A stretch of DNA of 64,000 nucleotides from Vicinamibacteria bacterium (GTDB lineage: Bacteria > Acidobacteriota > Vicinamibacteria > Marinacidobacterales > Marinacidobacteraceae): contig OZ219815.1 of the NCBI GenBank assembly GCA_964291235.2, positions 160,001 through 224,000 on the forward strand. Direction: 5' to 3'. Below, piece by piece: positions 1-64,000 of this stretch. The position numbers and the translations under genes were made by a program. The notes below the pieces were generated by a model. That model searched no databases, was not told the origin of the DNA, and saw only the letters and a list, made by a program, of their open reading frames with translations. How positions within the stretch are numbered: position 1 is the first letter of the stretch; every line of letters begins with the position of its first letter.

Positions 1-1
1 C

Positions 2-874
2 CGGAGGGGAGCACGCCCGGCCCAACTCCGCCGCATGAAGCAGGGGCTCGAAGAATTCGTGTCCGCGCGCTTCGGCGAGCAGGATGAAGCGCTCTTCGTG
101 GACTTCGCCGAGGTGCCGAGAATCGCCCGGGGGTGGCGGACCGGCCCCGCCGAAACACTCTCCGAGGTCGGAAACATCACTCCGATCGGTTTCCGGAGCC
201 CGGTCGGCCCGGCGGAGGACGCCGCCGATGCGGTCTTCATGCTCGAGGCGCTCGCCGGACGCCTGGCAGAGTTGCCCGGACGAAAAGTGGTCGTGCTCTT
301 CTCCGGGAGCCTCAGCGCCTTCGTAGGCCAGGCGGGAGGGGATCTCGTAGCCGTCCGGAGTCCGCGAACGTGGCAGTCGAACGCGCCACCCGAATCGCGG
401 GGAGGAACCGACGACGCGGCGCGGCCGCTCGCCCGCGCCTTCAACGCCGCGAACGCCTCCCTCTACCCGGTTCACCTTGAGGGCGTGCAACGGCAGGAGG
501 AGGGCATCCTGGAGGCCAGCCGGGAGGAGTTTGTCGGGACCGCGCGGGACCAAAACGGCAGTGTGGTGGGCTTGCGGCGGGCTCGCGATTCCTCCGCCTC
601 GCTATCCGGCCGAAGGAAACAGGCGTTCGCCCGGCCCGCGGACGACTTCCTCTCTGCTCTGGCGTCCGGGACGGGCGGCCTCTACACCGCCCAGGCGACC
701 GATTTCGCCCGGATCCTGGACGGCATCGAAGCTTCCAACCGGCTCTGGTACGAGCTCAGCTTCGAGTCCTTAGGCTCCAACATACCGGGCCGCTATCAAC
801 CCCACGAAGTCCGGGTCCGGAACGGTCGGGGCCTCCAGGTGATCGTCCGCCCGGGCCACGTGGTCCCGAACTGA
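2..874 (+). CDS. VWA-related (Acidobacterial VWFA) domain protein, 5'-truncated by window edge
   Basis: Frame is open upstream of ATG35 (RRGARPAQLRR, matching NRRGAEAAQLSR of the next paralog); PGRKVVVLFS, LASGTGG and WYELSF motifs. Confidence 0.8.
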   Translation, partial: RRGARPAQLRRMKQGLEEFVSARFGEQDEALFVDFAEVPRIARGWRTGPAETLSEVGNITPIGFRSPVGPAEDAADAVFMLEALAGRLAELPGRKVVVLFSGSLSAFVGQAGGDLVAVRSPRTWQSNAPPESRGGTDDAARPLARAFNAANASLYPVHLEGVQRQEEGILEASREEFVGTARDQNGSVVGLRRARDSSASLSGRRKQAFARPADDFLSALASGTGGLYTAQATDFARILDGIEASNRLWYELSFESLGSNIPGRYQPHEVRVRNGRGLQVIVRPGHVVPN

Positions 875-888
875 GGCACCGCTCGGAG

Positions 889-1944
889 ATGCCTCGAATG
901 TTCGGGAAATGCGTCCCGGCCACCGTTCTTGTTGCGGCGCTCTGCGCACCCGCCGTCTCCGCCGGCGAGGAAACCAGCGTCACGCTCGAGGTGCTGGTGC
1001 TCGATCCTGACGGAAAACCCCGCTCCGGCCTGACCGCCGACGATTTCCTCGTGACCCGGCACGGCCAGGAGCAGGCGCTACCCATCGTTGAGGAACAGGC
1101 CGCCGGGAAAGCGCCGCGACGGTTCGTGTTCGTGTTCAACCGCCGCGGCGCGGAGGCCGCGCAGCTCAGCCGGGCGCTCCGGGGGCTCGAGTCGTTCATC
1201 GAAGATCAAATGTCCGACTCGGACCAGTCCCTGTTCGCGGATCTGGGAGAGACCCTGCGAATCGGCCGTGCGTTCGGGCCGGGGAAACAGGTCGCGCGCG
1301 GGGGCCTGCAAACCATCCCGGCGATGGGATACCGAAGCCCCGCCGGGGCGACGGAAGACGCCGCCGCGGCGGCCGAGTTGCTGGTGTTGGTCGCCGAGCG
1401 TCTGGCCGCGACGCCCGGACGCAAGATCGTGGTGCTGTTCTCGGAGAGCGTCAGCAGCTTTTCGTACGCGTCGGAACAACCCGGCACGTTCAGGACGTCC
1501 AATGTAACGATGATTCGTCCCGGTGCGCGGGGCGAGACGGATGCCGGGCTTGCCTCGATCACCCAACGGTTGGTCGGGGTGCAGGCGACCGTCCACGTCA
1601 TCCACCTCGAGGGCGTGCGCGAGTACGACGAGCTGATCCTGACGGCCGAACGCGACCAGTCGAACCCGTTCCGAGCCTTTTCCTCCACCTCCTTCGAGGG
1701 CCGTTTCCGAACCGTCTCGCCGCGCAGTGGGGACGACATCCTGTCCAGCGTTGCCGCCGAGAGCGGGGGCCTTTATTTTGCCCGCGCCACGGGATTCCGG
1801 AATCCGCTCGATCGCATCGAGTCCCGCAATCGTGCCTGGTACCGGTTGACGCTGGACGGCGCCGGACCGGCCGCCGCCGCCTCGAGTGGCATCGAAGTGC
1901 GGGTGCCGGGCTGCGAGGACTGCCAGGTGCTGACCGGGCGGTAG
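889..1944 (+). CDS. Secreted VWA-related domain protein
   Basis: Signal peptide; VTLEVLVLDPDGKPRSGLTADDF, PGRKIVVLFS, AAESGG; paralog of both neighbours; start could be ATG898. Confidence 0.8.
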   Translation: MPRMFGKCVPATVLVAALCAPAVSAGEETSVTLEVLVLDPDGKPRSGLTADDFLVTRHGQEQALPIVEEQAAGKAPRRFVFVFNRRGAEAAQLSRALRGLESFIEDQMSDSDQSLFADLGETLRIGRAFGPGKQVARGGLQTIPAMGYRSPAGATEDAAAAAELLVLVAERLAATPGRKIVVLFSESVSSFSYASEQPGTFRTSNVTMIRPGARGETDAGLASITQRLVGVQATVHVIHLEGVREYDELILTAERDQSNPFRAFSSTSFEGRFRTVSPRSGDDILSSVAAESGGLYFARATGFRNPLDRIESRNRAWYRLTLDGAGPAAAASSGIEVRVPGCEDCQVLTGR

Positions 1945-1993
1945 TCCGGCGCCGGCGAAGCCCAGAAGTCTGCGCCCTTCGTTTCACGGTACG

Positions 1994-3946
1994 ATGGCCC
2001 GGAGGTTCGACGTGCGCATCATGATCGGAAGGGCGGACGCCACCCGCTGGCGCCCGGTGCTTCTGGTGGCGTTCGGGCTCATCCTCCTGTCCTGCCTCGC
2101 GGTTGCGCAGACCTTCCGGTTCCGGGCCGCCACCACCCGCGTCATCGTGGACGTGCTGGTGCTCGACGACGACGGGACGCCCGTCTCCGGTCTCACTGCC
2201 GACGATTTCGAGTTGTCGGAGGACGGAGAGCCGCAGCGGGTCGCGAGCATCGACGTGGTGGACTGGCAGCGCTACGAGTTGGGGGAGGCCCTCCCCGCGG
2301 AGACCCCGGCGATCGATCTCGAACCCGCCGACGCCGGCAACGCCTCACCCCGCCGGTTCGTGATTGTGTTCAACCGCCGCGGCGCCGACCCGGTGAACCT
2401 CCGGCGCGCCAAGCGCGGACTCGAGGACTTCGTAGTCGAGCACATGGTGGACGGGGACGAGACGATGATCCTCGAGTTCGCCCACACCGTTCGCGTGCTC
2501 CAGGAGTTCTACTCGGGCAAGGAGCAGACGCTCGCGAACATCCGCCGGATCGTTCCCGGAACCTACCAAAGCCCCGTTGGACCCGAAATCGACGCCCGCG
2601 ACTCCTACGAGATGCTGTTCGCTCTCGCGGACGCGCTCGAGTCGGTGGAAGGGCGCAAGATCGTGGTCTTCCTCTCGATGAATCTCCAAACCTTCGCCGA
2701 CCCCCGGCAGGTCGTCGGCGAGATTGCCGGCACCGAAGTGGACCAGTTCCCCGGGCGGAGGGCGCTCGACATGACGCGCAGTCTCCGCGAGGCGATCCTC
2801 CAGTTGAATCACGCGAACGCCACCCTCTACGCGGTAGATCTGACCGGTGTGTACGGCAGCGAAAACGACATCCTGAACCCCAGCCTGAACTCCTTCGGCG
2901 TGCTCGGCAACCCGATTCCCGTGGAGCCCGACGATCATCCGCTCACCCGGATGGAGGCCGCCGCCCAAATCCCGGCGGAGGGCGGAGCCGCTTCGCTCGC
3001 GGTCGCCACCGGGGGGACCTACTTCCCGAACCAGACGAACTTCGCCGTCGCGCTCAACCGCATCGGCATCCAGAACCAGCTCTACTACCTGCTGTCGTTC
3101 TCGCCCACGAAGACGGACTTGGACGGCGAGTACCGGCAGATCGAGGTCCGGGTACGCGACCGGCCCGACCTGCGGGTGATCGCCCGGCCGGGTTACTTCG
3201 CGCGGCGCCGCGGCGACGTCGTCGAGGCGGCGGCCCGCGGCGACTACGGGTACGCCTTTCCCGAGGATCTGAACACCTACGCGTACCTCCTGAATCCCCG
3301 GCCGCACGGCGCCTTCGGAATGCTCGCCGCCGCCCTGCCCGAGTCCTACGTGGAGGAGCCCGCCGAGCTTCGGCTTCGGGTGGTGGGCCCGGGCGGGGCG
3401 GTGCTCACCGAGGCCGCCGGTCCGGTGGATTTCCGCCGCTTCTGGATCTCGACGCCCGCGGAACTGCCTTCGGGTGAACACGAACTCCAACTGACAGTCG
3501 AACGCGGCGGCGAAACCGTGCACGAGGGATCCTCGATGCTGACCATTCCCACCGCGTTCGGGGAGACCTTCTCGCTGTCGAGCGTCTTCCCGTTCGTCGC
3601 GGAAGAGCACGCTCCGGAGGCGGTCGGGCCGCCGGTGCGGCCGGTGGCCACCTTCGCCGGGGCGGAGGATGCGCGCGTCGCCTTCTTCATCTTTCCGGGA
3701 CGGGACGATCCCGTTTCGCAGGTCCGGGTCGCCTACGAGATCCGGAACGCGTCCGGCGAGATGGCGGTCGAAGCGGAGCGGCCAGGACGCTTCGATCTCG
3801 ACCCGGACCGCCCGGAAGGCACTCCCATCCTGCTGCCGCTCCAGACAGCGACGCTGAGGGCCGGCCGCTACTCCGCGGTGGTCCGGGTCACCGACGACAC
3901 CCGGAACCGTTCCGCGGTCGGCGAGTTGTCCTTCCTGATCCGTTGA
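1994..3946 (+). CDS. VWA-related domain protein with C-terminal beta-sandwich extensions
   Basis: VIVDVLVLDDDGTPVSGLTADDFELSEDGEPQ, EGRKIVVFLS, LAVATGG, YYLLSF, ARPGYFA; start may be ATG2021. Confidence 0.85.
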   Translation: MARRFDVRIMIGRADATRWRPVLLVAFGLILLSCLAVAQTFRFRAATTRVIVDVLVLDDDGTPVSGLTADDFELSEDGEPQRVASIDVVDWQRYELGEALPAETPAIDLEPADAGNASPRRFVIVFNRRGADPVNLRRAKRGLEDFVVEHMVDGDETMILEFAHTVRVLQEFYSGKEQTLANIRRIVPGTYQSPVGPEIDARDSYEMLFALADALESVEGRKIVVFLSMNLQTFADPRQVVGEIAGTEVDQFPGRRALDMTRSLREAILQLNHANATLYAVDLTGVYGSENDILNPSLNSFGVLGNPIPVEPDDHPLTRMEAAAQIPAEGGAASLAVATGGTYFPNQTNFAVALNRIGIQNQLYYLLSFSPTKTDLDGEYRQIEVRVRDRPDLRVIARPGYFARRRGDVVEAAARGDYGYAFPEDLNTYAYLLNPRPHGAFGMLAAALPESYVEEPAELRLRVVGPGGAVLTEAAGPVDFRRFWISTPAELPSGEHELQLTVERGGETVHEGSSMLTIPTAFGETFSLSSVFPFVAEEHAPEAVGPPVRPVATFAGAEDARVAFFIFPGRDDPVSQVRVAYEIRNASGEMAVEAERPGRFDLDPDRPEGTPILLPLQTATLRAGRYSAVVRVTDDTRNRSAVGELSFLIR

Positions 3947-3962
3947 GCGGTCGTTGAGCGAC

Positions 3963-4334
3963 TTCGGGGCGGGAACCCGCCCCCGGTGGCCAGATCCGGG
4001 TCATCAGCGGCGAATTCCACCGGTTCCCGCTCCGAAGCCGCCCGGCGCTCCGCGCCGCAAATCAAAACTCCCTTGCGCGCCTGCCGCGCGCGGCGGCGAG
4101 TTCCGATTTGTCGTTTCCTTCTTGTGAAAGGGGAGAATCCCCCCTTTCACACTTTCCCCCGAAATCGCGGGCAGCGAACCAGTTCGCTGCCATCAACTTT
4201 TCGGCTCGATCCGTTTCCGGCAACGAAGAGAACGTAGACACCCACGCGGCGGGGACCCGAACCGGTGGCTAGCTAGACCCGGATCATCAGCGGGCATTCC
4301 ACCGGTCCCCGCCCCGAACCCGCCCGGCGCTCCG
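3963..4334. repeat. Two imperfect ~90-bp palindromic direct repeats (3963-4052, 4246-4334) flanking an 11-bp-stem hairpin (4123-4151)
   Basis: Shared core ccggtgg...tcatcagcgg...ttccaccggt(t/c)cccgc(t/c)ccgaa..cgcccggcgctccg; tgtgaaagggg/cccctttcaca inverted pair between them. Confidence 0.65.
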
Positions 4335-4371
4335 CCCCCCCACCGGGAGAACCGGCGCGCGGTAAAGACGT

Positions 4372-5385
4372 TCAGGCCGAGTCCGTCGAGAACCCGTGAG
4401 CGAGGCGGTCCCGGGAATCGAGCGGGAACTGGTGGAACCCGGTGATGTGGGCGGAGCCGGTGATCTCCGGGATGATGGCCTTCCGGTTCCCGAGCCGGGC
4501 CTCCCCGACCATCCGCGCGAGGAACATCCCCCCGGTCACGCTCTCGATCCGCACTCCGCGCTCCGGACCGAGTTCTCCTTTCCGGTGGAGCACCGCGAGC
4601 CGGGCACAGTTTCCGGTTCCGCCGGGAGAGCGATCGAACTGACCGGGCCCGAAGACATGCACGTTCCGGTATGTCGCGGCCGGATCTTCGGGACGGGACA
4701 ACACGGTGGCGATGCCGATGTGGTCGCTGCCCGGAATCTCGGGATGACGGACCGAAAGGTTGCGGTTCGCCGCCTCCCGAACCCGGAGGCCCAGCTCCAC
4801 CACCTCGCGGATGTTGCGAAGCGAAACCTCGATTCCGAGCGCGTCGGCGTCCACATAGACGAACCAGTTACCGCCGTAGGCGACATCCACCCTCAGTTCG
4901 CCGAGTCCGGGCACCGGGAGCGATACGTCGAGGTGTTCCACGAACGAGGGCACACCCCGGAAGGTGACCGAAACCGCGCGTCCTTCCCGGACCGCTACCA
5001 CCGACTCCACGGGCCCGGCCGGCGTCTCGAACCGGATCCGGCGACGCGGCCCCTCGCCGGTGACCATTCCCATTTGGACGAGCGCCGTCGAGACCCCGAC
5101 GGTGGCGTGACCGCACATGTCCAGGTAGCCGCCGCCATCCATGAAGAACATGCCGAACCCGGCATCCGTCCCCGCCGGCTCGGAAAGCACGCAGCCGAAC
5201 ATGTCCCGGTGGCCCCGCGGCTCGTGGAGCAGCGCGGTGCGGAGGTGATCGAGATGGGTCCGGAAGAAATCCCGCTTTTCTGAGATCGACTCGCCGGCGA
5301 GGGGGCCGACCCCGCCGGTGATGATCCGGGTCGGCTCCCCTTCCGTGTGGGTGTCCACGGCATTCAGCCACCGGGATGCCTGCAT
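4372..5385 (-). CDS. Proline racemase/hydroxyproline epimerase family protein (second catalytic Cys replaced by Gly)
   Basis: DTHTEGEPTR, EPRGHRDMFG, MCGH, DVAYGGN, DRSPGGTG, ITGSAHITG motifs. Confidence 0.9.
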   Translation of the reverse strand: MQASRWLNAVDTHTEGEPTRIITGGVGPLAGESISEKRDFFRTHLDHLRTALLHEPRGHRDMFGCVLSEPAGTDAGFGMFFMDGGGYLDMCGHATVGVSTALVQMGMVTGEGPRRRIRFETPAGPVESVVAVREGRAVSVTFRGVPSFVEHLDVSLPVPGLGELRVDVAYGGNWFVYVDADALGIEVSLRNIREVVELGLRVREAANRNLSVRHPEIPGSDHIGIATVLSRPEDPAATYRNVHVFGPGQFDRSPGGTGNCARLAVLHRKGELGPERGVRIESVTGGMFLARMVGEARLGNRKAIIPEITGSAHITGFHQFPLDSRDRLAHGFSTDSA

Positions 5386-5400
5386 ATTCGGTCCTCCAGG

Positions 5401-6660
5401 TCAGTGGTCAACGGTGCGTAATGGCCGGTGTCGCCAGAGCAGCCAGTTCAGGAAGGTCGCCACCGCAGCCATCGCCACCACGATTCCAAAGGCCCCGTCC
5501 CAACCGTGAGCATCGATCAGATACCCCATCCCGACCCCCGTGAAGATCGCGCCCGCCGCTCCGATCCCGTCCACGATTCCGGAGGCGGAAGCCGAGGCTT
5601 TTGTCCCCCCGAAGTCCATCACCATGGCTCCCGACATCAGGGAATAGGGGCCGTAGAGCGTGAAGCCCACGAGCCCAAGCGCCGCTGCCAGCCAGAGGCT
5701 CTCCTCGGCCGGCAATCGGCTGAACAGGTAGATGGAGAGCGTGAGCACGACGCTCATGATCGCAAGCACCGGCCCCCGCCCGGCACCCACCCGGTCGGAA
5801 ACCCACCCGGCGGTTATGGAGCCCGCCGAACCGAGCAGCGGGAAAACTGCCGAGGCGGCGGCCGCGGCGCCGATCCCGGCGCCCGCCTGCACCAGGTAAT
5901 CCACCGACCATCCCCAGAAGGTGTAGCGGATCACGGAGAGCAACAGATAGCTTGTGCACATGATCCAAAACGCCGGGCTCGCCAGCATCCGGCGGCGCAA
6001 GCCGCCCCCCTGCCCGCTCCCGGCAACCGGATCGCGGAGCGTTTCCGGAGGCGCGGGAGCTGGCGGCGCGGCGGGCGGATCCGGCCGGATGAGGCGGTAG
6101 AGCGCGAGCCCGAGCAAAGCCAGCAGGCCGGCGTGCGCCCAAAAAAGTCCGGACCAGCCAAGCGCCACGACCAACACCGCGGCCGAAGCGCGGGCGGCGA
6201 AGTCGCCGAGCTGGTAGCTGATCGACATGAACCCCATCACCCGGCCGCTCTCCCGGCTGGGGTACCAGCGGGCCATGATCGGCATGATGGCCAGCCAGCC
6301 CATCGTCTGGAAATACGCGTTGACGCCCCAGACCGCGACGAAGAAGAGGAGTTCCCGGCCGAAACCGAAGACCGCGTTCATGAGCACGGAACCGAAGACG
6401 CCGATGAAGAACATCGCCTTGCCCCCGATGCGGTCACCGAGGAATCCGTTCAGAAGTTTCGACGCCGCGTACACCGCGAAGTACACCGACAGGATCAGCC
6501 CGGTCTCGGTGCTGGAATAGTCAAAGGCCTCCCCGATCAACGGTAGGGCCACCGGGAGCGTGACGCGGCCCAGGTAGTACCCCGCGTAGGCGACGAACAG
6601 GAGCACCGTCAGCAGCAGGCGCTGCCGCCCAAAACCCGGTGACTCCGCGACGCCCCTCAC
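5401..6660 (-). CDS. MFS transporter, organophosphate:Pi antiporter (GlpT/UhpC-like) family
   Basis: About 12 hydrophobic segments; YAGYYLGR, GFLGDRIG, WYPSRESG, GWVSDR; 15 bp upstream of the racemase gene. Confidence 0.85.
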   Translation of the reverse strand: MRGVAESPGFGRQRLLLTVLLFVAYAGYYLGRVTLPVALPLIGEAFDYSSTETGLILSVYFAVYAASKLLNGFLGDRIGGKAMFFIGVFGSVLMNAVFGFGRELLFFVAVWGVNAYFQTMGWLAIMPIMARWYPSRESGRVMGFMSISYQLGDFAARASAAVLVVALGWSGLFWAHAGLLALLGLALYRLIRPDPPAAPPAPAPPETLRDPVAGSGQGGGLRRRMLASPAFWIMCTSYLLLSVIRYTFWGWSVDYLVQAGAGIGAAAAASAVFPLLGSAGSITAGWVSDRVGAGRGPVLAIMSVVLTLSIYLFSRLPAEESLWLAAALGLVGFTLYGPYSLMSGAMVMDFGGTKASASASGIVDGIGAAGAIFTGVGMGYLIDAHGWDGAFGIVVAMAAVATFLNWLLWRHRPLRTVDH

Positions 6661-7169
6661 CTCAGCGCCCGCCGAGTTCGATCAATGCTTCCATCCGCGG
6701 GGGTGGGTCCCAACCGGTGCGTTCGGAGTGAGAAGAGGCCAGCCGCTAACAGCCCGTGGACGAGGTGGCGTGAGCACCGAGGCCCCGCCGGGGCACTGCC
6801 CTGCAAGAGGTGCGGCTGACCCAGTTCTCGCGGCGGCGCCAGACAGAGGAAGCCCTGGCGTACTTCGACCGAAGCGCAACGACGAGTGAAGCAAGGGCAA
6901 GCGGTTCAGCCGGTATGTTTGTTGGTCCAACGCCACCTCACCTCGTTTACAGGCTGTTCTCGCCGTGGAGCCGCAGGGCTGGCGGCCTCTCAATTACACT
7001 AGCCCCGGTTGCGGGGGAGGAATGTGGGGGGAGGAGAGTCTTGGTTCCGGCTGACTCCAGCCGCTCCACCCCCTCCGTCCCGACCACCGCTGACGGGGAC
7101 GCAACGCCCGGGTCGCCTTCTTCATCCTCCGCAGGCGCGAAGATCCGGCGTCGCAGATTCGAGTGAACT

Positions 7170-8252
7170 ATGAAATCCGGAACCAGGCCAGGACCAGCCA
7201 TGCGGCCCACCGGGCAAATCCGTGAACTGTCCGATGGGCTGAGAAGCGCGTTCGACGGATCGAACGTCAAGGACCGGGTGCAGGACTTCGAAGGATGGAC
7301 CGACCGGGCGTCCCACGCAGATTCCACCCGGGAGTACGACCACACGCGGACCGTCAGGGAGTACTACGACCTCTGTACCGAGTTCATGGTCTGGGGCTGG
7401 GGAGAATCCCTGCACTTTGCGCCGCTGTCGCCTTTCGAGAGCTTGGAGGACTCGAAGATCAGGCACCAGAGAGTCATGATCTCCAAACTCGACCTGCGTC
7501 CGGACATGACGGTGATTGATGTCGGCTGCGGGATCGGCGGTCCGATGCGCCGCGTCGCCCGTGAGGCCGGAGTCAGGGTTGTCGGGATCAACGCCAGTGA
7601 AGTCCAGAGCAACAAGGCCAGGCAATTGAACACCGCTGCGGGACTCGATGACATGACCGAATGTCTGCAATGCAGCTTCATGGACATGAGTGCGATCGCG
7701 GACGAGACCTTCGACCGTGGCTACGCGATCGAATCAACCTGCCATGCGGCCGACAAGGTGGGCGCGTTCGCCGAAATCTACCGTGTCCTGAAGCCCGGAG
7801 CTCTCTTCTGGGGCCAGGAAATGTGCATGACGGACATCTACGACCCGGGCAGCGACCAGCAACGCGCCATCAAGCGGGAGCTCATGCACGGCATCGCGCT
7901 CAAGGACATCGCGACGTTCGGCGAGGTGCATCGGGCGCTCGAAACCGCCGGATTCGAAGTCGTGGAGGGGGCGGATCTCGCCATCGGTCAACAGCGTCCG
8001 CACACGCCGTGGTATCAGCCCATGGAAACGCGGCGCGGGCTGCCCGGGAGCACTTTCCGCCGGATTCCGGTGGGTCGCAGGGCGACGGGGTGGGGAATCA
8101 GGATAGCGGAGTTCCTCGGTGTGTTCCCGAAGGGCTCGGCGGAGGTGGTCGCACTGCTGGATCGGACCGCAAACGCCTATGTCGCGGGGGGCAGGACGGG
8201 AATCTTCACACCGCTTTACTGCTTCGTGGCGCGCCGGCCTCTTTCGGGTTAG
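7170..8252 (+). CDS. smt: Sterol 24-C-methyltransferase (ERG6/SMT-like)
   Basis: YYDLCTEF..WGWGESLHFAP (region I), DVGCGIGGP (SAM binding), YAIESTCHA (region III), YRVLKPG, C-terminal GGRTGIFTPLYCFVARRP typical of the SMT C-terminal domain; start may be ATG7200. Confidence 0.88.
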   Translation: MKSGTRPGPAMRPTGQIRELSDGLRSAFDGSNVKDRVQDFEGWTDRASHADSTREYDHTRTVREYYDLCTEFMVWGWGESLHFAPLSPFESLEDSKIRHQRVMISKLDLRPDMTVIDVGCGIGGPMRRVAREAGVRVVGINASEVQSNKARQLNTAAGLDDMTECLQCSFMDMSAIADETFDRGYAIESTCHAADKVGAFAEIYRVLKPGALFWGQEMCMTDIYDPGSDQQRAIKRELMHGIALKDIATFGEVHRALETAGFEVVEGADLAIGQQRPHTPWYQPMETRRGLPGSTFRRIPVGRRATGWGIRIAEFLGVFPKGSAEVVALLDRTANAYVAGGRTGIFTPLYCFVARRPLSG

Positions 8253-8289
8253 CCCCGCCCACCTGGGGGCTCTTCCCCCCGCGCGCCCG

Positions 8290-11200
8290 TCAACCGGACG
8301 CCTCGCTGGCCAGTTCTCGCCGCGCCGAGGTCAGGCGCAGATGGAACGAGGAAAGCGCGGGCACCAGAAACACGATGAGGACCGTGGTGAAGACGATGCC
8401 GCAGCCGATCGAGGCGGAGAAGGGAACGAAGAACTGCGCCTGAATCGCGTCTTCGAGAATCAGGGGCGTGAAGCCGAGAAAGGTCGTCAGGGACGTCAGC
8501 ATGATCGGGCGGAAACGCCCCTTCGCACCCTCGATGATCGCGGTTCGCGCCGGGACGCCGTCCCGGAGTTTCTGATCGGTGAAATCGATCATCACCAGGG
8601 AATCGTTCACCACCACGCCGGCGAGGCCGAAGATCCCGACAAAGGATTGCGCGCTCACGGCTACCCCCAGCACCCAGTGACCCAGGATCACGCCGATGAA
8701 CCCGAACGGGATGATGGCCATGACGATGAACGGTTTGGTGTAGGAGCGCAGGGGGATGGCCAGCAGCGCGAAGATCATGAGCAGCGCGATCACGAATCCC
8801 CGATAGAGACCGCCCAGAGAGTCGAGTTGCTGCTGCTGTTCCCCTCCGAAGGTGTACGTGAGATCCGGGTTCTCGGCGATGAGCCCCGCCAGGATGGTGT
8901 TCTCGAGAATGTCATTGGCGGTCCCGGCGGAAATCACACTGGGATCGACGTCAGCGCTCACCGTGACCACGCGCTGGCCGTCCTGGCGCCGGATGGCCGG
9001 CGGGGAGGTGCCCGAACTCAGGGAAGCCACCCGGCTTATCGGCACGTCGGCGCCGGCTGGCGTCCGGAGCCGGTAACTTTCAACGTCGGTGATCGAGTTC
9101 CGCTGCTCCTCGGGCAGCCGGACGTAAACCCGAACTTCGTCACGTCCTCGCTGCACCCGGACGGCTTCCGCGCCAAAGAAGGCGGCTCGCGTCTGCCACG
9201 CAAGGTCGTCAAGCGTCAGGCCGAAGGTGCGCGCTTCGGGGAGCATTCCCACTTGGATCTCCGGGATGCCGGGAGTGTGATCCGAGCGGATGTCGAAGAC
9301 GCCGCCGACTCCGCCGAGATCTGCGACAGTGGAACTCGCGATCTCGTTGAGGCGTTCCGGATCCGGGTGGGACAGCGCGGCTTCGAGCGGGTTTCCCAGG
9401 GTGAAGATCTGGCTGAAGAAGGTGACCGCCCGCGCCTGAGGCAGGACACCCACCTCCTCACGCCATGCCTGGACGACATCTCCCGAAGTGATGCGCCGCT
9501 GCTGCGCACTCAGGAGCTTGAACTCGATGGTGGCGAGTTTGGCTTCCGGGTTCAGGGTGGGAGAGGGGTTGAGCCCCCCGGTCTCGATTCGAGACCGCCG
9601 ACCGACGACGACCGTAACGCCGGACAGCAGCGGAGGCGCATCCGCGGACCGGCCTTCGGAAAGCCGCTCGATGGCCCTGCGACCGGCCACTTCGAGTTCC
9701 TGCGCCACGGCGTACGTTTGCCGCGCGGTTGTGCCGTCCGGCATCTCGAGCGTGGCGATTGCGAAATCGCCTTCGACCTCGGTCGTGAAGACGGCCGGGA
9801 CGATGCCGGCGGGAATGAGCGAAACGCTCAGGATGAGCAGCGCCACGGCCCCCGAGACCGTTACCCCGGGCCAGTCCGTCGCGAACTGGATCCCGCGATC
9901 CAGCGGCCCTTGGACAAAGCTGTTCAGCAGTGAATCGACACGATTCTGGATTCGGGCGACGAATCGTTCGAAGCGCGTGCCGGGAACCCAATCCGGGCCG
10001 TGCAGATGATGGGACAGGTGGTTGGGCAGCACCAGCAGCGATTCGGCCAACGAAAACAGCAGCATGGCAATGACGATGATCGGCAGCGCCTTCCAGACCT
10101 CGCCGAACCCTGCAGGTATGAAGAGCAGGGGAACGAACGCCACGATCGTCGTCAGCACCGCGAAGATCAGCGGCACCTTGATGCGTCTCGCCCCCCGGAT
10201 TGCCGCCACGACCCCCTGCGCACCGCGCCTTCGTTCGAGGTGGATGTGCTCCGACACGACGATCGCATCGTCCACGACGATGCCGATGGCGAGTACGAAA
10301 GAGAAGAGCGACACCGCGTGGAGCGGAATGTCGAACACCAACATGGCGGCCAGCGCGCCGATTCCGGAAACGCCGAGACCGACGGCGACCCAGAAAGCCA
10401 GCCGGAGTTGGAGGAAAAGACCCAGCGCGAGCAGGACCAGCAACAGCCCCAAGGCCCCATTCTTGAGGAGTAGGGTGGCGCGCTCCACAAAGGTCGAAGA
10501 GTCGTCGAGCCAGATGTTGATGCCCACGCCGTCAGGGAGCATGGGGATCGCCTCGTTCGTGACGTAGCCGCGCACCGCGCGCGCCAAATCCATCACCTTC
10601 TCGCCGTCGGCTCGCGAGATGTCGACGAACACGGCAGGGTGGCCCTCGTGCCGGACGATCAGACCGGCGTCCTGGAAGCCGTCGCGCACCTCGGCAATGT
10701 CACCCAGGCGCACAACGGTGCCGTCGTCGTGCCCGAGGATGACGATGTCCTCGAAATCCTGCTGGTCGTAACTCTGACCGAGGGTCCGAATCCGCACCTG
10801 GGACTGCTCGGTATCGATGCTCCCCGCGGACAGGTCCAGGGAACCTCGGCGAATCGTATTGGCGATGTCGGTCAGCGTGAGCCCAAGAGCCCGCAACCGC
10901 TCCAGCGGCACCTCGATCGAGATCTCGTAGTTGCGCACCCCGCTGGTAGCGACCTGGGACACGTTGGGGAGCGCGGCGAGATCGTCCTCGATACGGTAGG
11001 CGAGTTCCTTCAGCGAGCGTTCGGGAACGTCGCCGTAGAGGATGAGGCGCATTGTGCTCTCGGCGTTCGTCATTTCCCGGATCTGCGGCCGCTCGGCACC
11101 TCCCGGGAAGGTCTGGATCCGCGCGACCGCCGACTCGATTTCATCCTTCTTGGCGTCCATGTCCGTCCCCGAGTTCACTTCGACCCTGACGGACGCCATC

Positions 11201-11493
11201 CCCGGGGCCGCTATGGAGCGGACCGCCTTCACGTCGGCCAGTCCCCGGACCTGATCCTCGATCTTGACGACGATGGCCTCCTCCACCTCTTCGGGCGTCG
11301 CGCCGGGAAACGGCACCGAGATTTCGAACTGGTTGAAGGGCACCGTGGGCCACCCTTCCTGCTCGAGGCCGGTCAGCGACACCAGGCCCACGGCGAGGAT
11401 GCCGAACATCAGCAGATTGGACGCGACGCCGTTGCTCGCCATGTAGGCGATCGGTCCGCGGGGTTCGGCGTGGTTGCCTCGGTCGGAACTCAT
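8290..11493 (-). CDS. RND efflux permease (AcrB/AcrD/AcrF family)
   Basis: ~1067 aa; PGATPEEVE, GIVVDDAIVVSE, RFRPIMLTSLTT; two large periplasmic loops. Confidence 0.93.
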   Translation of the reverse strand: MSSDRGNHAEPRGPIAYMASNGVASNLLMFGILAVGLVSLTGLEQEGWPTVPFNQFEISVPFPGATPEEVEEAIVVKIEDQVRGLADVKAVRSIAAPGMASVRVEVNSGTDMDAKKDEIESAVARIQTFPGGAERPQIREMTNAESTMRLILYGDVPERSLKELAYRIEDDLAALPNVSQVATSGVRNYEISIEVPLERLRALGLTLTDIANTIRRGSLDLSAGSIDTEQSQVRIRTLGQSYDQQDFEDIVILGHDDGTVVRLGDIAEVRDGFQDAGLIVRHEGHPAVFVDISRADGEKVMDLARAVRGYVTNEAIPMLPDGVGINIWLDDSSTFVERATLLLKNGALGLLLVLLALGLFLQLRLAFWVAVGLGVSGIGALAAMLVFDIPLHAVSLFSFVLAIGIVVDDAIVVSEHIHLERRRGAQGVVAAIRGARRIKVPLIFAVLTTIVAFVPLLFIPAGFGEVWKALPIIVIAMLLFSLAESLLVLPNHLSHHLHGPDWVPGTRFERFVARIQNRVDSLLNSFVQGPLDRGIQFATDWPGVTVSGAVALLILSVSLIPAGIVPAVFTTEVEGDFAIATLEMPDGTTARQTYAVAQELEVAGRRAIERLSEGRSADAPPLLSGVTVVVGRRSRIETGGLNPSPTLNPEAKLATIEFKLLSAQQRRITSGDVVQAWREEVGVLPQARAVTFFSQIFTLGNPLEAALSHPDPERLNEIASSTVADLGGVGGVFDIRSDHTPGIPEIQVGMLPEARTFGLTLDDLAWQTRAAFFGAEAVRVQRGRDEVRVYVRLPEEQRNSITDVESYRLRTPAGADVPISRVASLSSGTSPPAIRRQDGQRVVTVSADVDPSVISAGTANDILENTILAGLIAENPDLTYTFGGEQQQQLDSLGGLYRGFVIALLMIFALLAIPLRSYTKPFIVMAIIPFGFIGVILGHWVLGVAVSAQSFVGIFGLAGVVVNDSLVMIDFTDQKLRDGVPARTAIIEGAKGRFRPIMLTSLTTFLGFTPLILEDAIQAQFFVPFSASIGCGIVFTTVLIVFLVPALSSFHLRLTSARRELASEASG

Positions 11494-11560
11494 CGGCAAG
11501 GGGCGGGGCGGATCCAGAAATGCGCTCGCGTGTCGGTCGCGCGGCTATCGGCCTCCGCGC

Positions 11561-13582
11561 TCACACGGGATTCGGGATTTGCGCGACCCGGAACTTCAGT
11601 TTCCGGTTCGGGGCCAGGGTCGGGAACGGATTGATGCCCAGCTTGTAGTTGTCGGGCGCCACTTCAAGCTGCAGGTGATACGCGATGAGCAGGACGTTCA
11701 CGGCCATCTGAAGCTCCACCCACCGATGGCCGAGGCACATGTGCGTACCCAGGCCGTAGGGCGCATAGGCGCCCGGTTGCAAATGTTCCGCCCGGTCCGG
11801 GAGGTACCGATCGATGTCGAACTTCAGGGGATCCTTGTACAAGTCATCGGAATAGTGCGGCACCGTCTGGCAAATCAATGCCATCGTCTTCGTCGGTATC
11901 CCGTATCCACTGACAACGCACTCGTTCATGACCGTTCTCAACTGCCAGGGAATCACTGGATACATACGCGAGGATTCCATGCAGAGACGAACCGTGACGT
12001 CGACGCTGTCGTGACTGAAATCATCGTCCTTCGGTTCACGACCGTTACCGAAGAGCGACTCCGCCTCACTACGGATCCTCGCGTACACCTCCGGGTTGCG
12101 AACCATGTTGTACACCGCGAAGGCGAGTCCGCTGCCGAGGTAGATGCTGGCAACCATGGCCGCCACGAACGGAAACGTAAGGTCGGTTTCGGGCAAGAAC
12201 TGTGGATCGCTCTTGTGGAGCTCGAGAAGCGCATCGGCGATGTCCCGGGGCTTCCCCTTGCGCTGGGCCGGCGTGTGTGATGCCGTGATCGCCTCCTGGA
12301 GGCTCTTGACATGCCTTCCGTAGCGTTTCATTCTCGGCGTGGACAGCATGAAATCCGGCAAGGCGCCCTGAACCCGCGTTACCAGCGCGCGGTGTTCAAA
12401 AGCCAGCAACTCGTCCACATAGTGGCTGCAGTCCACTCCCATCGTGAGGTGCGAGATCTGACTGCTGATGTGGTGTTGAAAGCTCTCGGTGCCGCGGAAG
12501 ATGTCCCCCTGTTGCCACCGGCCCAGCGACTTGCGGCAGTCGTCGATCAGCTCCGGTAGTCGCCGCGCCAACGTGGCCCGGGAATACGCGCTCTGGAGCG
12601 ACTTTCGCATTCGATAGTGTTCGGCCCCATCCATTCCCGGCAGGCTCCGGGAGGCTCCGAATGCACGTTCCAGCCGCTCGATGTAGTCCTTGGAACGGAG
12701 GTAGAATCGCCCGTGCTGGTTTACCCAGCGATTGACATCCGGACCCATCAAGGCAACCACCGGCGCACCCCGGATCTTGAAGGGCATTCGGACGACGGGT
12801 CCCTGTTGTCGGTAGATACCGTGCATCGCCTTCGGGATGTTGCCCGAAAGGAAATCACGTTCCCGCAGGACACCGAGGAATCGGAGCCGCGGAATGGGTT
12901 TGGTCCGGAGAACGCGGCGGGTCTTCGGCTTCGCGGTGCTGTCCTTCACGGCGGCGGCAACCGTCCGCCCGATGAGATCCAGCCTGGCTACCAGTTCGAT
13001 GCGGTCGAGGCGCTCGTCGTAGTCCTCTTCCTCGAGCAGCATCTTGAACCCGCCACAGGTGTGCATCAGGGCCACGAGGATCGCATCGCGCGGGTCGGGT
13101 ATCTCGTCGTTCAGGATGACGCTCAGGACTCTCGTCTTGGATTCGCCGCGGGACTCGGCGGCTTGGGCCGGGTAGGTTCCCGAATGGGAGACATCGCGAG
13201 AGAGGCCCCAGAATCCGCCGGTCTGGTGCGTGAGGATGTTCCGCTCCACCAGGCGGTCGAGCGTTGCCGCCACGATCTCGTCGGTGCGGCGCGCGTTTCG
13301 TTCGATCCAGAACTGGGCGTCCGATTTCTCATCGGACTCGGCGATGTCCTTGAGCGTCGGGTCGAGCAGGTCGTCGCCGGTCGGGGTGGGGTCCACCAGG
13401 TACAGCCGTTCCAGATCGGTCTCGATGCGCCGTTCCAGCGCCAGGTCGGCGAGCACCGCTCCGGCCATGACACAGGAGAAATCCCATCCCGGAACCATTT
13501 CCAGATAGCCGCTCTGCTCGTCGAGCATCAGGAGGATCAACTCCTCGGCGATGCGGATCGGGAACTGGGTAGCCGCGCTCAT
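11561..13582 (-). CDS. GPP34 (GOLPH3/Vps74-like) domain fused to cytochrome P450
   Basis: N-terminal IAEELILLMLD...AGAVLADLAL..RI...LLD...LVERNIL...PDPRD..LVAL pattern; C-terminal ExxR (ESSR), DPLKFDIDR, PYGLGTHMCLG heme motif; GGAGG precedes ATG13582. Confidence 0.85.
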   Translation of the reverse strand: MSAATQFPIRIAEELILLMLDEQSGYLEMVPGWDFSCVMAGAVLADLALERRIETDLERLYLVDPTPTGDDLLDPTLKDIAESDEKSDAQFWIERNARRTDEIVAATLDRLVERNILTHQTGGFWGLSRDVSHSGTYPAQAAESRGESKTRVLSVILNDEIPDPRDAILVALMHTCGGFKMLLEEEDYDERLDRIELVARLDLIGRTVAAAVKDSTAKPKTRRVLRTKPIPRLRFLGVLRERDFLSGNIPKAMHGIYRQQGPVVRMPFKIRGAPVVALMGPDVNRWVNQHGRFYLRSKDYIERLERAFGASRSLPGMDGAEHYRMRKSLQSAYSRATLARRLPELIDDCRKSLGRWQQGDIFRGTESFQHHISSQISHLTMGVDCSHYVDELLAFEHRALVTRVQGALPDFMLSTPRMKRYGRHVKSLQEAITASHTPAQRKGKPRDIADALLELHKSDPQFLPETDLTFPFVAAMVASIYLGSGLAFAVYNMVRNPEVYARIRSEAESLFGNGREPKDDDFSHDSVDVTVRLCMESSRMYPVIPWQLRTVMNECVVSGYGIPTKTMALICQTVPHYSDDLYKDPLKFDIDRYLPDRAEHLQPGAYAPYGLGTHMCLGHRWVELQMAVNVLLIAYHLQLEVAPDNYKLGINPFPTLAPNRKLKFRVAQIPNPV

Positions 13583-13762
13583 CCTCTTCGACCTCCAGAT
13601 CGAGCGGCTTGAGGCCAAGCCACCAGCCCCTCTGGATGGTCCGGTTGAAATACTAGTCCATTCGCAGGCGGCCGGCGGGTCCGGATTCCCCTGGGATCAC
13701 GACCGCCATCCCCGATGGCGCGCGCCAGAAAGCTGGCCGCGCGCGTGGGTAGAGTAGAAGGC

Positions 13763-15142
13763 ATGGGTGAAGTGAAGGGCAGAACGCCGCGGAGGATTGC
13801 CATCGTGGGTGGGGGCGTCTCGGGCCTGGGGGCCGCCTGGGCGCTCCATCAGCATCCGGACCGCTTCGATTTCCGGCTGTTCGAAGCGCAGGCGCAGCTC
13901 GGCGGCAACGCGATCACCGCCGACATGCCGCAGGACGACGGAAGCACGATCCCGTTCGATATCTCCGTCACCGCCTGTATTCCGTCGGCATACCACCACT
14001 TTGTCCTGCTCATGCAGCAACACGGTATCGAGCTGATCGATACCCGGTTCAACTACAGCGTGAGGTATCGAGGCCAGACATATGCCCATGATTTCGACTC
14101 GGACATCAGGCGGCAGTTGCGGCCCGAAATCGAGAAGTTCCAGCGGCTCCTGAAACGTCTCCATTGGTGGGGGCGGCTCAACCTGTCCCGGTCCAAACTG
14201 CTCAGTGCATGCAATCCGTTCAACTACGTCAGCATGGGCGCGCTGTTGAACCTGGGCAGGTACTCGGGGGACTTCCGGTACAAGGTTCTGAAACCCATGT
14301 TCGTCAATTTCCTGATGGCGACGAACGTGTTCGACATGCCGGCGTCGCTCTTTTCTCGGTATCTGGATTTCTTCGACATCGAAACCGCGACGCCGATGCA
14401 GACGTGGGACCAGGGAACGCGGCGGATCTATCAGGAGCTCTCCGCGGCCTTCCCGGAGAAGATCTACCTGAACCGGCCCGTGCGAAAGGTTCACCGGCGC
14501 CGTACCGAAGTAGTCGTAGAGGACGAGAACGGTACGACCGAGACGTTCGATGACGTCGTTTTCGCGTGCAACGCGAACCAGACGCTGATGCTCCTGGACA
14601 AGCCGACGCGGCTGGAGGGTTGGCTCCTCTCCTCGATCCGGTACGAGAGCGAACTGCACAACCATACGGTCGTCCACTCGGACGCCTCGGTCCTTCCGGA
14701 TAATGAGGTCCAGCCATTGGCCACCCGGAGCAACCACATCGAGCAGTACGGTGCGAGGCCCGACAACTACGAAATCACCTACATCATGCACAACCAGCAG
14801 CCGTGGGCGAACAGGTCGGACAAGCCATGCCTCGTGACCTACAACCCGATCAGTCATATCGACGACAGCAAGATCGTCAAGAAGTGGTGGTTTCAGCACA
14901 TCGTGCACGACGTGCCTCACGTGACGTTTCTGACCCAGATGTTTCGCTTCGTTCAGGGCCGGAGGCGAACCTGGCACTGTGGCGCCCACACCCTGATCAA
15001 CAGCCAGGAGACCTGTTTCGTTTCCGGCCTCGTGACGGCGAGGCAGCTCGGAGCCGGCTACCCGTTCCAGGATCCTGAAGCCAGGAAATGGTTCAACTTC
15101 TACGGACGCGTGATGTACGGCTGGCGCTTCAAGGCCGCGTAG
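13763..15142 (+). CDS. FAD-dependent oxidoreductase, COG2907-like (amine-oxidase-fold desaturase/isomerase)
   Basis: IAIVGGGVSGLGAA Rossmann motif, FEAQAQLGG, FDDVVFAC, VHSDASVLP, QGRRRTWHCGA, QETCFVSG; ORF track starts at 13715. Confidence 0.8.
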   Translation: MGEVKGRTPRRIAIVGGGVSGLGAAWALHQHPDRFDFRLFEAQAQLGGNAITADMPQDDGSTIPFDISVTACIPSAYHHFVLLMQQHGIELIDTRFNYSVRYRGQTYAHDFDSDIRRQLRPEIEKFQRLLKRLHWWGRLNLSRSKLLSACNPFNYVSMGALLNLGRYSGDFRYKVLKPMFVNFLMATNVFDMPASLFSRYLDFFDIETATPMQTWDQGTRRIYQELSAAFPEKIYLNRPVRKVHRRRTEVVVEDENGTTETFDDVVFACNANQTLMLLDKPTRLEGWLLSSIRYESELHNHTVVHSDASVLPDNEVQPLATRSNHIEQYGARPDNYEITYIMHNQQPWANRSDKPCLVTYNPISHIDDSKIVKKWWFQHIVHDVPHVTFLTQMFRFVQGRRRTWHCGAHTLINSQETCFVSGLVTARQLGAGYPFQDPEARKWFNFYGRVMYGWRFKAA

Positions 15143-16157
15143 CCTCGCGATTCGCGGGCTCGGCGTAGAACTGTCGGCAGTAGCGCCGGTACATCCCGAT
15201 CTCGCCGTCGGAGCGGCACAGGCTCGGGCGCGACCGGTACCGTTTCCGGCTCCAGATCTCCACGTCCTGCCTGACGTCGTGCTTCTGGAAGGTCAGCATC
15301 AACTTGTTCATGAGGTCGGTGCGGAGGGCCGGGGGGAGGAATCTCAGCCCCACGATCGGCCGTTTCGGTTTCCTGAGCCGCCGCAACTGGCTGACCAGCA
15401 CCAGATCGATCAGCGTGCCATCGACGGGCGTCGCTAGCACCCACAGGCGCCCGTCCATTCCAATGGACCGCTCGTGGAACTCCACGAACGAATATCCGAG
15501 CCCGACGACATGGGCGGTGGCAGAGACATCGAACGCGAGATCCACGATCCCGGCGACGCTTTGCGTGCGCCTGAAGTCAAAGCTACTCACCAGATGGGCG
15601 CCGTCCACGGTTACCGCGCCGACCCGACCGACATTGCCGTAGCCGTGCACGTACCGGAGGTGCGCCATGTCCACGGCGTTCTCACTCGTTTCCTGGGGGT
15701 GTCCCCGAAACCGGAGAGTCCGGAACGCCAATTCACACCAGTCGTCCCCGCCGGAAGGCTCTTCGGGAAGGCTCCACTGAGGGGGTCGTCGGTCGATGCC
15801 CCACCAGGCGAAGACGATGCCAAGGATTTCCCGCGTCTCGAATGCCGTCAGCTTCGCGGTCTTCGGCGGCGGGGCAAAGGGAGTGGCGACGCATTGCCCG
15901 CTGACGTCGAACTCGTAGCCGTGAAAGGGACAAACAAGACGGCCATCGCGCACCCGGCCGCCGGCGGCGGGGCCCAGTTCGGACCCGAGGTGCGGACAGA
16001 CCGACTCGGCCACCGAGATCCCGCCGGCATCGTCGCACCAGGCGACGATGTTCTTTCCCATCCAGGACTTCTGGATGAGCTTCACCTTCTCCAGGGACCG
16101 CCGGGTGGCAACGAAATACCAGCCCTCCGGGTACGGAGAGAGCGTGGATTCACTCAT
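15129..16157 (-). CDS. Rieske [2Fe-2S] non-heme iron oxygenase, KshA/Neverland(DAF-36)-like sterol oxygenase/desaturase
   Basis: PYPEGWY, CPHLG...CPFHG, ENAVDMAHLRYVH, QDVEIW..K.Y...P.L...DG.I..YRRYCRQFY; the true start is ATG16157 inside the 818-aa track ORF. Confidence 0.85.
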   Translation of the reverse strand: MSESTLSPYPEGWYFVATRRSLEKVKLIQKSWMGKNIVAWCDDAGGISVAESVCPHLGSELGPAAGGRVRDGRLVCPFHGYEFDVSGQCVATPFAPPPKTAKLTAFETREILGIVFAWWGIDRRPPQWSLPEEPSGGDDWCELAFRTLRFRGHPQETSENAVDMAHLRYVHGYGNVGRVGAVTVDGAHLVSSFDFRRTQSVAGIVDLAFDVSATAHVVGLGYSFVEFHERSIGMDGRLWVLATPVDGTLIDLVLVSQLRRLRKPKRPIVGLRFLPPALRTDLMNKLMLTFQKHDVRQDVEIWSRKRYRSRPSLCRSDGEIGMYRRYCRQFYAEPANREATRP

Positions 16158-16252
16158 GCGTACTGACCGGCATTCTCGCCCAAGACTCGTAGCTCCTCCG
16201 CCGCCCCACCCGGCGGATCTGAATTCCAGGTGATCGAACTTCGCTTCGAGCG

Positions 16253-17473
16253 CTACTCCGCTGTCCGCACCCGCATTCCCTCGGTCGCGAACTGGATCCC
16301 ACCCACGACCACCTTCTGGCCGTCCTGTAGTCCACCGGTGACGTACACGTCGTCGTTGAAGCGTTGGAGCACGCGAACCGGCACAATCGTCACCGCATCG
16401 TCTCTGAGCGCCCAGACCTCGTTGCCCGGCCTGAGCGCCAGACGCCGGATCCGAAAGTACGCCTCGGGAGCGGCGCCGCCAATCTCGACATCCACAAACT
16501 GACCGACCAGCAGGGGCGGCGCCGAGAGCCCGGCCGGAGATTCGGCGCCCTCGCTCCCGTTGCGGCCCTCCACCGGGGAACCACCCACGAAGGGGTTCGG
16601 GACGCGCACGATCACATCGAGAGTCCGGGTCCCTTCGTCCACTGCCGCCTCGAATCGGTCCACGGTTCCCGCCCAGGCATAGCTGGTGGTTCCGTGCCTG
16701 GCGATGACGCGGGCTGCAACCCTGGTGTCTCCGGAGCCGGCCCGAAGTTCCCAAAGGCCCGGGATGAGCGCCGCGTCGGCGTCGGAAAGGGATACCACGA
16801 TCTCGACCGCATCGGAGGCGTAGATCGCTCCCACGCTCATTCCGGCGGTCACGAATTGCCCGACGCCCACCGTTTCGTGCCGGACTACGGCGTCGAAGGG
16901 CGCCTGGACCGCGGTCCGCGAGAGCAGGAGTTCGGCCTCCGCCAGGAGGGCGCGGTCCCGTTCCAGGGCAGCCCGCGCCGCCTCGAGTTGGGGCTCCCAC
17001 TGCGCCAGGGGACTGACGTCCGCGTTTTGTCCATCGCCCGCCCGGCTTCGGAACGCAGCGTACTGCTCCTTCGCGATCCGTGCTTCTTCCTCGACCTTCA
17101 GCAACTCGACCTGCTGGACGGCGACGCTGGCGCGCGCCTGCTCTCTCCGGTGGCGGTAGTCGGCGTCGTCGAGGCGGAAGACGACCTGGCCCTCGGTCAC
17201 CCGGCCGCCGCTTTCGAAAGCCGGATCGACCCAGACCACGCGTCCGCTCACCCCCGCGGCCACGTCCACCTGCACCCGAGGCCGCACGGTTCCGCTGCCG
17301 TACACCGGAATTGCGCCGGAGCCGGCGACCGCCGGGGCGGTGGACGCGAAGGGAATCTGCGAGGGAGGCTCCCGCCGCTCGGGTTCCGGCCGCTGGGCGA
17401 CCAGCAGGGCCGCAATCCCGAAGGATGCCAGCAGGATCGCCGCCGCCAGGACATATCCCTTGGTTCGATTCAT
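16253..17473 (-). CDS. RND periplasmic adaptor (membrane fusion protein)
   Basis: N-terminal TM; VSGRVVWV, coiled-coil hairpin, VQAPFDAVV, VGQFV, GLQDGQKVVV. Confidence 0.92.
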   Translation of the reverse strand: MNRTKGYVLAAAILLASFGIAALLVAQRPEPERREPPSQIPFASTAPAVAGSGAIPVYGSGTVRPRVQVDVAAGVSGRVVWVDPAFESGGRVTEGQVVFRLDDADYRHRREQARASVAVQQVELLKVEEEARIAKEQYAAFRSRAGDGQNADVSPLAQWEPQLEAARAALERDRALLAEAELLLSRTAVQAPFDAVVRHETVGVGQFVTAGMSVGAIYASDAVEIVVSLSDADAALIPGLWELRAGSGDTRVAARVIARHGTTSYAWAGTVDRFEAAVDEGTRTLDVIVRVPNPFVGGSPVEGRNGSEGAESPAGLSAPPLLVGQFVDVEIGGAAPEAYFRIRRLALRPGNEVWALRDDAVTIVPVRVLQRFNDDVYVTGGLQDGQKVVVGGIQFATEGMRVRTAE

Positions 17474-19017
17474 CGGTCCGTCGCTCCTTTGGCCGTGGCG
17501 CGGGATCCGTCCATCGGTGCGCGGGCGATCTCGTCCGGAGGCGTCCAGGCGCCTCCCAGGGCGCGGTGAATGGCCAAACGGGCAAGAGAGAGGTTCCGTT
17601 CGGAACCCGCGAGAGCGGATTCCACCTCCAGGAGGTTCCCGGTGGCGTCCAGCAGGTCGCGGTAGCCGCCTACCCCCGACTCGTAGCGTTCTTTCTGGAG
17701 ACCCACGGAGGCTTGCGCCTCCTCCTGCTGCGCCAGCAACGATGCGCGGCGACGGCCCTCGTTCCTCAGCGTGGCAAGGGCCGCTTCCACCTCGTTCACC
17801 GCGGTCACCACCGTCTGCCCGTAGGCAGCGGCCAGTTCGTCAAAACGGAACTCGGCCAATTCGACGCCCTTCGCCAGGCGGCCGCCGTCGAACACCGGCC
17901 GAAGCAGGTTGGACGCCAGGTTCGCGAACCACTGCTGCACGTCGAACAGCCCGCCGCCATCCGTGCTCTGGAGCCCGATGGACCCACGGAGCGAGAGTTG
18001 CGGCATCAACGCCGCGCGACGCGCTTCGGCGGCGTGGCTGGCGGCCTCCAGCCGGTGTCCCGCCGCCTGGACGTCCGGCCGCTGCGACAGGAGGTCCGCC
18101 GGGATTCCGGCCGGCACAGGATCCACGGCAAGGGCGGAAGAAAGGGAATCGGGAAGGATCGCCATCACATCCTTGCGATACCCACCAAGCAGGATCGCGA
18201 GCCCGGATTCCGCCTCGGCAAGCTGGTTCTGGATTCCGGGCATTCCGGCCTCGGCGGCCGAAAGCGCCTGGCGCACGCGGTAGAGGTCGCTCGACCTCGC
18301 GAGTCCGCGTTCGTAGCGACCCCTGACCAGCCGCTCGCGCTCCTCCAGTACCTCTACCTGCCGCCGGGTGACGGTGAGTTGCCGCCGCAAATGGCCGATC
18401 TCAAAGTAAGCCGCGATCGTCTCGGCGAGGATTCCGATACGTGCGGCCTGCAGGTCGAACTCCGAGGCGAGCAGCTCGGATCCCGCGGCGAGCGCGGTGT
18501 GACGGGCGCGGCCCCAGAAATCGGCTTCGTAGGCGAAGTCGGCGCTCAGGGAATAGGTCGGGAAACCCAGCCGGTCGGGAAGCGGAAAGTCAAGGCCGAG
18601 ATCCTCGAGCTGCGCGCCAATGGCGGCGTTGGTCGGCACGTCGAAAGCATCGACCCCGGCGCGGGCTCCGACCACCGGCAGGATCGCCGCGTCGGCCAGC
18701 CGAGCCCGCGTCCTGGCCTGTTCGACCCGGGCCACCGCTTCCGCGACGGAAAAGTTGGAAGCGAGCACCGATTCGACCACCTGGTCGAGCGCCGGATCGG
18801 CGAAGGCCCGCCACCACTCCTGCGCCCGGTAGGGGCCGGCGCCGGGAGTCTCGACGAAGTCGCTCGGCAACTCCGGAGCCGCCTCCTGCGCTGGGGCCGG
18901 AGGAGCGGATCCGGAGACCAGGGAGCAACTGCCGACACCGCCGCCGACCAGGAACACGAAGCCCCAGGCGACGCCGATGGACGCCTGGATCTTCTGGCTG
19001 TTCAATCCGAGCAACAC
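17470..19017 (-). CDS. Outer membrane efflux protein (NodT/OprM family)
   Basis: WWRAFADPALD, YEADFWGR, PADLLSQRPDV, FDGGRL, RALGGAW; ATGA overlap with the MFP gene; GGAGGAGG before GTG. Confidence 0.92.
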   Translation of the reverse strand: MLLGLNSQKIQASIGVAWGFVFLVGGGVGSCSLVSGSAPPAPAQEAAPELPSDFVETPGAGPYRAQEWWRAFADPALDQVVESVLASNFSVAEAVARVEQARTRARLADAAILPVVGARAGVDAFDVPTNAAIGAQLEDLGLDFPLPDRLGFPTYSLSADFAYEADFWGRARHTALAAGSELLASEFDLQAARIGILAETIAAYFEIGHLRRQLTVTRRQVEVLEERERLVRGRYERGLARSSDLYRVRQALSAAEAGMPGIQNQLAEAESGLAILLGGYRKDVMAILPDSLSSALAVDPVPAGIPADLLSQRPDVQAAGHRLEAASHAAEARRAALMPQLSLRGSIGLQSTDGGGLFDVQQWFANLASNLLRPVFDGGRLAKGVELAEFRFDELAAAYGQTVVTAVNEVEAALATLRNEGRRRASLLAQQEEAQASVGLQKERYESGVGGYRDLLDATGNLLEVESALAGSERNLSLARLAIHRALGGAWTPPDEIARAPMDGSRATAKGATDR

Positions 19018-19039
19018 GCCTCCTCCGGACCTGAACCCG

Positions 19040-19068
19040 AGTTTATTCCAGAGGGGGCACGGCTCGAA
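19040..19068 (-). promoter_or_regulatory. Putative sigma70-type promoter for the OMF-MFP-Rieske unit
   Basis: TTCGAG-N17-TAAACT on the minus strand shortly upstream of the OMF RBS. Confidence 0.35.
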
Positions 19069-19095
19069 ACGAGATCGGCCGGCGCGGCGGGACGA

Positions 19096-20811
19096 TCACC
19101 AGCCGGCGGCGTGGCCCTCGCGCCGTTTGTCGGGTCCGCCGGAGAGGACTCCCGAACCGGGATAGATCTTGATCGCGTTCAGCATTCCGATCCGGTTCGG
19201 CGGCTGTCGGAGACGGTGGCCCCGGGCGTTCAGAGCCTCCCGCACCTCGTCGGAGAAGTCCTTTTCCAGGACGAGATCGGTTCCGTCCATGTACGGAATC
19301 GAGTTCGCCAGGTAGCGGACCACGAAACGCGGCGCGTCCACCGCCGCCGGCGCGTCCATCTCGTAATCCAGCGCTCGCACCAGCACCTGCACGATGGTCT
19401 GGGGAATCGTCCAGCCTCCCGCCGATCCGAGCGCGAAGTAGGGCTTGCCGTAGCGGGTCACGATGGTGGGGCTCATCACGAAGCGCGGCCGCTGACCACC
19501 CTCGATGACGTTCACGTCCTCGGTATCCAGGCTGAAGTAGGACATGCCGTTGTTGAAGATGATCCCGGTCTCGGGCACCACCACTCCCGCCGGAAGCATG
19601 AGCGTCTGGGTGATCGTCACCACGTTGTGGTCCTTGTCCACCACGGTGTGGTGGGTGGTGTGCTCGACCGCGGTGGGCAGGTCGTTCGTGGAGTGGACCG
19701 CCGCGTGAAACCGGGCGCGCGACGGGTCGATCCGGGCCGCCTGTTCGGCCGCGTATTCCTTGGAGAGCAGCCGGTCGAGCGGGATCCGGGCGTAGTCCTT
19801 CCCGGTGTTGTAGGCGTCCTCGTCCACGAAGGCGAGCTTCATGGCCTCCGAGACCAGGTGGACGAACTCCTCGGAGTTGTGTTCGAGCGCCGGCACATCG
19901 AACTGCTCGAGGATGTTCAGCGTCTGGAGAACGGTCATCCCCGAGCCGCCCGGCGGCTGGCTGTAAACCGTGTGGCCCCGGTAGGTAGTCGAGAGCGGTT
20001 CGCTCCAGCGAGCCCGATAGTTCTGGAAGTCCTCCACGGTGAGGATGCCGCCGTTTTGTCGGAAAAAGTCCACGACGGTCTCCGCCAGCCTTCCGCCGTA
20101 GAACACTTCCGGCCCGTCCGCGGCGATCGCCCTGAAGGTCTTCGCCAGGTCGGGCTGTTTCAGGATCTCGCCCACCGGCCAGGGCTTGCCGGCCTCGAAG
20201 AAGATGCTGGCGCCGTAGGGGTAGCGCGCCACGTCGGCGCCGAACCCACTGGTTCCAAAGGAGCCGTTCACCGCGGGGGTGACCGCAAAACCCCCCTCGG
20301 CGTATTCGATCGCCGGAGCCAGGACTTCGGCCCAGGACATCGAGCCGTACTCCTCGAGAAGCGCCGTCCAGCCGGCGAGGTTTCCGGGAACGAGCGGCGC
20401 CAGGAAGCTGTCGCGGGCGGGGTGGGTCCGGTCCCAGAGCTGGCTCCCCGCGGTAAACGCTTCGGGATCCGCCGCCGCTGGAGCCGCGCCGATGAAGTCC
20501 ACCGACCGGATGTCCCCCGTTTTTGCGTCGTGGATCAGGGCGTAGCCCCCGACGCCGCCGAGCCCGGACATCAGCGGTTCCACGACCGCTTTCACGGCCG
20601 CGCTCGCCACCGCGGCGTCGAAGGCGTTCCCGCCTGCCTGGAGCATGCGAAGCCCGGCCTGCGCCGCGAGCGGATGAGAGGTCACCACCATCCCGTTGAC
20701 GCTCATCCCGGCGCCTTCGGCGGGCTCGCGTAGCGAGGACGCGAGCAGCAGCGGGAGCCCCAGCAGCGGAGCCGCCCAGATGAGGGAGATTCGCCGTTTC
20801 GCGCGCATCAT
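19096..20811 (-). CDS. ggt: Gamma-glutamyltransferase
   Basis: GMVVTSHPLA, GGNAFDAAV, QPPGGSG, HTTH Thr nucleophile, FNNGM, GSAGG, DKRREG; signal peptide after ATG20811. Confidence 0.92.
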   Translation of the reverse strand: MMRAKRRISLIWAAPLLGLPLLLASSLREPAEGAGMSVNGMVVTSHPLAAQAGLRMLQAGGNAFDAAVASAAVKAVVEPLMSGLGGVGGYALIHDAKTGDIRSVDFIGAAPAAADPEAFTAGSQLWDRTHPARDSFLAPLVPGNLAGWTALLEEYGSMSWAEVLAPAIEYAEGGFAVTPAVNGSFGTSGFGADVARYPYGASIFFEAGKPWPVGEILKQPDLAKTFRAIAADGPEVFYGGRLAETVVDFFRQNGGILTVEDFQNYRARWSEPLSTTYRGHTVYSQPPGGSGMTVLQTLNILEQFDVPALEHNSEEFVHLVSEAMKLAFVDEDAYNTGKDYARIPLDRLLSKEYAAEQAARIDPSRARFHAAVHSTNDLPTAVEHTTHHTVVDKDHNVVTITQTLMLPAGVVVPETGIIFNNGMSYFSLDTEDVNVIEGGQRPRFVMSPTIVTRYGKPYFALGSAGGWTIPQTIVQVLVRALDYEMDAPAAVDAPRFVVRYLANSIPYMDGTDLVLEKDFSDEVREALNARGHRLRQPPNRIGMLNAIKIYPGSGVLSGGPDKRREGHAAGW

Positions 20812-20908
20812 TCCGCCTCCTCCTGGAGAGAGCCGCCGGGAAGCTCCCGAAACGGCCGATGGTCCATCATAAGCACCTGGCGGAGGTGAGTAAGGATTCA
20901 CCCGACCG

Positions 20909-21577
20909 ATGCTTGCCCTGATTCTCTTCACTCTCCTGGTGCAGACCTCCCCCGTGTACGAAGTCCGCCGAGTCGCGGTCGAGGACGCCGCGCTCCTGGC
21001 CGCGGACGGACGGGAGTGGGATGGCGCCCGGGAGATCGGCTGGGGACCGGAGCCCTACCGCACGCGGTTCCGCGCGCTGTGGAACGAGCGCGGCCTCCAC
21101 CTGCGCTTCGAGTCCGAGGACGACGCGCCGTGGTTCACCATGACGAAGCGCGATGACCCGCTCTGGGAGGAAGAGGTGGTCGAGATCTTCCTCGACCCGC
21201 TGGGCGACGGACGCTACGTCGAAGTGGAGCTGAACCCGGCGAATGTGGTCTGTGACCTCCGGCGGCTCGGTCCGGACGAAACTGCTTCCGACCCCATCGG
21301 ACCCATGGATCGCGGCTTCTCGGTAGCCGGCATGGAGACCGCGGTCTCCACGTCGGAGGACCGCTGGACAGGAACTCTCTTCCTGCCGTGGGAGGGCCTC
21401 GGCCTGTCCGGCCCTCCCCGCCCCGGCATCGAAATTCCCTTCAACGTCTTCCGTATCAAGCGTCCGGGCGGACCCGAGGCGCCGGAGGCGGGGGCCGTCT
21501 TCGCCGCCTGGTCGCCGACGGGCAGTCCGAGCTTCCACGTTCCGGAAGCATTCCGCCCGCTGCGCTTCGTTCCGTGA
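20909..21577 (+). CDS. Carbohydrate-binding family 9-like (CBM9-like) protein
   Basis: RALWNERGLHLRF, RDDPLWEEEVVEIFLDP, FNVFR, AWSPTG..SFHVP. Confidence 0.75.
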   Translation: MLALILFTLLVQTSPVYEVRRVAVEDAALLAADGREWDGAREIGWGPEPYRTRFRALWNERGLHLRFESEDDAPWFTMTKRDDPLWEEEVVEIFLDPLGDGRYVEVELNPANVVCDLRRLGPDETASDPIGPMDRGFSVAGMETAVSTSEDRWTGTLFLPWEGLGLSGPPRPGIEIPFNVFRIKRPGGPEAPEAGAVFAAWSPTGSPSFHVPEAFRPLRFVP

Positions 21578-21641
21578 TCCACAAACCGGGTCTCGCGCGT
21601 AGCGGGCGCCATCGGGGATAGCCTCTCCCCGCTCACGTGAG

Positions 21642-24587
21642 GTGACTAAGATGTTCTTCCCACGACCGGGGATCCGGAGAACCACAGTTTTCCTGCTGGC
21701 GATTGCCGTTTCGGCTCCCGTGGCCGCCCAGGAGGCGGTGCGCGTCTGGGAGGGAGAACTGACCCTCCCGACCTACGCCCTGCTACCCGACGATCCGAAC
21801 CCGCAGTTCCGGGAGACCGACGGTTCCATCGTCTATCCGTACACGATGCAGGACAACCTCGGGACCGAGCGGGCGGAGCACACCTGGCGCGCCATCTTCA
21901 TCGAGAACGAATACCTCAAGGTGGCCTGCCTCCCCGAGATCGGAGGCCGCATCCAGTGGGTCCTCGACAAGCGCGAGAACGAACAGATGTTCTACAACAA
22001 CCGGGTCATCCGGCCCGGCCTGATCGCGCTGCGCGGGGCCTGGGTCTCGGGCGGGATCGAGTGGAACCGCGGCCCCCAGGGCCACACCGTCACCAGCTAT
22101 TCGCCGGTCAACGTCACCGGCGTCCAGAACGAGGACGGGTCGGCGACCCTGGTGATCGGGGAAATCGAGCAGACCTTCCGGACCGGCTGGGAAGTTCGCC
22201 TCACGCTCCGTCCCGGGGTGGCCCGGCTCGACCAGGAGATCTCGATCTTCAACCCTACCGACCTCCCCCACCCGTACTACTTCTGGAACAACACCGCCTT
22301 CCCCCAGCGGGACGGCACCCGTTTCATCTACCCCATGTCGCTCGCCTCCGACCACTTCGGGACCACCTTCTACCGCTTCCCGGAGGATGACGGGGTAGAC
22401 ATGACCCGCCTTCCCAACTACCCCGAACCGACGTCCATCTTCGCCTACCGGGCGGTTCACGACTTCTTCGGGGCCTACGACTCGGGGGACGACCGCGGAA
22501 TCGTCCAGACCGCCGACCACCGGGAGCTTCCCGGCAAGAAAGGCTGGACCTGGGGACAGGGGGACGACGGGATGATGAACCAGCGCGCCCTCACCGACGA
22601 GGACGGTCCCTACATCGAGGTGCAGAGCGGGCCGCTGCCCACCCAGTCGGACTACGCCTGGGTGTATCCGAGCCAGGAGGTCGCCTGGCGCGAGCAGTGG
22701 ACCCCGGTCTTCGGGCTCGGCGAGGGCTTCGAGTTCGCGACTCCCGATGTGGTGGTCGAACGGGTGAACGACGACCGCGGAACCCGGTTCCTGCTCCTGG
22801 CCACCCGGGGGTTGCCCGGGGCGACCGTGCGGCTGAGCGGCGGCGGGACGACGCACTCCGAAACGCTGGACCTGACCCCGGAGGCGGTCGCGACGGTGGA
22901 ATGGCCCGGCAGCGGGGGCGGCTCGATCGAGGTCACGGTGACCGCCGGCGAGCGAAGCGTGCTCTCCTACCGTTCGCCGCTGGAAATCCCGGTCGAGACT
23001 CCTCCGCAGCTCGCCGAAGCCGTGGAACCCGCAAACGCCGAGGAGGCGTTTCAGGCGGCGGAGCGGGCCGACAAGGATCTCAACCGGGCGGAGGCGCGCC
23101 GCCTCTACGAGCGCGCCCTCGCGTTCGCCCCCGAACACGCGGATGCCGGGGTCGGACTGGCCGTGATGGACCTGAAGGCGGGGCTCTACGAGAGCGCGTC
23201 CGATCGACTCGCGACCGTCACCGCCGCGGATCCCGAACACGGTTTCGCACGCTTCCTCCAGGCGGTGGCCCGCTACCGGCTCGGCGATGCGGAAGGCGCC
23301 CTCGATTCGGCCTACCTGGCCACCAAGCTCTCCGGAGCGGAGGGCCCGGCCTGGCGGCTGATCGGGCGTATCAAGGCCCGGCAGGGAGACGGCCGAGAGG
23401 CCGCCGCGGCCCTCCGCGGGTCCGCCCCCGAACTGCTGCCACTGGCCCTCCTCCGCGCCGGGGCCACCGAGCGAGCAGCGGAACTGGCCGACCGCGCGAT
23501 CGAGCGGGGCACCGTGGAACTCATTCCCTGGGCGGTCCGGCTCCACGTCGCGGACGGAGCGGGACGGGTCGAAGCGGCGGGGGCGATGGCGGCCCTCGCG
23601 GGCGAGCCCGAGTTCGCCTTCACCGAGCTGCTGCTGACGCTGGCGGAATTCGGACTCTCCGACGTGGCCCTCGAGGTGCTCGAAGGGCTGCGGAAGGACG
23701 CCGGGTTCGATCCCGGACCGGTCCTCCTCTTCCACGCGGCCACCTGGGCCGACGGCGAGCCGGCGGAGCTCTACCGCGAGCAGGCGCTTGCCGCCCGGCT
23801 CGACTACGCGTTCCCTTCGCGGCCCGAGTCACTGCCGGTGCTGCGGTCCGCGGCGGAGCACCTTCCGGCGTCGGCCACCCCCCGGCTACTGCTCGGCCAC
23901 CTGCTCGCCGGTCTCGGACGCTATGAGGATGCGACCGCGGCCTGGGAGACCGCAACCGCACTGGATCCCAAGCTCTCGACCGCCCACCGCGCACTCGGCA
24001 TGGTCCACTGGAAGCTCGGAGGACGGGCGGCCGACGCCGAGAGCCGCTTCCGCCAGGCGATCGCAGCCCGGCCCGCCGACCAGACCCTCTACCGCGATCT
24101 CGCCCGGCTGCTGCTCGACGAAGGACGGCCCGCGGACGCCGTGGACGCCCTCGGGATGATTCCCACGGGCGCCCGTCGGCGTCATGACGTCACCATCGAA
24201 ACTGCCCGGGCGCTCAACGCCACCGGACGGTTCTCCGAGACGGTCGCGATGCTGGCGGCGACGAGGATCAACTTCCGGGAGGGGGACGCCACGGTCTGGC
24301 AGTTGTTCTCGCGTGCCGAGATCGAACTTGGCCGGCGGACACTCGCGGCGGGAGACGCGGAAACCGCGCTCGGCCACTTCGACCGGGCGCTCACCTATCC
24401 CGAAAACCTCGGTGTCGGGCGTCCGCACCGCGCCCAGGAGGCGCGGGCGCTCTGGTTCCGCGCCGAGGCGTTGACCGCCCTCGACCGGTTCGACGAGGCC
24501 GCCGTCGCCCTCACCCGCTGCGCGGAGAACGCGCCGCTGAGCACCGAGCAGGATCACTTCATCGCCCGCTGCGCGGCAGCCCGGTAA
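21642..24587 (+). CDS. DUF5107 domain + TPR repeat protein
   Basis: ENEYLKV..LPEIGGRI, GAWVSGGIEWN, PGKKGWTWG, GPYIEVQSG; Ala-rich TPRs; YPENLGVG; start may be ATG21651. Confidence 0.85.
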   Translation: MTKMFFPRPGIRRTTVFLLAIAVSAPVAAQEAVRVWEGELTLPTYALLPDDPNPQFRETDGSIVYPYTMQDNLGTERAEHTWRAIFIENEYLKVACLPEIGGRIQWVLDKRENEQMFYNNRVIRPGLIALRGAWVSGGIEWNRGPQGHTVTSYSPVNVTGVQNEDGSATLVIGEIEQTFRTGWEVRLTLRPGVARLDQEISIFNPTDLPHPYYFWNNTAFPQRDGTRFIYPMSLASDHFGTTFYRFPEDDGVDMTRLPNYPEPTSIFAYRAVHDFFGAYDSGDDRGIVQTADHRELPGKKGWTWGQGDDGMMNQRALTDEDGPYIEVQSGPLPTQSDYAWVYPSQEVAWREQWTPVFGLGEGFEFATPDVVVERVNDDRGTRFLLLATRGLPGATVRLSGGGTTHSETLDLTPEAVATVEWPGSGGGSIEVTVTAGERSVLSYRSPLEIPVETPPQLAEAVEPANAEEAFQAAERADKDLNRAEARRLYERALAFAPEHADAGVGLAVMDLKAGLYESASDRLATVTAADPEHGFARFLQAVARYRLGDAEGALDSAYLATKLSGAEGPAWRLIGRIKARQGDGREAAAALRGSAPELLPLALLRAGATERAAELADRAIERGTVELIPWAVRLHVADGAGRVEAAGAMAALAGEPEFAFTELLLTLAEFGLSDVALEVLEGLRKDAGFDPGPVLLFHAATWADGEPAELYREQALAARLDYAFPSRPESLPVLRSAAEHLPASATPRLLLGHLLAGLGRYEDATAAWETATALDPKLSTAHRALGMVHWKLGGRAADAESRFRQAIAARPADQTLYRDLARLLLDEGRPADAVDALGMIPTGARRRHDVTIETARALNATGRFSETVAMLAATRINFREGDATVWQLFSRAEIELGRRTLAAGDAETALGHFDRALTYPENLGVGRPHRAQEARALWFRAEALTALDRFDEAAVALTRCAENAPLSTEQDHFIARCAAAR

Positions 24588-24648
24588 AGCCAGGTTCGGC
24601 ATCCGGCTTGCTCGCCGTGTCTCACGGTTTCCGAGGACATTCCAGCCG

Positions 24649-25779
24649 ATGATCGCGAGCGACTCGCACCCGCAACGGTCCTCAACCCGGCGACGCTTCA
24701 GCTCCGGCCGCAGGAGGAGGTTCACTACCCTGGCGCTCGCGATGCTGATCGCGCCGTGGGGCGACGCCCACGGCTACCGTTTCTTCCGGCCGACCGTGGA
24801 CCATCCGATCATTCCGGTAGCGGCGGACGGTGTCCGCTGGAGTGCCGAAGTCTGGGGCCCCTTCCAGACCCTTGCCTGGGTCGTTTCCGATTCCCCGGGG
24901 TGGACCGAACCGTGGGTGGATCCGGATGAGGAGACCCAGGATCCGCCCTTCGCGAGCCGGGAAGAGGCGGTTCCCTACATCGAAGCGGCGCTCGACGCCT
25001 GGTCGGACATTCCCACCGCCGCCATCCGATGGAGGGTGGCCGGCTTGGGTCCCGAGCTGCATCGGGAGCGCGAGCGCATCAATGCGGTGCGGGTCCACAA
25101 CCGGGACAGTTCCGCCTCCTACGCGGCGTTATTCATCCGGGGCGGCGAGCTGGTCGAGTGCGACGTCAACCTGTCACCCCGGCACGTCGCCCACTTCGAT
25201 TCCTGGGGAATGAACGTCCTGATCCATGAATTCGGACACTGCTTGGGTCTCGGCCATTCCGGAATGTTCCCCACCTGGGACAGCAGTTGGCGGCGCCGCA
25301 ACTTCGAGTCGGCGGTCTGGCGACAGGATCCCAAGATGTCCTACGGGGGGGATCGCGACCACGAACTCACCGACGACGACGCCGTCGCCGCGTCGCTGTT
25401 GCGGCCGGCCGCCGGGTTCATCGAGGGGACCGGGAGCATCGGGGGACGGGTGATGCTCGACGGCGAGCCGGCGCGATTCGCGCGGGTGGTCGCCACCCGG
25501 ATTTCCGCGGACGGCCTGGGCTTCACGGTGAACGCCTTTACCGATCGCGAGGGAGAGTTCCTGATCGAAGGACTGCGGCCCGGAGACTACCTGCTCGCCG
25601 CCGGCACCATGGTCCTGGGGAGCGCCCATGGCTCGCTCCTCGATGCCGGCGCCGCGACCCGGGCCGATGACCAGTACTTTCTCCGCCCGCTGGCCGTCAC
25701 CAGCGGGGGCGTGACGCGGGCGCCACCGGTTTCCCTGCGCGGCGGCCGGGCGGTTTCGCTTCTGGAGGAACCGCGTTGA
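24649..25779 (+). CDS. Matrixin/metzincin-like zinc metalloprotease with C-terminal carboxypeptidase-regulatory-like domain
   Basis: HEFGHCLGLGH zinc motif, Met-turn PKMSY, GSIGGRV...GEFLIEGLRPGDY. Confidence 0.8.
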   Translation: MIASDSHPQRSSTRRRFSSGRRRRFTTLALAMLIAPWGDAHGYRFFRPTVDHPIIPVAADGVRWSAEVWGPFQTLAWVVSDSPGWTEPWVDPDEETQDPPFASREEAVPYIEAALDAWSDIPTAAIRWRVAGLGPELHRERERINAVRVHNRDSSASYAALFIRGGELVECDVNLSPRHVAHFDSWGMNVLIHEFGHCLGLGHSGMFPTWDSSWRRRNFESAVWRQDPKMSYGGDRDHELTDDDAVAASLLRPAAGFIEGTGSIGGRVMLDGEPARFARVVATRISADGLGFTVNAFTDREGEFLIEGLRPGDYLLAAGTMVLGSAHGSLLDAGAATRADDQYFLRPLAVTSGGVTRAPPVSLRGGRAVSLLEEPR

Positions 25780-26612
25780 GGCGCACGCTCGGAGCTGCCG
25801 CCCTCGCCATCATCCTTGCGGGTTGCGACGAAGGCCCGACCCGCACGCCTACGGCGCCACCGCCGGCACCCCCGCCTCCTCCTCCCTTCAGCGCTTCCTT
25901 CACCGCAGGCGCACTTGAAGTTCGGGAAGGAGAAACCCTGACGGTCGCAATCGAGTACCGCGTGCGCGAACTGACCTCCTCGACGGCCCTCGGAATCAGC
26001 ACCCGTCCGGATAGCGCGTCCCCGGAGGACTTTGCGTTCGACGCGGCGACAGTCGTGATTCCGGCGGGAGAGGACATCTCCGGAGTGGCTTCCGTTGAGA
26101 TCAGGGCGCTCACCGATTCCCTCTTCGCTGAAGGGGAGGAAGTTCTCGCCCTCGCTTTCGCACCCACCGGCGCCGCGTCGAGCGCCACTCTCGGCGACCC
26201 GGTCGCGGTCACGATCGTCGAGGCGGGGGCGTCACCCTGTCCCGGAGTCACGATCCGGGCCGAACCCTGGCGGCAGGAGGAATGGCGCGAGTCCCGGGAT
26301 TCGACCATGCTGGCCTCGACCCTCGGAATCGATCTGGCCGCCGGGGCGCTGGATACCCGCTTCGAGCTGATCGGCCCCTACCACGACCTCTACGAGGGCG
26401 GGAGCACCCCACGGTCCATCCCCACGTTCGGCATCGGCGCCTGGCAGGTTCACGCCATGACCGCCGGCATCCGTCACGAACTGCAGATCAACTGGCCGGG
26501 GGAGTCCTGGTTCGAGGAGGAGACCTCCCTCCAGTTCCGTTTCCTGGGGCCGGCCTGTTCCGGCGAACCCATCGCCTCCTGTTCCAGCGAGTCCTGCGAA
26601 GTCCTCCCCTGA
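25776..26612 (+). CDS. Lipoprotein with Calx-beta-like domain
   Basis: Lipobox ILAGC, Pro-rich linker, SF....VREGE...DF...V.IPAG...D...EGEE pattern; 4-bp overlap with the protease gene. Confidence 0.65.
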   Translation: MRRTLGAAALAIILAGCDEGPTRTPTAPPPAPPPPPPFSASFTAGALEVREGETLTVAIEYRVRELTSSTALGISTRPDSASPEDFAFDAATVVIPAGEDISGVASVEIRALTDSLFAEGEEVLALAFAPTGAASSATLGDPVAVTIVEAGASPCPGVTIRAEPWRQEEWRESRDSTMLASTLGIDLAAGALDTRFELIGPYHDLYEGGSTPRSIPTFGIGAWQVHAMTAGIRHELQINWPGESWFEEETSLQFRFLGPACSGEPIASCSSESCEVLP

Positions 26613-26706
26613 CACCTTCCTGACGAGCCCCGGTTTGGGACACCCCGAACCGGGACTCCCCGGGGAACGGTCCGGGGAAGCAGTTCCGGCGATATGCTCC
26701 GAACCC

Positions 26707-27276
26707 GTGATTTCCGGGCGCCGCGTGTTCCTCGTCCTGGCGACTGGGGCGGCGTTTCTCACCGCCGCTCCGGCGCCAGCCACCTCCGCGGAAGCTCCCC
26801 AGGAAACCGGCAGTGAAGTCACGGGCCAAGGTGTTGCGGAGAGGTGGTTTCGCCTGCTGAACGACCTCGACGGCAGCGCAGCGAGCCGGGCGGCGTTCCT
26901 CGCCCTCTACGCCGAGGACGCACTCCACATCCAGGGCCCGACCGGCGACTATCAGCGAGGAGAGGCGACCTACTGGGGGCGCGAGAAGGTCGGGCTGCTC
27001 GTGGACCGACTGCTTGCCGAGTGGAAGGACCACTCCATTCGCCCGCAGGTGGCCACCGCCGGCGAGATTTCGGAGACCGTGTGGGCCGCAGCGGAAGGCC
27101 CCTGGGGCGGGGCGCTGATTGCCGCCCAGTTCACGATCGCCGGCACCCGCCTGGAGGACGAAACCCGCTGGCACATCCCGGGAGCCGCGTTCTTCCGGGT
27201 GCGGGGCGAGGAACTCGTTCGCGTCCGGATCTACCTCGGCCTCGGGGAAGCCGCCGAGGTCGAAATCCAGCGGTGA
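26707..27276 (+). CDS. Exported SnoaL/NTF2-like protein
   Basis: SGRRVFL Tat-like leader; FLALYAEDA, FFRVRGEELVRVRIY; GTG start chosen after a TATGCT box (track start 26635). Confidence 0.6.
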   Translation: MISGRRVFLVLATGAAFLTAAPAPATSAEAPQETGSEVTGQGVAERWFRLLNDLDGSAASRAAFLALYAEDALHIQGPTGDYQRGEATYWGREKVGLLVDRLLAEWKDHSIRPQVATAGEISETVWAAAEGPWGGALIAAQFTIAGTRLEDETRWHIPGAAFFRVRGEELVRVRIYLGLGEAAEVEIQR

Positions 27277-28943
27277 GCAGAACGCCGGCAGCCGGCCGGA
27301 CCGTGTGGCGGCTGGCCGGCCTGGCAGGTGGGATGGTCGCCGCCTCGGCCGCCTGTACCGCTCCGGAACCGGTGGATCTGCTGCTGCACTCCGGTACCGT
27401 GCTGGTGCTTGACGAAGCGGGGACGACCGGGACCGCCATCGCGATTCAGGGCGGCAGGGTGCTGGCGGTGGGCGGCAGCGAACTCCTCGACCGCTACGCC
27501 GCCGAGCGCAAGATGGACCTCGCCGGACGCACCGCGATGCCCGGGTTCAACGACGCGCACATCCACATCCGCGGCCGGGCGCGCCGGCACATTCCGCTGG
27601 CCGGGATCTCCTCCATCGAGGAACTCCAGGACCTGGTGGCGGCCAAGGCCGACGAACTCGGCACGGGGGAATGGATCACCGGTTACGGGTGGTCCGAGGA
27701 CGAGGTCCGGGAGCAGCGGCGGCCGCTCAGGGCCGACCTCGACGCCGCTGCTCCCGAGAACCCGGTCATCCTCACCCGGGCCGGTGGCCACAGCGCGGTG
27801 GCCTCAAGCCTCGCGCTATCGCTCGCCGGGGTGGACCGGAACACGCCGCAACCGGATGGCGGAGTGATCGAGAGCGGCCCGGACGGCGCCTTGAACGGGG
27901 TGATCCGGGAGCGGCAGGACCTCGTCTCGCGCCTCGTGCCCGACGCCACCCCGGAGGAACTCCGCGAGAGCTTCATCGCCGCGCTCCGCGACCTGCTGGG
28001 TCTCGGGATTACGAGCATCGTCCACGCCGGCGTGGCGCCTTCGCGTTTTGGGGAGTGGGAATCCGTCTATGCCGAGTTCGGGGACGAACTGCCCCGCGCC
28101 GCCGTCCAGGTGCGTTGGGCGGGTACCGAGGCCATGGAGGCGTTCGGCCGGTTGAGCGGCGAGGGCGACGAGCGTCTCCGGGTGGGACCGCTCAAGGTGT
28201 TCGTGGATGGTGGTTTCACCGGTCCGGCGGCCTACACCAAGGAGCCCTACCGGGGCGAGGAGTCCTACCGCGGCAGCCTGGTCCGTCCCGAAGAGGAATT
28301 TCGGGCCATCGTCCGCGAGGCGCACGCGATGGGGTGGCAGTTCGCCTTCCATGCGATCGGGGACGCCGCGATCGAACTCACGGTGGACGCTTTCGCCGAC
28401 GCCCTCGCCGACGAGCCGCGGCCGGACCACCGGCATGCATTGAACCACTTCACGGTGCCGCCTTCGGACGAGACGATGGACCGGATGGCGGAACTCGGGA
28501 TCCTCATCATCCAGCAGCCCAACTTCACCTATACGCTCGAAGGCCGTTACCGGGAGTACCTGGACGGGTATCGCCTCGAGCGGAACAACCCGGTCGGCTC
28601 GCCGATGGAGCGGGGGGTGTTCGTCGCGCTCTCGAGCGACATCCTGCCCATCGGGCCAATGGTGGGGCTCTATGCCGCAACCACCCGGAAGGGGATGTCC
28701 GGAGAGATCTACGGCGGACCCCAGGAAGCGATCTCCATCGAGGAGGCCCTCATCGGCTACACCCGGAACGGGGCCTTCGTGACTCGCGAAGAGGGAATCA
28801 AGGGGACCCTGGCGCCGGGGATGCTCGCCGACGTCGTGGTGCTCTCGGCGGATCCGCGGACGGTCGAGCCCGAGGGGCTCCTGGACGTCAAGGTGGAGAT
28901 GACGATCGTGGGGGGCCGGGTTCTCTACGAAAAACCCTCCTGA
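27273..28943 (+). CDS. Amidohydrolase (YtcJ-like, amidohydro_3)
   Basis: PGFNDAHIH, KVFVDG, HAIGD, SSD, GTLAPGMLADVVVL; GTGA overlap with the upstream gene. Confidence 0.9.
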   Translation: MSRTPAAGRTVWRLAGLAGGMVAASAACTAPEPVDLLLHSGTVLVLDEAGTTGTAIAIQGGRVLAVGGSELLDRYAAERKMDLAGRTAMPGFNDAHIHIRGRARRHIPLAGISSIEELQDLVAAKADELGTGEWITGYGWSEDEVREQRRPLRADLDAAAPENPVILTRAGGHSAVASSLALSLAGVDRNTPQPDGGVIESGPDGALNGVIRERQDLVSRLVPDATPEELRESFIAALRDLLGLGITSIVHAGVAPSRFGEWESVYAEFGDELPRAAVQVRWAGTEAMEAFGRLSGEGDERLRVGPLKVFVDGGFTGPAAYTKEPYRGEESYRGSLVRPEEEFRAIVREAHAMGWQFAFHAIGDAAIELTVDAFADALADEPRPDHRHALNHFTVPPSDETMDRMAELGILIIQQPNFTYTLEGRYREYLDGYRLERNNPVGSPMERGVFVALSSDILPIGPMVGLYAATTRKGMSGEIYGGPQEAISIEEALIGYTRNGAFVTREEGIKGTLAPGMLADVVVLSADPRTVEPEGLLDVKVEMTIVGGRVLYEKPS

Positions 28944-28989
28944 GGAACCCCGTTTCCGGAGCTGAGGCACGGGTGTTACCTTCCGGACC

Positions 28990-29967
28990 ATGCACCGTCT
29001 CCTCCCTGCCCTGATCCTCGCCGCCGCCTGTTCGGCGCCCCCCGAAACGCCGGAAACGCCAGCCGAATCCACGGTCGATTCGACGGATTCGCTGCCGCCG
29101 ATCCTCGCCCAGAACGCTTTCCTCTACTACTCCAACCTCGCCGAGGCGGAGGCGTTCTACCGGGACACTCTCGGGCTGCCACTTGCCGCGGACTTCGGGT
29201 TCGCCAAGATGTTCCAGGTCGCGGAGTCGGCGTATCTCACGCTGGTGGACGAGGCGGAGGGCATGCACAGCGCCGACGAACCGAAGACGGTGGCCTTCGC
29301 GTTGATTACCGATCACCTCGCCGCCTGGCAGGAGCGGCTCGACGAAGCGGGCGCCAACTTCCGGAGCCGTTTCGATCCGGAGGCCGCGGATCCGGAGGCC
29401 CCCCACCACGGCTTCACGGTCTTCGACCCGGGTGGCTACATCCTGGAGTTCGAGCGGTTTCTGCCCCACCCCGAGAACGTGGACCTGATGCCGATCCTGG
29501 ACACCACCGAACCGCTCGGCGGGGACGACGCGGCGGCGGGGCCGGGGATGGGGTTCGAGGCCATGATCGTCTGGCTCTACTACCCGAACATCCCGGAGAT
29601 GCTCGACTGGTACCAGACGACCTTCGGCTTCCCCGAGAGCCTGGACCAGGGCTGGGTAAAGGGGCTGCGCACCTCCTACGCCGGATTCATCGCGCTCGTG
29701 GACTCCACCCGCGGCATGCACTCCTTCACCGAGGACAAGGCGGTCACGGTGAGCTTCTTCGTGGACGACGTGCAACCCTGGTACGACCACCTCGAGGCAT
29801 CCGAGGGGTACCGCTCCCGTACCGGAATCACCAGCGAGAGCGACCGGGTGACGGTCTTCGTGGGCTACGACCCGGGGAACTACTTCCTCGAGTTCGACAC
29901 CTTCGTGGACGCACCGGGGAACGAGGAACTGCGGGCGCAACTCAAGGCGGTAAGGATCGCGGAGTAG
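28990..29967 (+). CDS. Lipoprotein with tandem VOC/glyoxalase domains
   Basis: LAAAC lipobox; internal duplication GMHSADEPKTV/GMHSFTEDKAV and DPGGYILEF/DPGNYFLEF. Confidence 0.8.
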   Translation: MHRLLPALILAAACSAPPETPETPAESTVDSTDSLPPILAQNAFLYYSNLAEAEAFYRDTLGLPLAADFGFAKMFQVAESAYLTLVDEAEGMHSADEPKTVAFALITDHLAAWQERLDEAGANFRSRFDPEAADPEAPHHGFTVFDPGGYILEFERFLPHPENVDLMPILDTTEPLGGDDAAAGPGMGFEAMIVWLYYPNIPEMLDWYQTTFGFPESLDQGWVKGLRTSYAGFIALVDSTRGMHSFTEDKAVTVSFFVDDVQPWYDHLEASEGYRSRTGITSESDRVTVFVGYDPGNYFLEFDTFVDAPGNEELRAQLKAVRIAE

Positions 29968-30007
29968 GGAGCCTGAGGCGTCTTCGCCGGCCAGAACCGG
30001 GAAACGT

Positions 30008-30352
30008 TCAGGAAGGCGCGGTCCCCGAGCTCGGGGACACCATGGCTTCGGCCACCCAGTCGAGGTAGCCGGGCGAGCCGACGCCGACCTCGAAGGCGAG
30101 GAATTCGGGGGTGTCGTACGGGTGGAGTTCAAGCACCCGCCCCTTCAGCGGTCCGACACCCGCCGCGGTCGTCTTCATCAGGAGGAGCACTTCCTCATCG
30201 CGCTGCACCTCGCCCTCCCACCGGTAGATCGATGCCACCGCGCCGATCACGTTAACGCAGGCAGCGAGCCGCTCCTCCACCAGGACTGCCGCGAGCCGTT
30301 CGCCCTCGTCGCGGGAGGCGAGCGTGGTCAGCGCGATCCAGCAGTCGGCCAT
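30008..30352 (-). CDS. cutA: Divalent-cation tolerance protein CutA
   Basis: LVEERLAACVN, SIYRWEG, KTT, HPYDTPE. Confidence 0.95.
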   Translation of the reverse strand: MADCWIALTTLASRDEGERLAAVLVEERLAACVNVIGAVASIYRWEGEVQRDEEVLLLMKTTAAGVGPLKGRVLELHPYDTPEFLAFEVGVGSPGYLDWVAEAMVSPSSGTAPS

Positions 30353-30372
30353 CGCCGGCGCCGCCGGCCGGC

Positions 30373-30996
30373 TCAGGCGGCCGCCAGCTCGGCGGCCTGG
30401 GCTTCGCCGGCGAGTTCGCCCGCCACCACGAAGGTTCGCCGGGCAGCGTGAACCGCCGCTTCCGGATCGCCGAGGGTCGCGCCCGTCCGGTCGATGGCGC
30501 TCCGGAAATCCTTCCAGCGGGCCCGCTGGTGGTCTCCGTAGGGGTCGAAGTAGCGAAGACTCTCCGCCAACTCCGGGCGCTGTTCCTCCACCGCGCGCCG
30601 GATGAAGCGGTTGCCGTTCATGGAGCCCTCGATCACGTAGAAGGCGCCGAGGGCCGCTTGTGGACTCCAGGACTCGCCGCCCAGCGCGTCCTGAAACTGA
30701 ACGACCGCGGGAGACGCCGCGGACCGCCGCGGGCCGGCATCCAGACTCTCCAGATCCAGCACCAGCCGATCGGCGTGCCCCTTCATCGCGCTGGCAAAGG
30801 CGCTCCAGTCGGGTCCCTGCGCAAGGAGCCGCGAGTAGATGATCCGGACCAGGTCGAGAAGTCCCGACTGATGCGTAACGAGCGCGGCGCGGGAAACCTC
30901 GCCCCGAACCAGAGCTCGCAGGAACACGTGGTTCTCGGCGTCCGCGTGCTGTTCGGCGGTAGCCGCCTTCAGGCGATCGGCGAGTCCGCCGGACAT
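30373..30996 (-). CDS. Biliverdin-producing heme oxygenase (HemO/BphO-like)
   Basis: RLKAATAEQH proximal His; YVIEGSMNG distal helix; RWKDF; AARRTF. Confidence 0.85.
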   Translation of the reverse strand: MSGGLADRLKAATAEQHADAENHVFLRALVRGEVSRAALVTHQSGLLDLVRIIYSRLLAQGPDWSAFASAMKGHADRLVLDLESLDAGPRRSAASPAVVQFQDALGGESWSPQAALGAFYVIEGSMNGNRFIRRAVEEQRPELAESLRYFDPYGDHQRARWKDFRSAIDRTGATLGDPEAAVHAARRTFVVAGELAGEAQAAELAAA

Positions 30997-31001
30997 GACG
31001 G

Positions 31002-31160
31002 TTACCGGATTACCGCCCAGGCGGCGGCGGCCGCCACTCCGAGCCAGATCAGCCCCTTGATCAGGAAGAACAGGAAAGCTGCGCCGGCCAACCGCTTCAC
31101 GAGACGGCTGTTCGCGCCGGGAAATCGTTGCCAGAAGTTCGTCGCGGATTCCGTAGTCAC
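31002..31160 (-). CDS. Small membrane protein, 52 aa (absent from ORF track)
   Basis: GTG..TAA reads MTTESATNFWQRFPGANSRLVKRLAGAAFLFFLIKGLIWLGVAAAAAWAVIR; ends 5 bp before the heme oxygenase ATG; promoter directly upstream. Confidence 0.7.
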   Translation of the reverse strand: MTTESATNFWQRFPGANSRLVKRLAGAAFLFFLIKGLIWLGVAAAAAWAVIR

Positions 31161-31166
31161 GCCGAC

Positions 31167-31195
31167 AGGATAGAAACGAATGCCCTACCGGTCAA
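31167..31195 (-). promoter_or_regulatory. Sigma70-type promoter giving a leaderless transcript
   Basis: TTGACC(31195-31190)-N17-TATCCT(31172-31167), then 6 nt to GTG31160. Confidence 0.6.
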
Positions 31196-31196
31196 G

Positions 31197-32756
31197 TTAT
31201 CCGGGGACCCGGACGAACCGGGTCTCTCCGAAGGACAGGCCGGCTGGCCTGCCGGCCGGGTCGAGCTGGAACGTGATCAGCACTTCGCCGCGCCAGCGGG
31301 CGTCCCACGCGACCCGGAAGGTCTCGTGGCTCCAGTGGGTCAACGGCCCCCGGAGGCCCGGGCCGTACTCGAGGCGAAGCCCCTCGTCCCCGGCCCGGAC
31401 CACGATTTCACCGCCAACCTCGTGCCGGTAGGTTCCCGCGTACCCGGACGGCGCCAGGTGTGGGGTGGTGTTTTCCGTCCGCGTTTCCCGAAGGGCGGCG
31501 AGCGCCTTTTCCTGCGCTTCGGCAAGACCGTCATAGAGCGTCTTCAATTCCGAACTCCAATCGCGGACAGGCTTTCCGAGCAGGGCATCGAGACCCCGCA
31601 GCAGGAGGGCGTGCCGGACCTCCACATGGTCCCGGTTTCCAAGGACATAGACGCCGATTCCCTCGTCCCGGATCAGGCCCGCGATGGCCACCATTCCGTC
31701 GATGCTTCCGGTGTGGAAATCGAGAGCCTCTCCATCGTAATCCTGCTGGAACCAGCCGAGGCCGTAGGTGACCCACTTCGGCTTCGTCAGTTGCTGGGTC
31801 GGATAGAACCCGGCCCGGTCCACGAGCGATTGCGGGCGGAACATCTCCTCGACGACCGCCTCGCTGAGGATGCGCGTTCCGTCAGCAGCCACTCCGGACG
31901 CGAGGAGCATCCGCAGCCAGAGCGACATCTCACGGGCCGAACTCCACACCGAACCCGCTGCGGCCACCGAGTCCACCGGAGCGTTCTCGATCACCACTGT
32001 CTCGCCATCCACGACGTGGTGGGGCGAGGCCACGTTGTCACGGCCTCGGGTCAGGGCAATCAGCGGCACCGTGCGTTCCATACCCAGTCGATCGAAGATG
32101 CGGGAGTCCACGAAGTCGTGCCACGGCATCCCCGATACGCGCTTCACCACCTCGCCGGCGGTTGCGTACATAACGTTTTGGTAGATGAAACCGGACCGCA
32201 TCGAGTACGCCGTTTCGACGTGACGAAGCCGCGAGAGCATCTCGTCCATGTCGGTGTCCTGCCCGTACCAGAAGAGGTCGGTGTTCGGCAGGCCCCCGCG
32301 GTGGGTGAGGAGATCCCGTACTGTCATCGCCTCGCTGACCCAGGGATCGGCTACTTCGAACTCGGGGATGTGCTTCCGCACCGGGTCATCCCAGCCGAGC
32401 TTTCCCTCGTCCACCAGGATCCCCAGCGTCGCCGCGGTCAGGGCCTTCGTGGTCGAGCCGATCGAGAACAGGGTGTCTGCATCCACGGCGTCGGGTTTGC
32501 CGAGTTCGCGGGCGCCGTATCCACGCGCGAACAACAGTTCCTGACCCCGCACCACCGCGACGGCGAGCCCGGTGGCGTTCCAGTCGGAGACCGCCTGCTC
32601 GACGTAGGCGTGGAACGCCTCGGCGTCGAACGTCTCGGCGGCGCCAACCGGGGGCGTCGCGAAGACGCACACCGCCAGCGATAGCGCGCACCAGACCCGG
32701 CGAATTGCCGATTTCCCTCGTCGTTGCATCAGATGCCGGTCCTTTCCTCCGGTCAA
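31197..32756 (-). CDS. Serine hydrolase, beta-lactamase-related family with C-terminal DUF3471-like domain
   Basis: SxxK (GSTTK), LLTHRGG, YQN, HTGS; signal peptide; start may be ATG32729. Confidence 0.9.
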   Translation of the reverse strand: MTGGKDRHLMQRRGKSAIRRVWCALSLAVCVFATPPVGAAETFDAEAFHAYVEQAVSDWNATGLAVAVVRGQELLFARGYGARELGKPDAVDADTLFSIGSTTKALTAATLGILVDEGKLGWDDPVRKHIPEFEVADPWVSEAMTVRDLLTHRGGLPNTDLFWYGQDTDMDEMLSRLRHVETAYSMRSGFIYQNVMYATAGEVVKRVSGMPWHDFVDSRIFDRLGMERTVPLIALTRGRDNVASPHHVVDGETVVIENAPVDSVAAAGSVWSSAREMSLWLRMLLASGVAADGTRILSEAVVEEMFRPQSLVDRAGFYPTQQLTKPKWVTYGLGWFQQDYDGEALDFHTGSIDGMVAIAGLIRDEGIGVYVLGNRDHVEVRHALLLRGLDALLGKPVRDWSSELKTLYDGLAEAQEKALAALRETRTENTTPHLAPSGYAGTYRHEVGGEIVVRAGDEGLRLEYGPGLRGPLTHWSHETFRVAWDARWRGEVLITFQLDPAGRPAGLSFGETRFVRVPG

Positions 32757-33086
32757 CTCCTTTCGTCAACTCCGCTTGTCCGGGGATGGAGCGCACCCTC
32801 TCCGCCCGAACCCCAAAGGTATCGCACCCGCACCCATCCACGCCCATCCGGGAATTCGGTTCTGGAGCCGGTGAAGAGGCTGCAAATTGGACTTTTCGTG
32901 TCACCCGTGCCATGTTGCAGGGGTGACACACATGACAAGCAATAGAGAGAGTTTGCGCACCACGATGCGTTCCCTATGGATGCTCATCGGGGCGATCGTT
33001 CGCTGGATCGGCTGGAGGCTGGGACTCCGCTAGATCGACAACGCCGAGCCGTTCTCGACTTCCAGAGGGCTGCCGGGCGTCGCTTC

Positions 33087-33986
33087 CTAACGCCCGGCCA
33101 CGCAGGGTTCTTCGCGGGGAAGGAGGGAGCGTGCGAGGAGTTGGTGCAGGGTTCCCTCGAAGTCCCATCGGGTGCCATGATTTGCGTCGGCGAAGATCTC
33201 CAGGAGATCGGCCGCGACCTGCCCCTCGTACACCCGGCACTCGAAGCCCTCCACGTCCTCCTCCGGGGGAGGCGGGTCCGGGAGCGGCCACGGCCGGTCG
33301 TTGAGCACTGACGGATCGGGAAGCATCGCCCCAGCGCTCACGTACACCTGCACGCGCTCCCCGGAGTAGGTCTCGGCGGCCGTATCCGCGGCCGCCCGGT
33401 CCAGCAGTGCCATCAAATCCCGGATCGCGGCGACGCGCGGATCGGTGTGAGCCGATGAAGCGAGCGCGTCCACCCGCAAGAGATGCAGGCCGCGCTGGTC
33501 CCGCAGATAGATCTCGGTGGCCGGGATGTCGGCGATGATCGGCCCGCTCTCCGGCTGGGGAATGTTCTCTTCCCCCACCTGGGAGACACCGGTGGCTGCC
33601 GTGGCCTCGATGATCGCCGCCAGATCCGCCTCGGAAACGCTCGCCTGCTGGATGTTCGGGAGGAGTGGGCCCGGAAAGATCGCGATGGTCGGCCCCTCGT
33701 AGAACAACTCGCCGCCCACGGTCAGCGCGTACTGGGGGGGCCGGCCCAGCAGGTACTCGATCGGGACGAAAGCCGGGCCCTCCCAGACTTCCAGAAAGAA
33801 ATGTCCGGCGTCATCGGGAAGATCGAGTGTGGCGGGCGGCGGCCCGACGGGGGGCGGCTCCGGAGGCGGCGGCGCCGTGGGAGCGGGAGCGTCGTCCGAT
33901 CCGCAGCCGGCAGCAGCCGCCAACACAACGAACAGCGCCAGCGGCCAGCCGCCGACCGGGCGCGATCGGGAACGGGAGTGCACCAT
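33087..33986 (-). CDS. Hypothetical lipoprotein
   Basis: GGAGG then ATG33986; AAAGC lipobox; Pro-rich linker; IADIPAT and WPLPDP motifs. Confidence 0.65.
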   Translation of the reverse strand: MVHSRSRSRPVGGWPLALFVVLAAAAGCGSDDAPAPTAPPPPEPPPVGPPPATLDLPDDAGHFFLEVWEGPAFVPIEYLLGRPPQYALTVGGELFYEGPTIAIFPGPLLPNIQQASVSEADLAAIIEATAATGVSQVGEENIPQPESGPIIADIPATEIYLRDQRGLHLLRVDALASSAHTDPRVAAIRDLMALLDRAAADTAAETYSGERVQVYVSAGAMLPDPSVLNDRPWPLPDPPPPEEDVEGFECRVYEGQVAADLLEIFADANHGTRWDFEGTLHQLLARSLLPREEPCVAGR

Positions 33987-34000
33987 GATTCCTCCGGGAT

Positions 34001-35107
34001 TCAGGCTCCGAGGGTTGCCCGGACGGCGAGACCGAGGCCGTAGAGGACACCCGAGAGCACGAGACCCACGGATGCCAGGCGGAGCCCGCTGCGCACCCCG
34101 GACCGTCCGGTGAACAGGCTGGTGGCGGCTCCTGAAATGAAGAGGGCCACCCCGCTCAGAGCCACCGCCCCCAGCACCGCGGCGTCGCTTCCCAGGCCGG
34201 CCGCCGGCAGCAGGGCGAGGGGCAGCAGCGGGACCAGCGCTCCGCTGCCGAAGCTCAGGAACGACGCCAGCGCCGAAGCCCATGGCGATCCCAGATCGTC
34301 CGGGTTCAGCCCCAGTTCCTCGCGCGTCAGGACATCCAGCGCCCGGGCCGGCTCGCTGATGAGACGCTTGCCGAGTTCCCGCGCCGTTTCGCGGTCCAGC
34401 CCGCGCGCCTCGAAGATCATGGCCAACTCTTCGGCCTCGTCGTCCGGATAGAGCCGCAGTTCCTCCTCCTCGAGAGCGATCTGGCGCTCGTAGAGTTCGA
34501 TCCGGGAGCGAACCCCGAGGTACTCCCCCGCGGCCATGGACACCGCTCCGGCGACCATCCCGGCGGCGCCGATGAGCAGCGCCGTCCCCGGAGCGGCGCC
34601 GGCGCCGCTGGCGGCCAGGATCAGGGCGGTGTTGGACACCAGTCCGTCGTTGGCTCCGAAGATGGCGGCATGGAGCGCCACCGCCCCGCGGGTGTAGAGG
34701 TGGCGCTGCTCCTCCCCGAGCAGATGATCGCGGGACTCCGGCCGGGAGAGCATTCCACCGGTCTCGCGCGCGAGGAGCACCTCGAGGCTCGACGGCGCCG
34801 ACCGGTACACGGAGAGGCCGCGCACCTTGAGAGCGGCAAGCGCCGGGAGCAGGGAACGGGGGCCGATCCTGCGGATGAGCGTTCCCACGAGCCGCACCCG
34901 AAAGGGCGCTTCGTAGGGCCCCGGCGGAGATCCCCCCGCCTCCTCGATCGCCTTGACCCAGGCTTTGCTCTGCTCGAGCGCGTCCGCCGACAGCGCCTTG
35001 AAGAGACGCTCGTTTTCACCGGTCTCGACTTCGGCGAGCACCAGGTAGAGCCAGGCGGCCTGGACCTCGCTCTCCCAACTGTCGAGCAGCGACGCCGTCT
35101 CCGCCAT
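34001..35107 (-). CDS. VIT1/CCC1 family metal transporter with N-terminal ferritin-like domain
   Basis: AAIFGANDGLVSN, AGAVSMAAGEY, REELGLNPDDLGSPW, GALVPLLP. Confidence 0.9.
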   Translation of the reverse strand: MAETASLLDSWESEVQAAWLYLVLAEVETGENERLFKALSADALEQSKAWVKAIEEAGGSPPGPYEAPFRVRLVGTLIRRIGPRSLLPALAALKVRGLSVYRSAPSSLEVLLARETGGMLSRPESRDHLLGEEQRHLYTRGAVALHAAIFGANDGLVSNTALILAASGAGAAPGTALLIGAAGMVAGAVSMAAGEYLGVRSRIELYERQIALEEEELRLYPDDEAEELAMIFEARGLDRETARELGKRLISEPARALDVLTREELGLNPDDLGSPWASALASFLSFGSGALVPLLPLALLPAAGLGSDAAVLGAVALSGVALFISGAATSLFTGRSGVRSGLRLASVGLVLSGVLYGLGLAVRATLGA

Positions 35108-35150
35108 CACCGAATCCCCAGGTCCGGGCAGCGCGGTCGAAGGATCCGCT

Positions 35151-36884
35151 TCATGGTGTCCCGGGCAGAGTACCCGACGGGAGTCCCATGCCCTTCGCCG
35201 CCTCCGGAAGTTCCAGCCGGTAGAGCGGCAGGGCGTCCACCCGGCGGATGATTTCCGCCTCGACATCGCGGAAACCCTCACCCCGCACCCCGCCGAATTC
35301 GGCTTCCAGCCGGGCGGCGCTCAGACCCTCGGGCAGACCTGAATTGCGTGGCGCGAGATCGTCCTCCCGCACCCCGTTCGCGAGCTGCGCCTGCATCCAG
35401 CGGGCGCCGGCCCGGTCCCGGGTCGCCACGAGCCCGAAGCGGGTTCCTGCCTCGTCCATAAGCAGATCGGCGAAGGAGAACCCGGTGCCGCCGGCCGCGG
35501 CATCGAGCTGTTCCTTCAGGAGTCCGGCTCCCTCGGAGACGTCTGGCGCCACCTGCACGATGCCGGCGCTCAGGAAGAAGTGGCGCGCCCAATCGCGACG
35601 CCCATGCAGGCTGAGCGGGAGACGGTCCAACAGACCGCGGGCTTCCTCGGCGCCGCCGGGGACCCGGGCCAGATCGAGCAGCGAGGGATGCCCGAAAGCA
35701 CCCCCGAGAGCCAGGAGCGCCGCCCGATTCTCGGCAACGGCGTCGCCGCCCACCGATCGGACCGCAGCCAGCGCGAACGTGCGCTGCAGCACCGCGGCGG
35801 TCCGGTCGGGCGCTTCCCGCAGGAGGTCCGCCTCACGGGCCAGCAGGGTGAGGTATCCGCCCACCCGGGAATGGACACCCGCGGCCGCCTCCCCGCCTTC
35901 CGTCCAGCGCACGACGATGGTCGAATCCGCGACGCGCACCTCATCGAAGGGCGCCAGCAGTACCCCTACCGCGGCATTGCGACGAAGCCAGCTCGAGAGC
36001 ATTCGCGAAGAAGATCGAACGACTACCGCTGGCGCCCCGAAGCCTCCGACCCGCAGCGAGCGGAACCCGACCCAAAATTCTCCGCCCTGGACCATCGGCT
36101 GGGCGATTGCGGAAATGTTCAGGAAGCGTTCTCCGAACACCGGAATCGTGACGGGGAGCGATCCCGCGATTTCCATCGAATCGCCGGCGGGCTGCGCGTG
36201 GACCCGGACCTCGGGATCCACGCCGACGGCGGCGAGCGCCAGCCGAAATCCGGCGGCAAAGGTCGCCGCGTTCAGGGTTGCCTCCGAACCGGGCGCCCCG
36301 TCCCGATAGAAATGGGTGAACGCCTCCCGGTACTGCCCGTCCGGGGATCCGGGCGGGCCGATGGGATCGGTTGCCGCAACCCGGTCGGTGAGCAGCAGGA
36401 GCAACACGGCCACCGCCGCCAGCAGGATCGCCGCCATGGCGATGAGCGCCGGAATCAGCAGCAGCGCCGAGCCGAACCCCCGGACCAGCACGGCGCCGAA
36501 CAGCACGCCGACGAACATCCCGGTGAGTGGGGCGAGGAGCGTCGCGAGTCCGGGAACGGCGAAGCTCTCGAACACCCGCCAGGGGGCGGCGTCCGGCGCG
36601 GCAATCACGAGCACCGTGACCACCGCTCCGACGAGCAGGGAAGGGAAAAGAACCAGAAAGAAACCGGTGACCACGCCCCGCACCCGGGGTAGGACCAGCG
36701 GAATGAGGATTCCGAGGGGCAAGAACCAAAGCCCCTGCCGGGACAATCCGTAGGCGAGCGAGCCGAAGTCGGATCCGGGGAAAGAGCCATCGGGTCCCCG
36801 CGCCGCCACGAACCAGCCGTAGCCGAGCAGGGCAGCGGCAGCCGCCAGGTTATGGAGGCCGATCCGGGAGCGCTCTTCCGTCAT
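35151..36884 (-). CDS. Conserved hypothetical membrane protein (VanZ-like N-terminus)
   Basis: N-terminal TMs with FLPLGIL; C-terminal RDWARHFFLSA, KEQLDA..GGTGFSFADL..D.AG.RFG, LPEGL. Confidence 0.65.
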   Translation of the reverse strand: MTEERSRIGLHNLAAAAALLGYGWFVAARGPDGSFPGSDFGSLAYGLSRQGLWFLPLGILIPLVLPRVRGVVTGFFLVLFPSLLVGAVVTVLVIAAPDAAPWRVFESFAVPGLATLLAPLTGMFVGVLFGAVLVRGFGSALLLIPALIAMAAILLAAVAVLLLLLTDRVAATDPIGPPGSPDGQYREAFTHFYRDGAPGSEATLNAATFAAGFRLALAAVGVDPEVRVHAQPAGDSMEIAGSLPVTIPVFGERFLNISAIAQPMVQGGEFWVGFRSLRVGGFGAPAVVVRSSSRMLSSWLRRNAAVGVLLAPFDEVRVADSTIVVRWTEGGEAAAGVHSRVGGYLTLLAREADLLREAPDRTAAVLQRTFALAAVRSVGGDAVAENRAALLALGGAFGHPSLLDLARVPGGAEEARGLLDRLPLSLHGRRDWARHFFLSAGIVQVAPDVSEGAGLLKEQLDAAAGGTGFSFADLLMDEAGTRFGLVATRDRAGARWMQAQLANGVREDDLAPRNSGLPEGLSAARLEAEFGGVRGEGFRDVEAEIIRRVDALPLYRLELPEAAKGMGLPSGTLPGTP

Positions 36885-36890
36885 GCGGAA

Positions 36891-39800
36891 TCAGCGCGGG
36901 GCTCCCCGCGCCTCGGCGAGCGCCTGCCAGAACGGCGGGAGCTGTTCGTCCATCAGCCGGCGGTACTCCGTGCGGGCGGTCTCGAAGCGCTCCGTCAGCA
37001 TCTCGTGAACTTCGCGCTGCTGATCCGTCGGCGCGAAGTCCGCCCCGTCCCAGCCGGCGTCGTTCGCGAGGGCGCCGAGGCGGCCGTAGAGGCGCATGGG
37101 CGCGCGGAAAGCGTCCTCCCGGGCTCCGGTGAGCCCTACGTCGAAGAGGCGACCCTCAATGGCAACGGCCGTTCCGGCGATCTCCCCGGCGCTCTCGAGC
37201 AGCGCCTTGAATCGCTCGTCGCCGGCGTGGCGTTCCTGGAGTCCTTCGATCTCCCGGCGCACCCACTCGAGTTCATCCACCATCTCCGCCAGCTCGTTCA
37301 ACTGGGCGTGAATCGCGTCCAGAAACTCGTACTTTTGCCGGATGTCGTCGGCATTGGCGACGGATGCCGGATCCGCCTCCACCCGGAGCGTGGTTTCGGC
37401 GGAGTGCTCGCCCACGGTGACGCGCGCGGTGTAGGACCCCGGGGGCTGCAAAAGCCCGCGGTAGCCGGGGAAGATGTCGAGGTCCCAGGTCCGGATGCGG
37501 CGCTCCCCCTCTTCTCCCATCTGCACCCAATCCCGCTCCGGCGGCCGGGTGCGGAGCGTGGCCCGATCGGGCGTCTCGCCGCGGAGGTCCCAGTGGACCC
37601 GTGAGAGGCCGGCGGTTCCGGGTCCCCGCAAGGTGCGGATCACCTTGCCATCACCGTCGAGAATGGTGATCTCGGCGCCGGCGCCCGCCGCGTCCTCATC
37701 CAGCCACCACGAGATCGGCGCTCCGTAGGGAGCGTTCCGGCCGGTCACCAGGCTGCCGGGTTCGGACTTGATCGTTTGCCGGGGAAGAAATCTCCAGGCC
37801 GCGGGCGCATCGAAGACCCGGAGCTCCTCGTCCGAGACCTCGGCGAGCCCGCGGAGCGGCCCGATGCCGTCCAGGATGTAGAAGCCGCGTCCATAGGTCG
37901 CGACCACCAGGTCCTCGAAACGTTCCTGGACGACCATCCCGTAGATGGGAGCGGGCGGCATCCCGAGTTGGAGGGAAAACCAGGAGGCGCCGTCGTCGAG
38001 GCTGGCCCAGACCCGGTTGTCGGTACCCGCGAAGAGGAGGCCGGCACGCACGGGATCCTCCCGCACGATGTGGACGAACGAGAACGGGGACTCCCGGATC
38101 CCGCCGCCGATCCGCTCCCAGTTCTCGCCGAGGTCCCGGGTCCGGAAGATGTGCGGGCGGAAGTCTCCCGACTGGTGCCAACTCACCGCCAGGTAGGCCG
38201 TTTCCGGATCGTGGTGGGAAGGCTCGATGAACTTGACCCAGCCGTCCTGGTCGAGCCCGGGCACGTTCGCGCTGCGGTCGAGCCAGGTGTCGCCGCCGTC
38301 CGTCGTCACATGGACCTTCCCGTCCACGCTACCGGCCCAGAGCTGGCCGGCCCGGAGCGGTGACTCCGCGAGGGCGAAGAGGACGGACCCGTCGAAGGTG
38401 TAGAGGTTGTCGATGGTGACGCCCCCGGAATCCTGCTGGCGGGACTTGTCGTCGGTGGTCAGGTCGGGACTGACCGTCTCCCACGATTGGCCCCGGTTCC
38501 GGCTCCGGTGGACGAACTGGCTCCCGACCCAGGTGGTTCCCGGTTCGTGACGGGAAAGGACCATGGGGAAGTTCCAGTGCCAGCGCACCTTCAGATCGGC
38601 GGGGGCCCAGCCGTATCCGGCTTCCGGCCACACCCGGACGTCGCGGACGTGTCCGGTCCGGTCGTCGTAGATCTCGAGGCCGCCGTCGTAACACCCCGAC
38701 CAGACGACGTTGTCGTCGTGGGGCTCCGGGGTGGCCCAGCCGCTCTCGCAGCCTCCGACCCCGTGCCAGAGCCCGAGCGGGATCCCGCCGCCCGGCGTGC
38801 GGCTGGGTCCCCGGTAGGAGTAGCCGTCCTGGCGGTTCCCGTAGACCCGGTAGGGGATCCGGTCGTCCACGGTGACGTGGTACATCTGGGCGACCGGGGG
38901 GACCACCCGGCGCCAGCTCTCGCCGCGGTTCTCGGAGATGCTGCCGCCCCCGTCGTGTCCGACGAGGATGCGCTCCGGCATCCACGGGTCCACCCAGACG
39001 TCGTGGTTGTCGCCGCCCGCGCGGTACGAGGTTTCGATCAGCGTGCGGCCGCCGTCCACGGTGGTGCTGAAGAGCACCGAAGCGAAATAGACGCGGTCGG
39101 CGTTCGCCGAATCGATCGCGATGCGGACGTAGTAGGGCGCGCGTTCGGCGAGATCGTGGTGGGTCATCATGAGGCGCCAGGAGTCCCCACCATCGTCGGA
39201 GCGATAGAACCCGGGGCTCTCGTCCTCGATCAGGGCATACCAGCGGTCGGGGTCGCTGGGGGCGATCCCGACGGCGACCTTGCCGATGGGATGGGCTTCC
39301 CCGCCGGGGAGGCCCCGGCCGCCCTCTCCGCCGTCGGATCTCTCGCCCGAAATCCGCTCCCAGGACTCGCCCCCGTCGCTTGAGCGGTACATCCCGCTGC
39401 CCGGGCCCCCGCTCCGGAGGCCACCGGTGTCGATCTGGAGCTGCCACATCCCGGCGAGCAGCCGCTCGGGATGGCGAAGATCCATGGCGAGGTCGGAACA
39501 GCCGGTGTTCTCGTCCACGTGGAGGACCAACTCCCAGTTGGCGCCGCCGTCCCGGGTTCGATAGACCCCGCGCTCGGGCTGCGGCGCATAGGAGTGGCCG
39601 AGGGCGCAGGCGTAGACGAGGTTCGGGTCCTCGGGATGCACCAGGATGCGGGCGATGCGCCCGGTGGCTTCGAGGCCCCGATGGTGGAAGGAACGGCCGC
39701 CGTCGGTGGAACGGTAGATGCCGTTCCCCATCGCGAGCGCCGGCCGGATGATGAACGTCTCTCCGGTGCCGGCCCAGACCTGGCCGGGGTGCGACGGCGA

Positions 39801-40103
39801 GACCGCGAGCGCGCTGATCGAGGCCGCTTCCTGGTCGTCGAAGACCGGCTCCCAGGTGACCCCGCGGTCGCTCGTCTTCCAGATGCCTCCCGAGGCGGCG
39901 CCGAAGTAGATGACATCGGGGTTGCCCCACTCGCCGGCGGCGGCGCTCAGCCGGTTCCCGTCGGGACCGATGGTCCGCCAGGTGAGCCCCCCGAGCCGGG
40001 AAGGCTCGATCGTGCCTGGCTGGGCGGTGGCTACTGCCGGGAGGCTCAGCACGAGGCCCGGAACCAGAGCGAGGGTGAGACAGGCGGAGAGTCGGTCCGG
40101 CAT
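36891..40103 (-). CDS. Secreted BNR/Asp-box repeat (VPS10/Ycf48-like) glycosyl hydrolase-like protein
   Basis: WRTIGP..GNR; many S.DGG.TW Asp-boxes; DLVVATYGRGFYILD; C-terminal helical domain. Confidence 0.88.
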   Translation of the reverse strand: MPDRLSACLTLALVPGLVLSLPAVATAQPGTIEPSRLGGLTWRTIGPDGNRLSAAAGEWGNPDVIYFGAASGGIWKTSDRGVTWEPVFDDQEAASISALAVSPSHPGQVWAGTGETFIIRPALAMGNGIYRSTDGGRSFHHRGLEATGRIARILVHPEDPNLVYACALGHSYAPQPERGVYRTRDGGANWELVLHVDENTGCSDLAMDLRHPERLLAGMWQLQIDTGGLRSGGPGSGMYRSSDGGESWERISGERSDGGEGGRGLPGGEAHPIGKVAVGIAPSDPDRWYALIEDESPGFYRSDDGGDSWRLMMTHHDLAERAPYYVRIAIDSANADRVYFASVLFSTTVDGGRTLIETSYRAGGDNHDVWVDPWMPERILVGHDGGGSISENRGESWRRVVPPVAQMYHVTVDDRIPYRVYGNRQDGYSYRGPSRTPGGGIPLGLWHGVGGCESGWATPEPHDDNVVWSGCYDGGLEIYDDRTGHVRDVRVWPEAGYGWAPADLKVRWHWNFPMVLSRHEPGTTWVGSQFVHRSRNRGQSWETVSPDLTTDDKSRQQDSGGVTIDNLYTFDGSVLFALAESPLRAGQLWAGSVDGKVHVTTDGGDTWLDRSANVPGLDQDGWVKFIEPSHHDPETAYLAVSWHQSGDFRPHIFRTRDLGENWERIGGGIRESPFSFVHIVREDPVRAGLLFAGTDNRVWASLDDGASWFSLQLGMPPAPIYGMVVQERFEDLVVATYGRGFYILDGIGPLRGLAEVSDEELRVFDAPAAWRFLPRQTIKSEPGSLVTGRNAPYGAPISWWLDEDAAGAGAEITILDGDGKVIRTLRGPGTAGLSRVHWDLRGETPDRATLRTRPPERDWVQMGEEGERRIRTWDLDIFPGYRGLLQPPGSYTARVTVGEHSAETTLRVEADPASVANADDIRQKYEFLDAIHAQLNELAEMVDELEWVRREIEGLQERHAGDERFKALLESAGEIAGTAVAIEGRLFDVGLTGAREDAFRAPMRLYGRLGALANDAGWDGADFAPTDQQREVHEMLTERFETARTEYRRLMDEQLPPFWQALAEARGAPR

Positions 40104-40251
40104 GCTACGGAGACGCTAACACCACCGGATCCGGGACAGGGCCTGGTGAGCCATACCGTGACGAACGCGACGGCCCGATACACAGCACCGCGTCGGCTGC
40201 CGCGGCGCCCCCTCCGGTACGATGGACAAACTCGCTTGGCGGAGGGAAACC

Positions 40252-41967
40252 ATGAAGAGATTTTCCGGGACAGCGCTCTTGATGACGGCGGCATGCCTTC
40301 TGGCCCCGTCCGCTCTGGCACAGCCCGCCTACGACGTGCTGCTCGTCGGCGGCATGGTGTTCGACGGAGGCGGCAACCCGGCGGTCCGGGCCGATGTCGG
40401 CATCCGGGGTGACGAGGTAGTCGCCATCGGGCGCCTGGCCGGCAAGGAGGGCCACGACGCCGCCCGGACCATCAACGTCACCGGTCTGTACGTAGCTCCC
40501 GGCTGGGTGGACCTCCACTCCCACGCCGACCGGTCGCTGGCCGGCGACAACATGGAGGAGCGAAGGGCGGTGAACCTGGTCGCCCAGGGCATCACCACCG
40601 TGGTGATGGGCGCCGACGGCCGGAACCCCGTCTGGCCGATCCGCGACGAGATCGCCGCCTACGAGAGCCAGGGAGTGGGCCTCAACGTGGTGCCGGTGGT
40701 GGGGCACTCCACCGTGCGCCTCCAGGTCATGGGCGACGACCACGAACGGCCCGCCACCGAAGACGAGGTGGCGCGGATGGCTGACCTCGTCCGCGAGGGC
40801 ATGGAGGACGGCGCCTGGGGTCTCGGGGCCGGTCCCGAGTACCGCCCGGCCCGCTTCTCGGAGACGAGCGAGATCATTGCGCTGGGGCACGTGATCGCCG
40901 ACTACGACGGGTTCTACTACTCGCACCAGCGGAGCCAGTCGCCGATGCCCCGCTGGCAGGTGCCGAGCATCGTGGACGGGCCGACCCTTACCGGGACCGA
41001 AGGGATGGCGGAAACCATCCAGATCGGCCGCGAGACCGGAATCCGGGTGGTCGGAACCCACATCAAGGCCAAGGGGCCGTCGAGCTGGGGCCATTCGGCG
41101 AAGGACGTGCAGGCGATCAACCTCGCGCGGGCGCAGGGGGTCCAGGTCTATCTGGACCAGTACCCGTTCGAGACCTTCGGCGGCGGCCCGGTGGGGGTGA
41201 TCCCCGTCTGGGGCTTCGCGCCTCCGGGAACCGACCGCTCCGGCGGACTCGATGATCCGAAGTGGCGGCGGACTCCGGGGCTCCTGAGTCTCGAGAACCT
41301 GGAGGCCAACCTCGCCGACGAGGCGACCCGCGCCGAACTGATGATGGACCTCGAGCAGCAGATCGACCTGTTCGGGGGCGCCAACCGGCTGATCGTCGTG
41401 CTTTTCCCGGAGGATCCGTCGCTCGTCGGGAAGACGGTGGCCACGGTGGCAGCGGACAGCGGCAAGAGCGTCGCCGAGACGCTGATCGACTTCGCCCGCA
41501 CAGGGAACGAGGAAATGCTCCACGGGGTGCTGATCCGCCCGATCGCGGGAGACCGGTTCGACGTGGAGACCTACATGGCGCAGGACTACACCGCGACGTC
41601 CACGGACGCCGGCATCGCGCTCGAGGCTTCTCCCGGGCGGCATCCCCGTTACTGGGGCAGCTACACGCGCAAGATCGCCCACTACACCCGCGACCGGGGA
41701 CTCATCACCCTGCCCTTCATGGTGCGTTCGTCCACCAGCCTGCCGGCCGCCATCGTGGGCATGACGGACCGCGGCTGCCTGCGGGTCGGCTGCAAGGCCG
41801 ACGTCGTGACGTTCGACTACGACCGAGTGGAAGACAACGCGACCATCATGAATCCGGACGGTCCCGTGGTGGGGATGCCCTGGGTGCTCGTCAACGGCCA
41901 GGTCGCGATCGAGAACGGCCAGGCCACCGGAGCGCTCGCGGGCGTAGTCATCAAGCGCGGCGAGTAG
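40252..41967 (+). CDS. N-acyl-D-amino-acid deacylase (D-aminoacylase) family amidohydrolase
   Basis: VAPGWVDLHSH, THIK, DQYP, STD, HPRYWG, DRG.L.VG..AD; GGAGG before ATG40252. Confidence 0.88.
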   Translation: MKRFSGTALLMTAACLLAPSALAQPAYDVLLVGGMVFDGGGNPAVRADVGIRGDEVVAIGRLAGKEGHDAARTINVTGLYVAPGWVDLHSHADRSLAGDNMEERRAVNLVAQGITTVVMGADGRNPVWPIRDEIAAYESQGVGLNVVPVVGHSTVRLQVMGDDHERPATEDEVARMADLVREGMEDGAWGLGAGPEYRPARFSETSEIIALGHVIADYDGFYYSHQRSQSPMPRWQVPSIVDGPTLTGTEGMAETIQIGRETGIRVVGTHIKAKGPSSWGHSAKDVQAINLARAQGVQVYLDQYPFETFGGGPVGVIPVWGFAPPGTDRSGGLDDPKWRRTPGLLSLENLEANLADEATRAELMMDLEQQIDLFGGANRLIVVLFPEDPSLVGKTVATVAADSGKSVAETLIDFARTGNEEMLHGVLIRPIAGDRFDVETYMAQDYTATSTDAGIALEASPGRHPRYWGSYTRKIAHYTRDRGLITLPFMVRSSTSLPAAIVGMTDRGCLRVGCKADVVTFDYDRVEDNATIMNPDGPVVGMPWVLVNGQVAIENGQATGALAGVVIKRGE

Positions 41968-41981
41968 TCGTTCGGGGCGGG

Positions 41982-42013
41982 CGGCTGCCCCCGGCCCGCT
42001 CCGGGGGCAGCCG
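41982..42013. terminator. 13-bp GC stem-loop after the D-aminoacylase gene
   Basis: cggctgcccccgg-cccgct-ccgggggcagccg; no strong U-tract. Confidence 0.45.
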
Positions 42014-42035
42014 GCCCCCTGCGACAGCGCGTTCT

Positions 42036-42068
42036 CCTTACGATGATATGCTAACAGTAAGGTAACAG
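42036..42068 (+). promoter_or_regulatory. Toxin-antitoxin promoter/operator
   Basis: Inverted repeat CCTTAC...GTAAGG around a TATGCT -10-like box, directly upstream of the antitoxin RBS. Confidence 0.5.
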
Positions 42069-42079
42069 GAGATCGCAAA

Positions 42080-42322
42080 ATGCTGGTCAAAGTCACGTCG
42101 AAACGCCAGGTGACCTTTCCGGCGCGCGTGTTGGACGCTTTGGGCGCGAAGCCGGGCGACCGGCTCCTACTCGAAGAAACTGCGGAGGGTTTCCTCCTCT
42201 GCCCACGGCGGATTGACGCCGGCCGCCTGGCGCCCCTTCGCAAGAAACTCCGGCGCGGTCAAGGAAGTTTCGACGTCCACACCTTCTGCGAAGAACCACA
42301 TGACCCGTCACTTCGGGATTGA
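42080..42322 (+). CDS. vapB: AbrB/MazE/SpoVT-type antitoxin
   Basis: VKVTSKRQVTFP...LGAKPGD; 80 aa; overlaps the downstream PIN gene. Confidence 0.88.
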   Translation: MLVKVTSKRQVTFPARVLDALGAKPGDRLLLEETAEGFLLCPRRIDAGRLAPLRKKLRRGQGSFDVHTFCEEPHDPSLRD

Positions 42323-42698
42323 CACCTCCGTTCTCGTCAGGCTGCTCACCGGAGATCCGCCAGCGGAGTTTGACCGCTGCGCCAACGCCCTCCGGCATCT
42401 GATCGAGGCCGAGGACGCAGTGATACTGGCCTCGAATCAGGTCATCGGCGAGGCGTACATCGCCGTCCAGCACCACTACGGCGTATCGCGGGCCGACGCT
42501 CGCTCCGGTCTGCTGGATGTGCTGCAGAGCGGTCTCGTGGGAGCCTTGAACGGTCGTCCCGTCTTGACGGCTATTGAGGCATCCGATTCTCCCGGGCTCA
42601 TGGATCGGCTGATCACGGACGACTACGCGAGCAACTCGCTCGAGGTGCTGATGCTCGACCGCCGAATGGCTTCTCTCCCGTCCGCTCGCCTCTTGTAG
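42300..42698 (+). CDS. vapC: PIN-domain toxin
   Basis: IDTSVLVR, VIGEAY, LMDRLI, MLDRR acidic tetrad intact; ATG42300. Confidence 0.88.
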   Translation: MTRHFGIDTSVLVRLLTGDPPAEFDRCANALRHLIEAEDAVILASNQVIGEAYIAVQHHYGVSRADARSGLLDVLQSGLVGALNGRPVLTAIEASDSPGLMDRLITDDYASNSLEVLMLDRRMASLPSARLL

Positions 42699-42784
42699 TC
42701 CGACTCGTACCCGCGAAACTCGAGAAATCACCGACGGGACGACGCTTCTTCCGTTCACCCTGCGCTTTGGTAGAGGGGCCCGAC

Positions 42785-43225
42785 ATGAGCCAAACCACAA
42801 GATTCCTTGCCGCGTTCGTCGTCTACACGGTCATCGACCTGGCGTGGAGCATGTCGCCTCCAGCGGGGGCCATGTATGCGAACCTGCACGAGGCCAGCGG
42901 CAACGACTGGAGCTTCGGGAAACCGATGGAAACCTGGGGCGGTGTCGAGCTGGTTGCGCTGGTGGTGTTTTTCGCGCTGATCGCGCTCGCGAACAGCCAC
43001 CTGGCGATCGGGCCCGCCATCCGGGAGCGGAACCTCCAGCGGGCGATGAAGAACGGGTTCCTGCTGGGCTGCGCGGCCTACGCCACCTACGTCGTGCCGA
43101 TCTTCATGAGCATCGCCAACTGGCCGGCGGCCCTCATTCCCATCGACATCCTGACCGGGGGACTGCTGAGTCTCATCACCTCGGGGATCGTCACCTGGTG
43201 GGCGCTGCGCCGCCAGAGCGCCTGA
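42785..43225 (+). CDS. DUF2177-like membrane protein
   Basis: Four TMs; IDLAW, GFLLG..AYATY, NWP....IDI..G. Confidence 0.7.
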   Translation: MSQTTRFLAAFVVYTVIDLAWSMSPPAGAMYANLHEASGNDWSFGKPMETWGGVELVALVVFFALIALANSHLAIGPAIRERNLQRAMKNGFLLGCAAYATYVVPIFMSIANWPAALIPIDILTGGLLSLITSGIVTWWALRRQSA

Positions 43226-43289
43226 AGACGAACCGGCCGGCGTACGGTCTTCGACGAGCCTGCCCGCGGCGATCGTCGGGATGACGGGA

Positions 43290-43521
43290 GCGATGCCGGC
43301 CGGAGGCTGGCGGTCCTGAACCTGCGGGACATCGTCCCTGGCGGGAGCTACTCCGAGACGAGGACCACCCGCGAGTGTGAGGGTCCGTCCCGCCGCCCCG
43401 CTTTGCGGGGCTATGCCGGCCTGGAGGCCGGCGTTCCCGTGCCGTGGCGCCGCAGGGCTGATGGGCAATGGGACTTTCGCGGTCCTGCAGACCGCGATGC
43501 CGGCCGGAGGCCGGCGGTCCC
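43290..43521. repeat. Cluster of three REP-like palindromes
   Basis: ATGCCGGCC(T/G)GGAGGC(C/T)GGCG-type copies at 43290-43316, within 43381-43460 and at 43494-43521; same family as 47799 and 51677. Confidence 0.75.
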
Positions 43522-43574
43522 AAAGCCCTGACCGGGCAGGCCCTGACGGACCTGCCCGGAGGGAAGTTGCTTCG

Positions 43575-46502
43575 CTAGAACGAGTAGCGGAGGGCTAGTT
43601 CGAACTGGCGGGAGGGGGCGTTGATGTTCGACGCCAGCGAACCCTCGTTGTCACCGAACCCGCTCGCGCGCAGGTTGCCGCTCGGATTCCCGAAGTTCGC
43701 CCGGTCGAAGGCGTTCAACACCTGGAAGACCAGCTCGACCCCGTGGGTCCCGCTGAGGTAGAAGTTCTTCGAAGCTCGGAAGTCAAAGTTCAGGAAGTTC
43801 GAGCAGGCGAAGTCGGTCACCGGCGTGCGGCCCTGGTCCTGGCGGTAAGCATTCGCCAGACCGAGATCCAGGTTGCGGCATCCGTAGGTGTTCGCCGCAC
43901 TGAAGCCCGGGGCCAGGTCGCCCGAATAGTCGTCACCGTTCAGGTTCGTTCCGGACGTCGCCAAGACAGGCAGCGGCGAGCGGTAGTCCATGATCGTGGA
44001 GACCCGGATGTCGCCCGGCAGCACCAGGATTGCGCTGCTGACCAGCCGGTGGCGGCGGTCGGTGCCGCCCGGATGGGTCACCCGCGTGTATCCGGGGAAA
44101 CGGCTGTCCCAACCCGACGGCTCGATGTTCCGGGTCCAGAATTCCGTCGTGTCGCTCTTCGCCAGCGTGTAGCTGACCAGGAACTGCCAGCCGTCCGCGT
44201 AGCGCTTCTCGAACTTGGCGTAAAACGCCTGGTAGTCGTGATCGAGGAGCGAGTAGGTGGCGTTCACGTTCCGGAACTGGGGCCAGGGGCGCACGCCATC
44301 GATCGCGTAGTTGAGGTTGATATTCCGCATGGCGTCGGCGCGGGTCGCCACCCGGGTCAGGTCGAGCGAGAGCGCCATGTCATCCCGGAACTGATGCGCG
44401 ACGCCCAGGTTGAAGTGGTGGGCGTAGGGCTGTTCGTAGTCGTTATCGAGGACCGTGATGTTGGGCGGCGCCGTGGAGACGAACTCCTCGCGGGAGCGCC
44501 CGCCGAGCGGGTCCAGGAAGTCGGGGTTGTTGATGACGATCGTCTGTCCCTGGTGCCACCAGCGCTCGCCGAAGTTCGTGAGCGTTCGGATGTTCTCGAA
44601 GAACTTGCCGTAGCCGCCCTTGACGGTGGTTCGGCCCGTGTTGTCCCCGGAGAGGTCGTACACGAAACCGATCCGCGGTCCCCAGTTGTTCTTGTCGCCC
44701 CGCGCGTCCGCGCCATCGTGCCACGGGATCGGCAGGGGGAACTGGATGTCCCGGATGTCCTCGTTGATGGGGCCCACCTGGAGGTCGTAGCGGAGCCCGA
44801 GATTCAGGGTAAGACGATCGCTCGTCACGTCGTCCTGGGTGTAGATCGAGAAGTGATGCACCGGGACCCGGTCGAAGCGCGGCTGGGTCTGGCTGTACTG
44901 GATCGGGTGCGTGTCGGGGTTGTTCGGATCGAACGGCTCGTTGGTATCGAAGATGAACCGGCCGTTGTAGCGGCCCGTGCTGTCCGCCTCGAAGTCGATC
45001 CAGTTGTAGTCCACCCCGAACTTGACCTGGTGAGCGCCGCCTGGCCCCTGGGTGAACCAGGTGAAGTCGTCCTTGAACTGCCAGCGGGTCTCGGGACCCA
45101 TCTGGTCGTTGCAGGAACCGGTGCGCAGGTCGGGTCGACGGATTTCCTGATCACAAAGCGCGAGCCGCTCAGCGTTGAAGTCGCCGGCGGCAAAGGATCC
45201 GTGGCTGAACGCGGGACTCACCTCGTACTTCGAAAACGCCCGCTGGAAGCGGAATTCGTTCAGCGAATTGGCGCCGGTTACCGAGGTCACCCCGAAGACT
45301 TCCGCGTTCCGCGGCACCGCGAAGTCGAACCCCTCGGTGGTGATGCCCCTGGCATTCAGGTTGGGCCGGTACTCGTTCTCCCACGCCACCCGCAGCCAGA
45401 TCGAGTGGTCCTCGTTGAGCTGGTGGTTGATCCGGCCGAGCCACATGTAGCGCCACTCGTCCTTCGGGAACGTGCCATCGAATTCCGGGAACACTCCACG
45501 CGTATCGATGTCGTAGAACAGTTCCTCGTTCGTCCGCTCGTAGGCGAAGAAGAAGTGGGTGCGATCCTCGACGATGGGGCCACCGAAGGAACCGCCGAAC
45601 TGGTGCCGGCGGTACTCCGGCTTCTGGAAGCTGGAATCGTTCGCAGCGAACTCCTTCTGCTGGTGGGTCAGCTCGGTGAGCGCCTTGTCGCGGAAGAACC
45701 AGAAGGCGCTTCCCGCGAAGTCGTTGGTTCCCGATTTGGTCACCACCGTCATGAGGCCGCCGGTCGCGAGCCCGTACTCCGCCTTGAAATTGCTGGTCGT
45801 AACCTGGAACTCGCCGATGGCGTCCATCGGGAAGTTCTGCCGCGCCTCGCCCATCTCGGCCCAGGTGTTGTTCACCCCGTCCACGATGAAGGCGTTCGCG
45901 TAGTAGCGGCCGCCGGCGCCCATGTTCACGTTGCCGCGGTAGTAGAAGCCGCGGATCGCGTCCTGACTCGTGCCCGGCGTCAGCAGCGCGAGGTCCACCC
46001 AGCGGCGGGAGGCCACCGGAAGATCCTGGATCTGGAGGTCGGAAACCGAAGTCGAGATGTCCGAACGGCGGGTGTCCAGCAGCGGCGCCGCCCCGGTGAC
46101 GGTGACCGTCTCCTCGACCTGGGCGAGCGCCAGTGACTGGTTCATGACGATCGTCTGCTGAATCGTCAGGATGACTCCGGTGGTCTCCACCGTCTGGAAG
46201 CCGCCGAGTTCGGCCCGGACCGTATAGGTCCCGGGCAGCAGCGCCGGCAGGCGGTAGTCGCCTGTTGCGTCGGAGACGGAACTCCGGGAGACCCCGGTGT
46301 CCTCGTTCACGGCGGTGACAGTGGCGCCAGGCAGGACGGCCCCCGTCGAGTCCATGACCTGGCCCTCGATCTGCCCGTACTGGGCGAGGGCCGGTGTCGC
46401 GAAGAGGAGGGCGACCATCAGCACGGCCGCCCACGAACAGATACAAGCTCTCCAGCACCTCCCATTGGGCACTGTCCTGCTGTATCTCGTCGTGGTGGCC
46501 AT
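43575..46502 (-). CDS. TonB-dependent receptor (Oar-like, N-terminal carboxypeptidase-regulatory-like domain)
   Basis: G.V.DSTGAVLPGATVT, AEYG..TGG...VVTKSGTN, LTLNLGLRYD, PRIGFVYD, terminal LRYSF; AGGAGG before ATG46502. Confidence 0.93.
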   Translation of the reverse strand: MATTTRYSRTVPNGRCWRACICSWAAVLMVALLFATPALAQYGQIEGQVMDSTGAVLPGATVTAVNEDTGVSRSSVSDATGDYRLPALLPGTYTVRAELGGFQTVETTGVILTIQQTIVMNQSLALAQVEETVTVTGAAPLLDTRRSDISTSVSDLQIQDLPVASRRWVDLALLTPGTSQDAIRGFYYRGNVNMGAGGRYYANAFIVDGVNNTWAEMGEARQNFPMDAIGEFQVTTSNFKAEYGLATGGLMTVVTKSGTNDFAGSAFWFFRDKALTELTHQQKEFAANDSSFQKPEYRRHQFGGSFGGPIVEDRTHFFFAYERTNEELFYDIDTRGVFPEFDGTFPKDEWRYMWLGRINHQLNEDHSIWLRVAWENEYRPNLNARGITTEGFDFAVPRNAEVFGVTSVTGANSLNEFRFQRAFSKYEVSPAFSHGSFAAGDFNAERLALCDQEIRRPDLRTGSCNDQMGPETRWQFKDDFTWFTQGPGGAHQVKFGVDYNWIDFEADSTGRYNGRFIFDTNEPFDPNNPDTHPIQYSQTQPRFDRVPVHHFSIYTQDDVTSDRLTLNLGLRYDLQVGPINEDIRDIQFPLPIPWHDGADARGDKNNWGPRIGFVYDLSGDNTGRTTVKGGYGKFFENIRTLTNFGERWWHQGQTIVINNPDFLDPLGGRSREEFVSTAPPNITVLDNDYEQPYAHHFNLGVAHQFRDDMALSLDLTRVATRADAMRNINLNYAIDGVRPWPQFRNVNATYSLLDHDYQAFYAKFEKRYADGWQFLVSYTLAKSDTTEFWTRNIEPSGWDSRFPGYTRVTHPGGTDRRHRLVSSAILVLPGDIRVSTIMDYRSPLPVLATSGTNLNGDDYSGDLAPGFSAANTYGCRNLDLGLANAYRQDQGRTPVTDFACSNFLNFDFRASKNFYLSGTHGVELVFQVLNAFDRANFGNPSGNLRASGFGDNEGSLASNINAPSRQFELALRYSF

Positions 46503-46602
46503 GTTCGGCGGTCCTCCTAAGGGGAATGAAACGACGTGGTGATGCCCGGCCAAGTGACCGCGCGGTTCAGAAAGTGTCAGATCCGTTGATGGTCCTCCGC
46601 TC

Positions 46603-47103
46603 CTAATTGGCCTTGAACATGGCCATGAGGATGGTCTCGCCCCACTCGAAATGGAGCATGCCGTCGTTCCCCTGTCCGCCGAGGACGACCGTGAACTGTT
46701 CGCGGGTCTCACCGCCGTGGGTCATGAGCGGGATCTCGGCGATGTCCATCGAGGCGTCGTGCTCGGTGCCCCACTGGCCGGTCTGGGAGTTCACGAGCAA
46801 CATCCAGCCGTCGCCGCTCTTCTTCGCGAAGAGACTGTAGGAGCCGGCCGCCACCTTGGTCCCGGCAAAGTCGAGGTCGCCGCTGGTGGTCAGCGTGGTG
46901 GAGGCGTCGGCGCCTAGCCTCCAGACCATCCCGTCGGTGGCCTGGCCGAGCATGTCGCGCCCGCTCAGGCTCGGGCGGCCGTACTCGATCGAGACCTTGG
47001 CGTCGCCCACCATGGCCTCGGCGGTGCCTCGGGGGCTCTGGGCGAAGGCCGGGACAGCAAAGAGAAGGGCGGCAAGCGCGCCACCAAGAATTTGGGTTTT
47101 CAT
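46603..47103 (-). CDS. DUF2911 domain protein
   Basis: SPR, IEYGRPS..GR, VWRLGA, AGSYSLF, QWGT; signal peptide. Confidence 0.85.
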   Translation of the reverse strand: MKTQILGGALAALLFAVPAFAQSPRGTAEAMVGDAKVSIEYGRPSLSGRDMLGQATDGMVWRLGADASTTLTTSGDLDFAGTKVAAGSYSLFAKKSGDGWMLLVNSQTGQWGTEHDASMDIAEIPLMTHGGETREQFTVVLGGQGNDGMLHFEWGETILMAMFKAN

Positions 47104-47140
47104 GTCAACTCCGTAGTAGATGAAGAATGAGAGGCAATAA

Positions 47141-47704
47141 TCAAACGCCAACCGGGATTCGCGCGGGAATGGCCTTCGAAGAGGCGCGGCGGCGAATGCC
47201 GATGACCCGGCCCTTTTCGGGCGGTTCCGGCATCCCCTCGAGGCGTCGGGAAATCTCTTCGAGCAGAGCGTAGTACTCGGCGGGCATCACGGCCGACCGG
47301 CGGGTTCGCATGTCCACGTAAACGCCGATGTGTTCGCAGGTCGCGGCGAGCACCGGCTCGCCGCCCGGGGATTCGGGTTCGCCGAACAGACGCAGAAAGG
47401 CGTGCATCAGCTTGTCGCTGAAATCGAGAAGCTGGTAGGTGACGAAGAACGGGCGACCCGGATGCAACTCGTGCTGGTAGGTGACGTGGTCCTCCAGCGC
47501 AAACGTGGACCCGTAGTCGTTGTCGTTGTCCCAGAGTCCGATGCGACTCAGCATGTGCTGCGTGGCCTGATCGAAGGCGCGCCGGTAATAGACGACGTTC
47601 ATGTGCCCGTTCCGGTCGGTCCAGTCGGGGGCGACGGTGCCCTCATAGATGCGGAATCCCCGCTCGGGATCGAGAACGAGGTCGGAAGGCAGGCGGAACG
47701 GCAT
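47141..47704 (-). CDS. Hotdog-fold thioesterase family protein
   Basis: DWTDRNGHMNVVYY, TFALEDHVTY..EL, VDMRTRRS. Confidence 0.8.
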   Translation of the reverse strand: MPFRLPSDLVLDPERGFRIYEGTVAPDWTDRNGHMNVVYYRRAFDQATQHMLSRIGLWDNDNDYGSTFALEDHVTYQHELHPGRPFFVTYQLLDFSDKLMHAFLRLFGEPESPGGEPVLAATCEHIGVYVDMRTRRSAVMPAEYYALLEEISRRLEGMPEPPEKGRVIGIRRRASSKAIPARIPVGV

Positions 47705-47798
47705 CGCAGCCCGGTAGATTACGTGAACGGGGAGCCGGGGCTTCCGGACGGGTCCCATAATGGGACCTGCAGTTCTACGTTTCGTTCGCCGGCGGCGG

Positions 47799-47826
47799 GC
47801 GATGCCGGCCGGAGGCCGGCGCTCCA
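47799..47826. repeat. REP-like palindrome
   Basis: gcgatgccggccggaggccggcgctcca, matching the copies at 43290 and 43494. Confidence 0.7.
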
Positions 47827-47838
47827 GGGAGGATCGCC

Positions 47839-50013
47839 ATGGGCCCATCCGTTCTTTTCTGCCCGCGTGTGCAGCGCTTTGCCGTGCCGATCGCGCTGCT
47901 GGCCTTCGGGTGCGCCCCCGATTGGCCGCCTCCGCCACAAACCCGGGTCGAGGTGGTCACCGACACCATCCACGGAGTCGAGATCCCCGACCCCTACCGG
48001 TGGCTCGAGGATCAGGACAGCCCGGAGACCCGGGCGTGGATCGACGCCCAGAACGCGTACGCAGAGGAGATCGTCTCGGACGAGGCGCTCGAAGCCCGGC
48101 TCGCGGCCCGCCTGACCCAACTCATGGAGGTCGCCTCGGTCTCGGCGCCGCGGGAAGCCGGCGAGTACGAGCTGTTCACCCTGCGGCGGCCGGGAGAACT
48201 CCAGGCGCGCATCTACCGACGCGCGAAGCCCGAGGGCGAACCGACCGGGGAGCGACCCGAACCGGACGGGGACTACGAGCTGCTGCTCGACGCCCAGGCA
48301 CTCGGGTTCGACGACTGGGCGAGCGTCGACATCGTGGACATCTCTCCGGACGGGAAGCTGCTCCTCTACCGGATCCGGGACGGCGGGCTCGACGAAATCA
48401 TGGTGCGCCTCTTCGACCTCGAGACGCTCGAGGATCGGCCCGACCGGCTGCCCGAGGCGCTCTACGGAACCGTCGCCTTCGACGGGGCGGGCGAGGGCTT
48501 CTACTACATCCACCGTTCCCGGGAGGACGGTCCGAGGATCCGTCACCACCGGATCGGTACGGAAATGAGCGAGGACCGGGAGATCTTCGGCGAGGGGTAC
48601 GGCCCGGAGACGTTTCTCCGGGTGGAGGAGATCGAGGGGGGGCGCCTGTTGCTGCTCGGCGTCCAGCACGGCTGGATGCGGAACGACATCTTCGTGATGG
48701 ACCGGGCGAGCGGCGAAGTCCATTCGGTCATCGAGGACGAACGCGCTCACGTCAACGCCCGCTACGAGGAAGGTCGGCTGCTCCTCACGACCGACCTCGA
48801 CGCATCCAACTACCGGGTGGTCGCGGTCCCGACCGAAGGCGTGGATCCGTCCCGCTGGTCGGACCGCTCGCGGTGGACCGACTGGATCCCCGAGCAGGAG
48901 CACCTGCTGCGCGGCTATACGACGATCGGGGAGCGAACCTATGTGGAGCTGCTCGCGAACGTCGCCTCGCGCATCCTGGTCTTCGAGGCGGGGGATGAGG
49001 CGGGCGCGCCGCTCGAGGCGGTGGGCGAGGTTCCCCTGCCCGAGTACCACACCGCCAGCCTGAGCAGGCTGGGCGAGGACGGGGCGATGCTGACCCTCTC
49101 TTCGTTCACCGTCCCGCAGACCCGCTACCGGCTGGATCTGGCGACCTACGAGCGAGAACGCATCGAACCCGCCCGTCCGGAATACGACGGGAGCGACGTC
49201 CTCGTGGAACAGGTCTGGTACACGTCGAAGGACGGGACCGAGGCGCCGATGTACATCATGCGGCCGCGCGGGGTCGAACTCGACGGCAACCTGCCCACCC
49301 TGCTCCACGGCTACGGCGGCTTCAACGTAAGCGTTACCCCCTCCTTCCGGGCGCAGGCGGCGGTCTGGGTGGAAGCCGGAGGCGTCTTCGCGGTGGCGAC
49401 GCTGCGGGGCGGCAGCGAGTTCGGCGAGAGCTGGCACCGGGACGGCATGCTGGAGAACAAGCAAAACGTCTTCGACGACTTCATTTCCTCAGCGGAGTGG
49501 CTGATCGAAAACGGCTACACGAACCCGGAACGGCTCGCGATCATGGGAGGGAGCAACGGCGGCCTGCTGGTGGCCAGCTCCTTCACCCAGCGGCCCGAGC
49601 TCTTCCGCGCGGTGTACTGCGGGTTCCCCGACCTCGACATGGTCCGCTTCTACACCTTCACCCACGCGAACAACATGCCGGCGCTACTGGAATACGGAAA
49701 CGCCGGAATCCCGGAACAGTTCGAGTTCCTGCGGCAGTACTCGCCCTACCAGGCGGTAAGGGACGGGACCGACTACCCCGCGGTGATGTTCACCCAGGGC
49801 GACCTCGACACCCGGGTGCCGCCGCTCCAGGGCCGGAAGATGGCGGCGCGGGTGCAGGCGGCGTCGTCGTCAGGCCTGCCGGTGATCCTCCGCTATCGCC
49901 CGCGGGCCGGGCACGCCGGGGGCCGCAGCCGGGTCCCGGACCGGGCGATGGACACCGCCTTTCTGATGATGCAGCTCGGCATGACCTACGGGGAGGAGTC
50001 CGCCCAGCCTTAG
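47839..50013 (+). CDS. Prolyl oligopeptidase (S9A)
   Basis: DPYRWLED, GYGGF, RGGSEFGE.WH, GGSNGG, DTRV, AGH catalytic triad. Confidence 0.95.
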   Translation: MGPSVLFCPRVQRFAVPIALLAFGCAPDWPPPPQTRVEVVTDTIHGVEIPDPYRWLEDQDSPETRAWIDAQNAYAEEIVSDEALEARLAARLTQLMEVASVSAPREAGEYELFTLRRPGELQARIYRRAKPEGEPTGERPEPDGDYELLLDAQALGFDDWASVDIVDISPDGKLLLYRIRDGGLDEIMVRLFDLETLEDRPDRLPEALYGTVAFDGAGEGFYYIHRSREDGPRIRHHRIGTEMSEDREIFGEGYGPETFLRVEEIEGGRLLLLGVQHGWMRNDIFVMDRASGEVHSVIEDERAHVNARYEEGRLLLTTDLDASNYRVVAVPTEGVDPSRWSDRSRWTDWIPEQEHLLRGYTTIGERTYVELLANVASRILVFEAGDEAGAPLEAVGEVPLPEYHTASLSRLGEDGAMLTLSSFTVPQTRYRLDLATYERERIEPARPEYDGSDVLVEQVWYTSKDGTEAPMYIMRPRGVELDGNLPTLLHGYGGFNVSVTPSFRAQAAVWVEAGGVFAVATLRGGSEFGESWHRDGMLENKQNVFDDFISSAEWLIENGYTNPERLAIMGGSNGGLLVASSFTQRPELFRAVYCGFPDLDMVRFYTFTHANNMPALLEYGNAGIPEQFEFLRQYSPYQAVRDGTDYPAVMFTQGDLDTRVPPLQGRKMAARVQAASSSGLPVILRYRPRAGHAGGRSRVPDRAMDTAFLMMQLGMTYGEESAQP

Positions 50014-50024
50014 AAAACGGTGCG

Positions 50025-51647
50025 TTATCCCAAGGTCGGGGTGAGGGTCGGCGCCCGGCGCTGCTGGGTCGCCTGCTCGTAGGCGTAGGCGATCCGGATC
50101 AGCACCGGCTCACTCCAGGCGCGCCCAAAGAAGGAAACGCCCGCCGGCAACCCTGAGACGAACCCCATGGGCACGCTGATGTCCGGGTAGCCCGCGATGG
50201 CGGCCGGCCCGGCGCTGCTGCCGCCGTCGAGCCGGTCACCCTTGATGTGGTCGGTGACCCAAGGCAGGTCGCGGGTGGGCGCGACGATCGCGTCGAGTTG
50301 GTGCTCGTCCATGAGGGCGTCGATGCCGTCCTCCCGGTTGGCGCGCTGGATGGTCTGCTTCGCGTTCAGGTAGGCCTCGTCGGTCAGCGGGCCGCGGGCC
50401 TCGGACGCGATCATGCGCTGCTGCCCGAAATGGGGCATCTCCAGATCGGCGTTTTGCTCGTTGAACTCGATGATGTCGGCAAGAGTCTTCACCCGGACGT
50501 CGGGCCCCAGGGTTGCCAGATAGGCGTTCAGGTCGGCCTTGAACTCGTACTCGAGGAGGAGCAGGGGAAGTTCGTCGTTCCAGGCAGCCTCGGGCAAGTT
50601 CGCGGGATCCACGACCACCGCTCCCGCGTCGGCCATCGCCTGGATCGCATCCTCGAAGAGCGCCGTGACCCGCGGATCGAAGCCGGTGAAACTGCGCGCC
50701 ACGCCGATGCGCGCTCCCTGGAGGCCTGCCGGATCGCAGAACTGCGCGTAGTCGGTGTGGAAGTTGCCTTCGCTGCGAGAGGTGGCCTCGTCGCGCGGGT
50801 CCACGCCCACGGCTCCCCCCAGCAGGACGGCCGCATCGCGCACGGTGCGCGTCATGGGCCCCGCGGTGTCCTGGGAGTGGGAGATGGGGATGATCCCGGA
50901 GCGGCTCCAGAGGCCCACCGTGGGTTTGATGCCCACGATGCCGTTACTGGACGAGGGACACATGATGGAGCCGCCCGTTTCGGTACCCACCGTCAGAGCG
51001 CACAGGTTGGCGGAGGCCGCCGCCCCCGAGCCGGAACTCGACCCGCACGGGTTGCGGTCGAGGGCGTAGGGGTTCTTGCACTGGCCGCCCCGGGCACTCC
51101 AGCCGCTGGTCGCCCGCTCCCCGCGGAAGTAGGCCCATTCGCTCATGTTGAGCTTGCCCAGGATGATGGCGCCGGCCGCGCGCAGGCGCTCGGCCACGAA
51201 GGAATCCTGCGGCGGGATGGAGCCCTCGAGGGCGAGCGACCCCGCCGTGGTGGTCATCCGGTCGTGGGTGTCGAGGTTGTCCTTGAGCGCGACCGGGATT
51301 CCGTGGAGCGGCCCACGGACGCCTCCGGCGCTGCGCTCCGCGTCGAGTTCGTCAGCGATCTCGAGCGCGTCCGGGTTGATCTCGATCATCGAGCGCAGCT
51401 CGGGACCCTGCCGGTCCAGAGCTTCGATGCGCCCGAGGTACGCCTCCGTGATGGAGCGGGCGGTGTGTTCGCCCGACTCCATCAGGCGCTGGAGGTCGGC
51501 GGCGGTGATCTCATCGAATTCGAACGGCGGGATCTCCTGCGTGGTGGAGGCCGATGGCGCGTCCGAGGCGGACGGGGCACAGGCGAGGTTCGCGGTCAGG
51601 CCGGCGCCGCCGGCTGCGGTTGTCTTCAGGAATGCTCTTCGGTCCAT
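50025..51647 (-). CDS. Tat-exported amidase (amidase signature family)
   Basis: MDRRAFLK leader; GPLHGIPVALKD, GSSSGS, GTETGGSI. Confidence 0.93.
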   Translation of the reverse strand: MDRRAFLKTTAAGGAGLTANLACAPSASDAPSASTTQEIPPFEFDEITAADLQRLMESGEHTARSITEAYLGRIEALDRQGPELRSMIEINPDALEIADELDAERSAGGVRGPLHGIPVALKDNLDTHDRMTTTAGSLALEGSIPPQDSFVAERLRAAGAIILGKLNMSEWAYFRGERATSGWSARGGQCKNPYALDRNPCGSSSGSGAAASANLCALTVGTETGGSIMCPSSSNGIVGIKPTVGLWSRSGIIPISHSQDTAGPMTRTVRDAAVLLGGAVGVDPRDEATSRSEGNFHTDYAQFCDPAGLQGARIGVARSFTGFDPRVTALFEDAIQAMADAGAVVVDPANLPEAAWNDELPLLLLEYEFKADLNAYLATLGPDVRVKTLADIIEFNEQNADLEMPHFGQQRMIASEARGPLTDEAYLNAKQTIQRANREDGIDALMDEHQLDAIVAPTRDLPWVTDHIKGDRLDGGSSAGPAAIAGYPDISVPMGFVSGLPAGVSFFGRAWSEPVLIRIAYAYEQATQQRRAPTLTPTLG

Positions 51648-51676
51648 GGGTGTTCTCCCGTTCGGCGCAGCATATA

Positions 51677-51976
51677 GGTCCGTCCCGTCGCCCCGCTTCG
51701 CGGGGCTGTGCCGGCCTGGAGGCCGGCGTTCCCGTGCCTGGGCGACACCAAGGCTACGGGGATCCACGCCGAGAGGGGAACCATCCTGTCGCTTGGGGGG
51801 TCCGTCCCGCCGCCCGCCTGCGGCGGGCTGTGCCGGCCTGGAGGCCGGCGTTCCCGTGCCTGGGCGACACCAAGGCTACGGGGATCCACGCCGAGAGGGG
51901 AACCGTCTTGGCGCTGGGGGGTCCGTCCCGCCGCCCCGCTTCGCGGGGCTGTGCCGGCCTGGAGGCCGGCGTTCCA
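51677..51976. repeat. Tandem ~121-122-bp REP/BIME-like unit, about 2.5 copies
   Basis: Units start at 51677, 51799 and 51920; each has gccccgc/gcggggc-type and gccggcc/ggccggc hairpins; a partial copy lies at 43381. Confidence 0.9.
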
Positions 51977-52008
51977 AGCCGCCCGGGGCGGTTGGTGTTT
52001 CCCCTGGA

Positions 52009-52881
52009 CTACGCCGTCCAGCCGGCTTCGGGGCGGTCGAACCAGATGTGGACCTGCCCGGTGCCGACGGCGTTCTCGTACTCCGAGAACAGCCGGCCGG
52101 GAGCGGAGCACCCCGCGCCGCCGGCGGCGGCGACCGCCATCAGGTAGTGCCCGAAGCGGCCCTCGGGTGCGAACTGCGCGTAGTCGTCCATCGCCTCGAT
52201 CACGCGGCGGTGGTCGCCGGCCTGCATCCATTCGATCCGTGCTTCGTCGGCGGCGCGGGCCTCCGGCGTGCGGACGTGGACGGGATCGGACGCTTCGTGC
52301 TGCGCGATCACCGGCAGCGGCCAGAACCGGTGGCTCATCCCTCCGGAAGCGAGAAGCACCGTGCGCCGGCCCGTCTCCTCGACCGCTTCGCCGATCGCCC
52401 GGCCCATGGCCAGGAAGTCAGGAGTGGTTCCCGTCTGGCAACTGCTCACCGAGACCACCCGCTCGCCGCGCCAGAGGTAGTGGAGCAGGTTGATCGTCGG
52501 GTAGTGGACGGGTAGATACGGGTCGTCGGAAGCGTGCGCCGGCTGCCCGGCCCGCTTGGCGGCCGCCTCGGCGGCGCGGGCCAGCTCGGGATCCCCCGGA
52601 TAGTCGTAGGGAACTCCGTGCATGCCCCGCGGCAGCTCGTCCGAGGTGTAGCGGCCGTGGCGGCGTTCCTGTGCCGTGAGCAGATGCTCCACGGTGCTTG
52701 CCCAGTGAGTGTCGAAGATGACGAAGGTCTCGGCCTCAAGCTCGTCGAGCACCTCGTTCCGAAGCCGGCGAAGTCCGGGAACGAGGCTGATCTCCTTGCC
52801 CTCGTTCAGTTCCCGCCGCACGTCCTCGGGCAGCATGATGGTCGGGACGTGCGAGAGGAGGCCGAAGCCGACAACCGCCAC
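52009..52881 (-). CDS. LigB-family extradiol dioxygenase (homoprotocatechuate 2,3-dioxygenase HpaD-like)
   Basis: SHVPTIMLP, FDTHW, GDPELA, YPTIN, ASGGMSHRFWP, YENAVGTGQVHIWF. Confidence 0.85.
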   Translation of the reverse strand: MAVVGFGLLSHVPTIMLPEDVRRELNEGKEISLVPGLRRLRNEVLDELEAETFVIFDTHWASTVEHLLTAQERRHGRYTSDELPRGMHGVPYDYPGDPELARAAEAAAKRAGQPAHASDDPYLPVHYPTINLLHYLWRGERVVSVSSCQTGTTPDFLAMGRAIGEAVEETGRRTVLLASGGMSHRFWPLPVIAQHEASDPVHVRTPEARAADEARIEWMQAGDHRRVIEAMDDYAQFAPEGRFGHYLMAVAAAGGAGCSAPGRLFSEYENAVGTGQVHIWFDRPEAGWTA

Positions 52882-52885
52882 GTCG

Positions 52886-53680
52886 CTACTCCCCGCCGGC
52901 CGACAGGCTCTCACCGCCCCGGAAGGTGAATCCGACCCGCCGCCAGCAGCCGCCAAGCATTTCGCGGGGCGCGAGCGACAAAAGCTCCTCGGTGGGCGAA
53001 GGAAAGACGCGAAGGGTGGCGCTTCCGGTGTGGGCGATCCCGAGTTCCACGTCGGCAGAGGCTACCTTGACGATCTCGTGAAGAGCGTCCGAGCCGTCGG
53101 CAGCGACCCCGGGCATCAGGCGGTGATGAAGCATGGGATGGGCGTTCACGAAACCGGTGGACTCCGCCTCGCCGGTGATCGTGAACTCCGCTTCCATGAG
53201 GCGGCGGGAACCGGCGGCCACGGTCGCCCCGAAGCGGCCGCCGGGAGCCAGCGGCGGCCCCGCCCGGCCGATGAGCGCGGGACGCGTCATCCAGATCTCG
53301 CCGAGCTTTTTGGGGTAGCCCTGGAAATGCCCGCGCACCAGCGAAGAGTCACTGTCCACCCAGATGAAGACGCAGCGCGACCAGTCGCGGCCCCGGTAGC
53401 GGCAGCGGACCACCAGCAGACACTCCTTGTACTGGGCGCGCACCGGATCGACCAGTTCGTCGCCCGCCTCGCTGCAGCACTGCCACTCAGCCCAGATGGC
53501 CGCCACCGCATCCGGGCGGTCGGCGACCGGTTCGAGCGGCGAAGGCAGCAGTGCCGCCACCGCGCCGGGCTCGGCGAGGTACTCGATGGTGAGCATCTCG
53601 CCCGAGTAGTACCAGGGGGGCGGCCGGAGCAGCGAGGCACCGCCCGAGGGAGTGCGGGGGAAGAGGAAACCGGTCGTCAT
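52886..53680 (-). CDS. Acetoacetate decarboxylase-like (ADC superfamily, MppR-like) Schiff-base enzyme
   Basis: PPPWYYSG, QYKEC, IWVD, RG..QGYPKKLG catalytic Lys. Confidence 0.85.
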   Translation of the reverse strand: MTTGFLFPRTPSGGASLLRPPPWYYSGEMLTIEYLAEPGAVAALLPSPLEPVADRPDAVAAIWAEWQCCSEAGDELVDPVRAQYKECLLVVRCRYRGRDWSRCVFIWVDSDSSLVRGHFQGYPKKLGEIWMTRPALIGRAGPPLAPGGRFGATVAAGSRRLMEAEFTITGEAESTGFVNAHPMLHHRLMPGVAADGSDALHEIVKVASADVELGIAHTGSATLRVFPSPTEELLSLAPREMLGGCWRRVGFTFRGGESLSAGGE

Positions 53681-53688
53681 CCTGTGGT

Positions 53689-54858
53689 TCAGGCGTCCCA
53701 GGCCACCCTAACCCTCTTTGGACCCCGAAACTCGAAACCTCGGAGCGTCACCTCCTCCGTCGGGTGCAGTCGGAGGCCGGGAAGGTTCCGGAAGAGCCGC
53801 TCGGCGCCGATCCGGATCTCCTGGCGGCCGAGCCACTCGCCGATACAGCGGTGGACCCCGAGCGCGAAGGCGGCGTTCCCGCCCTCGGTGCGGGTCGGGT
53901 CGAGCCGTTCCGGATCACGGAAACGGGCGGGATCGAGATTCGCGGCGCGCAGGATGCCGGAGACGAGCACTCCTTCGGGAAGCCGGACCCCGCCGATTTC
54001 GGTTTCTCGGGTGGTGGTGCGGGTGATGGTGCCGACGGGGGTGTAGCGGCGGAGCACCTCGTCCACGAGCCGCCGCATCGCCGCGGGGCTCCCGAGTGCC
54101 TGCTCGCGGAGATGCTCGTCGGACAACATCGTCCACACCACGAGGCCGATCCCGTCGCGCGGCTCGTTGATGCCGCCCGAGATCATCAACCGGACGTTGT
54201 TCACGATCTCCGCGGCGGTGAGGTCCTGCTCGGCGCCCAGGATGTGGAGGAGTCCGCAGGCCTCGGGACGGTCGCGCAGTTCGTCGAGGCGGGCCAGCAC
54301 CGCCGCTTCGACAGCGTCGGCGGCGCGCTCGCCGACGGCGAACGCCTCGGGCTCCTGCTCGAAGTTCGCGACCCCGACGCAGAGGCCCTCGCACCAGTCC
54401 CAGACCTCCCGGAAGTCATAGGCATCGAGGCCGAGCACCGTAGCGAGCGACCCGGCGCTCACCAGCGCTGCATACCCGGCGATGATGTCGGCTTCGCCGT
54501 CGTCCCGCATGGATTCGATGAGCCGGTCGCACATCGCCGGCAGTTCGTGCTCGGCGAAGGCGCCGCTCCGTCCGGCCCGCAGGAACGGCGGCTTGCAGGC
54601 CTTTTGCAGCCGGGTGCAGGCCGGCGGATCGAGGGTCAGCATGTTCTCGCCGAGCGTCCGGGCCAGAAAGCTCGGCTCGGTGGCGGCGCTGAAGATCTCC
54701 GGCTGATCCTCCATCGCCTGGACATCGTCCCAGCGGGTCACGAACCACATCTGGAGCGCCGGAATCCAGGCGACGGGTTCCTCCTCGCGGAGCCGGGCCA
54801 GGATCGGGTCCGGATCGCGGTCGAGATCCTCGGCAGTGACGGTGGCGGCGAAACTCAC
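53689..54858 (-). CDS. Cytochrome P450 with GGxNEP I-helix (GcoA/CYP255-like)
   Basis: DP....RLREEEPVAW, SGGINEPRD, EVLR, AANLDP, FALGVHRCIG. Confidence 0.9.
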   Translation of the reverse strand: MSFAATVTAEDLDRDPDPILARLREEEPVAWIPALQMWFVTRWDDVQAMEDQPEIFSAATEPSFLARTLGENMLTLDPPACTRLQKACKPPFLRAGRSGAFAEHELPAMCDRLIESMRDDGEADIIAGYAALVSAGSLATVLGLDAYDFREVWDWCEGLCVGVANFEQEPEAFAVGERAADAVEAAVLARLDELRDRPEACGLLHILGAEQDLTAAEIVNNVRLMISGGINEPRDGIGLVVWTMLSDEHLREQALGSPAAMRRLVDEVLRRYTPVGTITRTTTRETEIGGVRLPEGVLVSGILRAANLDPARFRDPERLDPTRTEGGNAAFALGVHRCIGEWLGRQEIRIGAERLFRNLPGLRLHPTEEVTLRGFEFRGPKRVRVAWDA

Positions 54859-54877
54859 AGACGGGTTGCCGTAAACG

Positions 54878-56158
54878 TCAGAGATAGGGGATGTACTCCC
54901 GCTTCTCCCAGTCGGTGGTGTGGGCGCGGAAGCGCTCCCATTCCCGGCGCTTCACCGTGACGTGCATCTGCACGAACTCCTCGCCGAACGCCGCCACCAG
55001 GTCCTTGTCGGCCTCCAGGTCGTCAAGCGCGCGGGCCAGGTCGTCGGCCACGGTGACGTCGGTGTCCGATCCCTCGAGGCAGTCCCCGGTCTCCTCGGGA
55101 GGAGGCTCGAGTTCCTGTGCGATGCCGAGGTGAGCGGCGAGCAGGGTGGCCGCCACCGCGAGGTGCGGACCGCAGGCGCCGTCCGCGAGCCGGTGTTCGA
55201 CCCGCGCCCCTTCCCCGCGTTCGAGTGGAATCCGCACCGCGCAACCGCGGTGGTCGTGGCCCCAGTTGGCCCAGTAGCCGCTCATCTGACCGGGACGGAG
55301 CCGGCGGTAGGAGTTCACGGTCGGCGCCACCGCGCCGGCGAGCCCCCGGTGGTGACGGAGCAGGCCGGCGACCGCGGACCAGGCAAGCTTCGAAAGCCCG
55401 CCGTCGCCGTCCGGATCGTCGAAGACGTTCTTTACGCCGTCTTCGAGGCTCAAGTTGACGTGAAGCCCGGAACCGCCGCGGTCGGTGAACGGCTTCCCGA
55501 TGAAGGTGAGGTGGTACCCGCGCTCGGCGGCCACCTCCCTGGCCAGGAGCTTGAAGAGAAAGGCCTCGTCGGCGGCGGCGAGGGCGTCGTTCTTGCCGAG
55601 CGTCAGTTCGAACTGCCCGTCGTCGTACTCGCTGTGGAAGGACTCGATCTCGATCCCGGCACGCTCGGCGGCGTCGAGCACATCCTCCATGATTCCGTCA
55701 GGGTCCGTCAGGGGCCCGGAGCCGTAAACATGCGAACCGGGAGTGCGGATCGGGTTGAAAGCACCTTCCAGGTCAGGCTGGAGCAGAAACGCCTCGAGTT
55801 CGATGCCCACCACCGGACGGCGTCCGTCGGCCTCGTGCTCGGCGATGGCCCGCTTCAGGATGCGGCGGGGCGAGCGTTCGAGCGGCTTCCCGCCGGCCTC
55901 CAGGTCGGCGACCACCACGCCGACTCCGTCGGTCCAGCCGTCGCGGACCGCCTCCGGATCGAAGACGGCGCGCATGTCGGGGAGACCCTCGAGGAGTCCG
56001 GAACCCGGATAGGCGTCCATCTCCCGGTCGAAACCAAGCGCGAAGGTGGCGAGGCAGTGACCGGTGGCGGCGGCGTTCGGCAGGAGGACCTTGCCGCGCG
56101 CGAGGCCGAGGTGGTCGGGCCAGAGCGGGCGGATGCGGCGGTAGTCGGGGTCGGTCAC
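54878..56158 (-). CDS. Glutamine synthetase-like gamma-glutamyl-amine ligase
   Basis: DHLGLARGK, GIELEAFL, EYDDGQFE, GSGLHVNLS, NSYRRL, WGHDHR, EHR; short N-domain typical of PuuA/GlnA4-type proteins. Confidence 0.88.
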   Translation of the reverse strand: MTDPDYRRIRPLWPDHLGLARGKVLLPNAAATGHCLATFALGFDREMDAYPGSGLLEGLPDMRAVFDPEAVRDGWTDGVGVVVADLEAGGKPLERSPRRILKRAIAEHEADGRRPVVGIELEAFLLQPDLEGAFNPIRTPGSHVYGSGPLTDPDGIMEDVLDAAERAGIEIESFHSEYDDGQFELTLGKNDALAAADEAFLFKLLAREVAAERGYHLTFIGKPFTDRGGSGLHVNLSLEDGVKNVFDDPDGDGGLSKLAWSAVAGLLRHHRGLAGAVAPTVNSYRRLRPGQMSGYWANWGHDHRGCAVRIPLERGEGARVEHRLADGACGPHLAVAATLLAAHLGIAQELEPPPEETGDCLEGSDTDVTVADDLARALDDLEADKDLVAAFGEEFVQMHVTVKRREWERFRAHTTDWEKREYIPYL

Positions 56159-56171
56159 GGCGGGGGTTGTA

Positions 56172-56744
56172 TCACTTCGGTCGCGGGCGCAGGACCAGCG
56201 CCGCGATGGTCCCGCTGGCGAGGAAGAAGTAGATCGGATAGATCGCGATGGCGAACTCCCAGCGATCCACCGCCAGCAGATTGCAGGTGTTCCCGGCGAT
56301 GAAGAGCGCCCAGGCGAGGCGGTCTTCGGTGTGCGGGGCGACGTAGGCCTTCCGGATGGTCGGGAGCGCCCCCGCGAAATCGACGCCGAGCGTGGTGACC
56401 AGCGCGACCACCGGAGAGTCGAAGAGCCACCAGAGCAGAAGACCCGCGCCGGCGCCCATGAGGCAACGGCGGTCGAGTGGCGTCGAGCCACCCTCGCCGT
56501 AGCGGATGCTCAGCAGCGCCGTCACCAGGGAGGCGACGAAGTAGCTGACCGCGACCCAGATGGTGGTGTCGGCGCCGGAGAAGTAGTAGCTGGCCAGCAG
56601 GACCGCGCCGGTCGTCGTCCAGATCCACCAGGTGGCCCGGTTCGGACGGGTCTCGCCGCGGAGAATCGCCGCGATGTAGGGGACGAACGCCACCAGCGAC
56701 AGGACGCCGGCCACCCAGCCGAACAGGACTGGCAGCGGCGGCAT
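56172..56744 (-). CDS. PQ-loop-like membrane protein
   Basis: Duplicated motif PYIAAILRGETRPNRATWWIW / PTIRKAYVAPHTE; about 6-7 TMs. Confidence 0.65.
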   Translation of the reverse strand: MPPLPVLFGWVAGVLSLVAFVPYIAAILRGETRPNRATWWIWTTTGAVLLASYYFSGADTTIWVAVSYFVASLVTALLSIRYGEGGSTPLDRRCLMGAGAGLLLWWLFDSPVVALVTTLGVDFAGALPTIRKAYVAPHTEDRLAWALFIAGNTCNLLAVDRWEFAIAIYPIYFFLASGTIAALVLRPRPK

Positions 56745-56899
56745 CAATCGGTTTCGCGGAGCGTGCGGGTGGGTGGGGCCGGGTTCCTCACGGTACCGAG
56801 GCGCCTCCGAGCGTACAACGCGTGAGCCGAAGGGGTTGGAGGGTGTCCCGCTGGCCGGTGGGTGAAGGTGGGAGCGGTGGGCCGATACGCTAGGTGTTT

Positions 56900-58459
56900 G
56901 TGACCCAACTGCATTTCGCCTGGACGACGCTATGTCTGGTAGCTGCTTGCGCGTCAGCGGGCTGCGGGACGGCGGAAGAGACGCCGGGGACCCCGCTCGA
57001 CGTGCCCGCCGAGCAGTTGGGGACACTCTTCGACGAGATCATCGAAAAGACGGAGCGCCGCGAGGCGTTTTCCCAGTTCAAGGAGGATGGGCTCTCCTTC
57101 GCGCCACTCGCGGCGATGAAGGATCTCCGGTCGGAGTTCGTCGCCGCCGAGACCGAAGAGGACCTCTTCTACGCGCTCGTCAAGCTCAGCAACGCCCGCC
57201 GCGACCGCCACCTGAGCGTGAACCCGGTGGAGGGCGGACTGGAGGTTCCCGACACCCCGGATCTCGCGGCCCCGGTCCTCGTCCTGCCCGACTTCTCCGA
57301 TCTGGACGACCCGCAGTTCTTTGTCGCCAGGGTTGGGATGGACCTTCCCTCCCCGCAACCCGGGGATCTCATCGTCGCCGTGAACGGCCGGCCCACCGCC
57401 GAGTACGTCGCCGAGTTCACCCAGTGGATCCGGCATTCGACGCTCTACGGCCTCTACTGGCACATGGCGCGCGAACTGCCCCTGATCGTGCGGAACGTTC
57501 CGCCGCACCTCTACTCCGAAACCCTGGACCTGACGCTCGAGGATGCCGCCGGCGACCGCTACGAGGTGTCCCTGCCCTACGGGGACCCCGACACCCACCA
57601 CGTCGGGCCGGAAGCGGAATACGAGGGGTTCGCGGAGGCCATGGCACGGGAGAACTTCCACGTCCACGTGAACGAGGAGGAGCGGATCGTCCTGCTCCAG
57701 TGGCTCGACTTCGAGCGCTCGCTGATCCAGGACGTCATGGACCTGATGGACCTCGCGGAGCAGGAGGAACTCCTCGACCACGACCTCATCATCGACGTCC
57801 GGGGGAGCAGCGGTGGCTCCTTCGGCGCGTATGCGATCCAGCGCCTCGTCAGCCGGCCCTTCCGCACGACGTTTGGAAATGTCCGGATCAGCGACGCCGG
57901 GGAGGCGCTCATCGAGCGGTTCCAGAATCTCGAGGTTGACGAGAGCGCGCCCGACATCTTCGGGCTGAACCTCAGCCGGAGCTGGTTGATCGACTGGGCG
58001 CGGACCGACGCTGCGGAAGCGATCCGGAGAGGCGACCAATACACCCCTCCGACTCCGTTCAAGCTGGCCCACCTGCCCCGGGACGCCGGCGGCACGCTGG
58101 AGCCGGCTCCCGTCCATTTCCGGGGCCGCGCCGCCATCGTCGGCGGACCGCACGGGGGCTCGCATCTCGACCAGTTCCTGTCGATGTTCGCGGACAACGA
58201 CCTCGCGGTGGTCATCGGGATGCCGACCGGCGGCTACAGCAACACCTGGGAACACGAGGAAGTGCTCTATTTCCCCGGGACCGATCGGCCGGTCGCGGAG
58301 TTCATGTGGAACATCGGCCACACCCTCCGCCCGAACACCGAGATCCTGGAGGGCAATCCGGTGCTCCCCGACGTTCCCCTTCCGCTCACCCGCGACAACT
58401 TCCGGACCTACGATCGGGAACTCCTCGAACTGGCGGTGGACGCATTGCGAGGCCAATGA
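56900..58459 (+). CDS. S41 family peptidase-like lipoprotein with PDZ-like domain
   Basis: SAGC lipobox; PGDLIVAVNG; LIIDVRGSSGG; GGSHLD.F; IGMPTGG; LEGNPV.PD; track start 56894. Confidence 0.75.
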   Translation: MTQLHFAWTTLCLVAACASAGCGTAEETPGTPLDVPAEQLGTLFDEIIEKTERREAFSQFKEDGLSFAPLAAMKDLRSEFVAAETEEDLFYALVKLSNARRDRHLSVNPVEGGLEVPDTPDLAAPVLVLPDFSDLDDPQFFVARVGMDLPSPQPGDLIVAVNGRPTAEYVAEFTQWIRHSTLYGLYWHMARELPLIVRNVPPHLYSETLDLTLEDAAGDRYEVSLPYGDPDTHHVGPEAEYEGFAEAMARENFHVHVNEEERIVLLQWLDFERSLIQDVMDLMDLAEQEELLDHDLIIDVRGSSGGSFGAYAIQRLVSRPFRTTFGNVRISDAGEALIERFQNLEVDESAPDIFGLNLSRSWLIDWARTDAAEAIRRGDQYTPPTPFKLAHLPRDAGGTLEPAPVHFRGRAAIVGGPHGGSHLDQFLSMFADNDLAVVIGMPTGGYSNTWEHEEVLYFPGTDRPVAEFMWNIGHTLRPNTEILEGNPVLPDVPLPLTRDNFRTYDRELLELAVDALRGQ

Positions 58460-59556
58460 CGACCCTGCCCAACCGCCTCCGCTCCCTCGACGCCTTCCGC
58501 GGGGCCACGATCGCCGGGATGATCCTGGTGAACAACCCGGGAAGCTGGGATCACGTGTACCCGGCGCTCCTCCACGCCCCGTGGCACGGCTGGACGCCAA
58601 CGGACCTCATCTTTCCCTTCTTCCTGTTCATCGTCGGGGTGGCGATCCCGTTCTCGCTGGGGCGGCGGGTGGAGGCGGGCGCCAAACGCGGGAAGCTCTT
58701 CCTGCGGGTGCTGCGGCGGAGCGCGATCCTGATCGGGCTGGGCCTCTTGCTCGCGGCCTGGCCGTATTTCGATCTCGGCTCGCTCCGGCTGCCGGGGGTG
58801 CTGCAGCGCATCGGCGTCGTCTATCTGGTGGCCGGGGCGGCGTTCCTGTGGCTGGGCCGCCGGGGGCTCGCCGTCCTGACCGGCGTCTGTCTGGTCGGCT
58901 TCGCCGCCGTCATGCGGTTCGTCCCCGCACCGGGCGGCGTCGCGGGTGACCTGGAGCCCGGAACGAACCTCGCGGCCTATCTGGACCGACTCCTCCTCCC
59001 GGGAACCCTCTACCAGGGCACCTGGGACCCGGAGGGGGTGCTTTCCACGGTTCCGGCGATCGCGAGCGCGCTGCTCGGGATTTTCTGCGGGCAGTGGCTC
59101 CGGTCGAAAGACCCCCCGCTGCTGAAGACGACGGGCCTCCTGACCAGCGGATTCACCTTCCTGACCGCCGGCTGGATCTGGAGCTTCTGGCTGCCGATCA
59201 ACAAGAACCTCTGGACGAGCTCCTACGTGCTGTTCACGGCCGGGATCGCGCTGTGCCTGCTGCCCCGCTTCGTCCTGATCATGGACCTGAGGAAGCCGCC
59301 ACGCTGGACGGCGCCGCTGGAGGCGCTCGGGAAGAACGCGATCCTGGCGTTCGTGGGGTCGGGGCTCGTCATCAAGACCATGCTGCTCTTCCCCGAACCG
59401 GGCCACGGATCGGCCTACACCTGGACCTACGAGGTCTTCTTCGCCTCCTGGCTCGGCCCGCTCAACGGATCGCTCGGATTCGCGCTCGCGAACGTGGCGG
59501 TGTGGACAGCGATCGCCGTGTTCCTCGACCGGAAGCGGATCTACCTGAAGGTCTGA
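58456..59556 (+). CDS. Heparan-alpha-glucosaminide N-acetyltransferase-like (COG4299/NagX) membrane protein
   Basis: RLRSLDAFRG, MILVNNPG, H..WHG.T.TDLIFPFF, GVLQRI, DPEG, PINKNLWTSSY. Confidence 0.9.
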   Translation: MTTLPNRLRSLDAFRGATIAGMILVNNPGSWDHVYPALLHAPWHGWTPTDLIFPFFLFIVGVAIPFSLGRRVEAGAKRGKLFLRVLRRSAILIGLGLLLAAWPYFDLGSLRLPGVLQRIGVVYLVAGAAFLWLGRRGLAVLTGVCLVGFAAVMRFVPAPGGVAGDLEPGTNLAAYLDRLLLPGTLYQGTWDPEGVLSTVPAIASALLGIFCGQWLRSKDPPLLKTTGLLTSGFTFLTAGWIWSFWLPINKNLWTSSYVLFTAGIALCLLPRFVLIMDLRKPPRWTAPLEALGKNAILAFVGSGLVIKTMLLFPEPGHGSAYTWTYEVFFASWLGPLNGSLGFALANVAVWTAIAVFLDRKRIYLKV

Positions 59557-59581
59557 CCGCACGGCGGAAGGAGGCGTTTCG

Positions 59582-61009
59582 ATGCTCCACAGAAACCTGA
59601 TCCTGGCGGTGGTTGTGTTCGCTCTGGCTACCGGCGCCTGCGCGCCTTCCGGAACCGGCGGTGCACCGGACGACACGGGACGTCCCACCGACACCCTGCA
59701 GATCCCCGGCGCCCAGGAACGTTTCGAGATCCGGAAGGACCTCATCGGGCAGCGGCTGGACACCGTCCTGCTCCCGGCCATGCGCGCGCACGGCATCGAT
59801 CTGTGGCTCGTCTTCAGCCGCGAGCATGACGTGGACCCGATCCTCTCGGAGATCGGCGGCGGCTGGGGTGGGGTGCGGAACGCCTATGTCTTCTTCGACC
59901 ACGGTGGGGACAGGCCCGAGAAGATCTTCATCGGGTCCCACGAGCTGCGCGACACCACCATCTACGAGACCTACGACGAACACATCCACTACGGATACAC
60001 CGAGGAAGGGGTGCGGCCGCACCTGAGGAAGGTGATCGAGGACCGTGATCCGCAGCGGATCGGGATCAACGTGTCACCGACGCTGCCGATGGCCGACGGG
60101 CTGACCTGGACGCTGAGGAACTTTCTGGAGGACACGCTTGGCGAGAAGTACGCGTCGCGCATGGTCTCGGCGGAGTTGCTGGTCCGCGACTTCCGGACCA
60201 TGCACGTTCCCGACGAGGTGCAGGTCTTCGCCGATCTCTGCGCCTGGACGGTCGCCTGGGAGGAAGAGGCGTTTTCGGACGCCGTGGTGAAGGTCGGGGA
60301 AACGACCGCGAACGACATCCACTGGTGGATGCGGCAGCGGACCATGGAGCTCGGGCTGATCAACGAGTTTCTGCCCGGCGTGCGGATCACCCGGAACGGG
60401 GAGACCCTGCCCACGAACACGCCCGATCACGCCGTGATGCCCGGGGACATCCTTTCGGTGGACGCCGGACTCGGCTATCTCGACTACCGCACCGACATCA
60501 AGCGGACCGCCTACGTGCTGCGGCCGGGTGAGACGGAGCCGCCGGAGAGCATCCGGAACGCGTTCGACAAGGCGCTCGAGGTGACCGACATCCTGACCGG
60601 CAACTGGATGCCCGGGGCCATCGCCCACGAGGTCTGGGAGCAGACGATGGAGGACGCCGGGATGCTCGGCTACCAGCCCGGCCAGCCCAAGACCGGAGGG
60701 GTGGTGGAGACGGATCCAACCCGGCCCGAGGTCGGTGTCTATTCCCACTCGGTCGGGAACTCCACCCACGACATCGGGGCGCGGGTCGCGGTGGACTGGC
60801 CGTTCGCCTACGGCGACCGGGTGCGGTATCCGCTGGCGGCCGGAGCCTGGTACTCGGTCGAGTTGCACGTGAGCACCCCCATCCCGGAGTGGGGCGGGCT
60901 GGTGCTGCCCATCCGCATCGAGGAGGACGCCCAGGTGCTCCCGGAGGGCGACGTCGAGTACTTCGTGCCGCGGCAGACGGAACTGCTCCTGATCGGCGGC
61001 GCCCGGTAG
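59582..61009 (+). CDS. M24 family metallopeptidase (Xaa-Pro peptidase-like) lipoprotein
   Basis: TGAC lipobox; D-x10-D (VDAG...TDIKR), HSVG...H, SVEL, IEED metal ligands. Confidence 0.85.
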   Translation: MLHRNLILAVVVFALATGACAPSGTGGAPDDTGRPTDTLQIPGAQERFEIRKDLIGQRLDTVLLPAMRAHGIDLWLVFSREHDVDPILSEIGGGWGGVRNAYVFFDHGGDRPEKIFIGSHELRDTTIYETYDEHIHYGYTEEGVRPHLRKVIEDRDPQRIGINVSPTLPMADGLTWTLRNFLEDTLGEKYASRMVSAELLVRDFRTMHVPDEVQVFADLCAWTVAWEEEAFSDAVVKVGETTANDIHWWMRQRTMELGLINEFLPGVRITRNGETLPTNTPDHAVMPGDILSVDAGLGYLDYRTDIKRTAYVLRPGETEPPESIRNAFDKALEVTDILTGNWMPGAIAHEVWEQTMEDAGMLGYQPGQPKTGGVVETDPTRPEVGVYSHSVGNSTHDIGARVAVDWPFAYGDRVRYPLAAGAWYSVELHVSTPIPEWGGLVLPIRIEEDAQVLPEGDVEYFVPRQTELLLIGGAR

Positions 61010-61040
61010 GGACACCGCACCCTTCCCGCCGGAGACGAAC

Positions 61041-61937
61041 ATGGAAACCCCCGATCCCCGAAATGCCGACATCCTGATCCATGTCGGCGGCGAGCTGCAG
61101 CCGCGGTCGGAGGCGAAGGTCTCCGTGTTCGACAGTTCGGTGCAAGGTGGCGACGCGGTCTGGGAGGGCTTGCGGATCTATCGGGGCCGCGTTGCGGATC
61201 TCGACCGGCACCTGGACCGGCTGTTCGGATCCGCGCATGCCATGGCCTTTCGCGAGGTGCCGCCGCGGGAAACGGTGCGGACCGCCCTCTTCGAGACCCT
61301 GCGGGCCAACGGCATGACTGATGGCGTGCATGTCCGCCTGACGCTTTCCCGCGGGGAGAAGGTGACTTCGGGAATGAGCCCCGAGTGGAACCGGTCCGGC
61401 TGCACGCTCATCGTGTTGGCCGAGTGGAAACCGCTCGTGTACGACCCCGCAGGCATCCGCCTGATCACCTCCGCGATCCGCCGGAACAGCCCCCAGTGCA
61501 TCGATTCGAAGATCCACCACGCCAACCTGATCAACAACATTCTCGCCAAGATCGAGGCGAATCACGCCGGCGTGGACGACGCTCTGATGCTCGACCTCGA
61601 CGGCTTCGTCTCCGAGACGAACGCCACGAACGTCTTCCTGATCCGAAGGGGCGCGCTAGAGACACCGCACACCCACAGTTGCCTGCCCGGAGTCACGCGG
61701 GCGACGGTGATCGAGGCGGCCCGGGAGGACGGTCTGCAGGTGGAGGAGAAGAACCTCTCCCTGACGGAGGTGTACACCGCTGACGAGATGTTCACGACCG
61801 GCACCGCGGGCGCACTGACGCCCGTGCTCGAGGTGGACGGGCGGCGGATCGGCAGCGGGTCACGCGGCCCGCTGACGCGCAGGCTTCAGGGGCTGCACCG
61901 CGAGCGCGCGTACGCGGACGGCGAGCCGATCGCCTGA
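61041..61937 (+). CDS. PLP-dependent aminotransferase class IV (BCAT/D-amino-acid transaminase-like)
   Basis: GDAVWEGLR, HLDRL, DSKIHH, ETNATNVF, LPGVTR, ADEMFTTGT. Confidence 0.9.
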   Translation: METPDPRNADILIHVGGELQPRSEAKVSVFDSSVQGGDAVWEGLRIYRGRVADLDRHLDRLFGSAHAMAFREVPPRETVRTALFETLRANGMTDGVHVRLTLSRGEKVTSGMSPEWNRSGCTLIVLAEWKPLVYDPAGIRLITSAIRRNSPQCIDSKIHHANLINNILAKIEANHAGVDDALMLDLDGFVSETNATNVFLIRRGALETPHTHSCLPGVTRATVIEAAREDGLQVEEKNLSLTEVYTADEMFTTGTAGALTPVLEVDGRRIGSGSRGPLTRRLQGLHRERAYADGEPIA

Positions 61938-61994
61938 GGGGATGGGAACGCCGGTTCACACCGCACCGGGAGAACTGGCCGCCGGCGCTCCGGG

Positions 61995-63692
61995 CTAGTA
62001 CCCCTTGACAACGCCGAGGCGCCTGGGGTCGGTCGCCCCGTGGAGCTTGCCGTCCTCCCCCATCCAGACGATCTGCATGGAGCCGGTGTGCCAGTTGTAG
62101 GCACCGAGATCGGTCACCTTGATCCCGCTCTTCTTCATGCCCTCGCGGACGGCGTCCGAGATGCGGGATTCGATCTGGACTCCCCGTTCATCGCCCCGGA
62201 AGGCCCAAAAGCGCGGCGCGTCGGCCGCGTCCTTCGGGTGCATGCCGTAGTCGATGATGTTCACCAGCACCTCGGTCACCGGCTGCGGCGGCGAGCCCGG
62301 CGTTCCCATCGCGAGCCAGGGTTTCCCTTCCTTCGCGATGATGATCCCGGTGATCGGCAGCACCAGGCGCCGTCCCGGACCGGCAGTGGAGGCCCGCGCT
62401 GTGCTTCCCGTCGCCCGCACGCCGTCGATGAAGATTCCCGGGGCGCCGCCGTGCCCGGTGTGGAGCATGGACACCCAGTTCCCGTGGGAGTCCACGATCA
62501 CGTTGTGGTTGCTCCCGAGATCGGCGGTGTCCGCGCCGCCGGCGCCCGTCGGAAACAGGGAGGCGGTCATGTCGGGAGCCTCGCTACCCGACAGATCCAC
62601 GCCGGGTAGCAGCATCGTGTTCTCGACGAACGCGGCGCCGAGCTTTCCGTATTCGTCCGACAACCAGAGCTCGATGGGCATCTGGAAGTTGAGCGGATCC
62701 TTGATGACCCAACGGGTTTCGTCGGCGACCCGGCCAAAGGCGCGGATCATGATCTCGAGGGCCTCGGAGGACTCGCTGTAGTGCCCCAGGCCCTTCAGGT
62801 CGAAGTTCTCGAGGATCTTGAGGTTGCTACCCACGATGACCCCGCCGGTGTCCGGCGGCGGTGAGCCGTAGAAGTCGAGGTCCCGGTAGGTGAACTTCGT
62901 CGGGTCGTCCCAGTGGGGCCGGTATTCGGCCATGTCCTGCATGCTGACCGCGAAGCCCTTCTTGTTCGCGGCCTCCACGAACTTTTGGGCCCAGGCCCCG
63001 GTGTACAGGTAGTCGGCGCCCTCGGAGGCGACTTTCTTCAAGTGCTCGGCCATTCGCGGCCGCTTCCAGCGCTCGCCTACCGGCACCAGGTGGCCGTCCG
63101 GCATGTACGCCGCGCGAGCCTCGGGGTTGCTGACGAGGTCCCCCTGCTCCATGAGCGCGTAGTTGATGCCGTACATGAACGAGGTGACGATGGCGCCCTC
63201 CTCGGCCGAGGCGATGGCCGGCTGCAGGTAGCTCGACCACTCCATGGTCCCGCTGCCGTAGCGCTCCGCGATCGCCTCGAGGCCGCGTACCACCCCGCCG
63301 ATGGCGACCTTGGAGACGTCGCCGTGGTCGTGCCGGTCGGCGCGGGGCCGCTCGGACACAGCGTTCAGTGACCAGTACTTGTCGGTGGCGGCGTCGTAGC
63401 CGATCACCGACATCGAGCCGAAGTGCGAGACCTGGTGGAAGTCCTGAACGTGCTGCACGAAGACGGCGGTCACCATGGCGTCCACCGCATTCCCGCCCTC
63501 TTTCAGCACCTGGAGCGCGGCCTCGCTCACCACCGGAAGCTGGGTAGCCACCATGACCGAGTCGCCAGTCGCTACCGGCTTCGGCCCCTGGTTGAGCTGC
63601 GGGTCGGGCTCGTTCTGCGCGGTCCCGGTGGCGGCGAGGGCCAATGTCGCCAGCGCCGCGAGCAGGCAAGTCAGTCGAAAGCTTCTTGTCAT
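61995..63692 (-). CDS. Divergent gamma-glutamyltransferase-family Ntn hydrolase (Ser at nucleophile position)
   Basis: GGNAVDA, PPPDTGG, LKILENFDL, GSNHNVIVD, GTPGS, DAPRF, GATDPRRLG; signal peptide. Confidence 0.85.
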   Translation of the reverse strand: MTRSFRLTCLLAALATLALAATGTAQNEPDPQLNQGPKPVATGDSVMVATQLPVVSEAALQVLKEGGNAVDAMVTAVFVQHVQDFHQVSHFGSMSVIGYDAATDKYWSLNAVSERPRADRHDHGDVSKVAIGGVVRGLEAIAERYGSGTMEWSSYLQPAIASAEEGAIVTSFMYGINYALMEQGDLVSNPEARAAYMPDGHLVPVGERWKRPRMAEHLKKVASEGADYLYTGAWAQKFVEAANKKGFAVSMQDMAEYRPHWDDPTKFTYRDLDFYGSPPPDTGGVIVGSNLKILENFDLKGLGHYSESSEALEIMIRAFGRVADETRWVIKDPLNFQMPIELWLSDEYGKLGAAFVENTMLLPGVDLSGSEAPDMTASLFPTGAGGADTADLGSNHNVIVDSHGNWVSMLHTGHGGAPGIFIDGVRATGSTARASTAGPGRRLVLPITGIIIAKEGKPWLAMGTPGSPPQPVTEVLVNIIDYGMHPKDAADAPRFWAFRGDERGVQIESRISDAVREGMKKSGIKVTDLGAYNWHTGSMQIVWMGEDGKLHGATDPRRLGVVKGY

Positions 63693-63713
63693 GTCGCTCT
63701 GCCTCCTGGTTGC

Positions 63714-64000
63714 TCAGTGGCCCGCGACGTGTCCCAGCCGCCGTGGATCACTGACCCCGTAGAGTTTTCCGTCGTCACCGCGCCAGATGATCTGCATCGA
63801 GCCGGTGTGCCAGTTGTAGTCGCCGAGCTCTTCCATCGCGATGCCGCTCCTCGCCATCCCCCGGCGGACCTCCTCCGAAATGCGGGACTCGATGCGCAGC
63901 ACCCGCCGGTCGGTCTGTCCGTAGAGGAAGGCCCAAAAGCGCGGCGCTTCCGCCGCCGCCTTCGGAGGCATTCCGAAGTCGAGGATGTTCACGAGCACCT
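63714..64000 (-). CDS. Paralog of the adjacent divergent GGT-like gene, C-terminal part only (truncated by window edge)
   Basis: APRFWAF, IESRIS, LG.YNWHTGSMQI.W, DPRRLG shared with 61995-63692. Confidence 0.85.
   Translation of the reverse strand, partial: VLVNILDFGMPPKAAAEAPRFWAFLYGQTDRRVLRIESRISEEVRRGMARSGIAMEELGDYNWHTGSMQIIWRGDDGKLYGVSDPRRLGHVAGH

Follow-up and report, generated by a model that had tools for sequence, protein, structure and literature searches.

Why does a bacterium of the Vicinamibacteria carry a sterol C-24 methyltransferase-type gene next to two oxygenases, a flavoprotein and a tripartite efflux pump, and on which molecules could these proteins act? A window of 64,000 nucleotides was analysed together with its genome (3.45 Mb, 2 contigs, 90.3% complete). 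The seven contiguous genes at 7170-19017 named in the first-pass annotation were confirmed by Pfam search, with all stated domains present. With moderate confidence, we interpret them as a module that has spread horizontally and serves to tailor and move sterols of the host, with substrates and chemistry that we infer. Positions are collected in Table 1. All seven genes stood, but the strand of the flavoprotein and the coordinates of the Rieske gene had to be amended. The minus-strand frame at 13697-14989 was rejected as the flavoprotein, since it overlaps the plus-strand gene and has no Pfam family match, and an 818-aa frame was rejected as the Rieske gene as it runs through the adaptor gene.

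Table 1. Genes and borders of the island in the window.
Feature	Position	Strand	Length	Remark
Sterol C-24 methyltransferase-type enzyme (SMT)	7170-8252	+	360 aa	Pfam and motifs
RND inner-membrane permease (AcrB/HAE1 type)	8290-11499	-	1069 aa	
GPP34 (GOLPH3-like) domain and cytochrome P450 fusion	11561-13582	-	673 aa	counted from ATG
FAD flavoprotein, amine-oxidase/COG2907-like group	13715-15142	+	475 aa	
Rieske non-heme-iron oxygenase, KshA type	15129-16157	-	342 aa	
Periplasmic adaptor (MFP) of the pump	16253-17473	-	406 aa	
Outer-membrane factor (OMF, NodT type) of the pump	17470-19017	-	515 aa	
Island as insertion/deletion unit	6920-19090	.	~12.2 kb	
MFS gene	5401-6660			border on one side
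Gamma-glutamyltranspeptidase gene	19096-20931			border on the other side

The strands give four transcription units, SMT (+), P450-RND (-), flavoprotein (+) and OMF-MFP-Rieske (-), and a single unit for all seven genes was therefore rejected. Since the pump genes lie in P450-RND and OMF-MFP-Rieske, each pump operon also holds an oxygenase. The permease gene lies 61 bp downstream of the P450 gene and is co-directional with it, and the OMF and MFP genes overlap by 4 bp. The flavoprotein gene points away from the P450 gene and towards the Rieske gene, whose end it overlaps by 14 bp.

The SMT exhibits a Sterol_MT_C domain (65 bits, cut-off 21.7), matches to class-I SAM-methyltransferase domains and a glycine-rich SAM motif, as well as two stretches which we take to be the SMT-type region-I and region-III motifs. 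The Rieske gene product matches Rieske (53.4 bits) and KshA_C (92.2 bits) and contains CxH...CxxH and DxxHxxxxH motifs. The top six PDB matches found by Foldseek with its AlphaFold model (pLDDT 82.6) are KshA chains (TM 0.77-0.79 over 333-347 columns), so that the proposed placement in the KshA group is borne out at fold level. An identity as SdmA was rejected (34.5 bits, cut-off 600). Presumably the enzyme resembles the Neverland/DAF-36 cholesterol 7-desaturases. In the fusion protein one frame carries both GPP34 (119.7 bits) and p450 (115.8 bits), the latter with heme-cysteine and ExxR motifs. Among solved structures CYP51 is the best match to the P450-domain profile with 109 bits, followed by the next at 90.9. 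The GPP34 domain is the only one in the genome. The open reading frame reaches 13618, where TTG is a possible start; ATG at 13582 is the likely one.

For the flavoprotein, Amino_oxidase (62.6 bits) and NAD_binding_8 domains and a GxGxxG motif were found, and its best solved relative is LkcE with 95 bits over the full length. No paralog was detected in the genome. It is an optional part of the island: contigs of four runs skip it, joining 13585 to 15166. The permease matches ACR_tran with 499.8 bits (profile positions 10-1016 of 1021) and shows twelve hydrophobic segments in a hydropathy scan. The adaptor, whose gene has a genome-like GC content of 69.2%, matches HlyD_3 and TIGR01730 (145.8 bits, cut-off 94.9) and has an N-terminal hydrophobic anchor; the OMF matches OEP twice (128.9 bits) and TIGR01845 (268.5 bits, cut-off 210).

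The island is gained and lost as a block. Orthologs of SMT, P450 and Rieske are shared by one and the same set of 10 among 15 same-genus genomes. In one genome with the island (G009) the flank genes are 12.85 kb apart; in four genomes without it (G013, G001, G004, G008) the distance is 1.8-2.6 kb, and their homology to the window ends at ~6917 and ~19077-19098. Two of these empty sites keep OMF or RND gene remnants, such as ~270 bp of the OMF 5′ end in G004. The flank genes for proline racemase, MFS and gamma-glutamyltranspeptidase are unrelated to the island. With 64.8% the island is lower in GC than the genome (68.2%); 2.9% of 12.2-kb genome windows have a value as low.

With the SMT as query, 64 full-length loci (≥20 kb) were retrieved from other genomes, and linkage was counted in these. 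Beside the SMT, the GPP34-P450 gene occurs in 53, the Rieske gene in 52 and an AcrB-type RND or MMPL transporter in 52 loci (54 including a second MMPL type). The flavoprotein is found in 32 loci; its absence from half of them, like the 11 loci with SMT but without P450, counts against a tailoring pathway. The P450 gene also adjoins the SMT in 17 of 32 metagenome loci, many of which are short. The loci are labelled Acidobacteriota, Gemmatimonadota, Chloroflexota, Alpha- and Gammaproteobacteria, with proteins 42-90% identical; such MAG labels may err for single contigs, though many of the loci belong to contigs 3-6 Mb long. SMT relatives with 66-81% identity come from loci labelled as at least five phyla, and the permease is 82-90% identical across Acidobacteriota-, Gemmatimonadota- and Gammaproteobacteria-labelled loci, always adjoining the SMT. 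Four runs labelled as sponge metagenomes hold contigs across the whole island at ≥80% likeness, with pieces at ~93-95%. Synteny elsewhere, on which the first-pass annotation had staked its reading, is thus found in loci of several phyla. The recurrence across phyla and the block-wise gain and loss within the genus place the gene set far beyond a chance grouping.

The transporters differ between loci while the enzymes stay the same, which counts for a sterol substrate. In Chloroflexota-labelled loci the AcrB-type pump is replaced by an 827-aa MMPL protein with matches to Sterol-sensing (3.6e-14) and Patched (4.7e-12), encoded directly upstream of the SMT in 33 of them; among solved structures Patched-1 is nearest to it, ahead of MmpL and HpnN. 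Alphaproteobacteria-labelled and some other loci contain another MMPL/SSD protein and a LolA-like carrier, and ERG4/ERG24 sterol-reductase genes adjoin the cassette in six Chloroflexota-labelled loci. The window's genome has two ERG4/ERG24-type genes, one of which is 69% identical to a Chloroflexota cassette copy. The Sterol_MT_C domain, the KshA fold and the CYP51-nearest P450 argue in the same direction. Against it count the permease of the window, which has no sterol-sensing domain match in Pfam and whose best solved relatives are multidrug pumps (236 bits), and the classical role of AcrB-type pumps in drug export.

The whole genome was found to contain no squalene/oxidosqualene cyclase and no squalene epoxidase, extending what had been stated for the window. 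Any sterol must therefore come from outside, as had been proposed, and as the bacterium cannot make sterols the island most likely reworks those of a host. The earlier interpretation is thereby partly supported, namely in the synteny, in the outside sterol source and by further sterol-linked families that join the set elsewhere (MMPL with sterol-sensing domain, ERG4/ERG24 reductases, LolA-like carrier).

Starting from the observed gene set, its linkage across phyla, its block-wise gain and loss and the absent sterol synthesis genes, we infer substrates, step order and product destination as follows. A host or dietary sterol would partition into the inner membrane, at whose cytoplasmic face the tailoring would take place. 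The SMT would alkylate C-24 of the side-chain double bond, and the UfaD/LkcE-like flavoprotein, where present, may make or shift a side-chain double bond beside the new branch, a step proposed by analogy to UfaM followed by UfaD. The P450, possibly held at the membrane via GPP34, and the KshA-type Rieske enzyme would then hydroxylate or desaturate the side chain or a ring, with electrons from general ferredoxin/reductase partners encoded elsewhere. ERG4/ERG24-type reductases from elsewhere in the genome could reduce sterol double bonds. Finally the tripartite pump, whose genes would be co-transcribed with the two oxygenases, may deliver the product to the outer membrane or release it from the cell. 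The island itself contains neither a redox partner (ferredoxin or reductase) nor an uptake system, which counts against this pathway.

An action on a non-sterol lipid, i.e. hopanoids or triterpenoids, sponge terpenoids, or unsaturated fatty acids in the manner of UfaM/UfaD, is unlikely. SMT-like enzymes can also methylate non-sterol isoprenoids, as known for the Botryococcus triterpene methyltransferases, and the SMT matches CMAS (cyclopropane-fatty-acid-synthase domain) with 62.8 bits; its Sterol_MT_C domain and SMT-type motifs speak for a sterol. Among 42 other cassette genomes, 19 have a high-scoring cyclase, with a squalene-hopene-type motif in three of four sampled, so that an endogenous triterpenoid could be the substrate there. 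However, 20 of the 42 have no cyclase at all, like the genome studied here. The furan fatty acid enzymes UfaM and UfaD, and LkcE, are similar in that a SAM-dependent olefin methyltransferase is paired with an amine-oxidase-fold flavoprotein, and UfaD desaturates only the methyl-branched UfaM product (PMC7380195). Residues 27-446 of the flavoprotein are distantly related, with 27% identity, to the G009 flavoprotein adjoining DUF1365 (UfaO family); but DUF1365 was not found in the window's genome, the methyltransferase is of sterol type and the partners are sterol-linked (sterol-sensing-domain transporter, ERG4/ERG24, KshA-fold enzyme, CYP51-nearest P450). In addition, eight of ten sponge-symbiont SMTs are reported to methylate desmosterol in vitro, although these may not be of the island's cassette type (PMC10070321).

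Steroid catabolism or detoxification, in which the KshA-like enzyme and the P450 attack host steroids for food, or disarm toxic steroidal or terpenoid metabolites of the host that the pump then expels, has likewise a low probability. Divergent KshA homologs forming sponge-only clusters have been interpreted as steroid-degrading enzymes (PMC5790920), a KshA fold is predicted for the Rieske enzyme, and AcrB-type pumps typically expel toxic compounds. The enzyme shares with KshA its domains, iron ligand motifs and the best-matching predicted fold, at only 22-25% identity, and neither a KshB reductase nor degradation genes lie close to it. However, the genome has only one full KshA_C protein. No BphC/HsaC-type extradiol dioxygenase (TIGR03213, to which HsaC presumably belongs) was found in it, and none scored over the cut-off in 17 genomes. 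To our knowledge, no steroid degradation route (9,10-seco pathway) has a carbon-adding methyltransferase. A detoxifying role would look the same in these data as tailoring followed by export.

Very unlikely is a role of the fusion as a secreted effector that binds host PI4P and blocks phagosome maturation, with its neighbours being unrelated or co-selected symbiosis genes. This fusion, GPP34_L, has the two-domain architecture of the island protein; it is reported from sponge symbionts only, in at least 16 phyla, with a share of 85.5% among 76 genomes of Acidobacteriota symbionts. It is expressed in Aplysina aerophoba and was proposed as a PI4P-binding phagocytosis effector (Microbiome 2025, PMC11706023). 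Homology of its N-domain to GOLPH3/Vps74 is confirmed by a profile of 20 bacterial domains matching 3kn1 (E 6.6e-8). In GOLPH3, PI4P is contacted by W81, R90, R171 and R174, and R90L abolishes binding (PMC3596250). According to the profile alignment these residues are not conserved in the fusion family: the W81 position is V, R90 is a hydrophobic residue (A/I/V/M), R171 falls in a stretch that the bacterial family lacks and R174 is I. The gene directly precedes the permease gene in a pump operon, and its link to the SMT and Rieske genes recurs in several phyla. All 66 homologous frames retain the heme motif, so that selection acts on the P450 as an enzyme. A crude hydropathy scan revealed no N-terminal hydrophobic segment, though some secretion systems need none. 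GPP34 is also reported in fusion with a Rieske domain and with an ABC ATPase (PMC11706023), which suits a docking role for enzymes and transporters more than that of an effector. The bacterial GPP34 family also has an invariant W three positions past the site aligned to W81.

De novo sterol synthesis, which has been put forward for other clusters with an SMT, is nearly refuted for this genome. In its favour, an oxidosqualene cyclase accompanies 13 of 24 tested metagenomic SMTs in their cluster or MAG (PMC10070321), and in G020, of the same bacterial family, a cyclase directly adjoins an SMT paralog with 42% identity. However, neither cyclase nor epoxidase is present here, no real cyclase was found in 15 same-genus genomes, an epoxidase occurs in only 3 of 42 cassette genomes, each adjoining a cyclase, and no FA_hydroxylase family gene was found.

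Returning to host sterol tailoring, two parts of the island are already published, by which the earlier interpretation has to be amended; literature searches found no paper linking them. One is the functional SMTs of uncultured sponge-associated bacteria with methyltransferase and Sterol_MT_C domains (Brown et al. 2023, PMC10070321), noted there in clusters with 'sdmA' (Rieske-type) homologs and read as de novo synthesis with a cyclase. The island differs in lacking cyclase and epoxidase in its genome and in its partners, i.e. GPP34-P450, a KshA-type instead of an SdmA-type Rieske enzyme, the flavoprotein and the pump; the words P450, Rieske and transporter are absent from the main text of that paper. 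The other is GPP34_L, in whose paper the main text never mentions sterol, methyltransferase, RND, MMPL or lipid (PMC11706023). The island gene differs in its place in a pump operon beside the SMT. A comparable arrangement is Bst of Methylococcus capsulatus and the hopanoid transporter HpnN, where an RND-superfamily transporter encoded beside sterol-modifying genes presumably moves a polycyclic lipid out of the inner membrane to the outer one; the sterol transporter BstA is an MMPL family member (PMC10942540). Chloroflexota and Alphaproteobacteria cassettes use this family too, whereas the island pump is a tripartite AcrB/MFP/OMF system in an organism that does not produce the lipid itself. Genes resembling BstB or BstC were not found.

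The island occurs near-identically in sponge-associated bacteria of several phyla, and its probable reworking of host sterols bears on "sponge" fossil biomarkers.

Domain searches of the window confirmed the seven contiguous genes listed by the first-pass annotation, with corrections to two of them (table). The flavoprotein gene lies on the forward strand, since the overlapping reverse-strand ORF belongs to no family, and the Rieske gene is a frame of 342 codons and not the long one running through the adaptor gene. The window has a G+C content of 65–71 %, and codon-position G+C pointed to a single clear gene per stretch. According to the layout, the genes form four transcription units. The OMF-MFP-Rieske and the P450-RND units each combine a pump part with an oxygenase, the flavoprotein and P450 genes diverge, whereas the SMT and permease genes converge. 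A scan of 6600–19200 gave no promoter-like and seven terminator-like sites, which is not above shuffled sequences. A repeat search of the island gave only short repeats of the kind expected by chance; terminal repeats, an integrase or a transposase were not seen. In a crude hydropathy scan the permease exhibits 12 hydrophobic segments and MFP and OMF an N-terminal anchor each. None of the four enzymes has an N-terminal hydrophobic segment, which places their chemistry in the cytoplasm or at the inner face of the membrane. Elsewhere in the window (36891–40103, reverse strand) a 1070-aa protein with Sortilin-Vps10 and BNR repeats is encoded, a eukaryote-like domain type often reported from sponge symbionts.

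Genes of the island and its flanks (window positions)
Gene	Position	Strand	Domains or remark
MFS transporter, left flank	5401-6660	-	unrelated to lipids
SMT (sterol C-24 methyltransferase type)	7170-8252	+	Methyltransf_11, _25, _31, Sterol_MT_C
AcrB-type RND permease	8290-11499	-	ACR_tran
GPP34-P450 fusion	11561-13582	-	GPP34 then P450 domain
Amine-oxidase-fold flavoprotein	13715-15142	+	
KshA-type Rieske oxygenase, 342 aa	15129-16157	-	Rieske + KshA_C
MFP, periplasmic adaptor	16253-17473	-	TIGR01730
OMF, NodT-type outer-membrane factor	17470-19017	-	TIGR01845
Gamma-glutamyltranspeptidase, right flank	19096-20931	-	unrelated to lipids

The SMT contains a class-I SAM methyltransferase core with the glycine-rich SAM motif visible in translation, and its residues 295–357 match PF08498 (Sterol_MT_C) with 65 bits (cut-off 21.7). 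The aromatic, sterol-binding region I motif and the region III motif of SMTs were read by eye in the translation. Functional SMTs of sponge symbionts were described by Brown et al. 2023 (PMC10070321), where 8 of 10 methylated a delta-24 sterol in vitro and the gene clusters included a cyclase, sdmA and sdmB. Brown et al. showed that symbiont enzymes can make alkylated side chains, with a framing that is mainly de novo synthesis; in the passages considered, host-acquired sterols are raised for Chlamydiae only. An enrichment of SMT among Ircinia symbionts was reported by Kelly et al. 2022. The scaffold JGIcombinedJ30088_10000835 of Brown et al. was not among the SMT matches of our metagenome scan; the metagenome of the same name gave another scaffold (L140) with an SMT of 62 % identity and no P450 within 10 kb.

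The flavoprotein matches LkcE over its full length. Full-length homology also connects it to the UfaD/COG2907 type of flavoprotein found beside DUF1365 and a CFA-synthase-like gene: 27 % identity was obtained over residues 27–446 (E 3.5e-31) to the flavoprotein preceding DUF1365 in the compared genome G009, and the protein preceding DUF1365 in G035 is likewise homologous. According to PMC7380195, UfaO is the DUF1365 family, and the only substrate that UfaD desaturates is the methyl-branched compound formed by the methylase UfaM. By analogy, the island flavoprotein may introduce a double bond next to the methyl branch made by the SMT, or shift one there. DUF1365 is absent from the parent genome, so that the partnership with UfaO in furan fatty acid synthesis was not found there, and neither was a paralog of the flavoprotein. 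That the cassette as a whole acts on a non-sterol lipid appears unlikely. What chiefly supports a sterol substrate is that a methyltransferase of sterol type, an oxygenase with KshA fold, a P450 closest to CYP51, sterol reductases and transporters of lipid or sterol type occur together in different envelopes.

In the Rieske enzyme both iron motifs, CxH...CxxH and DxxHxxxxH, are present in the translation and invariant across an alignment of 26 relatives, and PF19298 (KshA_C) is matched with 92.2 bits (cut-off 23.3). Its structural model (pLDDT 82.6) gave KshA chains as the top six Foldseek matches, with TM 0.77–0.79 over the whole length. Identity to KshA amounts to 22–25 %, with the sequence match confined to residues 9–171, and the SdmA model NF052579 scored 34.5 bits in the Rieske domain only (cut-off 600). 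On these values an assignment as KshA or SdmA was rejected. Judged by its model the enzyme is KshA-like in fold; of the earlier KshA-like assignment, fold and iron motifs hold, but orthology to KshA, that is 9-alpha-hydroxylation within a degradation pathway, does not. A protein homology search yielded 1923 relatives at E ≤ 1e-10, and the 120 matches listed all have 65–87 % identity and generic names, with no characterised enzyme among them. Steroid catabolism is the interpretation given to sponge-only KshA-like clusters by Holert et al. 2018 (PMC5790920). For this cassette, catabolism or detoxification is improbable; no BphC/HsaC-type dioxygenase was found in the parent genome. In an NCBIfam scan the neighbours at 26.6–31 kb, including a Glyoxalase-family protein, gave no match to HsaC-like models.

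In the fusion, a single uninterrupted frame encodes a GPP34 domain and, after it, a P450 domain, which is the GPP34_L architecture. In the available text of PMC11706023, this fusion is reported solely from sponge (and coral) symbionts, is expressed in Aplysina aerophoba and is read as a phagosome effector in the evasion of phagocytosis; the same text describes GPP34 fusions with a Rieske domain in 2 genomes and with an ABC ATPase in 5. A profile of 20 fusion N-domains matched GOLPH3 with E 6.6e-8. GOLPH3 contacts PI4P through W81, R90, R171 and R174, and R90L abolishes the binding (PMC3596250). Comparison of the bacterial profile with 3kn1 places a V, a hydrophobic residue, a missing stretch and an I at these positions; none of the four contacts is conserved, a result which is provisional due to the weak alignment (35 bits). 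We consider a function as PI4P effector distinctly unlikely and infer that the GPP34 domain is a membrane-docking or lipid-handing module. In all 66 fusion ORFs the heme motif is kept. The nearest solved relative of the P450 domain is CYP51 (family profile 109 bits, next 90.9; single protein 74.7 bits), at a similarity below that of an ortholog. An AlphaFold model of the whole fusion was too poor for a fold search (pLDDT 59.6, pTM 0.39, residues 296–480 below 50).

The parent genome holds a single GPP34 domain and a single full KshA_C protein. Two GPP34-P450 genes close to each other, 87 % and 74 % identical to the window fusion, were observed in another compared genome (G006:C8:50243-55878), and G011, G012 and G015 carry a second fusion copy elsewhere (35–36 % identity). 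Further P450 matches occur apart from the island: a 389-aa ORF at window 53689–54858 (reverse strand) matches in its C-terminal part only (54 bits), and another match lies just beyond the window end (G000:C1:227586-228128). At G000:C1:863170-868690 (L104:7170-12690) in the parent genome, two full-length P450 genes stand in tandem (253 and 280 bits) ahead of genes for a radical-SAM protein and a halogenase-like FAD protein, and may belong to a separate tailoring cluster.

The SMT was searched in one genome per prokaryote species. This gave 291 relatives, the best 80 of which were fetched with 10-kb flanks. These best 80 loci are MAGs by record title, many on contigs of 3–6 Mb, and are labelled Chloroflexota/Dehalococcoidia (44), Acidobacteriota (21), Gemmatimonadota (9), Gammaproteobacteria (2), Alphaproteobacteria (2), Latescibacterota (1) and Rhodothermales (1). 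Linkage was counted by tblastn with the window proteins (E ≤ 1e-20, identity ≥ 40 %, query coverage ≥ 50 %), and loci were regarded as full from a length of 20 kb upwards. GPP34-P450 accompanies the SMT in 53 of the 64 full loci (63/80 overall), the Rieske gene in 52/64 (56/80), the flavoprotein gene in 32/64 (35/80) and an AcrB-type permease in 22/64. The gene set seen in the window thus recurs across MAGs, and at least five Acidobacteriota-labelled loci show the exact window gene order. Identities to the window are 66–81 % for the SMT, 82–90 % for the permease, 70–90 % for the flavoprotein and 55–88 % for the Rieske enzyme; for the P450, 70–85 % was found in Acidobacteriota-labelled loci and 42–47 % elsewhere. 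Identities this high between phyla are far beyond those to be expected after vertical descent. The same picture was obtained from 32 metagenome contigs (JGI and other), with the P450 beside the SMT in 17 of them; one contig (L123) is 93–95 % identical to the window.

An SMT tree (FastTree) was calculated from the window and 79 of the 80 loci, L033 being excluded because its 682-aa ORF failed the clustering rule. L058, L065 and L084 stand on a long branch, where probably another SMT-like ORF was picked. Phylum label accounts for most of the grouping of the rows, and the branches that separate the groups are short (0.08–0.16). Rows labelled Gammaproteobacteria and Latescibacterota fall inside the Gemmatimonadota group, and the Rhodothermales-labelled row inside the Acidobacteriota group. 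The topology agrees with a small number of transfers from phylum to phylum and subsequent spread inside each, and some odd placements could be binning errors.

With ACR_tran (499.8 bits), TIGR01730 (145.8, cut-off 94.9) and TIGR01845 (268.5, cut-off 210) the tripartite RND system of the window is complete. Clustering of all ORFs of the 80 loci revealed no AcrB-type permease in the Chloroflexota-labelled ones, 33 of which hold an 827-aa MMPL protein directly upstream of the SMT. It matches the Sterol-sensing (3.6e-14) and Patched (4.7e-12) families, and among solved structures it is closest to Patched-1, MmpL3/4/5 and HpnN. A second MMPL/SSD type occurs together with a LolA-like lipid carrier in L022, L027, L074, L081 and two metagenome contigs. 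Counting the three types together, an RND-superfamily transporter is present in 54 of the 64 full loci. In the sterol transport system Bst of Methylococcus, where BstB and BstC are the partners of the permease, BstA is a sterol-binding MMPL protein whose gene adjoins sterol genes (PMC10942540). MMPL forms are shared with Bst only in the cassettes of other phyla, whereas the window pump is of the AcrB type; its permease matches ACR_tran rather than MMPL, and no true MMPL gene was found in the parent genome.

Within the genus, orthologs of SMT (77–82 % identity), P450 (85–87 %) and Rieske enzyme (84–87 %) are held by the same 10 of 15 genomes. All three are missing in G001, G004, G008 and G013, and in G002, which is 66 % complete, solely a Rieske fragment at a contig end was found. 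The 16 genomes from the two other families of the order (G033 included) contain no P450 or Rieske ortholog. The distance between the flanking genes is 12.85 kb in G009 and 1.8–2.6 kb in the four island-less genomes. About 270 bp of the OMF 5' end remain in G004 and 347 bp of the permease 5' end in G008. Together with the empty sites, these remnants indicate that loss or replacement affected the entire island together with its pump genes. At L106–L109 (G013, G001, G004 and G008) the gap between the transpeptidase and MFS genes is occupied by a putative esterase gene of about 570 aa. The island has 64.8 % G+C compared to 68.2 % in the genome, with the enzyme genes lowest (60.4–63.2 %), while the MFP and OMF genes are at genome level (69 %) and least conserved between phyla. 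From this contrast in composition and conservation, enzymes and permease look imported, and MFP and OMF may be older residents.

In the parent genome (3.45 Mb, two contigs, 90.3 % complete) no match was obtained for the squalene/oxidosqualene cyclase family, squalene epoxidase or the FA_hydroxylase family, so that the lack of cyclase and epoxidase noted earlier for the window extends to the genome. By its gene content, the organism is unable to make sterols or hopanoids. The 15 same-genus genomes gave only partial 34-bit cyclase matches, in seven of them. Among 42 other cassette genomes, squalene epoxidase occurs in three, each time beside a cyclase of about 190 bits, and these three are likely sterol producers. 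A cyclase of 375–490 bits was found in 19/42, including two of the three with epoxidase, and three of four such high-scoring cyclases sampled contain DxDDTA, the squalene-hopene cyclase motif; 2/42 gave a 78-bit match only and 20/42 none. With 39 of 42 genomes (completeness not given) lacking the epoxidase and about half the cyclase, the cassette cannot depend on endogenous sterol or hopanoid. That it belongs to de novo sterol synthesis is hardly conceivable and was rejected, given no cyclase or epoxidase in the parent genome, no real cyclase in the genus and epoxidase in just these three cassette genomes. G020, from the same family but another genus, contains a true cyclase (182 bits) directly adjoining an SMT paralog 42 % identical to the window SMT (G020:C1:2172755-2174693); this cluster is of the de novo type of Brown et al. 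and distinct from the island.

The parent genome does possess two ERG4/ERG24-type genes (151.9 and 137.9 bits). One adjoins a short-chain dehydrogenase gene; the second has 69 % identity to its counterpart next to the cassette of a Chloroflexota-labelled locus. They are located at G000:C1:294547-295596 (L102), overlapping the end of the dehydrogenase gene, and G000:C2:1855712-1856770 (L103). In six Chloroflexota-labelled loci, ERG4/ERG24 genes follow just past the flavoprotein gene.

As to habitat, four runs labelled as sponge metagenomes (four studies, one year) gave contigs over all 30 island bins at a likeness of at least 80 %, with contig pieces of 1552 nt (81 differences) and 1422 nt (102 differences). 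The nearest named records are MAGs with titles that bear no host names. All four sponge runs also hold a joined P450-Rieske form without the flavoprotein gene. In the variant of runs X15, X17, X20 and X22 (window 13585–15166) the P450 start is joined to the Rieske end, and 30 other letters replace the flavoprotein gene; L029 is alike.

Taken together, the island probably tailors host sterols and transports them outward, as far as gene content and linkage can tell, which supports the interpretation of the first-pass annotation in part. A wider proposal is more tentative: GPP34-P450 may be the membrane-docked oxygenase of a sterol-tailoring pathway, and with the island, symbionts of at least five phyla that cannot make sterols would convert those of the host into sterols with unconventional side chains, among them multiply alkylated ones, and return these through a dedicated RND or MMPL transporter. 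In kind, the island joins the known clusters of bacterial sterol genes that come with an RND transporter. Its particular value is that three observations, so far published independently, are brought together in a single pathway open to testing. A literature search gave no paper joining sterol methyltransferase and GPP34, nothing related that combines GPP34 with sterol and symbiont, and no account of the gene set itself; supplements, outside this search, may show parts.

The finding suggests a testable biochemical role for two signature gene sets read otherwise, GPP34-P450 and the divergent KshA-like proteins, and indicates novel sterol transporters in bacteria, built in three different ways. 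As small soluble proteins, the four enzymes lend themselves to expression. Alkylated side-chain steranes, above all 24-isopropylcholestane, serve as evidence for early sponges. The island suggests a commoner route to such side chains, in which symbionts that make no sterols themselves are equipped with a conserved, mobile gene set for sterol alkylation, oxidation and transport, and sponge sterols may be partly reworked by sponge bacteria. If this holds, sponge sterols and fossil steranes would be joint products of host and symbiont, made via a mobile gene set.

Follow-up and report, generated by a model that had tools for sequence, protein, structure and literature searches.

The window, that is, the whole stretch of 64,000 nucleotides that was analysed, contains on its minus strand an open reading frame encoding a GPP34 domain fused to a cytochrome P450. 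The gene and the features assigned within it are as follows.

11561..13582, minus strand: GPP34-cytochrome P450 fusion gene (673 aa, GPP34_L type), from the open reading frame, the start and both Pfam domains
12944..13552, minus strand: GPP34/GOLPH3-like domain, aa 11-213 (net charge -19; predicted beta-hairpin 117-127 with GGFW), from Pfam, PDB profile and fold
12875..12943, minus strand: basic linker, aa 214-236 (net +7), whose final T[KR]PIP leads into the P450 fold
11624..12889, minus strand: cytochrome P450 domain, aa 232-653, from Pfam, heme motif and fold
12134..12151, minus strand: atypical I-helix segment A478-S-I-Y481-L-G483, from alignment
11735..11737, minus strand: codon of the invariant heme-ligand Cys616

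The longest open reading frame at the locus (11561..13618, minus strand, 685 aa) starts with TTG; the likely start is the ATG at 13582, which has GGAGG 9 nt before it and yields 673 aa. Pfam searches matched GPP34 (PF05719) to aa 11-213 over profile positions 1-199 of 201 (E 2.1e-34, 119.8 bits, cut-off 29.1) and p450 (PF00067) to aa 232-653 (E 2.8e-33, 115.8 bits, cut-off 22.8), both well above their cut-offs. The reading frame, the Pfam matches and the charge of the linker bear out the first-pass annotation, which had described GPP34, a basic linker and a complete P450 in one frame. Two neighbouring genes wrongly joined by assembly or annotation would be the trivial explanation, which the data refute and to which we assign virtually no probability. 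Both domains were present in 120 of 120 homologue clusters among the matches listed (69-100% identity, 671-704 aa), and by table count 43 of the 150 listed representatives at 50% identity were 637-872 aa in length and matched across both domains. The two halves were adjacent and in frame in 75 of 77 genome loci. Contigs of three other studies spanned the domain junction, with record 12 of study X5 covering 11927-13800, record 26 of study X7 covering 11935-13121 without gaps, and study X6 crossing it in a series of short overlapping pieces. Against these contigs, indels are listed only at 13596 and 13676, both upstream of the ATG and outside the reading frame. No stop or frameshift separates two genes, the frame being kept in at least 120 clusters as well as in the contigs of other studies. 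These results confirm that the GPP34-P450 fusion is real and is encoded by a single uninterrupted open reading frame. The AF2 model of the full-length protein had a pLDDT of 89.9 and a pTM of 0.86, the pTM by itself suggesting that the two modelled domains are held in a fixed mutual arrangement.

The architecture is not new. The window protein is a member of the GPP34_L class (GPP34 plus P450) published in 2025 (Microbiome 2025;13:4, PMC11706023), which accounts for 656 of the 663 long forms in the text of that paper and is reported there as one of the gene-level traits that mark sponge-symbiotic bacteria most consistently. The first-pass annotation had taken bacterial GPP34 proteins to be stand-alone as a rule and had overlooked this fusion class. 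The same text describes the GPP34 family as a feature of sponge symbionts that their free-living relatives largely lack, and reports expression of GPP34_L in sponge metatranscriptomes. In the literature within reach, which excluded most subscription journals, the fusion itself was found only in PMC11706023, and no link of GPP34-P450 proteins to sterols, Rieske oxygenases or RND pumps was found.

The fold of the N-terminal domain was investigated with profile and structure comparisons. A profile of the clade matched GOLPH3 (3KN1) in the PDB with an E value of 4.8e-11. Foldseek searches of the PDB with a model of the domain (pLDDT 84.6) returned GOLPH3 or Vps74 as each of the top 8 matches (E 2.5e-8 to 4.5e-5), while the ninth had an E value of 0.3. 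VIA-align gave Z scores of 18.4 for GOLPH3 (rmsd 3.2, 198 aa) and 16.8 for Vps74, with a range over GOLPH3/Vps74 (3KN1, 9QPQ, 2ZIH) of 16.6-18.4 and 193-198 aligned residues, compared with 3.5 for the next unrelated chain. Only bacterial GOLPH3/VPS74 clusters were matched in the ESM Atlas. In the PDB the modelled domain thus matches only GOLPH3/Vps74, in keeping with its initial assignment.

The PI4P pocket of GOLPH3 is formed by W81, R90, R171 and R174 (PMC2806290). These residues map to W33, A40, D101 and V104 of the fusion, only the tryptophan being kept, with the mapping of R171 and R174 adjoining a 10-residue alignment gap that reflects a deletion before the helix bearing both. The replacements are conserved, with A40 found in 71 of 73 copies, D/E101 in 70 and V/L/I104 in 69, and no arginine occupies the R90 position among 44 family representatives. 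The net charge of the domain is negative in 43 of 44 family members. With the GOLPH3 fold kept, the three basic pocket residues replaced and strong acidity, the GPP34 domain is, on its sequence, unlikely to be a PI4P reader. The similarity to GOLPH3/Vps74 extends to the conserved tryptophan (W81/W33), the projecting beta-hairpin and the partnership with lipid- or glycan-modifying enzymes. The differences are the replaced arginines, the 10-residue deletion, the strong acidity and the covalent fusion of an adaptor to its enzyme, where the eukaryotic proteins bind client tails in trans. To our knowledge, bacteria have no Golgi or COPI.

The identities of the N- and C-terminal domains to those of the window protein were correlated across 68 copies (r 0.925), with means of 0.693 and 0.690, respectively. 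By this measure the GPP34 domain is an integral module, as constrained as the catalytic domain and evolving in step with the P450. The predicted hairpin consists of strands 117-120 and 124-127; its GGFW motif was invariant in a 16-row alignment of N-domains, and F124 and W125 were kept in 71 of 73 copies. The GOLPH3 fold, this hairpin with its conserved aromatic residues and the membrane transporters encoded next door are consistent with a hypothetical docking of the P450 on a membrane by the GPP34 domain. The replacement of R90, R171 and R174 by Ala40, Asp101 and Val104 and the net charge of -19 argue against a GOLPH3-like mode of docking, and this charge also speaks against simple electrostatic attachment to an anionic bacterial membrane.

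The charge of the linker is at least +2 in 71 of 73 aligned clade copies and ranges from -4 to +7 across the wider family; the acidic GPP34 domain contrasts with the basic linker and P450. Hydropathy analysis revealed no transmembrane helix in the fusion protein, in agreement with the first-pass view that the P450 has no transmembrane anchor, and no signal-peptide-like N-terminus was apparent by eye. From these features of the sequence the protein looks cytoplasmic.

The P450 domain has the residues expected of a heme enzyme. E536 and R539 (ExxR), H614 and C616 were invariant in 44 family members, and the heme motif YGLGTHMCLG conforms to FxxGxxxCxG; in the larger set Cys616 was present in 70 of 73 copies, the remaining three being gaps. 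The acid-alcohol pair of the I-helix, AGx[DE]T, is a mark of oxygen-activating monooxygenases. This pair is absent from the window protein, which has instead ASIYL-G, one residue shorter, with Y481 conserved in 70 of 73 clade copies. The one-residue gap is lacking in 32 family representatives, among which [DE]T is retained by 24 and HT by four. Since the pair is replaced by a conserved Ala-Ser-x-Tyr-Leu-Gly, the P450 probably has an unusual mode of oxygen activation or carries out a non-standard reaction. The best solved relatives by sequence were CYP51, CYP24A1 and CYP46A1. By fold, Foldseek returned generic class-II-like P450s (BM3, P450DA, CYP184A1) with target TM values of ~0.8; CYP51 of M. 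capsulatus was among the best matches by both sequence and fold. Assignment as a CYP51 was rejected, the best match (E 4.5e-20) covering only aa 375-647 and the CYP51 'HHTS' lying opposite 'IYLG'. The alignment of the CYP51 His-Thr to Tyr-Leu thus indicates that the enzyme is not a CYP51, and no CYP51 model was among the NCBIfam matches of the fusion. Those matches were far below cut-off (for example, pentalenene oxygenase at 77.9 bits against 800) and did not assign a function.

The genes beside the fusion encode further enzymes and the three parts of an efflux pump.

7170..8252, plus strand: sterol C-methyltransferase (SMT) homologue, 360 aa, Sterol_MT_C PF08498 (32 of 77 loci)
8290..11499, minus strand: RND (AcrB-family) inner-membrane permease, on the same strand as the fusion and 61 bp downstream of it, ACR_tran E 1.8e-149 (46 of 77 loci)
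13715..15142, plus strand: FAD amine-oxidase-family protein, divergent from the fusion, Amino_oxidase E 5.6e-17 (27 of 77 loci)
15129..16157, minus strand: KshA-like Rieske non-heme oxygenase, 342 aa, ATG at 16157, Rieske and KshA_C (48 of 77 loci)
16253..17473, minus strand: RND periplasmic adaptor (membrane fusion protein), HlyD_3, TIGR01730 145.8 bits against 94.9 (41 of 77 loci)
17470..19017, minus strand: outer-membrane efflux channel (NodT/TolC family), OEP, TIGR01845 268.5 bits against 210 (34 of 77 loci)

The SMT homologue, the only such gene in the genome, matched PF08498 with an E value of 6.6e-18 (65 bits, cut-off 21.7) in addition to methyltransferase domains (Methyltransf_11). It carries a segment, WGWGESLHFAP, which we take to resemble SMT region I. 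No NCBIfam equivalog was matched, its best solved matches were generic small-molecule methyltransferases and the match to one solved 24-sterol methyltransferase was weak (E 7.7e-6). The best solved relative of the Rieske oxygenase was KshA (4qdc, E 2.3e-26); its identification as the sterol C-4 methyl oxidase SdmA was rejected on its score with NF052579, only 35 bits where the cut-off is 600. For the flavin oxidase, the best solved relative was LkcE (E 3.2e-26), the substrate of which is a polyketide amide and not a sterol. Among NCBIfam models the RND permease matched only those of generic multidrug-pump subfamilies, below their cut-offs. No ferredoxin or reductase gene is present in the cassette, and searching the 77 loci with a crude motif for small ferredoxin open reading frames, a weak test, gave seven implausible matches only. 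A scan of 6600-19200 for promoters and terminators yielded nothing above shuffled sequence.

The conservation of this neighbourhood was surveyed by tblastn of the cassette proteins against 77 genome loci extending 10 kb to either side, 52 of them with full flanks. All 77 are MAG records, and all belong to the clade with the atypical I-helix. The Rieske oxygenase was the gene found most often and the flavin oxidase least often, at the frequencies listed above, whereas flanking genes of the window outside the cassette were present in only 7-10 of the 77 loci. Of the full-flank loci, 46 of 52 had at least one of the Rieske, SMT and flavin oxidase genes, 36 had at least one pump part, 33 had both and three had none. 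No cassette gene was found in 9 of the 77 loci, the three with full flanks being L058, L065 and L066. The order and strand of the cassette genes vary between phyla, and the genes flanking the island are unrelated housekeeping genes. In 10 loci an MMPL transporter with a sterol-sensing-domain match replaces the AcrB type, and a LolA-like gene was present in five. Together with the Pfam matches, this conserved context substantiates the initial view of a cassette containing sterol-type enzymes. Occasional neighbours of fusion loci included FA_hydroxylase, squalene/phytoene synthase and LytB genes, and TetR regulators were encoded in three loci.

Relatives of the fusion with 45-87% identity occur across Acidobacteriota, Rhodothermales, Gammaproteobacteria, Spirochaetia, Nitrospirales and other groups. 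In a tree of the fusion, Rhodothermota nested inside Acidobacteriota; of 401 Acidobacteriota genomes sampled, only 14 had a fusion-sized frame, and the GC content at 10-16 kb of the window dips to 0.62-0.635 compared with 0.65-0.71 elsewhere. The cross-phylum identity, tree nesting, patchy distribution and GC dip indicate that the island has spread horizontally between bacterial phyla.

No squalene/oxidosqualene cyclase was found in the genome carrying the window (90.3% complete, 2 contigs), which encodes two ERG4/ERG24 homologues. It also encodes two squalene/phytoene synthases, so that the substrate could be an acyclic isoprenoid made by the bacterium itself. Among 30 other fusion-bearing genomes, 12 had no cyclase match at all and seven had a clear full-length cyclase. 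Matches to PF13243 with E ~1e-55 in frames of 1137-1670 aa and ~1e-22 in frames of 620-665 aa were not counted as clear; if these are cyclases, the share without a cyclase falls from 23 of 30 to 12 of 30.

Bacterial clusters of sterol genes reported from sponge metagenomes, comprising SMT with sdmA/sdmB/erg homologues (PMC10070321) or ERG24-CYP51-LSS (PMC9531527), resemble the island in being habitat-linked and horizontally transferred and in combining an SMT homologue and a Rieske oxygenase in one cluster. SMT homologues of sponge symbionts are reported to methylate sterols in vitro (PMC10070321). The published clusters, which are interpreted as pathways of de novo synthesis, include an oxidosqualene cyclase, whereas the window genome and at least 12 of its 30 relatives have no cyclase; furthermore, the window Rieske protein is not an SdmA equivalog and an RND pump is part of the window island. 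The texts of PMC10070321 and PMC9531527 contain no mention of GPP34, and the supplements of the former contain no P450, Rieske, GPP34, efflux or amine oxidase entry, nor any of three short peptide motifs of the window SMT homologue.

The results lead us to propose, with an even chance of being correct, that the window protein is a cytoplasmic enzyme of the GPP34_L class tailoring exogenous sterols or sterol-like lipids within a horizontally spread island for modification and export. The island would comprise lipid-tailoring enzymes (the P450, the KshA-like Rieske oxygenase, the SMT homologue and the LkcE-like flavin oxidase) and a tripartite RND efflux pump. Because the genome has no squalene/oxidosqualene cyclase, the substrates would most likely be sterols or sterol-like polycyclic lipids not made by the bacterium itself. 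The P450 domain would modify the lipid, the other cassette enzymes would tailor it further and the RND pump would carry substrate or product across the envelope. The GPP34 domain would serve as an integral adaptor module placing the P450 at the inner membrane, a partner protein or the substrate. The sterol nature of the substrate, taken from the family names of the neighbours, is an inference, as are the direction in which the pump works and any docking on a membrane.

The published model for GPP34_L (PMC11706023) views GPP34 proteins, the long forms included, as secreted effectors that bind PI4P of the host and divert phagosome maturation, the symbiont thereby escaping digestion. Both this model and the one proposed here start from an N-terminal GPP34 and C-terminal P450 that are shared by many phyla and show signs of horizontal spread. 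True homology of the domain to GOLPH3/Vps74, the patchy distribution within Acidobacteriota and the reported occurrence and expression in sponge symbionts accord with an effector. The degenerate pocket, the cytoplasmic look and the lipid-tailoring and export neighbours of the window protein differ from what was published. At three of the four pocket positions, 69-71 of 73 copies carry a replacement, none of the 44 representatives has the arginine at the R90 position, and the domain carries a net charge of -19. Moreover, the protein has neither a transmembrane helix by hydropathy nor a signal-peptide-like N-terminus by eye, and the domain is fused to an intact heme enzyme; in most loci the gene lies among those for lipid enzymes, 61 bp upstream of an RND permease. 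The text of the paper, apart from Figures S10-S13, which may show flanking genes, is silent on pocket residues, signal peptides and neighbour genes, with no occurrence of R90, binding site, signal peptide, sterol, methyltransferase or efflux. The neighbour genes suggest that the fusion modifies sterol-like lipids rather than manipulating the host as a secreted protein, and the effector model, which fits the sequence poorly, is considered very improbable.

An island that detoxifies and expels non-sterol metabolites of the host or community (terpenoids, alkaloids, polyketides) would make the sterol-like family names coincidental. The generic multidrug-type matches of the RND parts, the relation of the flavin oxidase to LkcE of polyketide biosynthesis, the generic methyltransferase matches of the SMT homologue, the generic P450 fold (BM3, P450DA, CYP184A1) and the TetR regulators in three loci are consistent with this function, which is nonetheless rather unlikely given a Sterol_MT_C match well above cut-off, KshA_C-type Rieske genes in 48 of 77 loci, MMPL transporters with sterol-sensing-domain matches replacing the AcrB type in 10 loci, occasional FA_hydroxylase, squalene/phytoene synthase and LytB neighbours, and two ERG4/ERG24 homologues in the genome. 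A further explanation, which we regard as doubtful, concerns the GPP34 domain, which could serve assembly rather than membrane docking. Like Vps74/GOLPH3, it would oligomerise through the beta-hairpin or bind a partner, bringing the P450 together with other GPP34-tagged proteins or with those of the cassette, for instance an electron donor, the Rieske oxygenase or the pump. Both the dimer of GOLPH3 and the tetramer of Vps74 form through this hairpin (PMC2806290). The invariance of GGFW in the 16-row alignment, the retention of F124/W125 in 71 of 73 copies, the acidic domain set against the basic linker and P450, and conservation equal to that of the catalytic domain are as expected of assembly. 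So are relatives with doubled or otherwise fused GPP34 domains: P0127 has two before the P450, P0178 has two alone, and P0264 has a GPP34 domain, 46% identical to the window N-domain, fused to a small Rieske-ferredoxin-like domain. The latter was considered as a possible fusion of GPP34 to the cassette Rieske oxygenase and rejected, the Rieske domain being only 32% identical over 56 aa, which counts against assembly with that enzyme. The window genome encodes only one GPP34 domain, which rules out hetero-assembly with a second GPP34 protein in this organism.

The conserved SMT homologue, steroid-type Rieske oxygenase and lipid transporters provide a concrete alternative function for GPP34_L, whose only published proposal is that of the PI4P-binding effector. 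Many fusion-bearing genomes, moreover, would be unable to cyclise squalene. In a broader form that is speculative and quite unlikely to hold in full, bacterial GPP34 would be the prokaryotic counterpart of GOLPH3 enzyme retention, holding lipid-modifying enzymes at a membrane or transporter and here welded to a P450 lacking canonical oxygen activation. With the methyltransferase, Rieske oxygenase and RND pump, it would let cyclase-less symbionts rework and re-export host sterols, shaping part of the sponge sterol inventory including precursors of side-chain-alkylated biomarkers. The proposed sterol-tailoring function, if true, would provide the first functional clue for bacterial GPP34 domains, would bear on who makes or remodels the unusual sponge sterols used as geological biomarkers, and would add a non-redox fusion partner to P450 biology. 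The CYP51-ferredoxin of Methylococcus capsulatus (6MCW) and P450 BM3 also join a bacterial class-II-like P450 and an extra domain in one chain, but that domain is a C-terminal electron donor, whereas in the window protein it is N-terminal, non-redox and GOLPH3-like.

The longest minus-strand open reading frame at the fusion extends from 11561 to 13618 (685 aa counted from TTG), and GGAGG precedes ATG 13582 by 9 nt. Taking this ATG as the start gives the 673-aa protein described in the first-pass annotation, to which the residue numbers below refer. Pfam matches above cut-off were obtained for both GPP34 (PF05719, residues 11-213, E 2.1e-34, 119.8 bits, cut-off 29.1) and cytochrome P450 (PF00067, residues 232-653, E 2.8e-33, 115.8 bits, cut-off 22.8) and the linker was present, which confirms a single frame encoding GPP34, a basic linker and a P450. 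Both domains were found in 120 of 120 homologue clusters among the matches listed (69-100% identity, 671-704 aa) and, by manual count, a two-domain match in 43 of the 150 representatives listed at 50% identity (637-872 aa, identity down to 26%). The N- and C-terminal halves share one frame in 75 of 77 genome loci, and the domain junction is spanned by contigs from three other studies in which indels were listed only at 13596 and 13676, both upstream of ATG 13582. No stop or frameshift separating two genes was seen. Since homologue clusters, representatives, genome loci and independent contigs agree, the fusion frame is genuine. It encodes a new member of the already published class of long GPP34 proteins, GPP34_L, defined in PMC11706023, where 656 of 663 long forms are reported to consist of GPP34 and a P450.

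That paper describes GPP34_L as exclusive to sponge symbionts and as expressed in a sponge metatranscriptome; the function it puts forward is that of a secreted effector that binds PI4P. A profile built from 16 N-domain sequences matched GOLPH3 (3KN1) with E 4.8e-11 and Vps74 with E of ~1e-6. The AF2 model of the N-domain (pLDDT 84.6) matched GOLPH3 and Vps74 alone: these made up the top eight Foldseek hits (E 2.5e-8 to 4.5e-5, rank 9 having E 0.3), and VIA gave Z 18.4 for GOLPH3 (rmsd 3.2, 198 aa), 16.8 for Vps74 and 3.5 for the next unrelated chain. By these matches the N-domain is genuinely homologous to GOLPH3, as the first-pass annotation had read it. The PI4P pocket of GOLPH3 is described in PMC2806290 as defined by W81, R90, R171 and R174, which in the profile alignment correspond to W33, A40, D101 and V104 of the fusion, with a 10-residue deletion immediately before the last two positions. 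Among 73 copies (the window's and 72 from the loci) W33 is conserved in 72, A40 in 71, D/E101 in 70 and V/L/I104 in 69, and none of 44 representatives across the whole fusion family has Arg at the R90 position. Judged by these residues, the GPP34 domain of the fusion is predicted not to be a PI4P reader. The domain has a net charge of -19 and is negative in 43 of the 44 family representatives; the linker (+7) and the P450 (+9) are both basic, with a linker charge of at least +2 in 71 of 73 clade copies and of -4 to +7 in the wider family. No TM helix was detected in the fusion protein by a hydropathy scan, the peak of 1.97 (19-residue window) being the buried I-helix, and no signal-peptide-like N-terminus was evident by eye. 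The secreted PI4P-binding effector would fit this sequence poorly, and GOLPH3-style electrostatic, PI4P-dependent docking, one form of the membrane docking suggested in the first-pass annotation, appears unlikely. A hairpin bearing GGFW is predicted in the N-domain (strands 117-120 and 124-127); GGFW is invariant in the 16-row alignment, with F124 and W125 kept in 71 of 73 copies. The GPP34 domain may dock through its hairpin by hydrophobic contact, bind a partner or serve as an integral structural part of the protein.

The heme-thiolate Cys616 and the ExxR residues E536 and R539 are invariant in the family alignment. The full-length model had a pLDDT of 89.9 and a pTM of 0.86, the latter suggesting that the two domains may be held in a fixed mutual arrangement. 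Foldseek neighbours of the P450 were P450DA, BM3, M. capsulatus CYP51, CYP184A1 and CYP120A1 at 15-20% identity, which by this model are generic class-II-like P450s. The closest solved relatives by sequence were CYP51 (E 4.5e-20, residues 375-647 only), CYP24A1 and CYP46A1. Assignment as a CYP51 was rejected because the CYP51 'HHTS' stands opposite 'IYLG' of the fusion in the alignment. The I-helix reads [DE]T in 24, HT in 4 and otherwise in 4 of the 32 family representatives free of a one-residue gap; the gap occurs in 12 of 44 rows (the window and 11 others), 10 of which carry A-[SAG]-x-Y. The Tyr form is found in all locus copies, Y481 being kept in 70 of 73. The atypical I-helix would point to unusual oxygen activation or to non-monooxygenase chemistry.

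The surroundings of the fusion were compared among 77 fusion loci (45-87% identity, all MAG-derived) obtained from a genome scan and belonging to Acidobacteriota, Rhodothermales, Gammaproteobacteria, Spirochaetia, Nitrospirales, Latescibacterota and others.

Genes of the island (window positions, strand) and number of the 77 loci in which tblastn with the window's genes found each within 10 kb either side of the fusion.
7170-8252, plus, sterol methyltransferase (SMT) homologue, 32 loci
8290-11499, minus, RND permease, 46 loci
11561-13582, minus, GPP34-P450 fusion, 673 aa from ATG 13582
13715-15142, plus, LkcE-like FAD amine oxidase (flavin oxidase), 27 loci
15129-16157, minus, KshA-like Rieske oxygenase, 48 loci
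16253-17473, minus, RND adaptor, 41 loci
17470-19017, minus, outer-membrane channel, 34 loci

The window's non-cassette flank genes were found in fewer loci (GGT 10, proline racemase 7, MFS 7 of 77). When matches below 40% identity were dropped, one or more of the enzymes lay in 46 of the 52 loci with full flanks and one or more pump parts in 36; 33 of the loci had both and 3 had neither. Gene order and strand of the cassette differ across phyla, the outer flanks consist of housekeeping genes that are unrelated, and de novo ORF clustering of the loci revealed no further widely shared neighbour. Close to the fusion, 10 loci, Nitrospirales included, encode an MMPL transporter that has a sterol-sensing-domain match (L068:16715-19051 and nine further), and 5 carry a LolA-like gene (L057:13722-14795 and four further); no AcrB-type pump was found by tblastn within 10 kb either side in loci L064, L067, L068 and L070. 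Occasional neighbours were FA_hydroxylase and squalene/phytoene synthase (4 loci each), LytB, SAM synthetase and SAH hydrolase (5 each) and TetR (3). In the window the flavin oxidase and Rieske genes are convergent and overlap by 14 bases (15129-15142).

The window's own genome (3.45 Mb, 2 contigs, 90.3% complete) contains one GPP34 domain, one SMT homologue, two SQS/PSY genes and five P450s, and no SQHop_cyclase match. Two isolated ERG4/ERG24 homologues were located at C1:294547-295596 (L079:6518-7600) and C2:1855712-1856770 (L080:6602-7771), one adjoined by a short-chain dehydrogenase. Their presence without a squalene/oxidosqualene cyclase hints that the organism modifies sterols made elsewhere. 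Among 30 other fusion-bearing genomes a clear full-length cyclase was present in 7, only ambiguous matches in 11 and no match in 12. A clear cyclase was lacking from both Vicinamibacteria genomes, which belong to the clade closest to the window's copy in the tree, and no match was found in 5 of 5 Rhodothermales and 3 of 3 Spirochaetia. Since a cyclase is absent or unclear in many fusion-bearing genomes, the island does not depend on one in the same cell.

A quick ML tree of 69 fusion copies required 8 changes for 7 phylum labels, with Rhodothermota nested within Acidobacteriota. A GPP34 match (E <= 1e-10) was present in 40 of 401 sampled Acidobacteriota species genomes; in only 14 of the 40 did the match fall within a frame of fusion size (661-812 aa), and these 14 cluster in a few genera. 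The GC content of the island core (window 10000-16000) is 0.617-0.635 compared with 0.65-0.71 in the rest of the window, consistent with foreign origin. The N- and C-domain identities of 68 copies are correlated (r 0.925, means 0.693 and 0.690), indicating that the two domains travelled and evolved jointly under similar constraint.

The conserved neighbourhood and the family membership of the neighbour genes support the sterol cassette proposed in the first-pass annotation. On the same basis the favoured explanation is that the fusion would be an enzyme tailoring sterol-like lipids, within a mobile island of the modify-and-export type whose substrate would be exogenous. SMT homologues of sponge symbionts are reported to methylate sterols in vitro and to be clustered with sdmA, sdmB and erg genes (PMC10070321, the text and three supplements of which mention no P450, Rieske or GPP34), and horizontally transferred ERG24-CYP51-LSS clusters occur in sponge MAGs (PMC9531527, in which GPP34 is unmentioned). 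Sterol, methyltransferase, efflux, signal peptide, R90 and binding site are all absent from the main text of PMC11706023, and our literature search found no publication tying the GPP34-P450 fusion to sterols, Rieske or RND.

Variant architectures were also observed. A second GPP34-P450 paralogue lies a few kb from the first in three loci (L003:13594-15639, L021:17353-19401 and L024:7744-9774), the last strongly divergent (branch length 0.86). Homologue P0127 (872 aa) has two GPP34 domains ahead of the P450, P0178 (444 aa) two GPP34 domains and nothing else, and P0264 (314 aa) GPP34 with a small Rieske-ferredoxin-like domain, its N-domain 46% identical to that of the window. Elsewhere in the window's genome (C1:863202-870000, L081:5059-11999), a tandem pair of canonical P450s (Pfam E 8e-75 and 6e-83) comes before genes for a radical SAM protein, a Trp-halogenase-like flavoprotein and an AMP-binding enzyme; the region looks like a separate natural-product-like cluster. 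A second small P450 in the window (420 aa, 53689-54951, minus strand) has acetoacetate-decarboxylase-family, LigB-dioxygenase-family and glutamine-synthetase-like neighbours (52009-56509). Eukaryote-like or repeat proteins (DUF5107-TPR, Sortilin/BNR, leucine-rich-repeat and Spondin_N) were seen in the window (21642-24587 and 36891-40115), its genome and relatives (L079:11117-12373 and L008:20571-21428).
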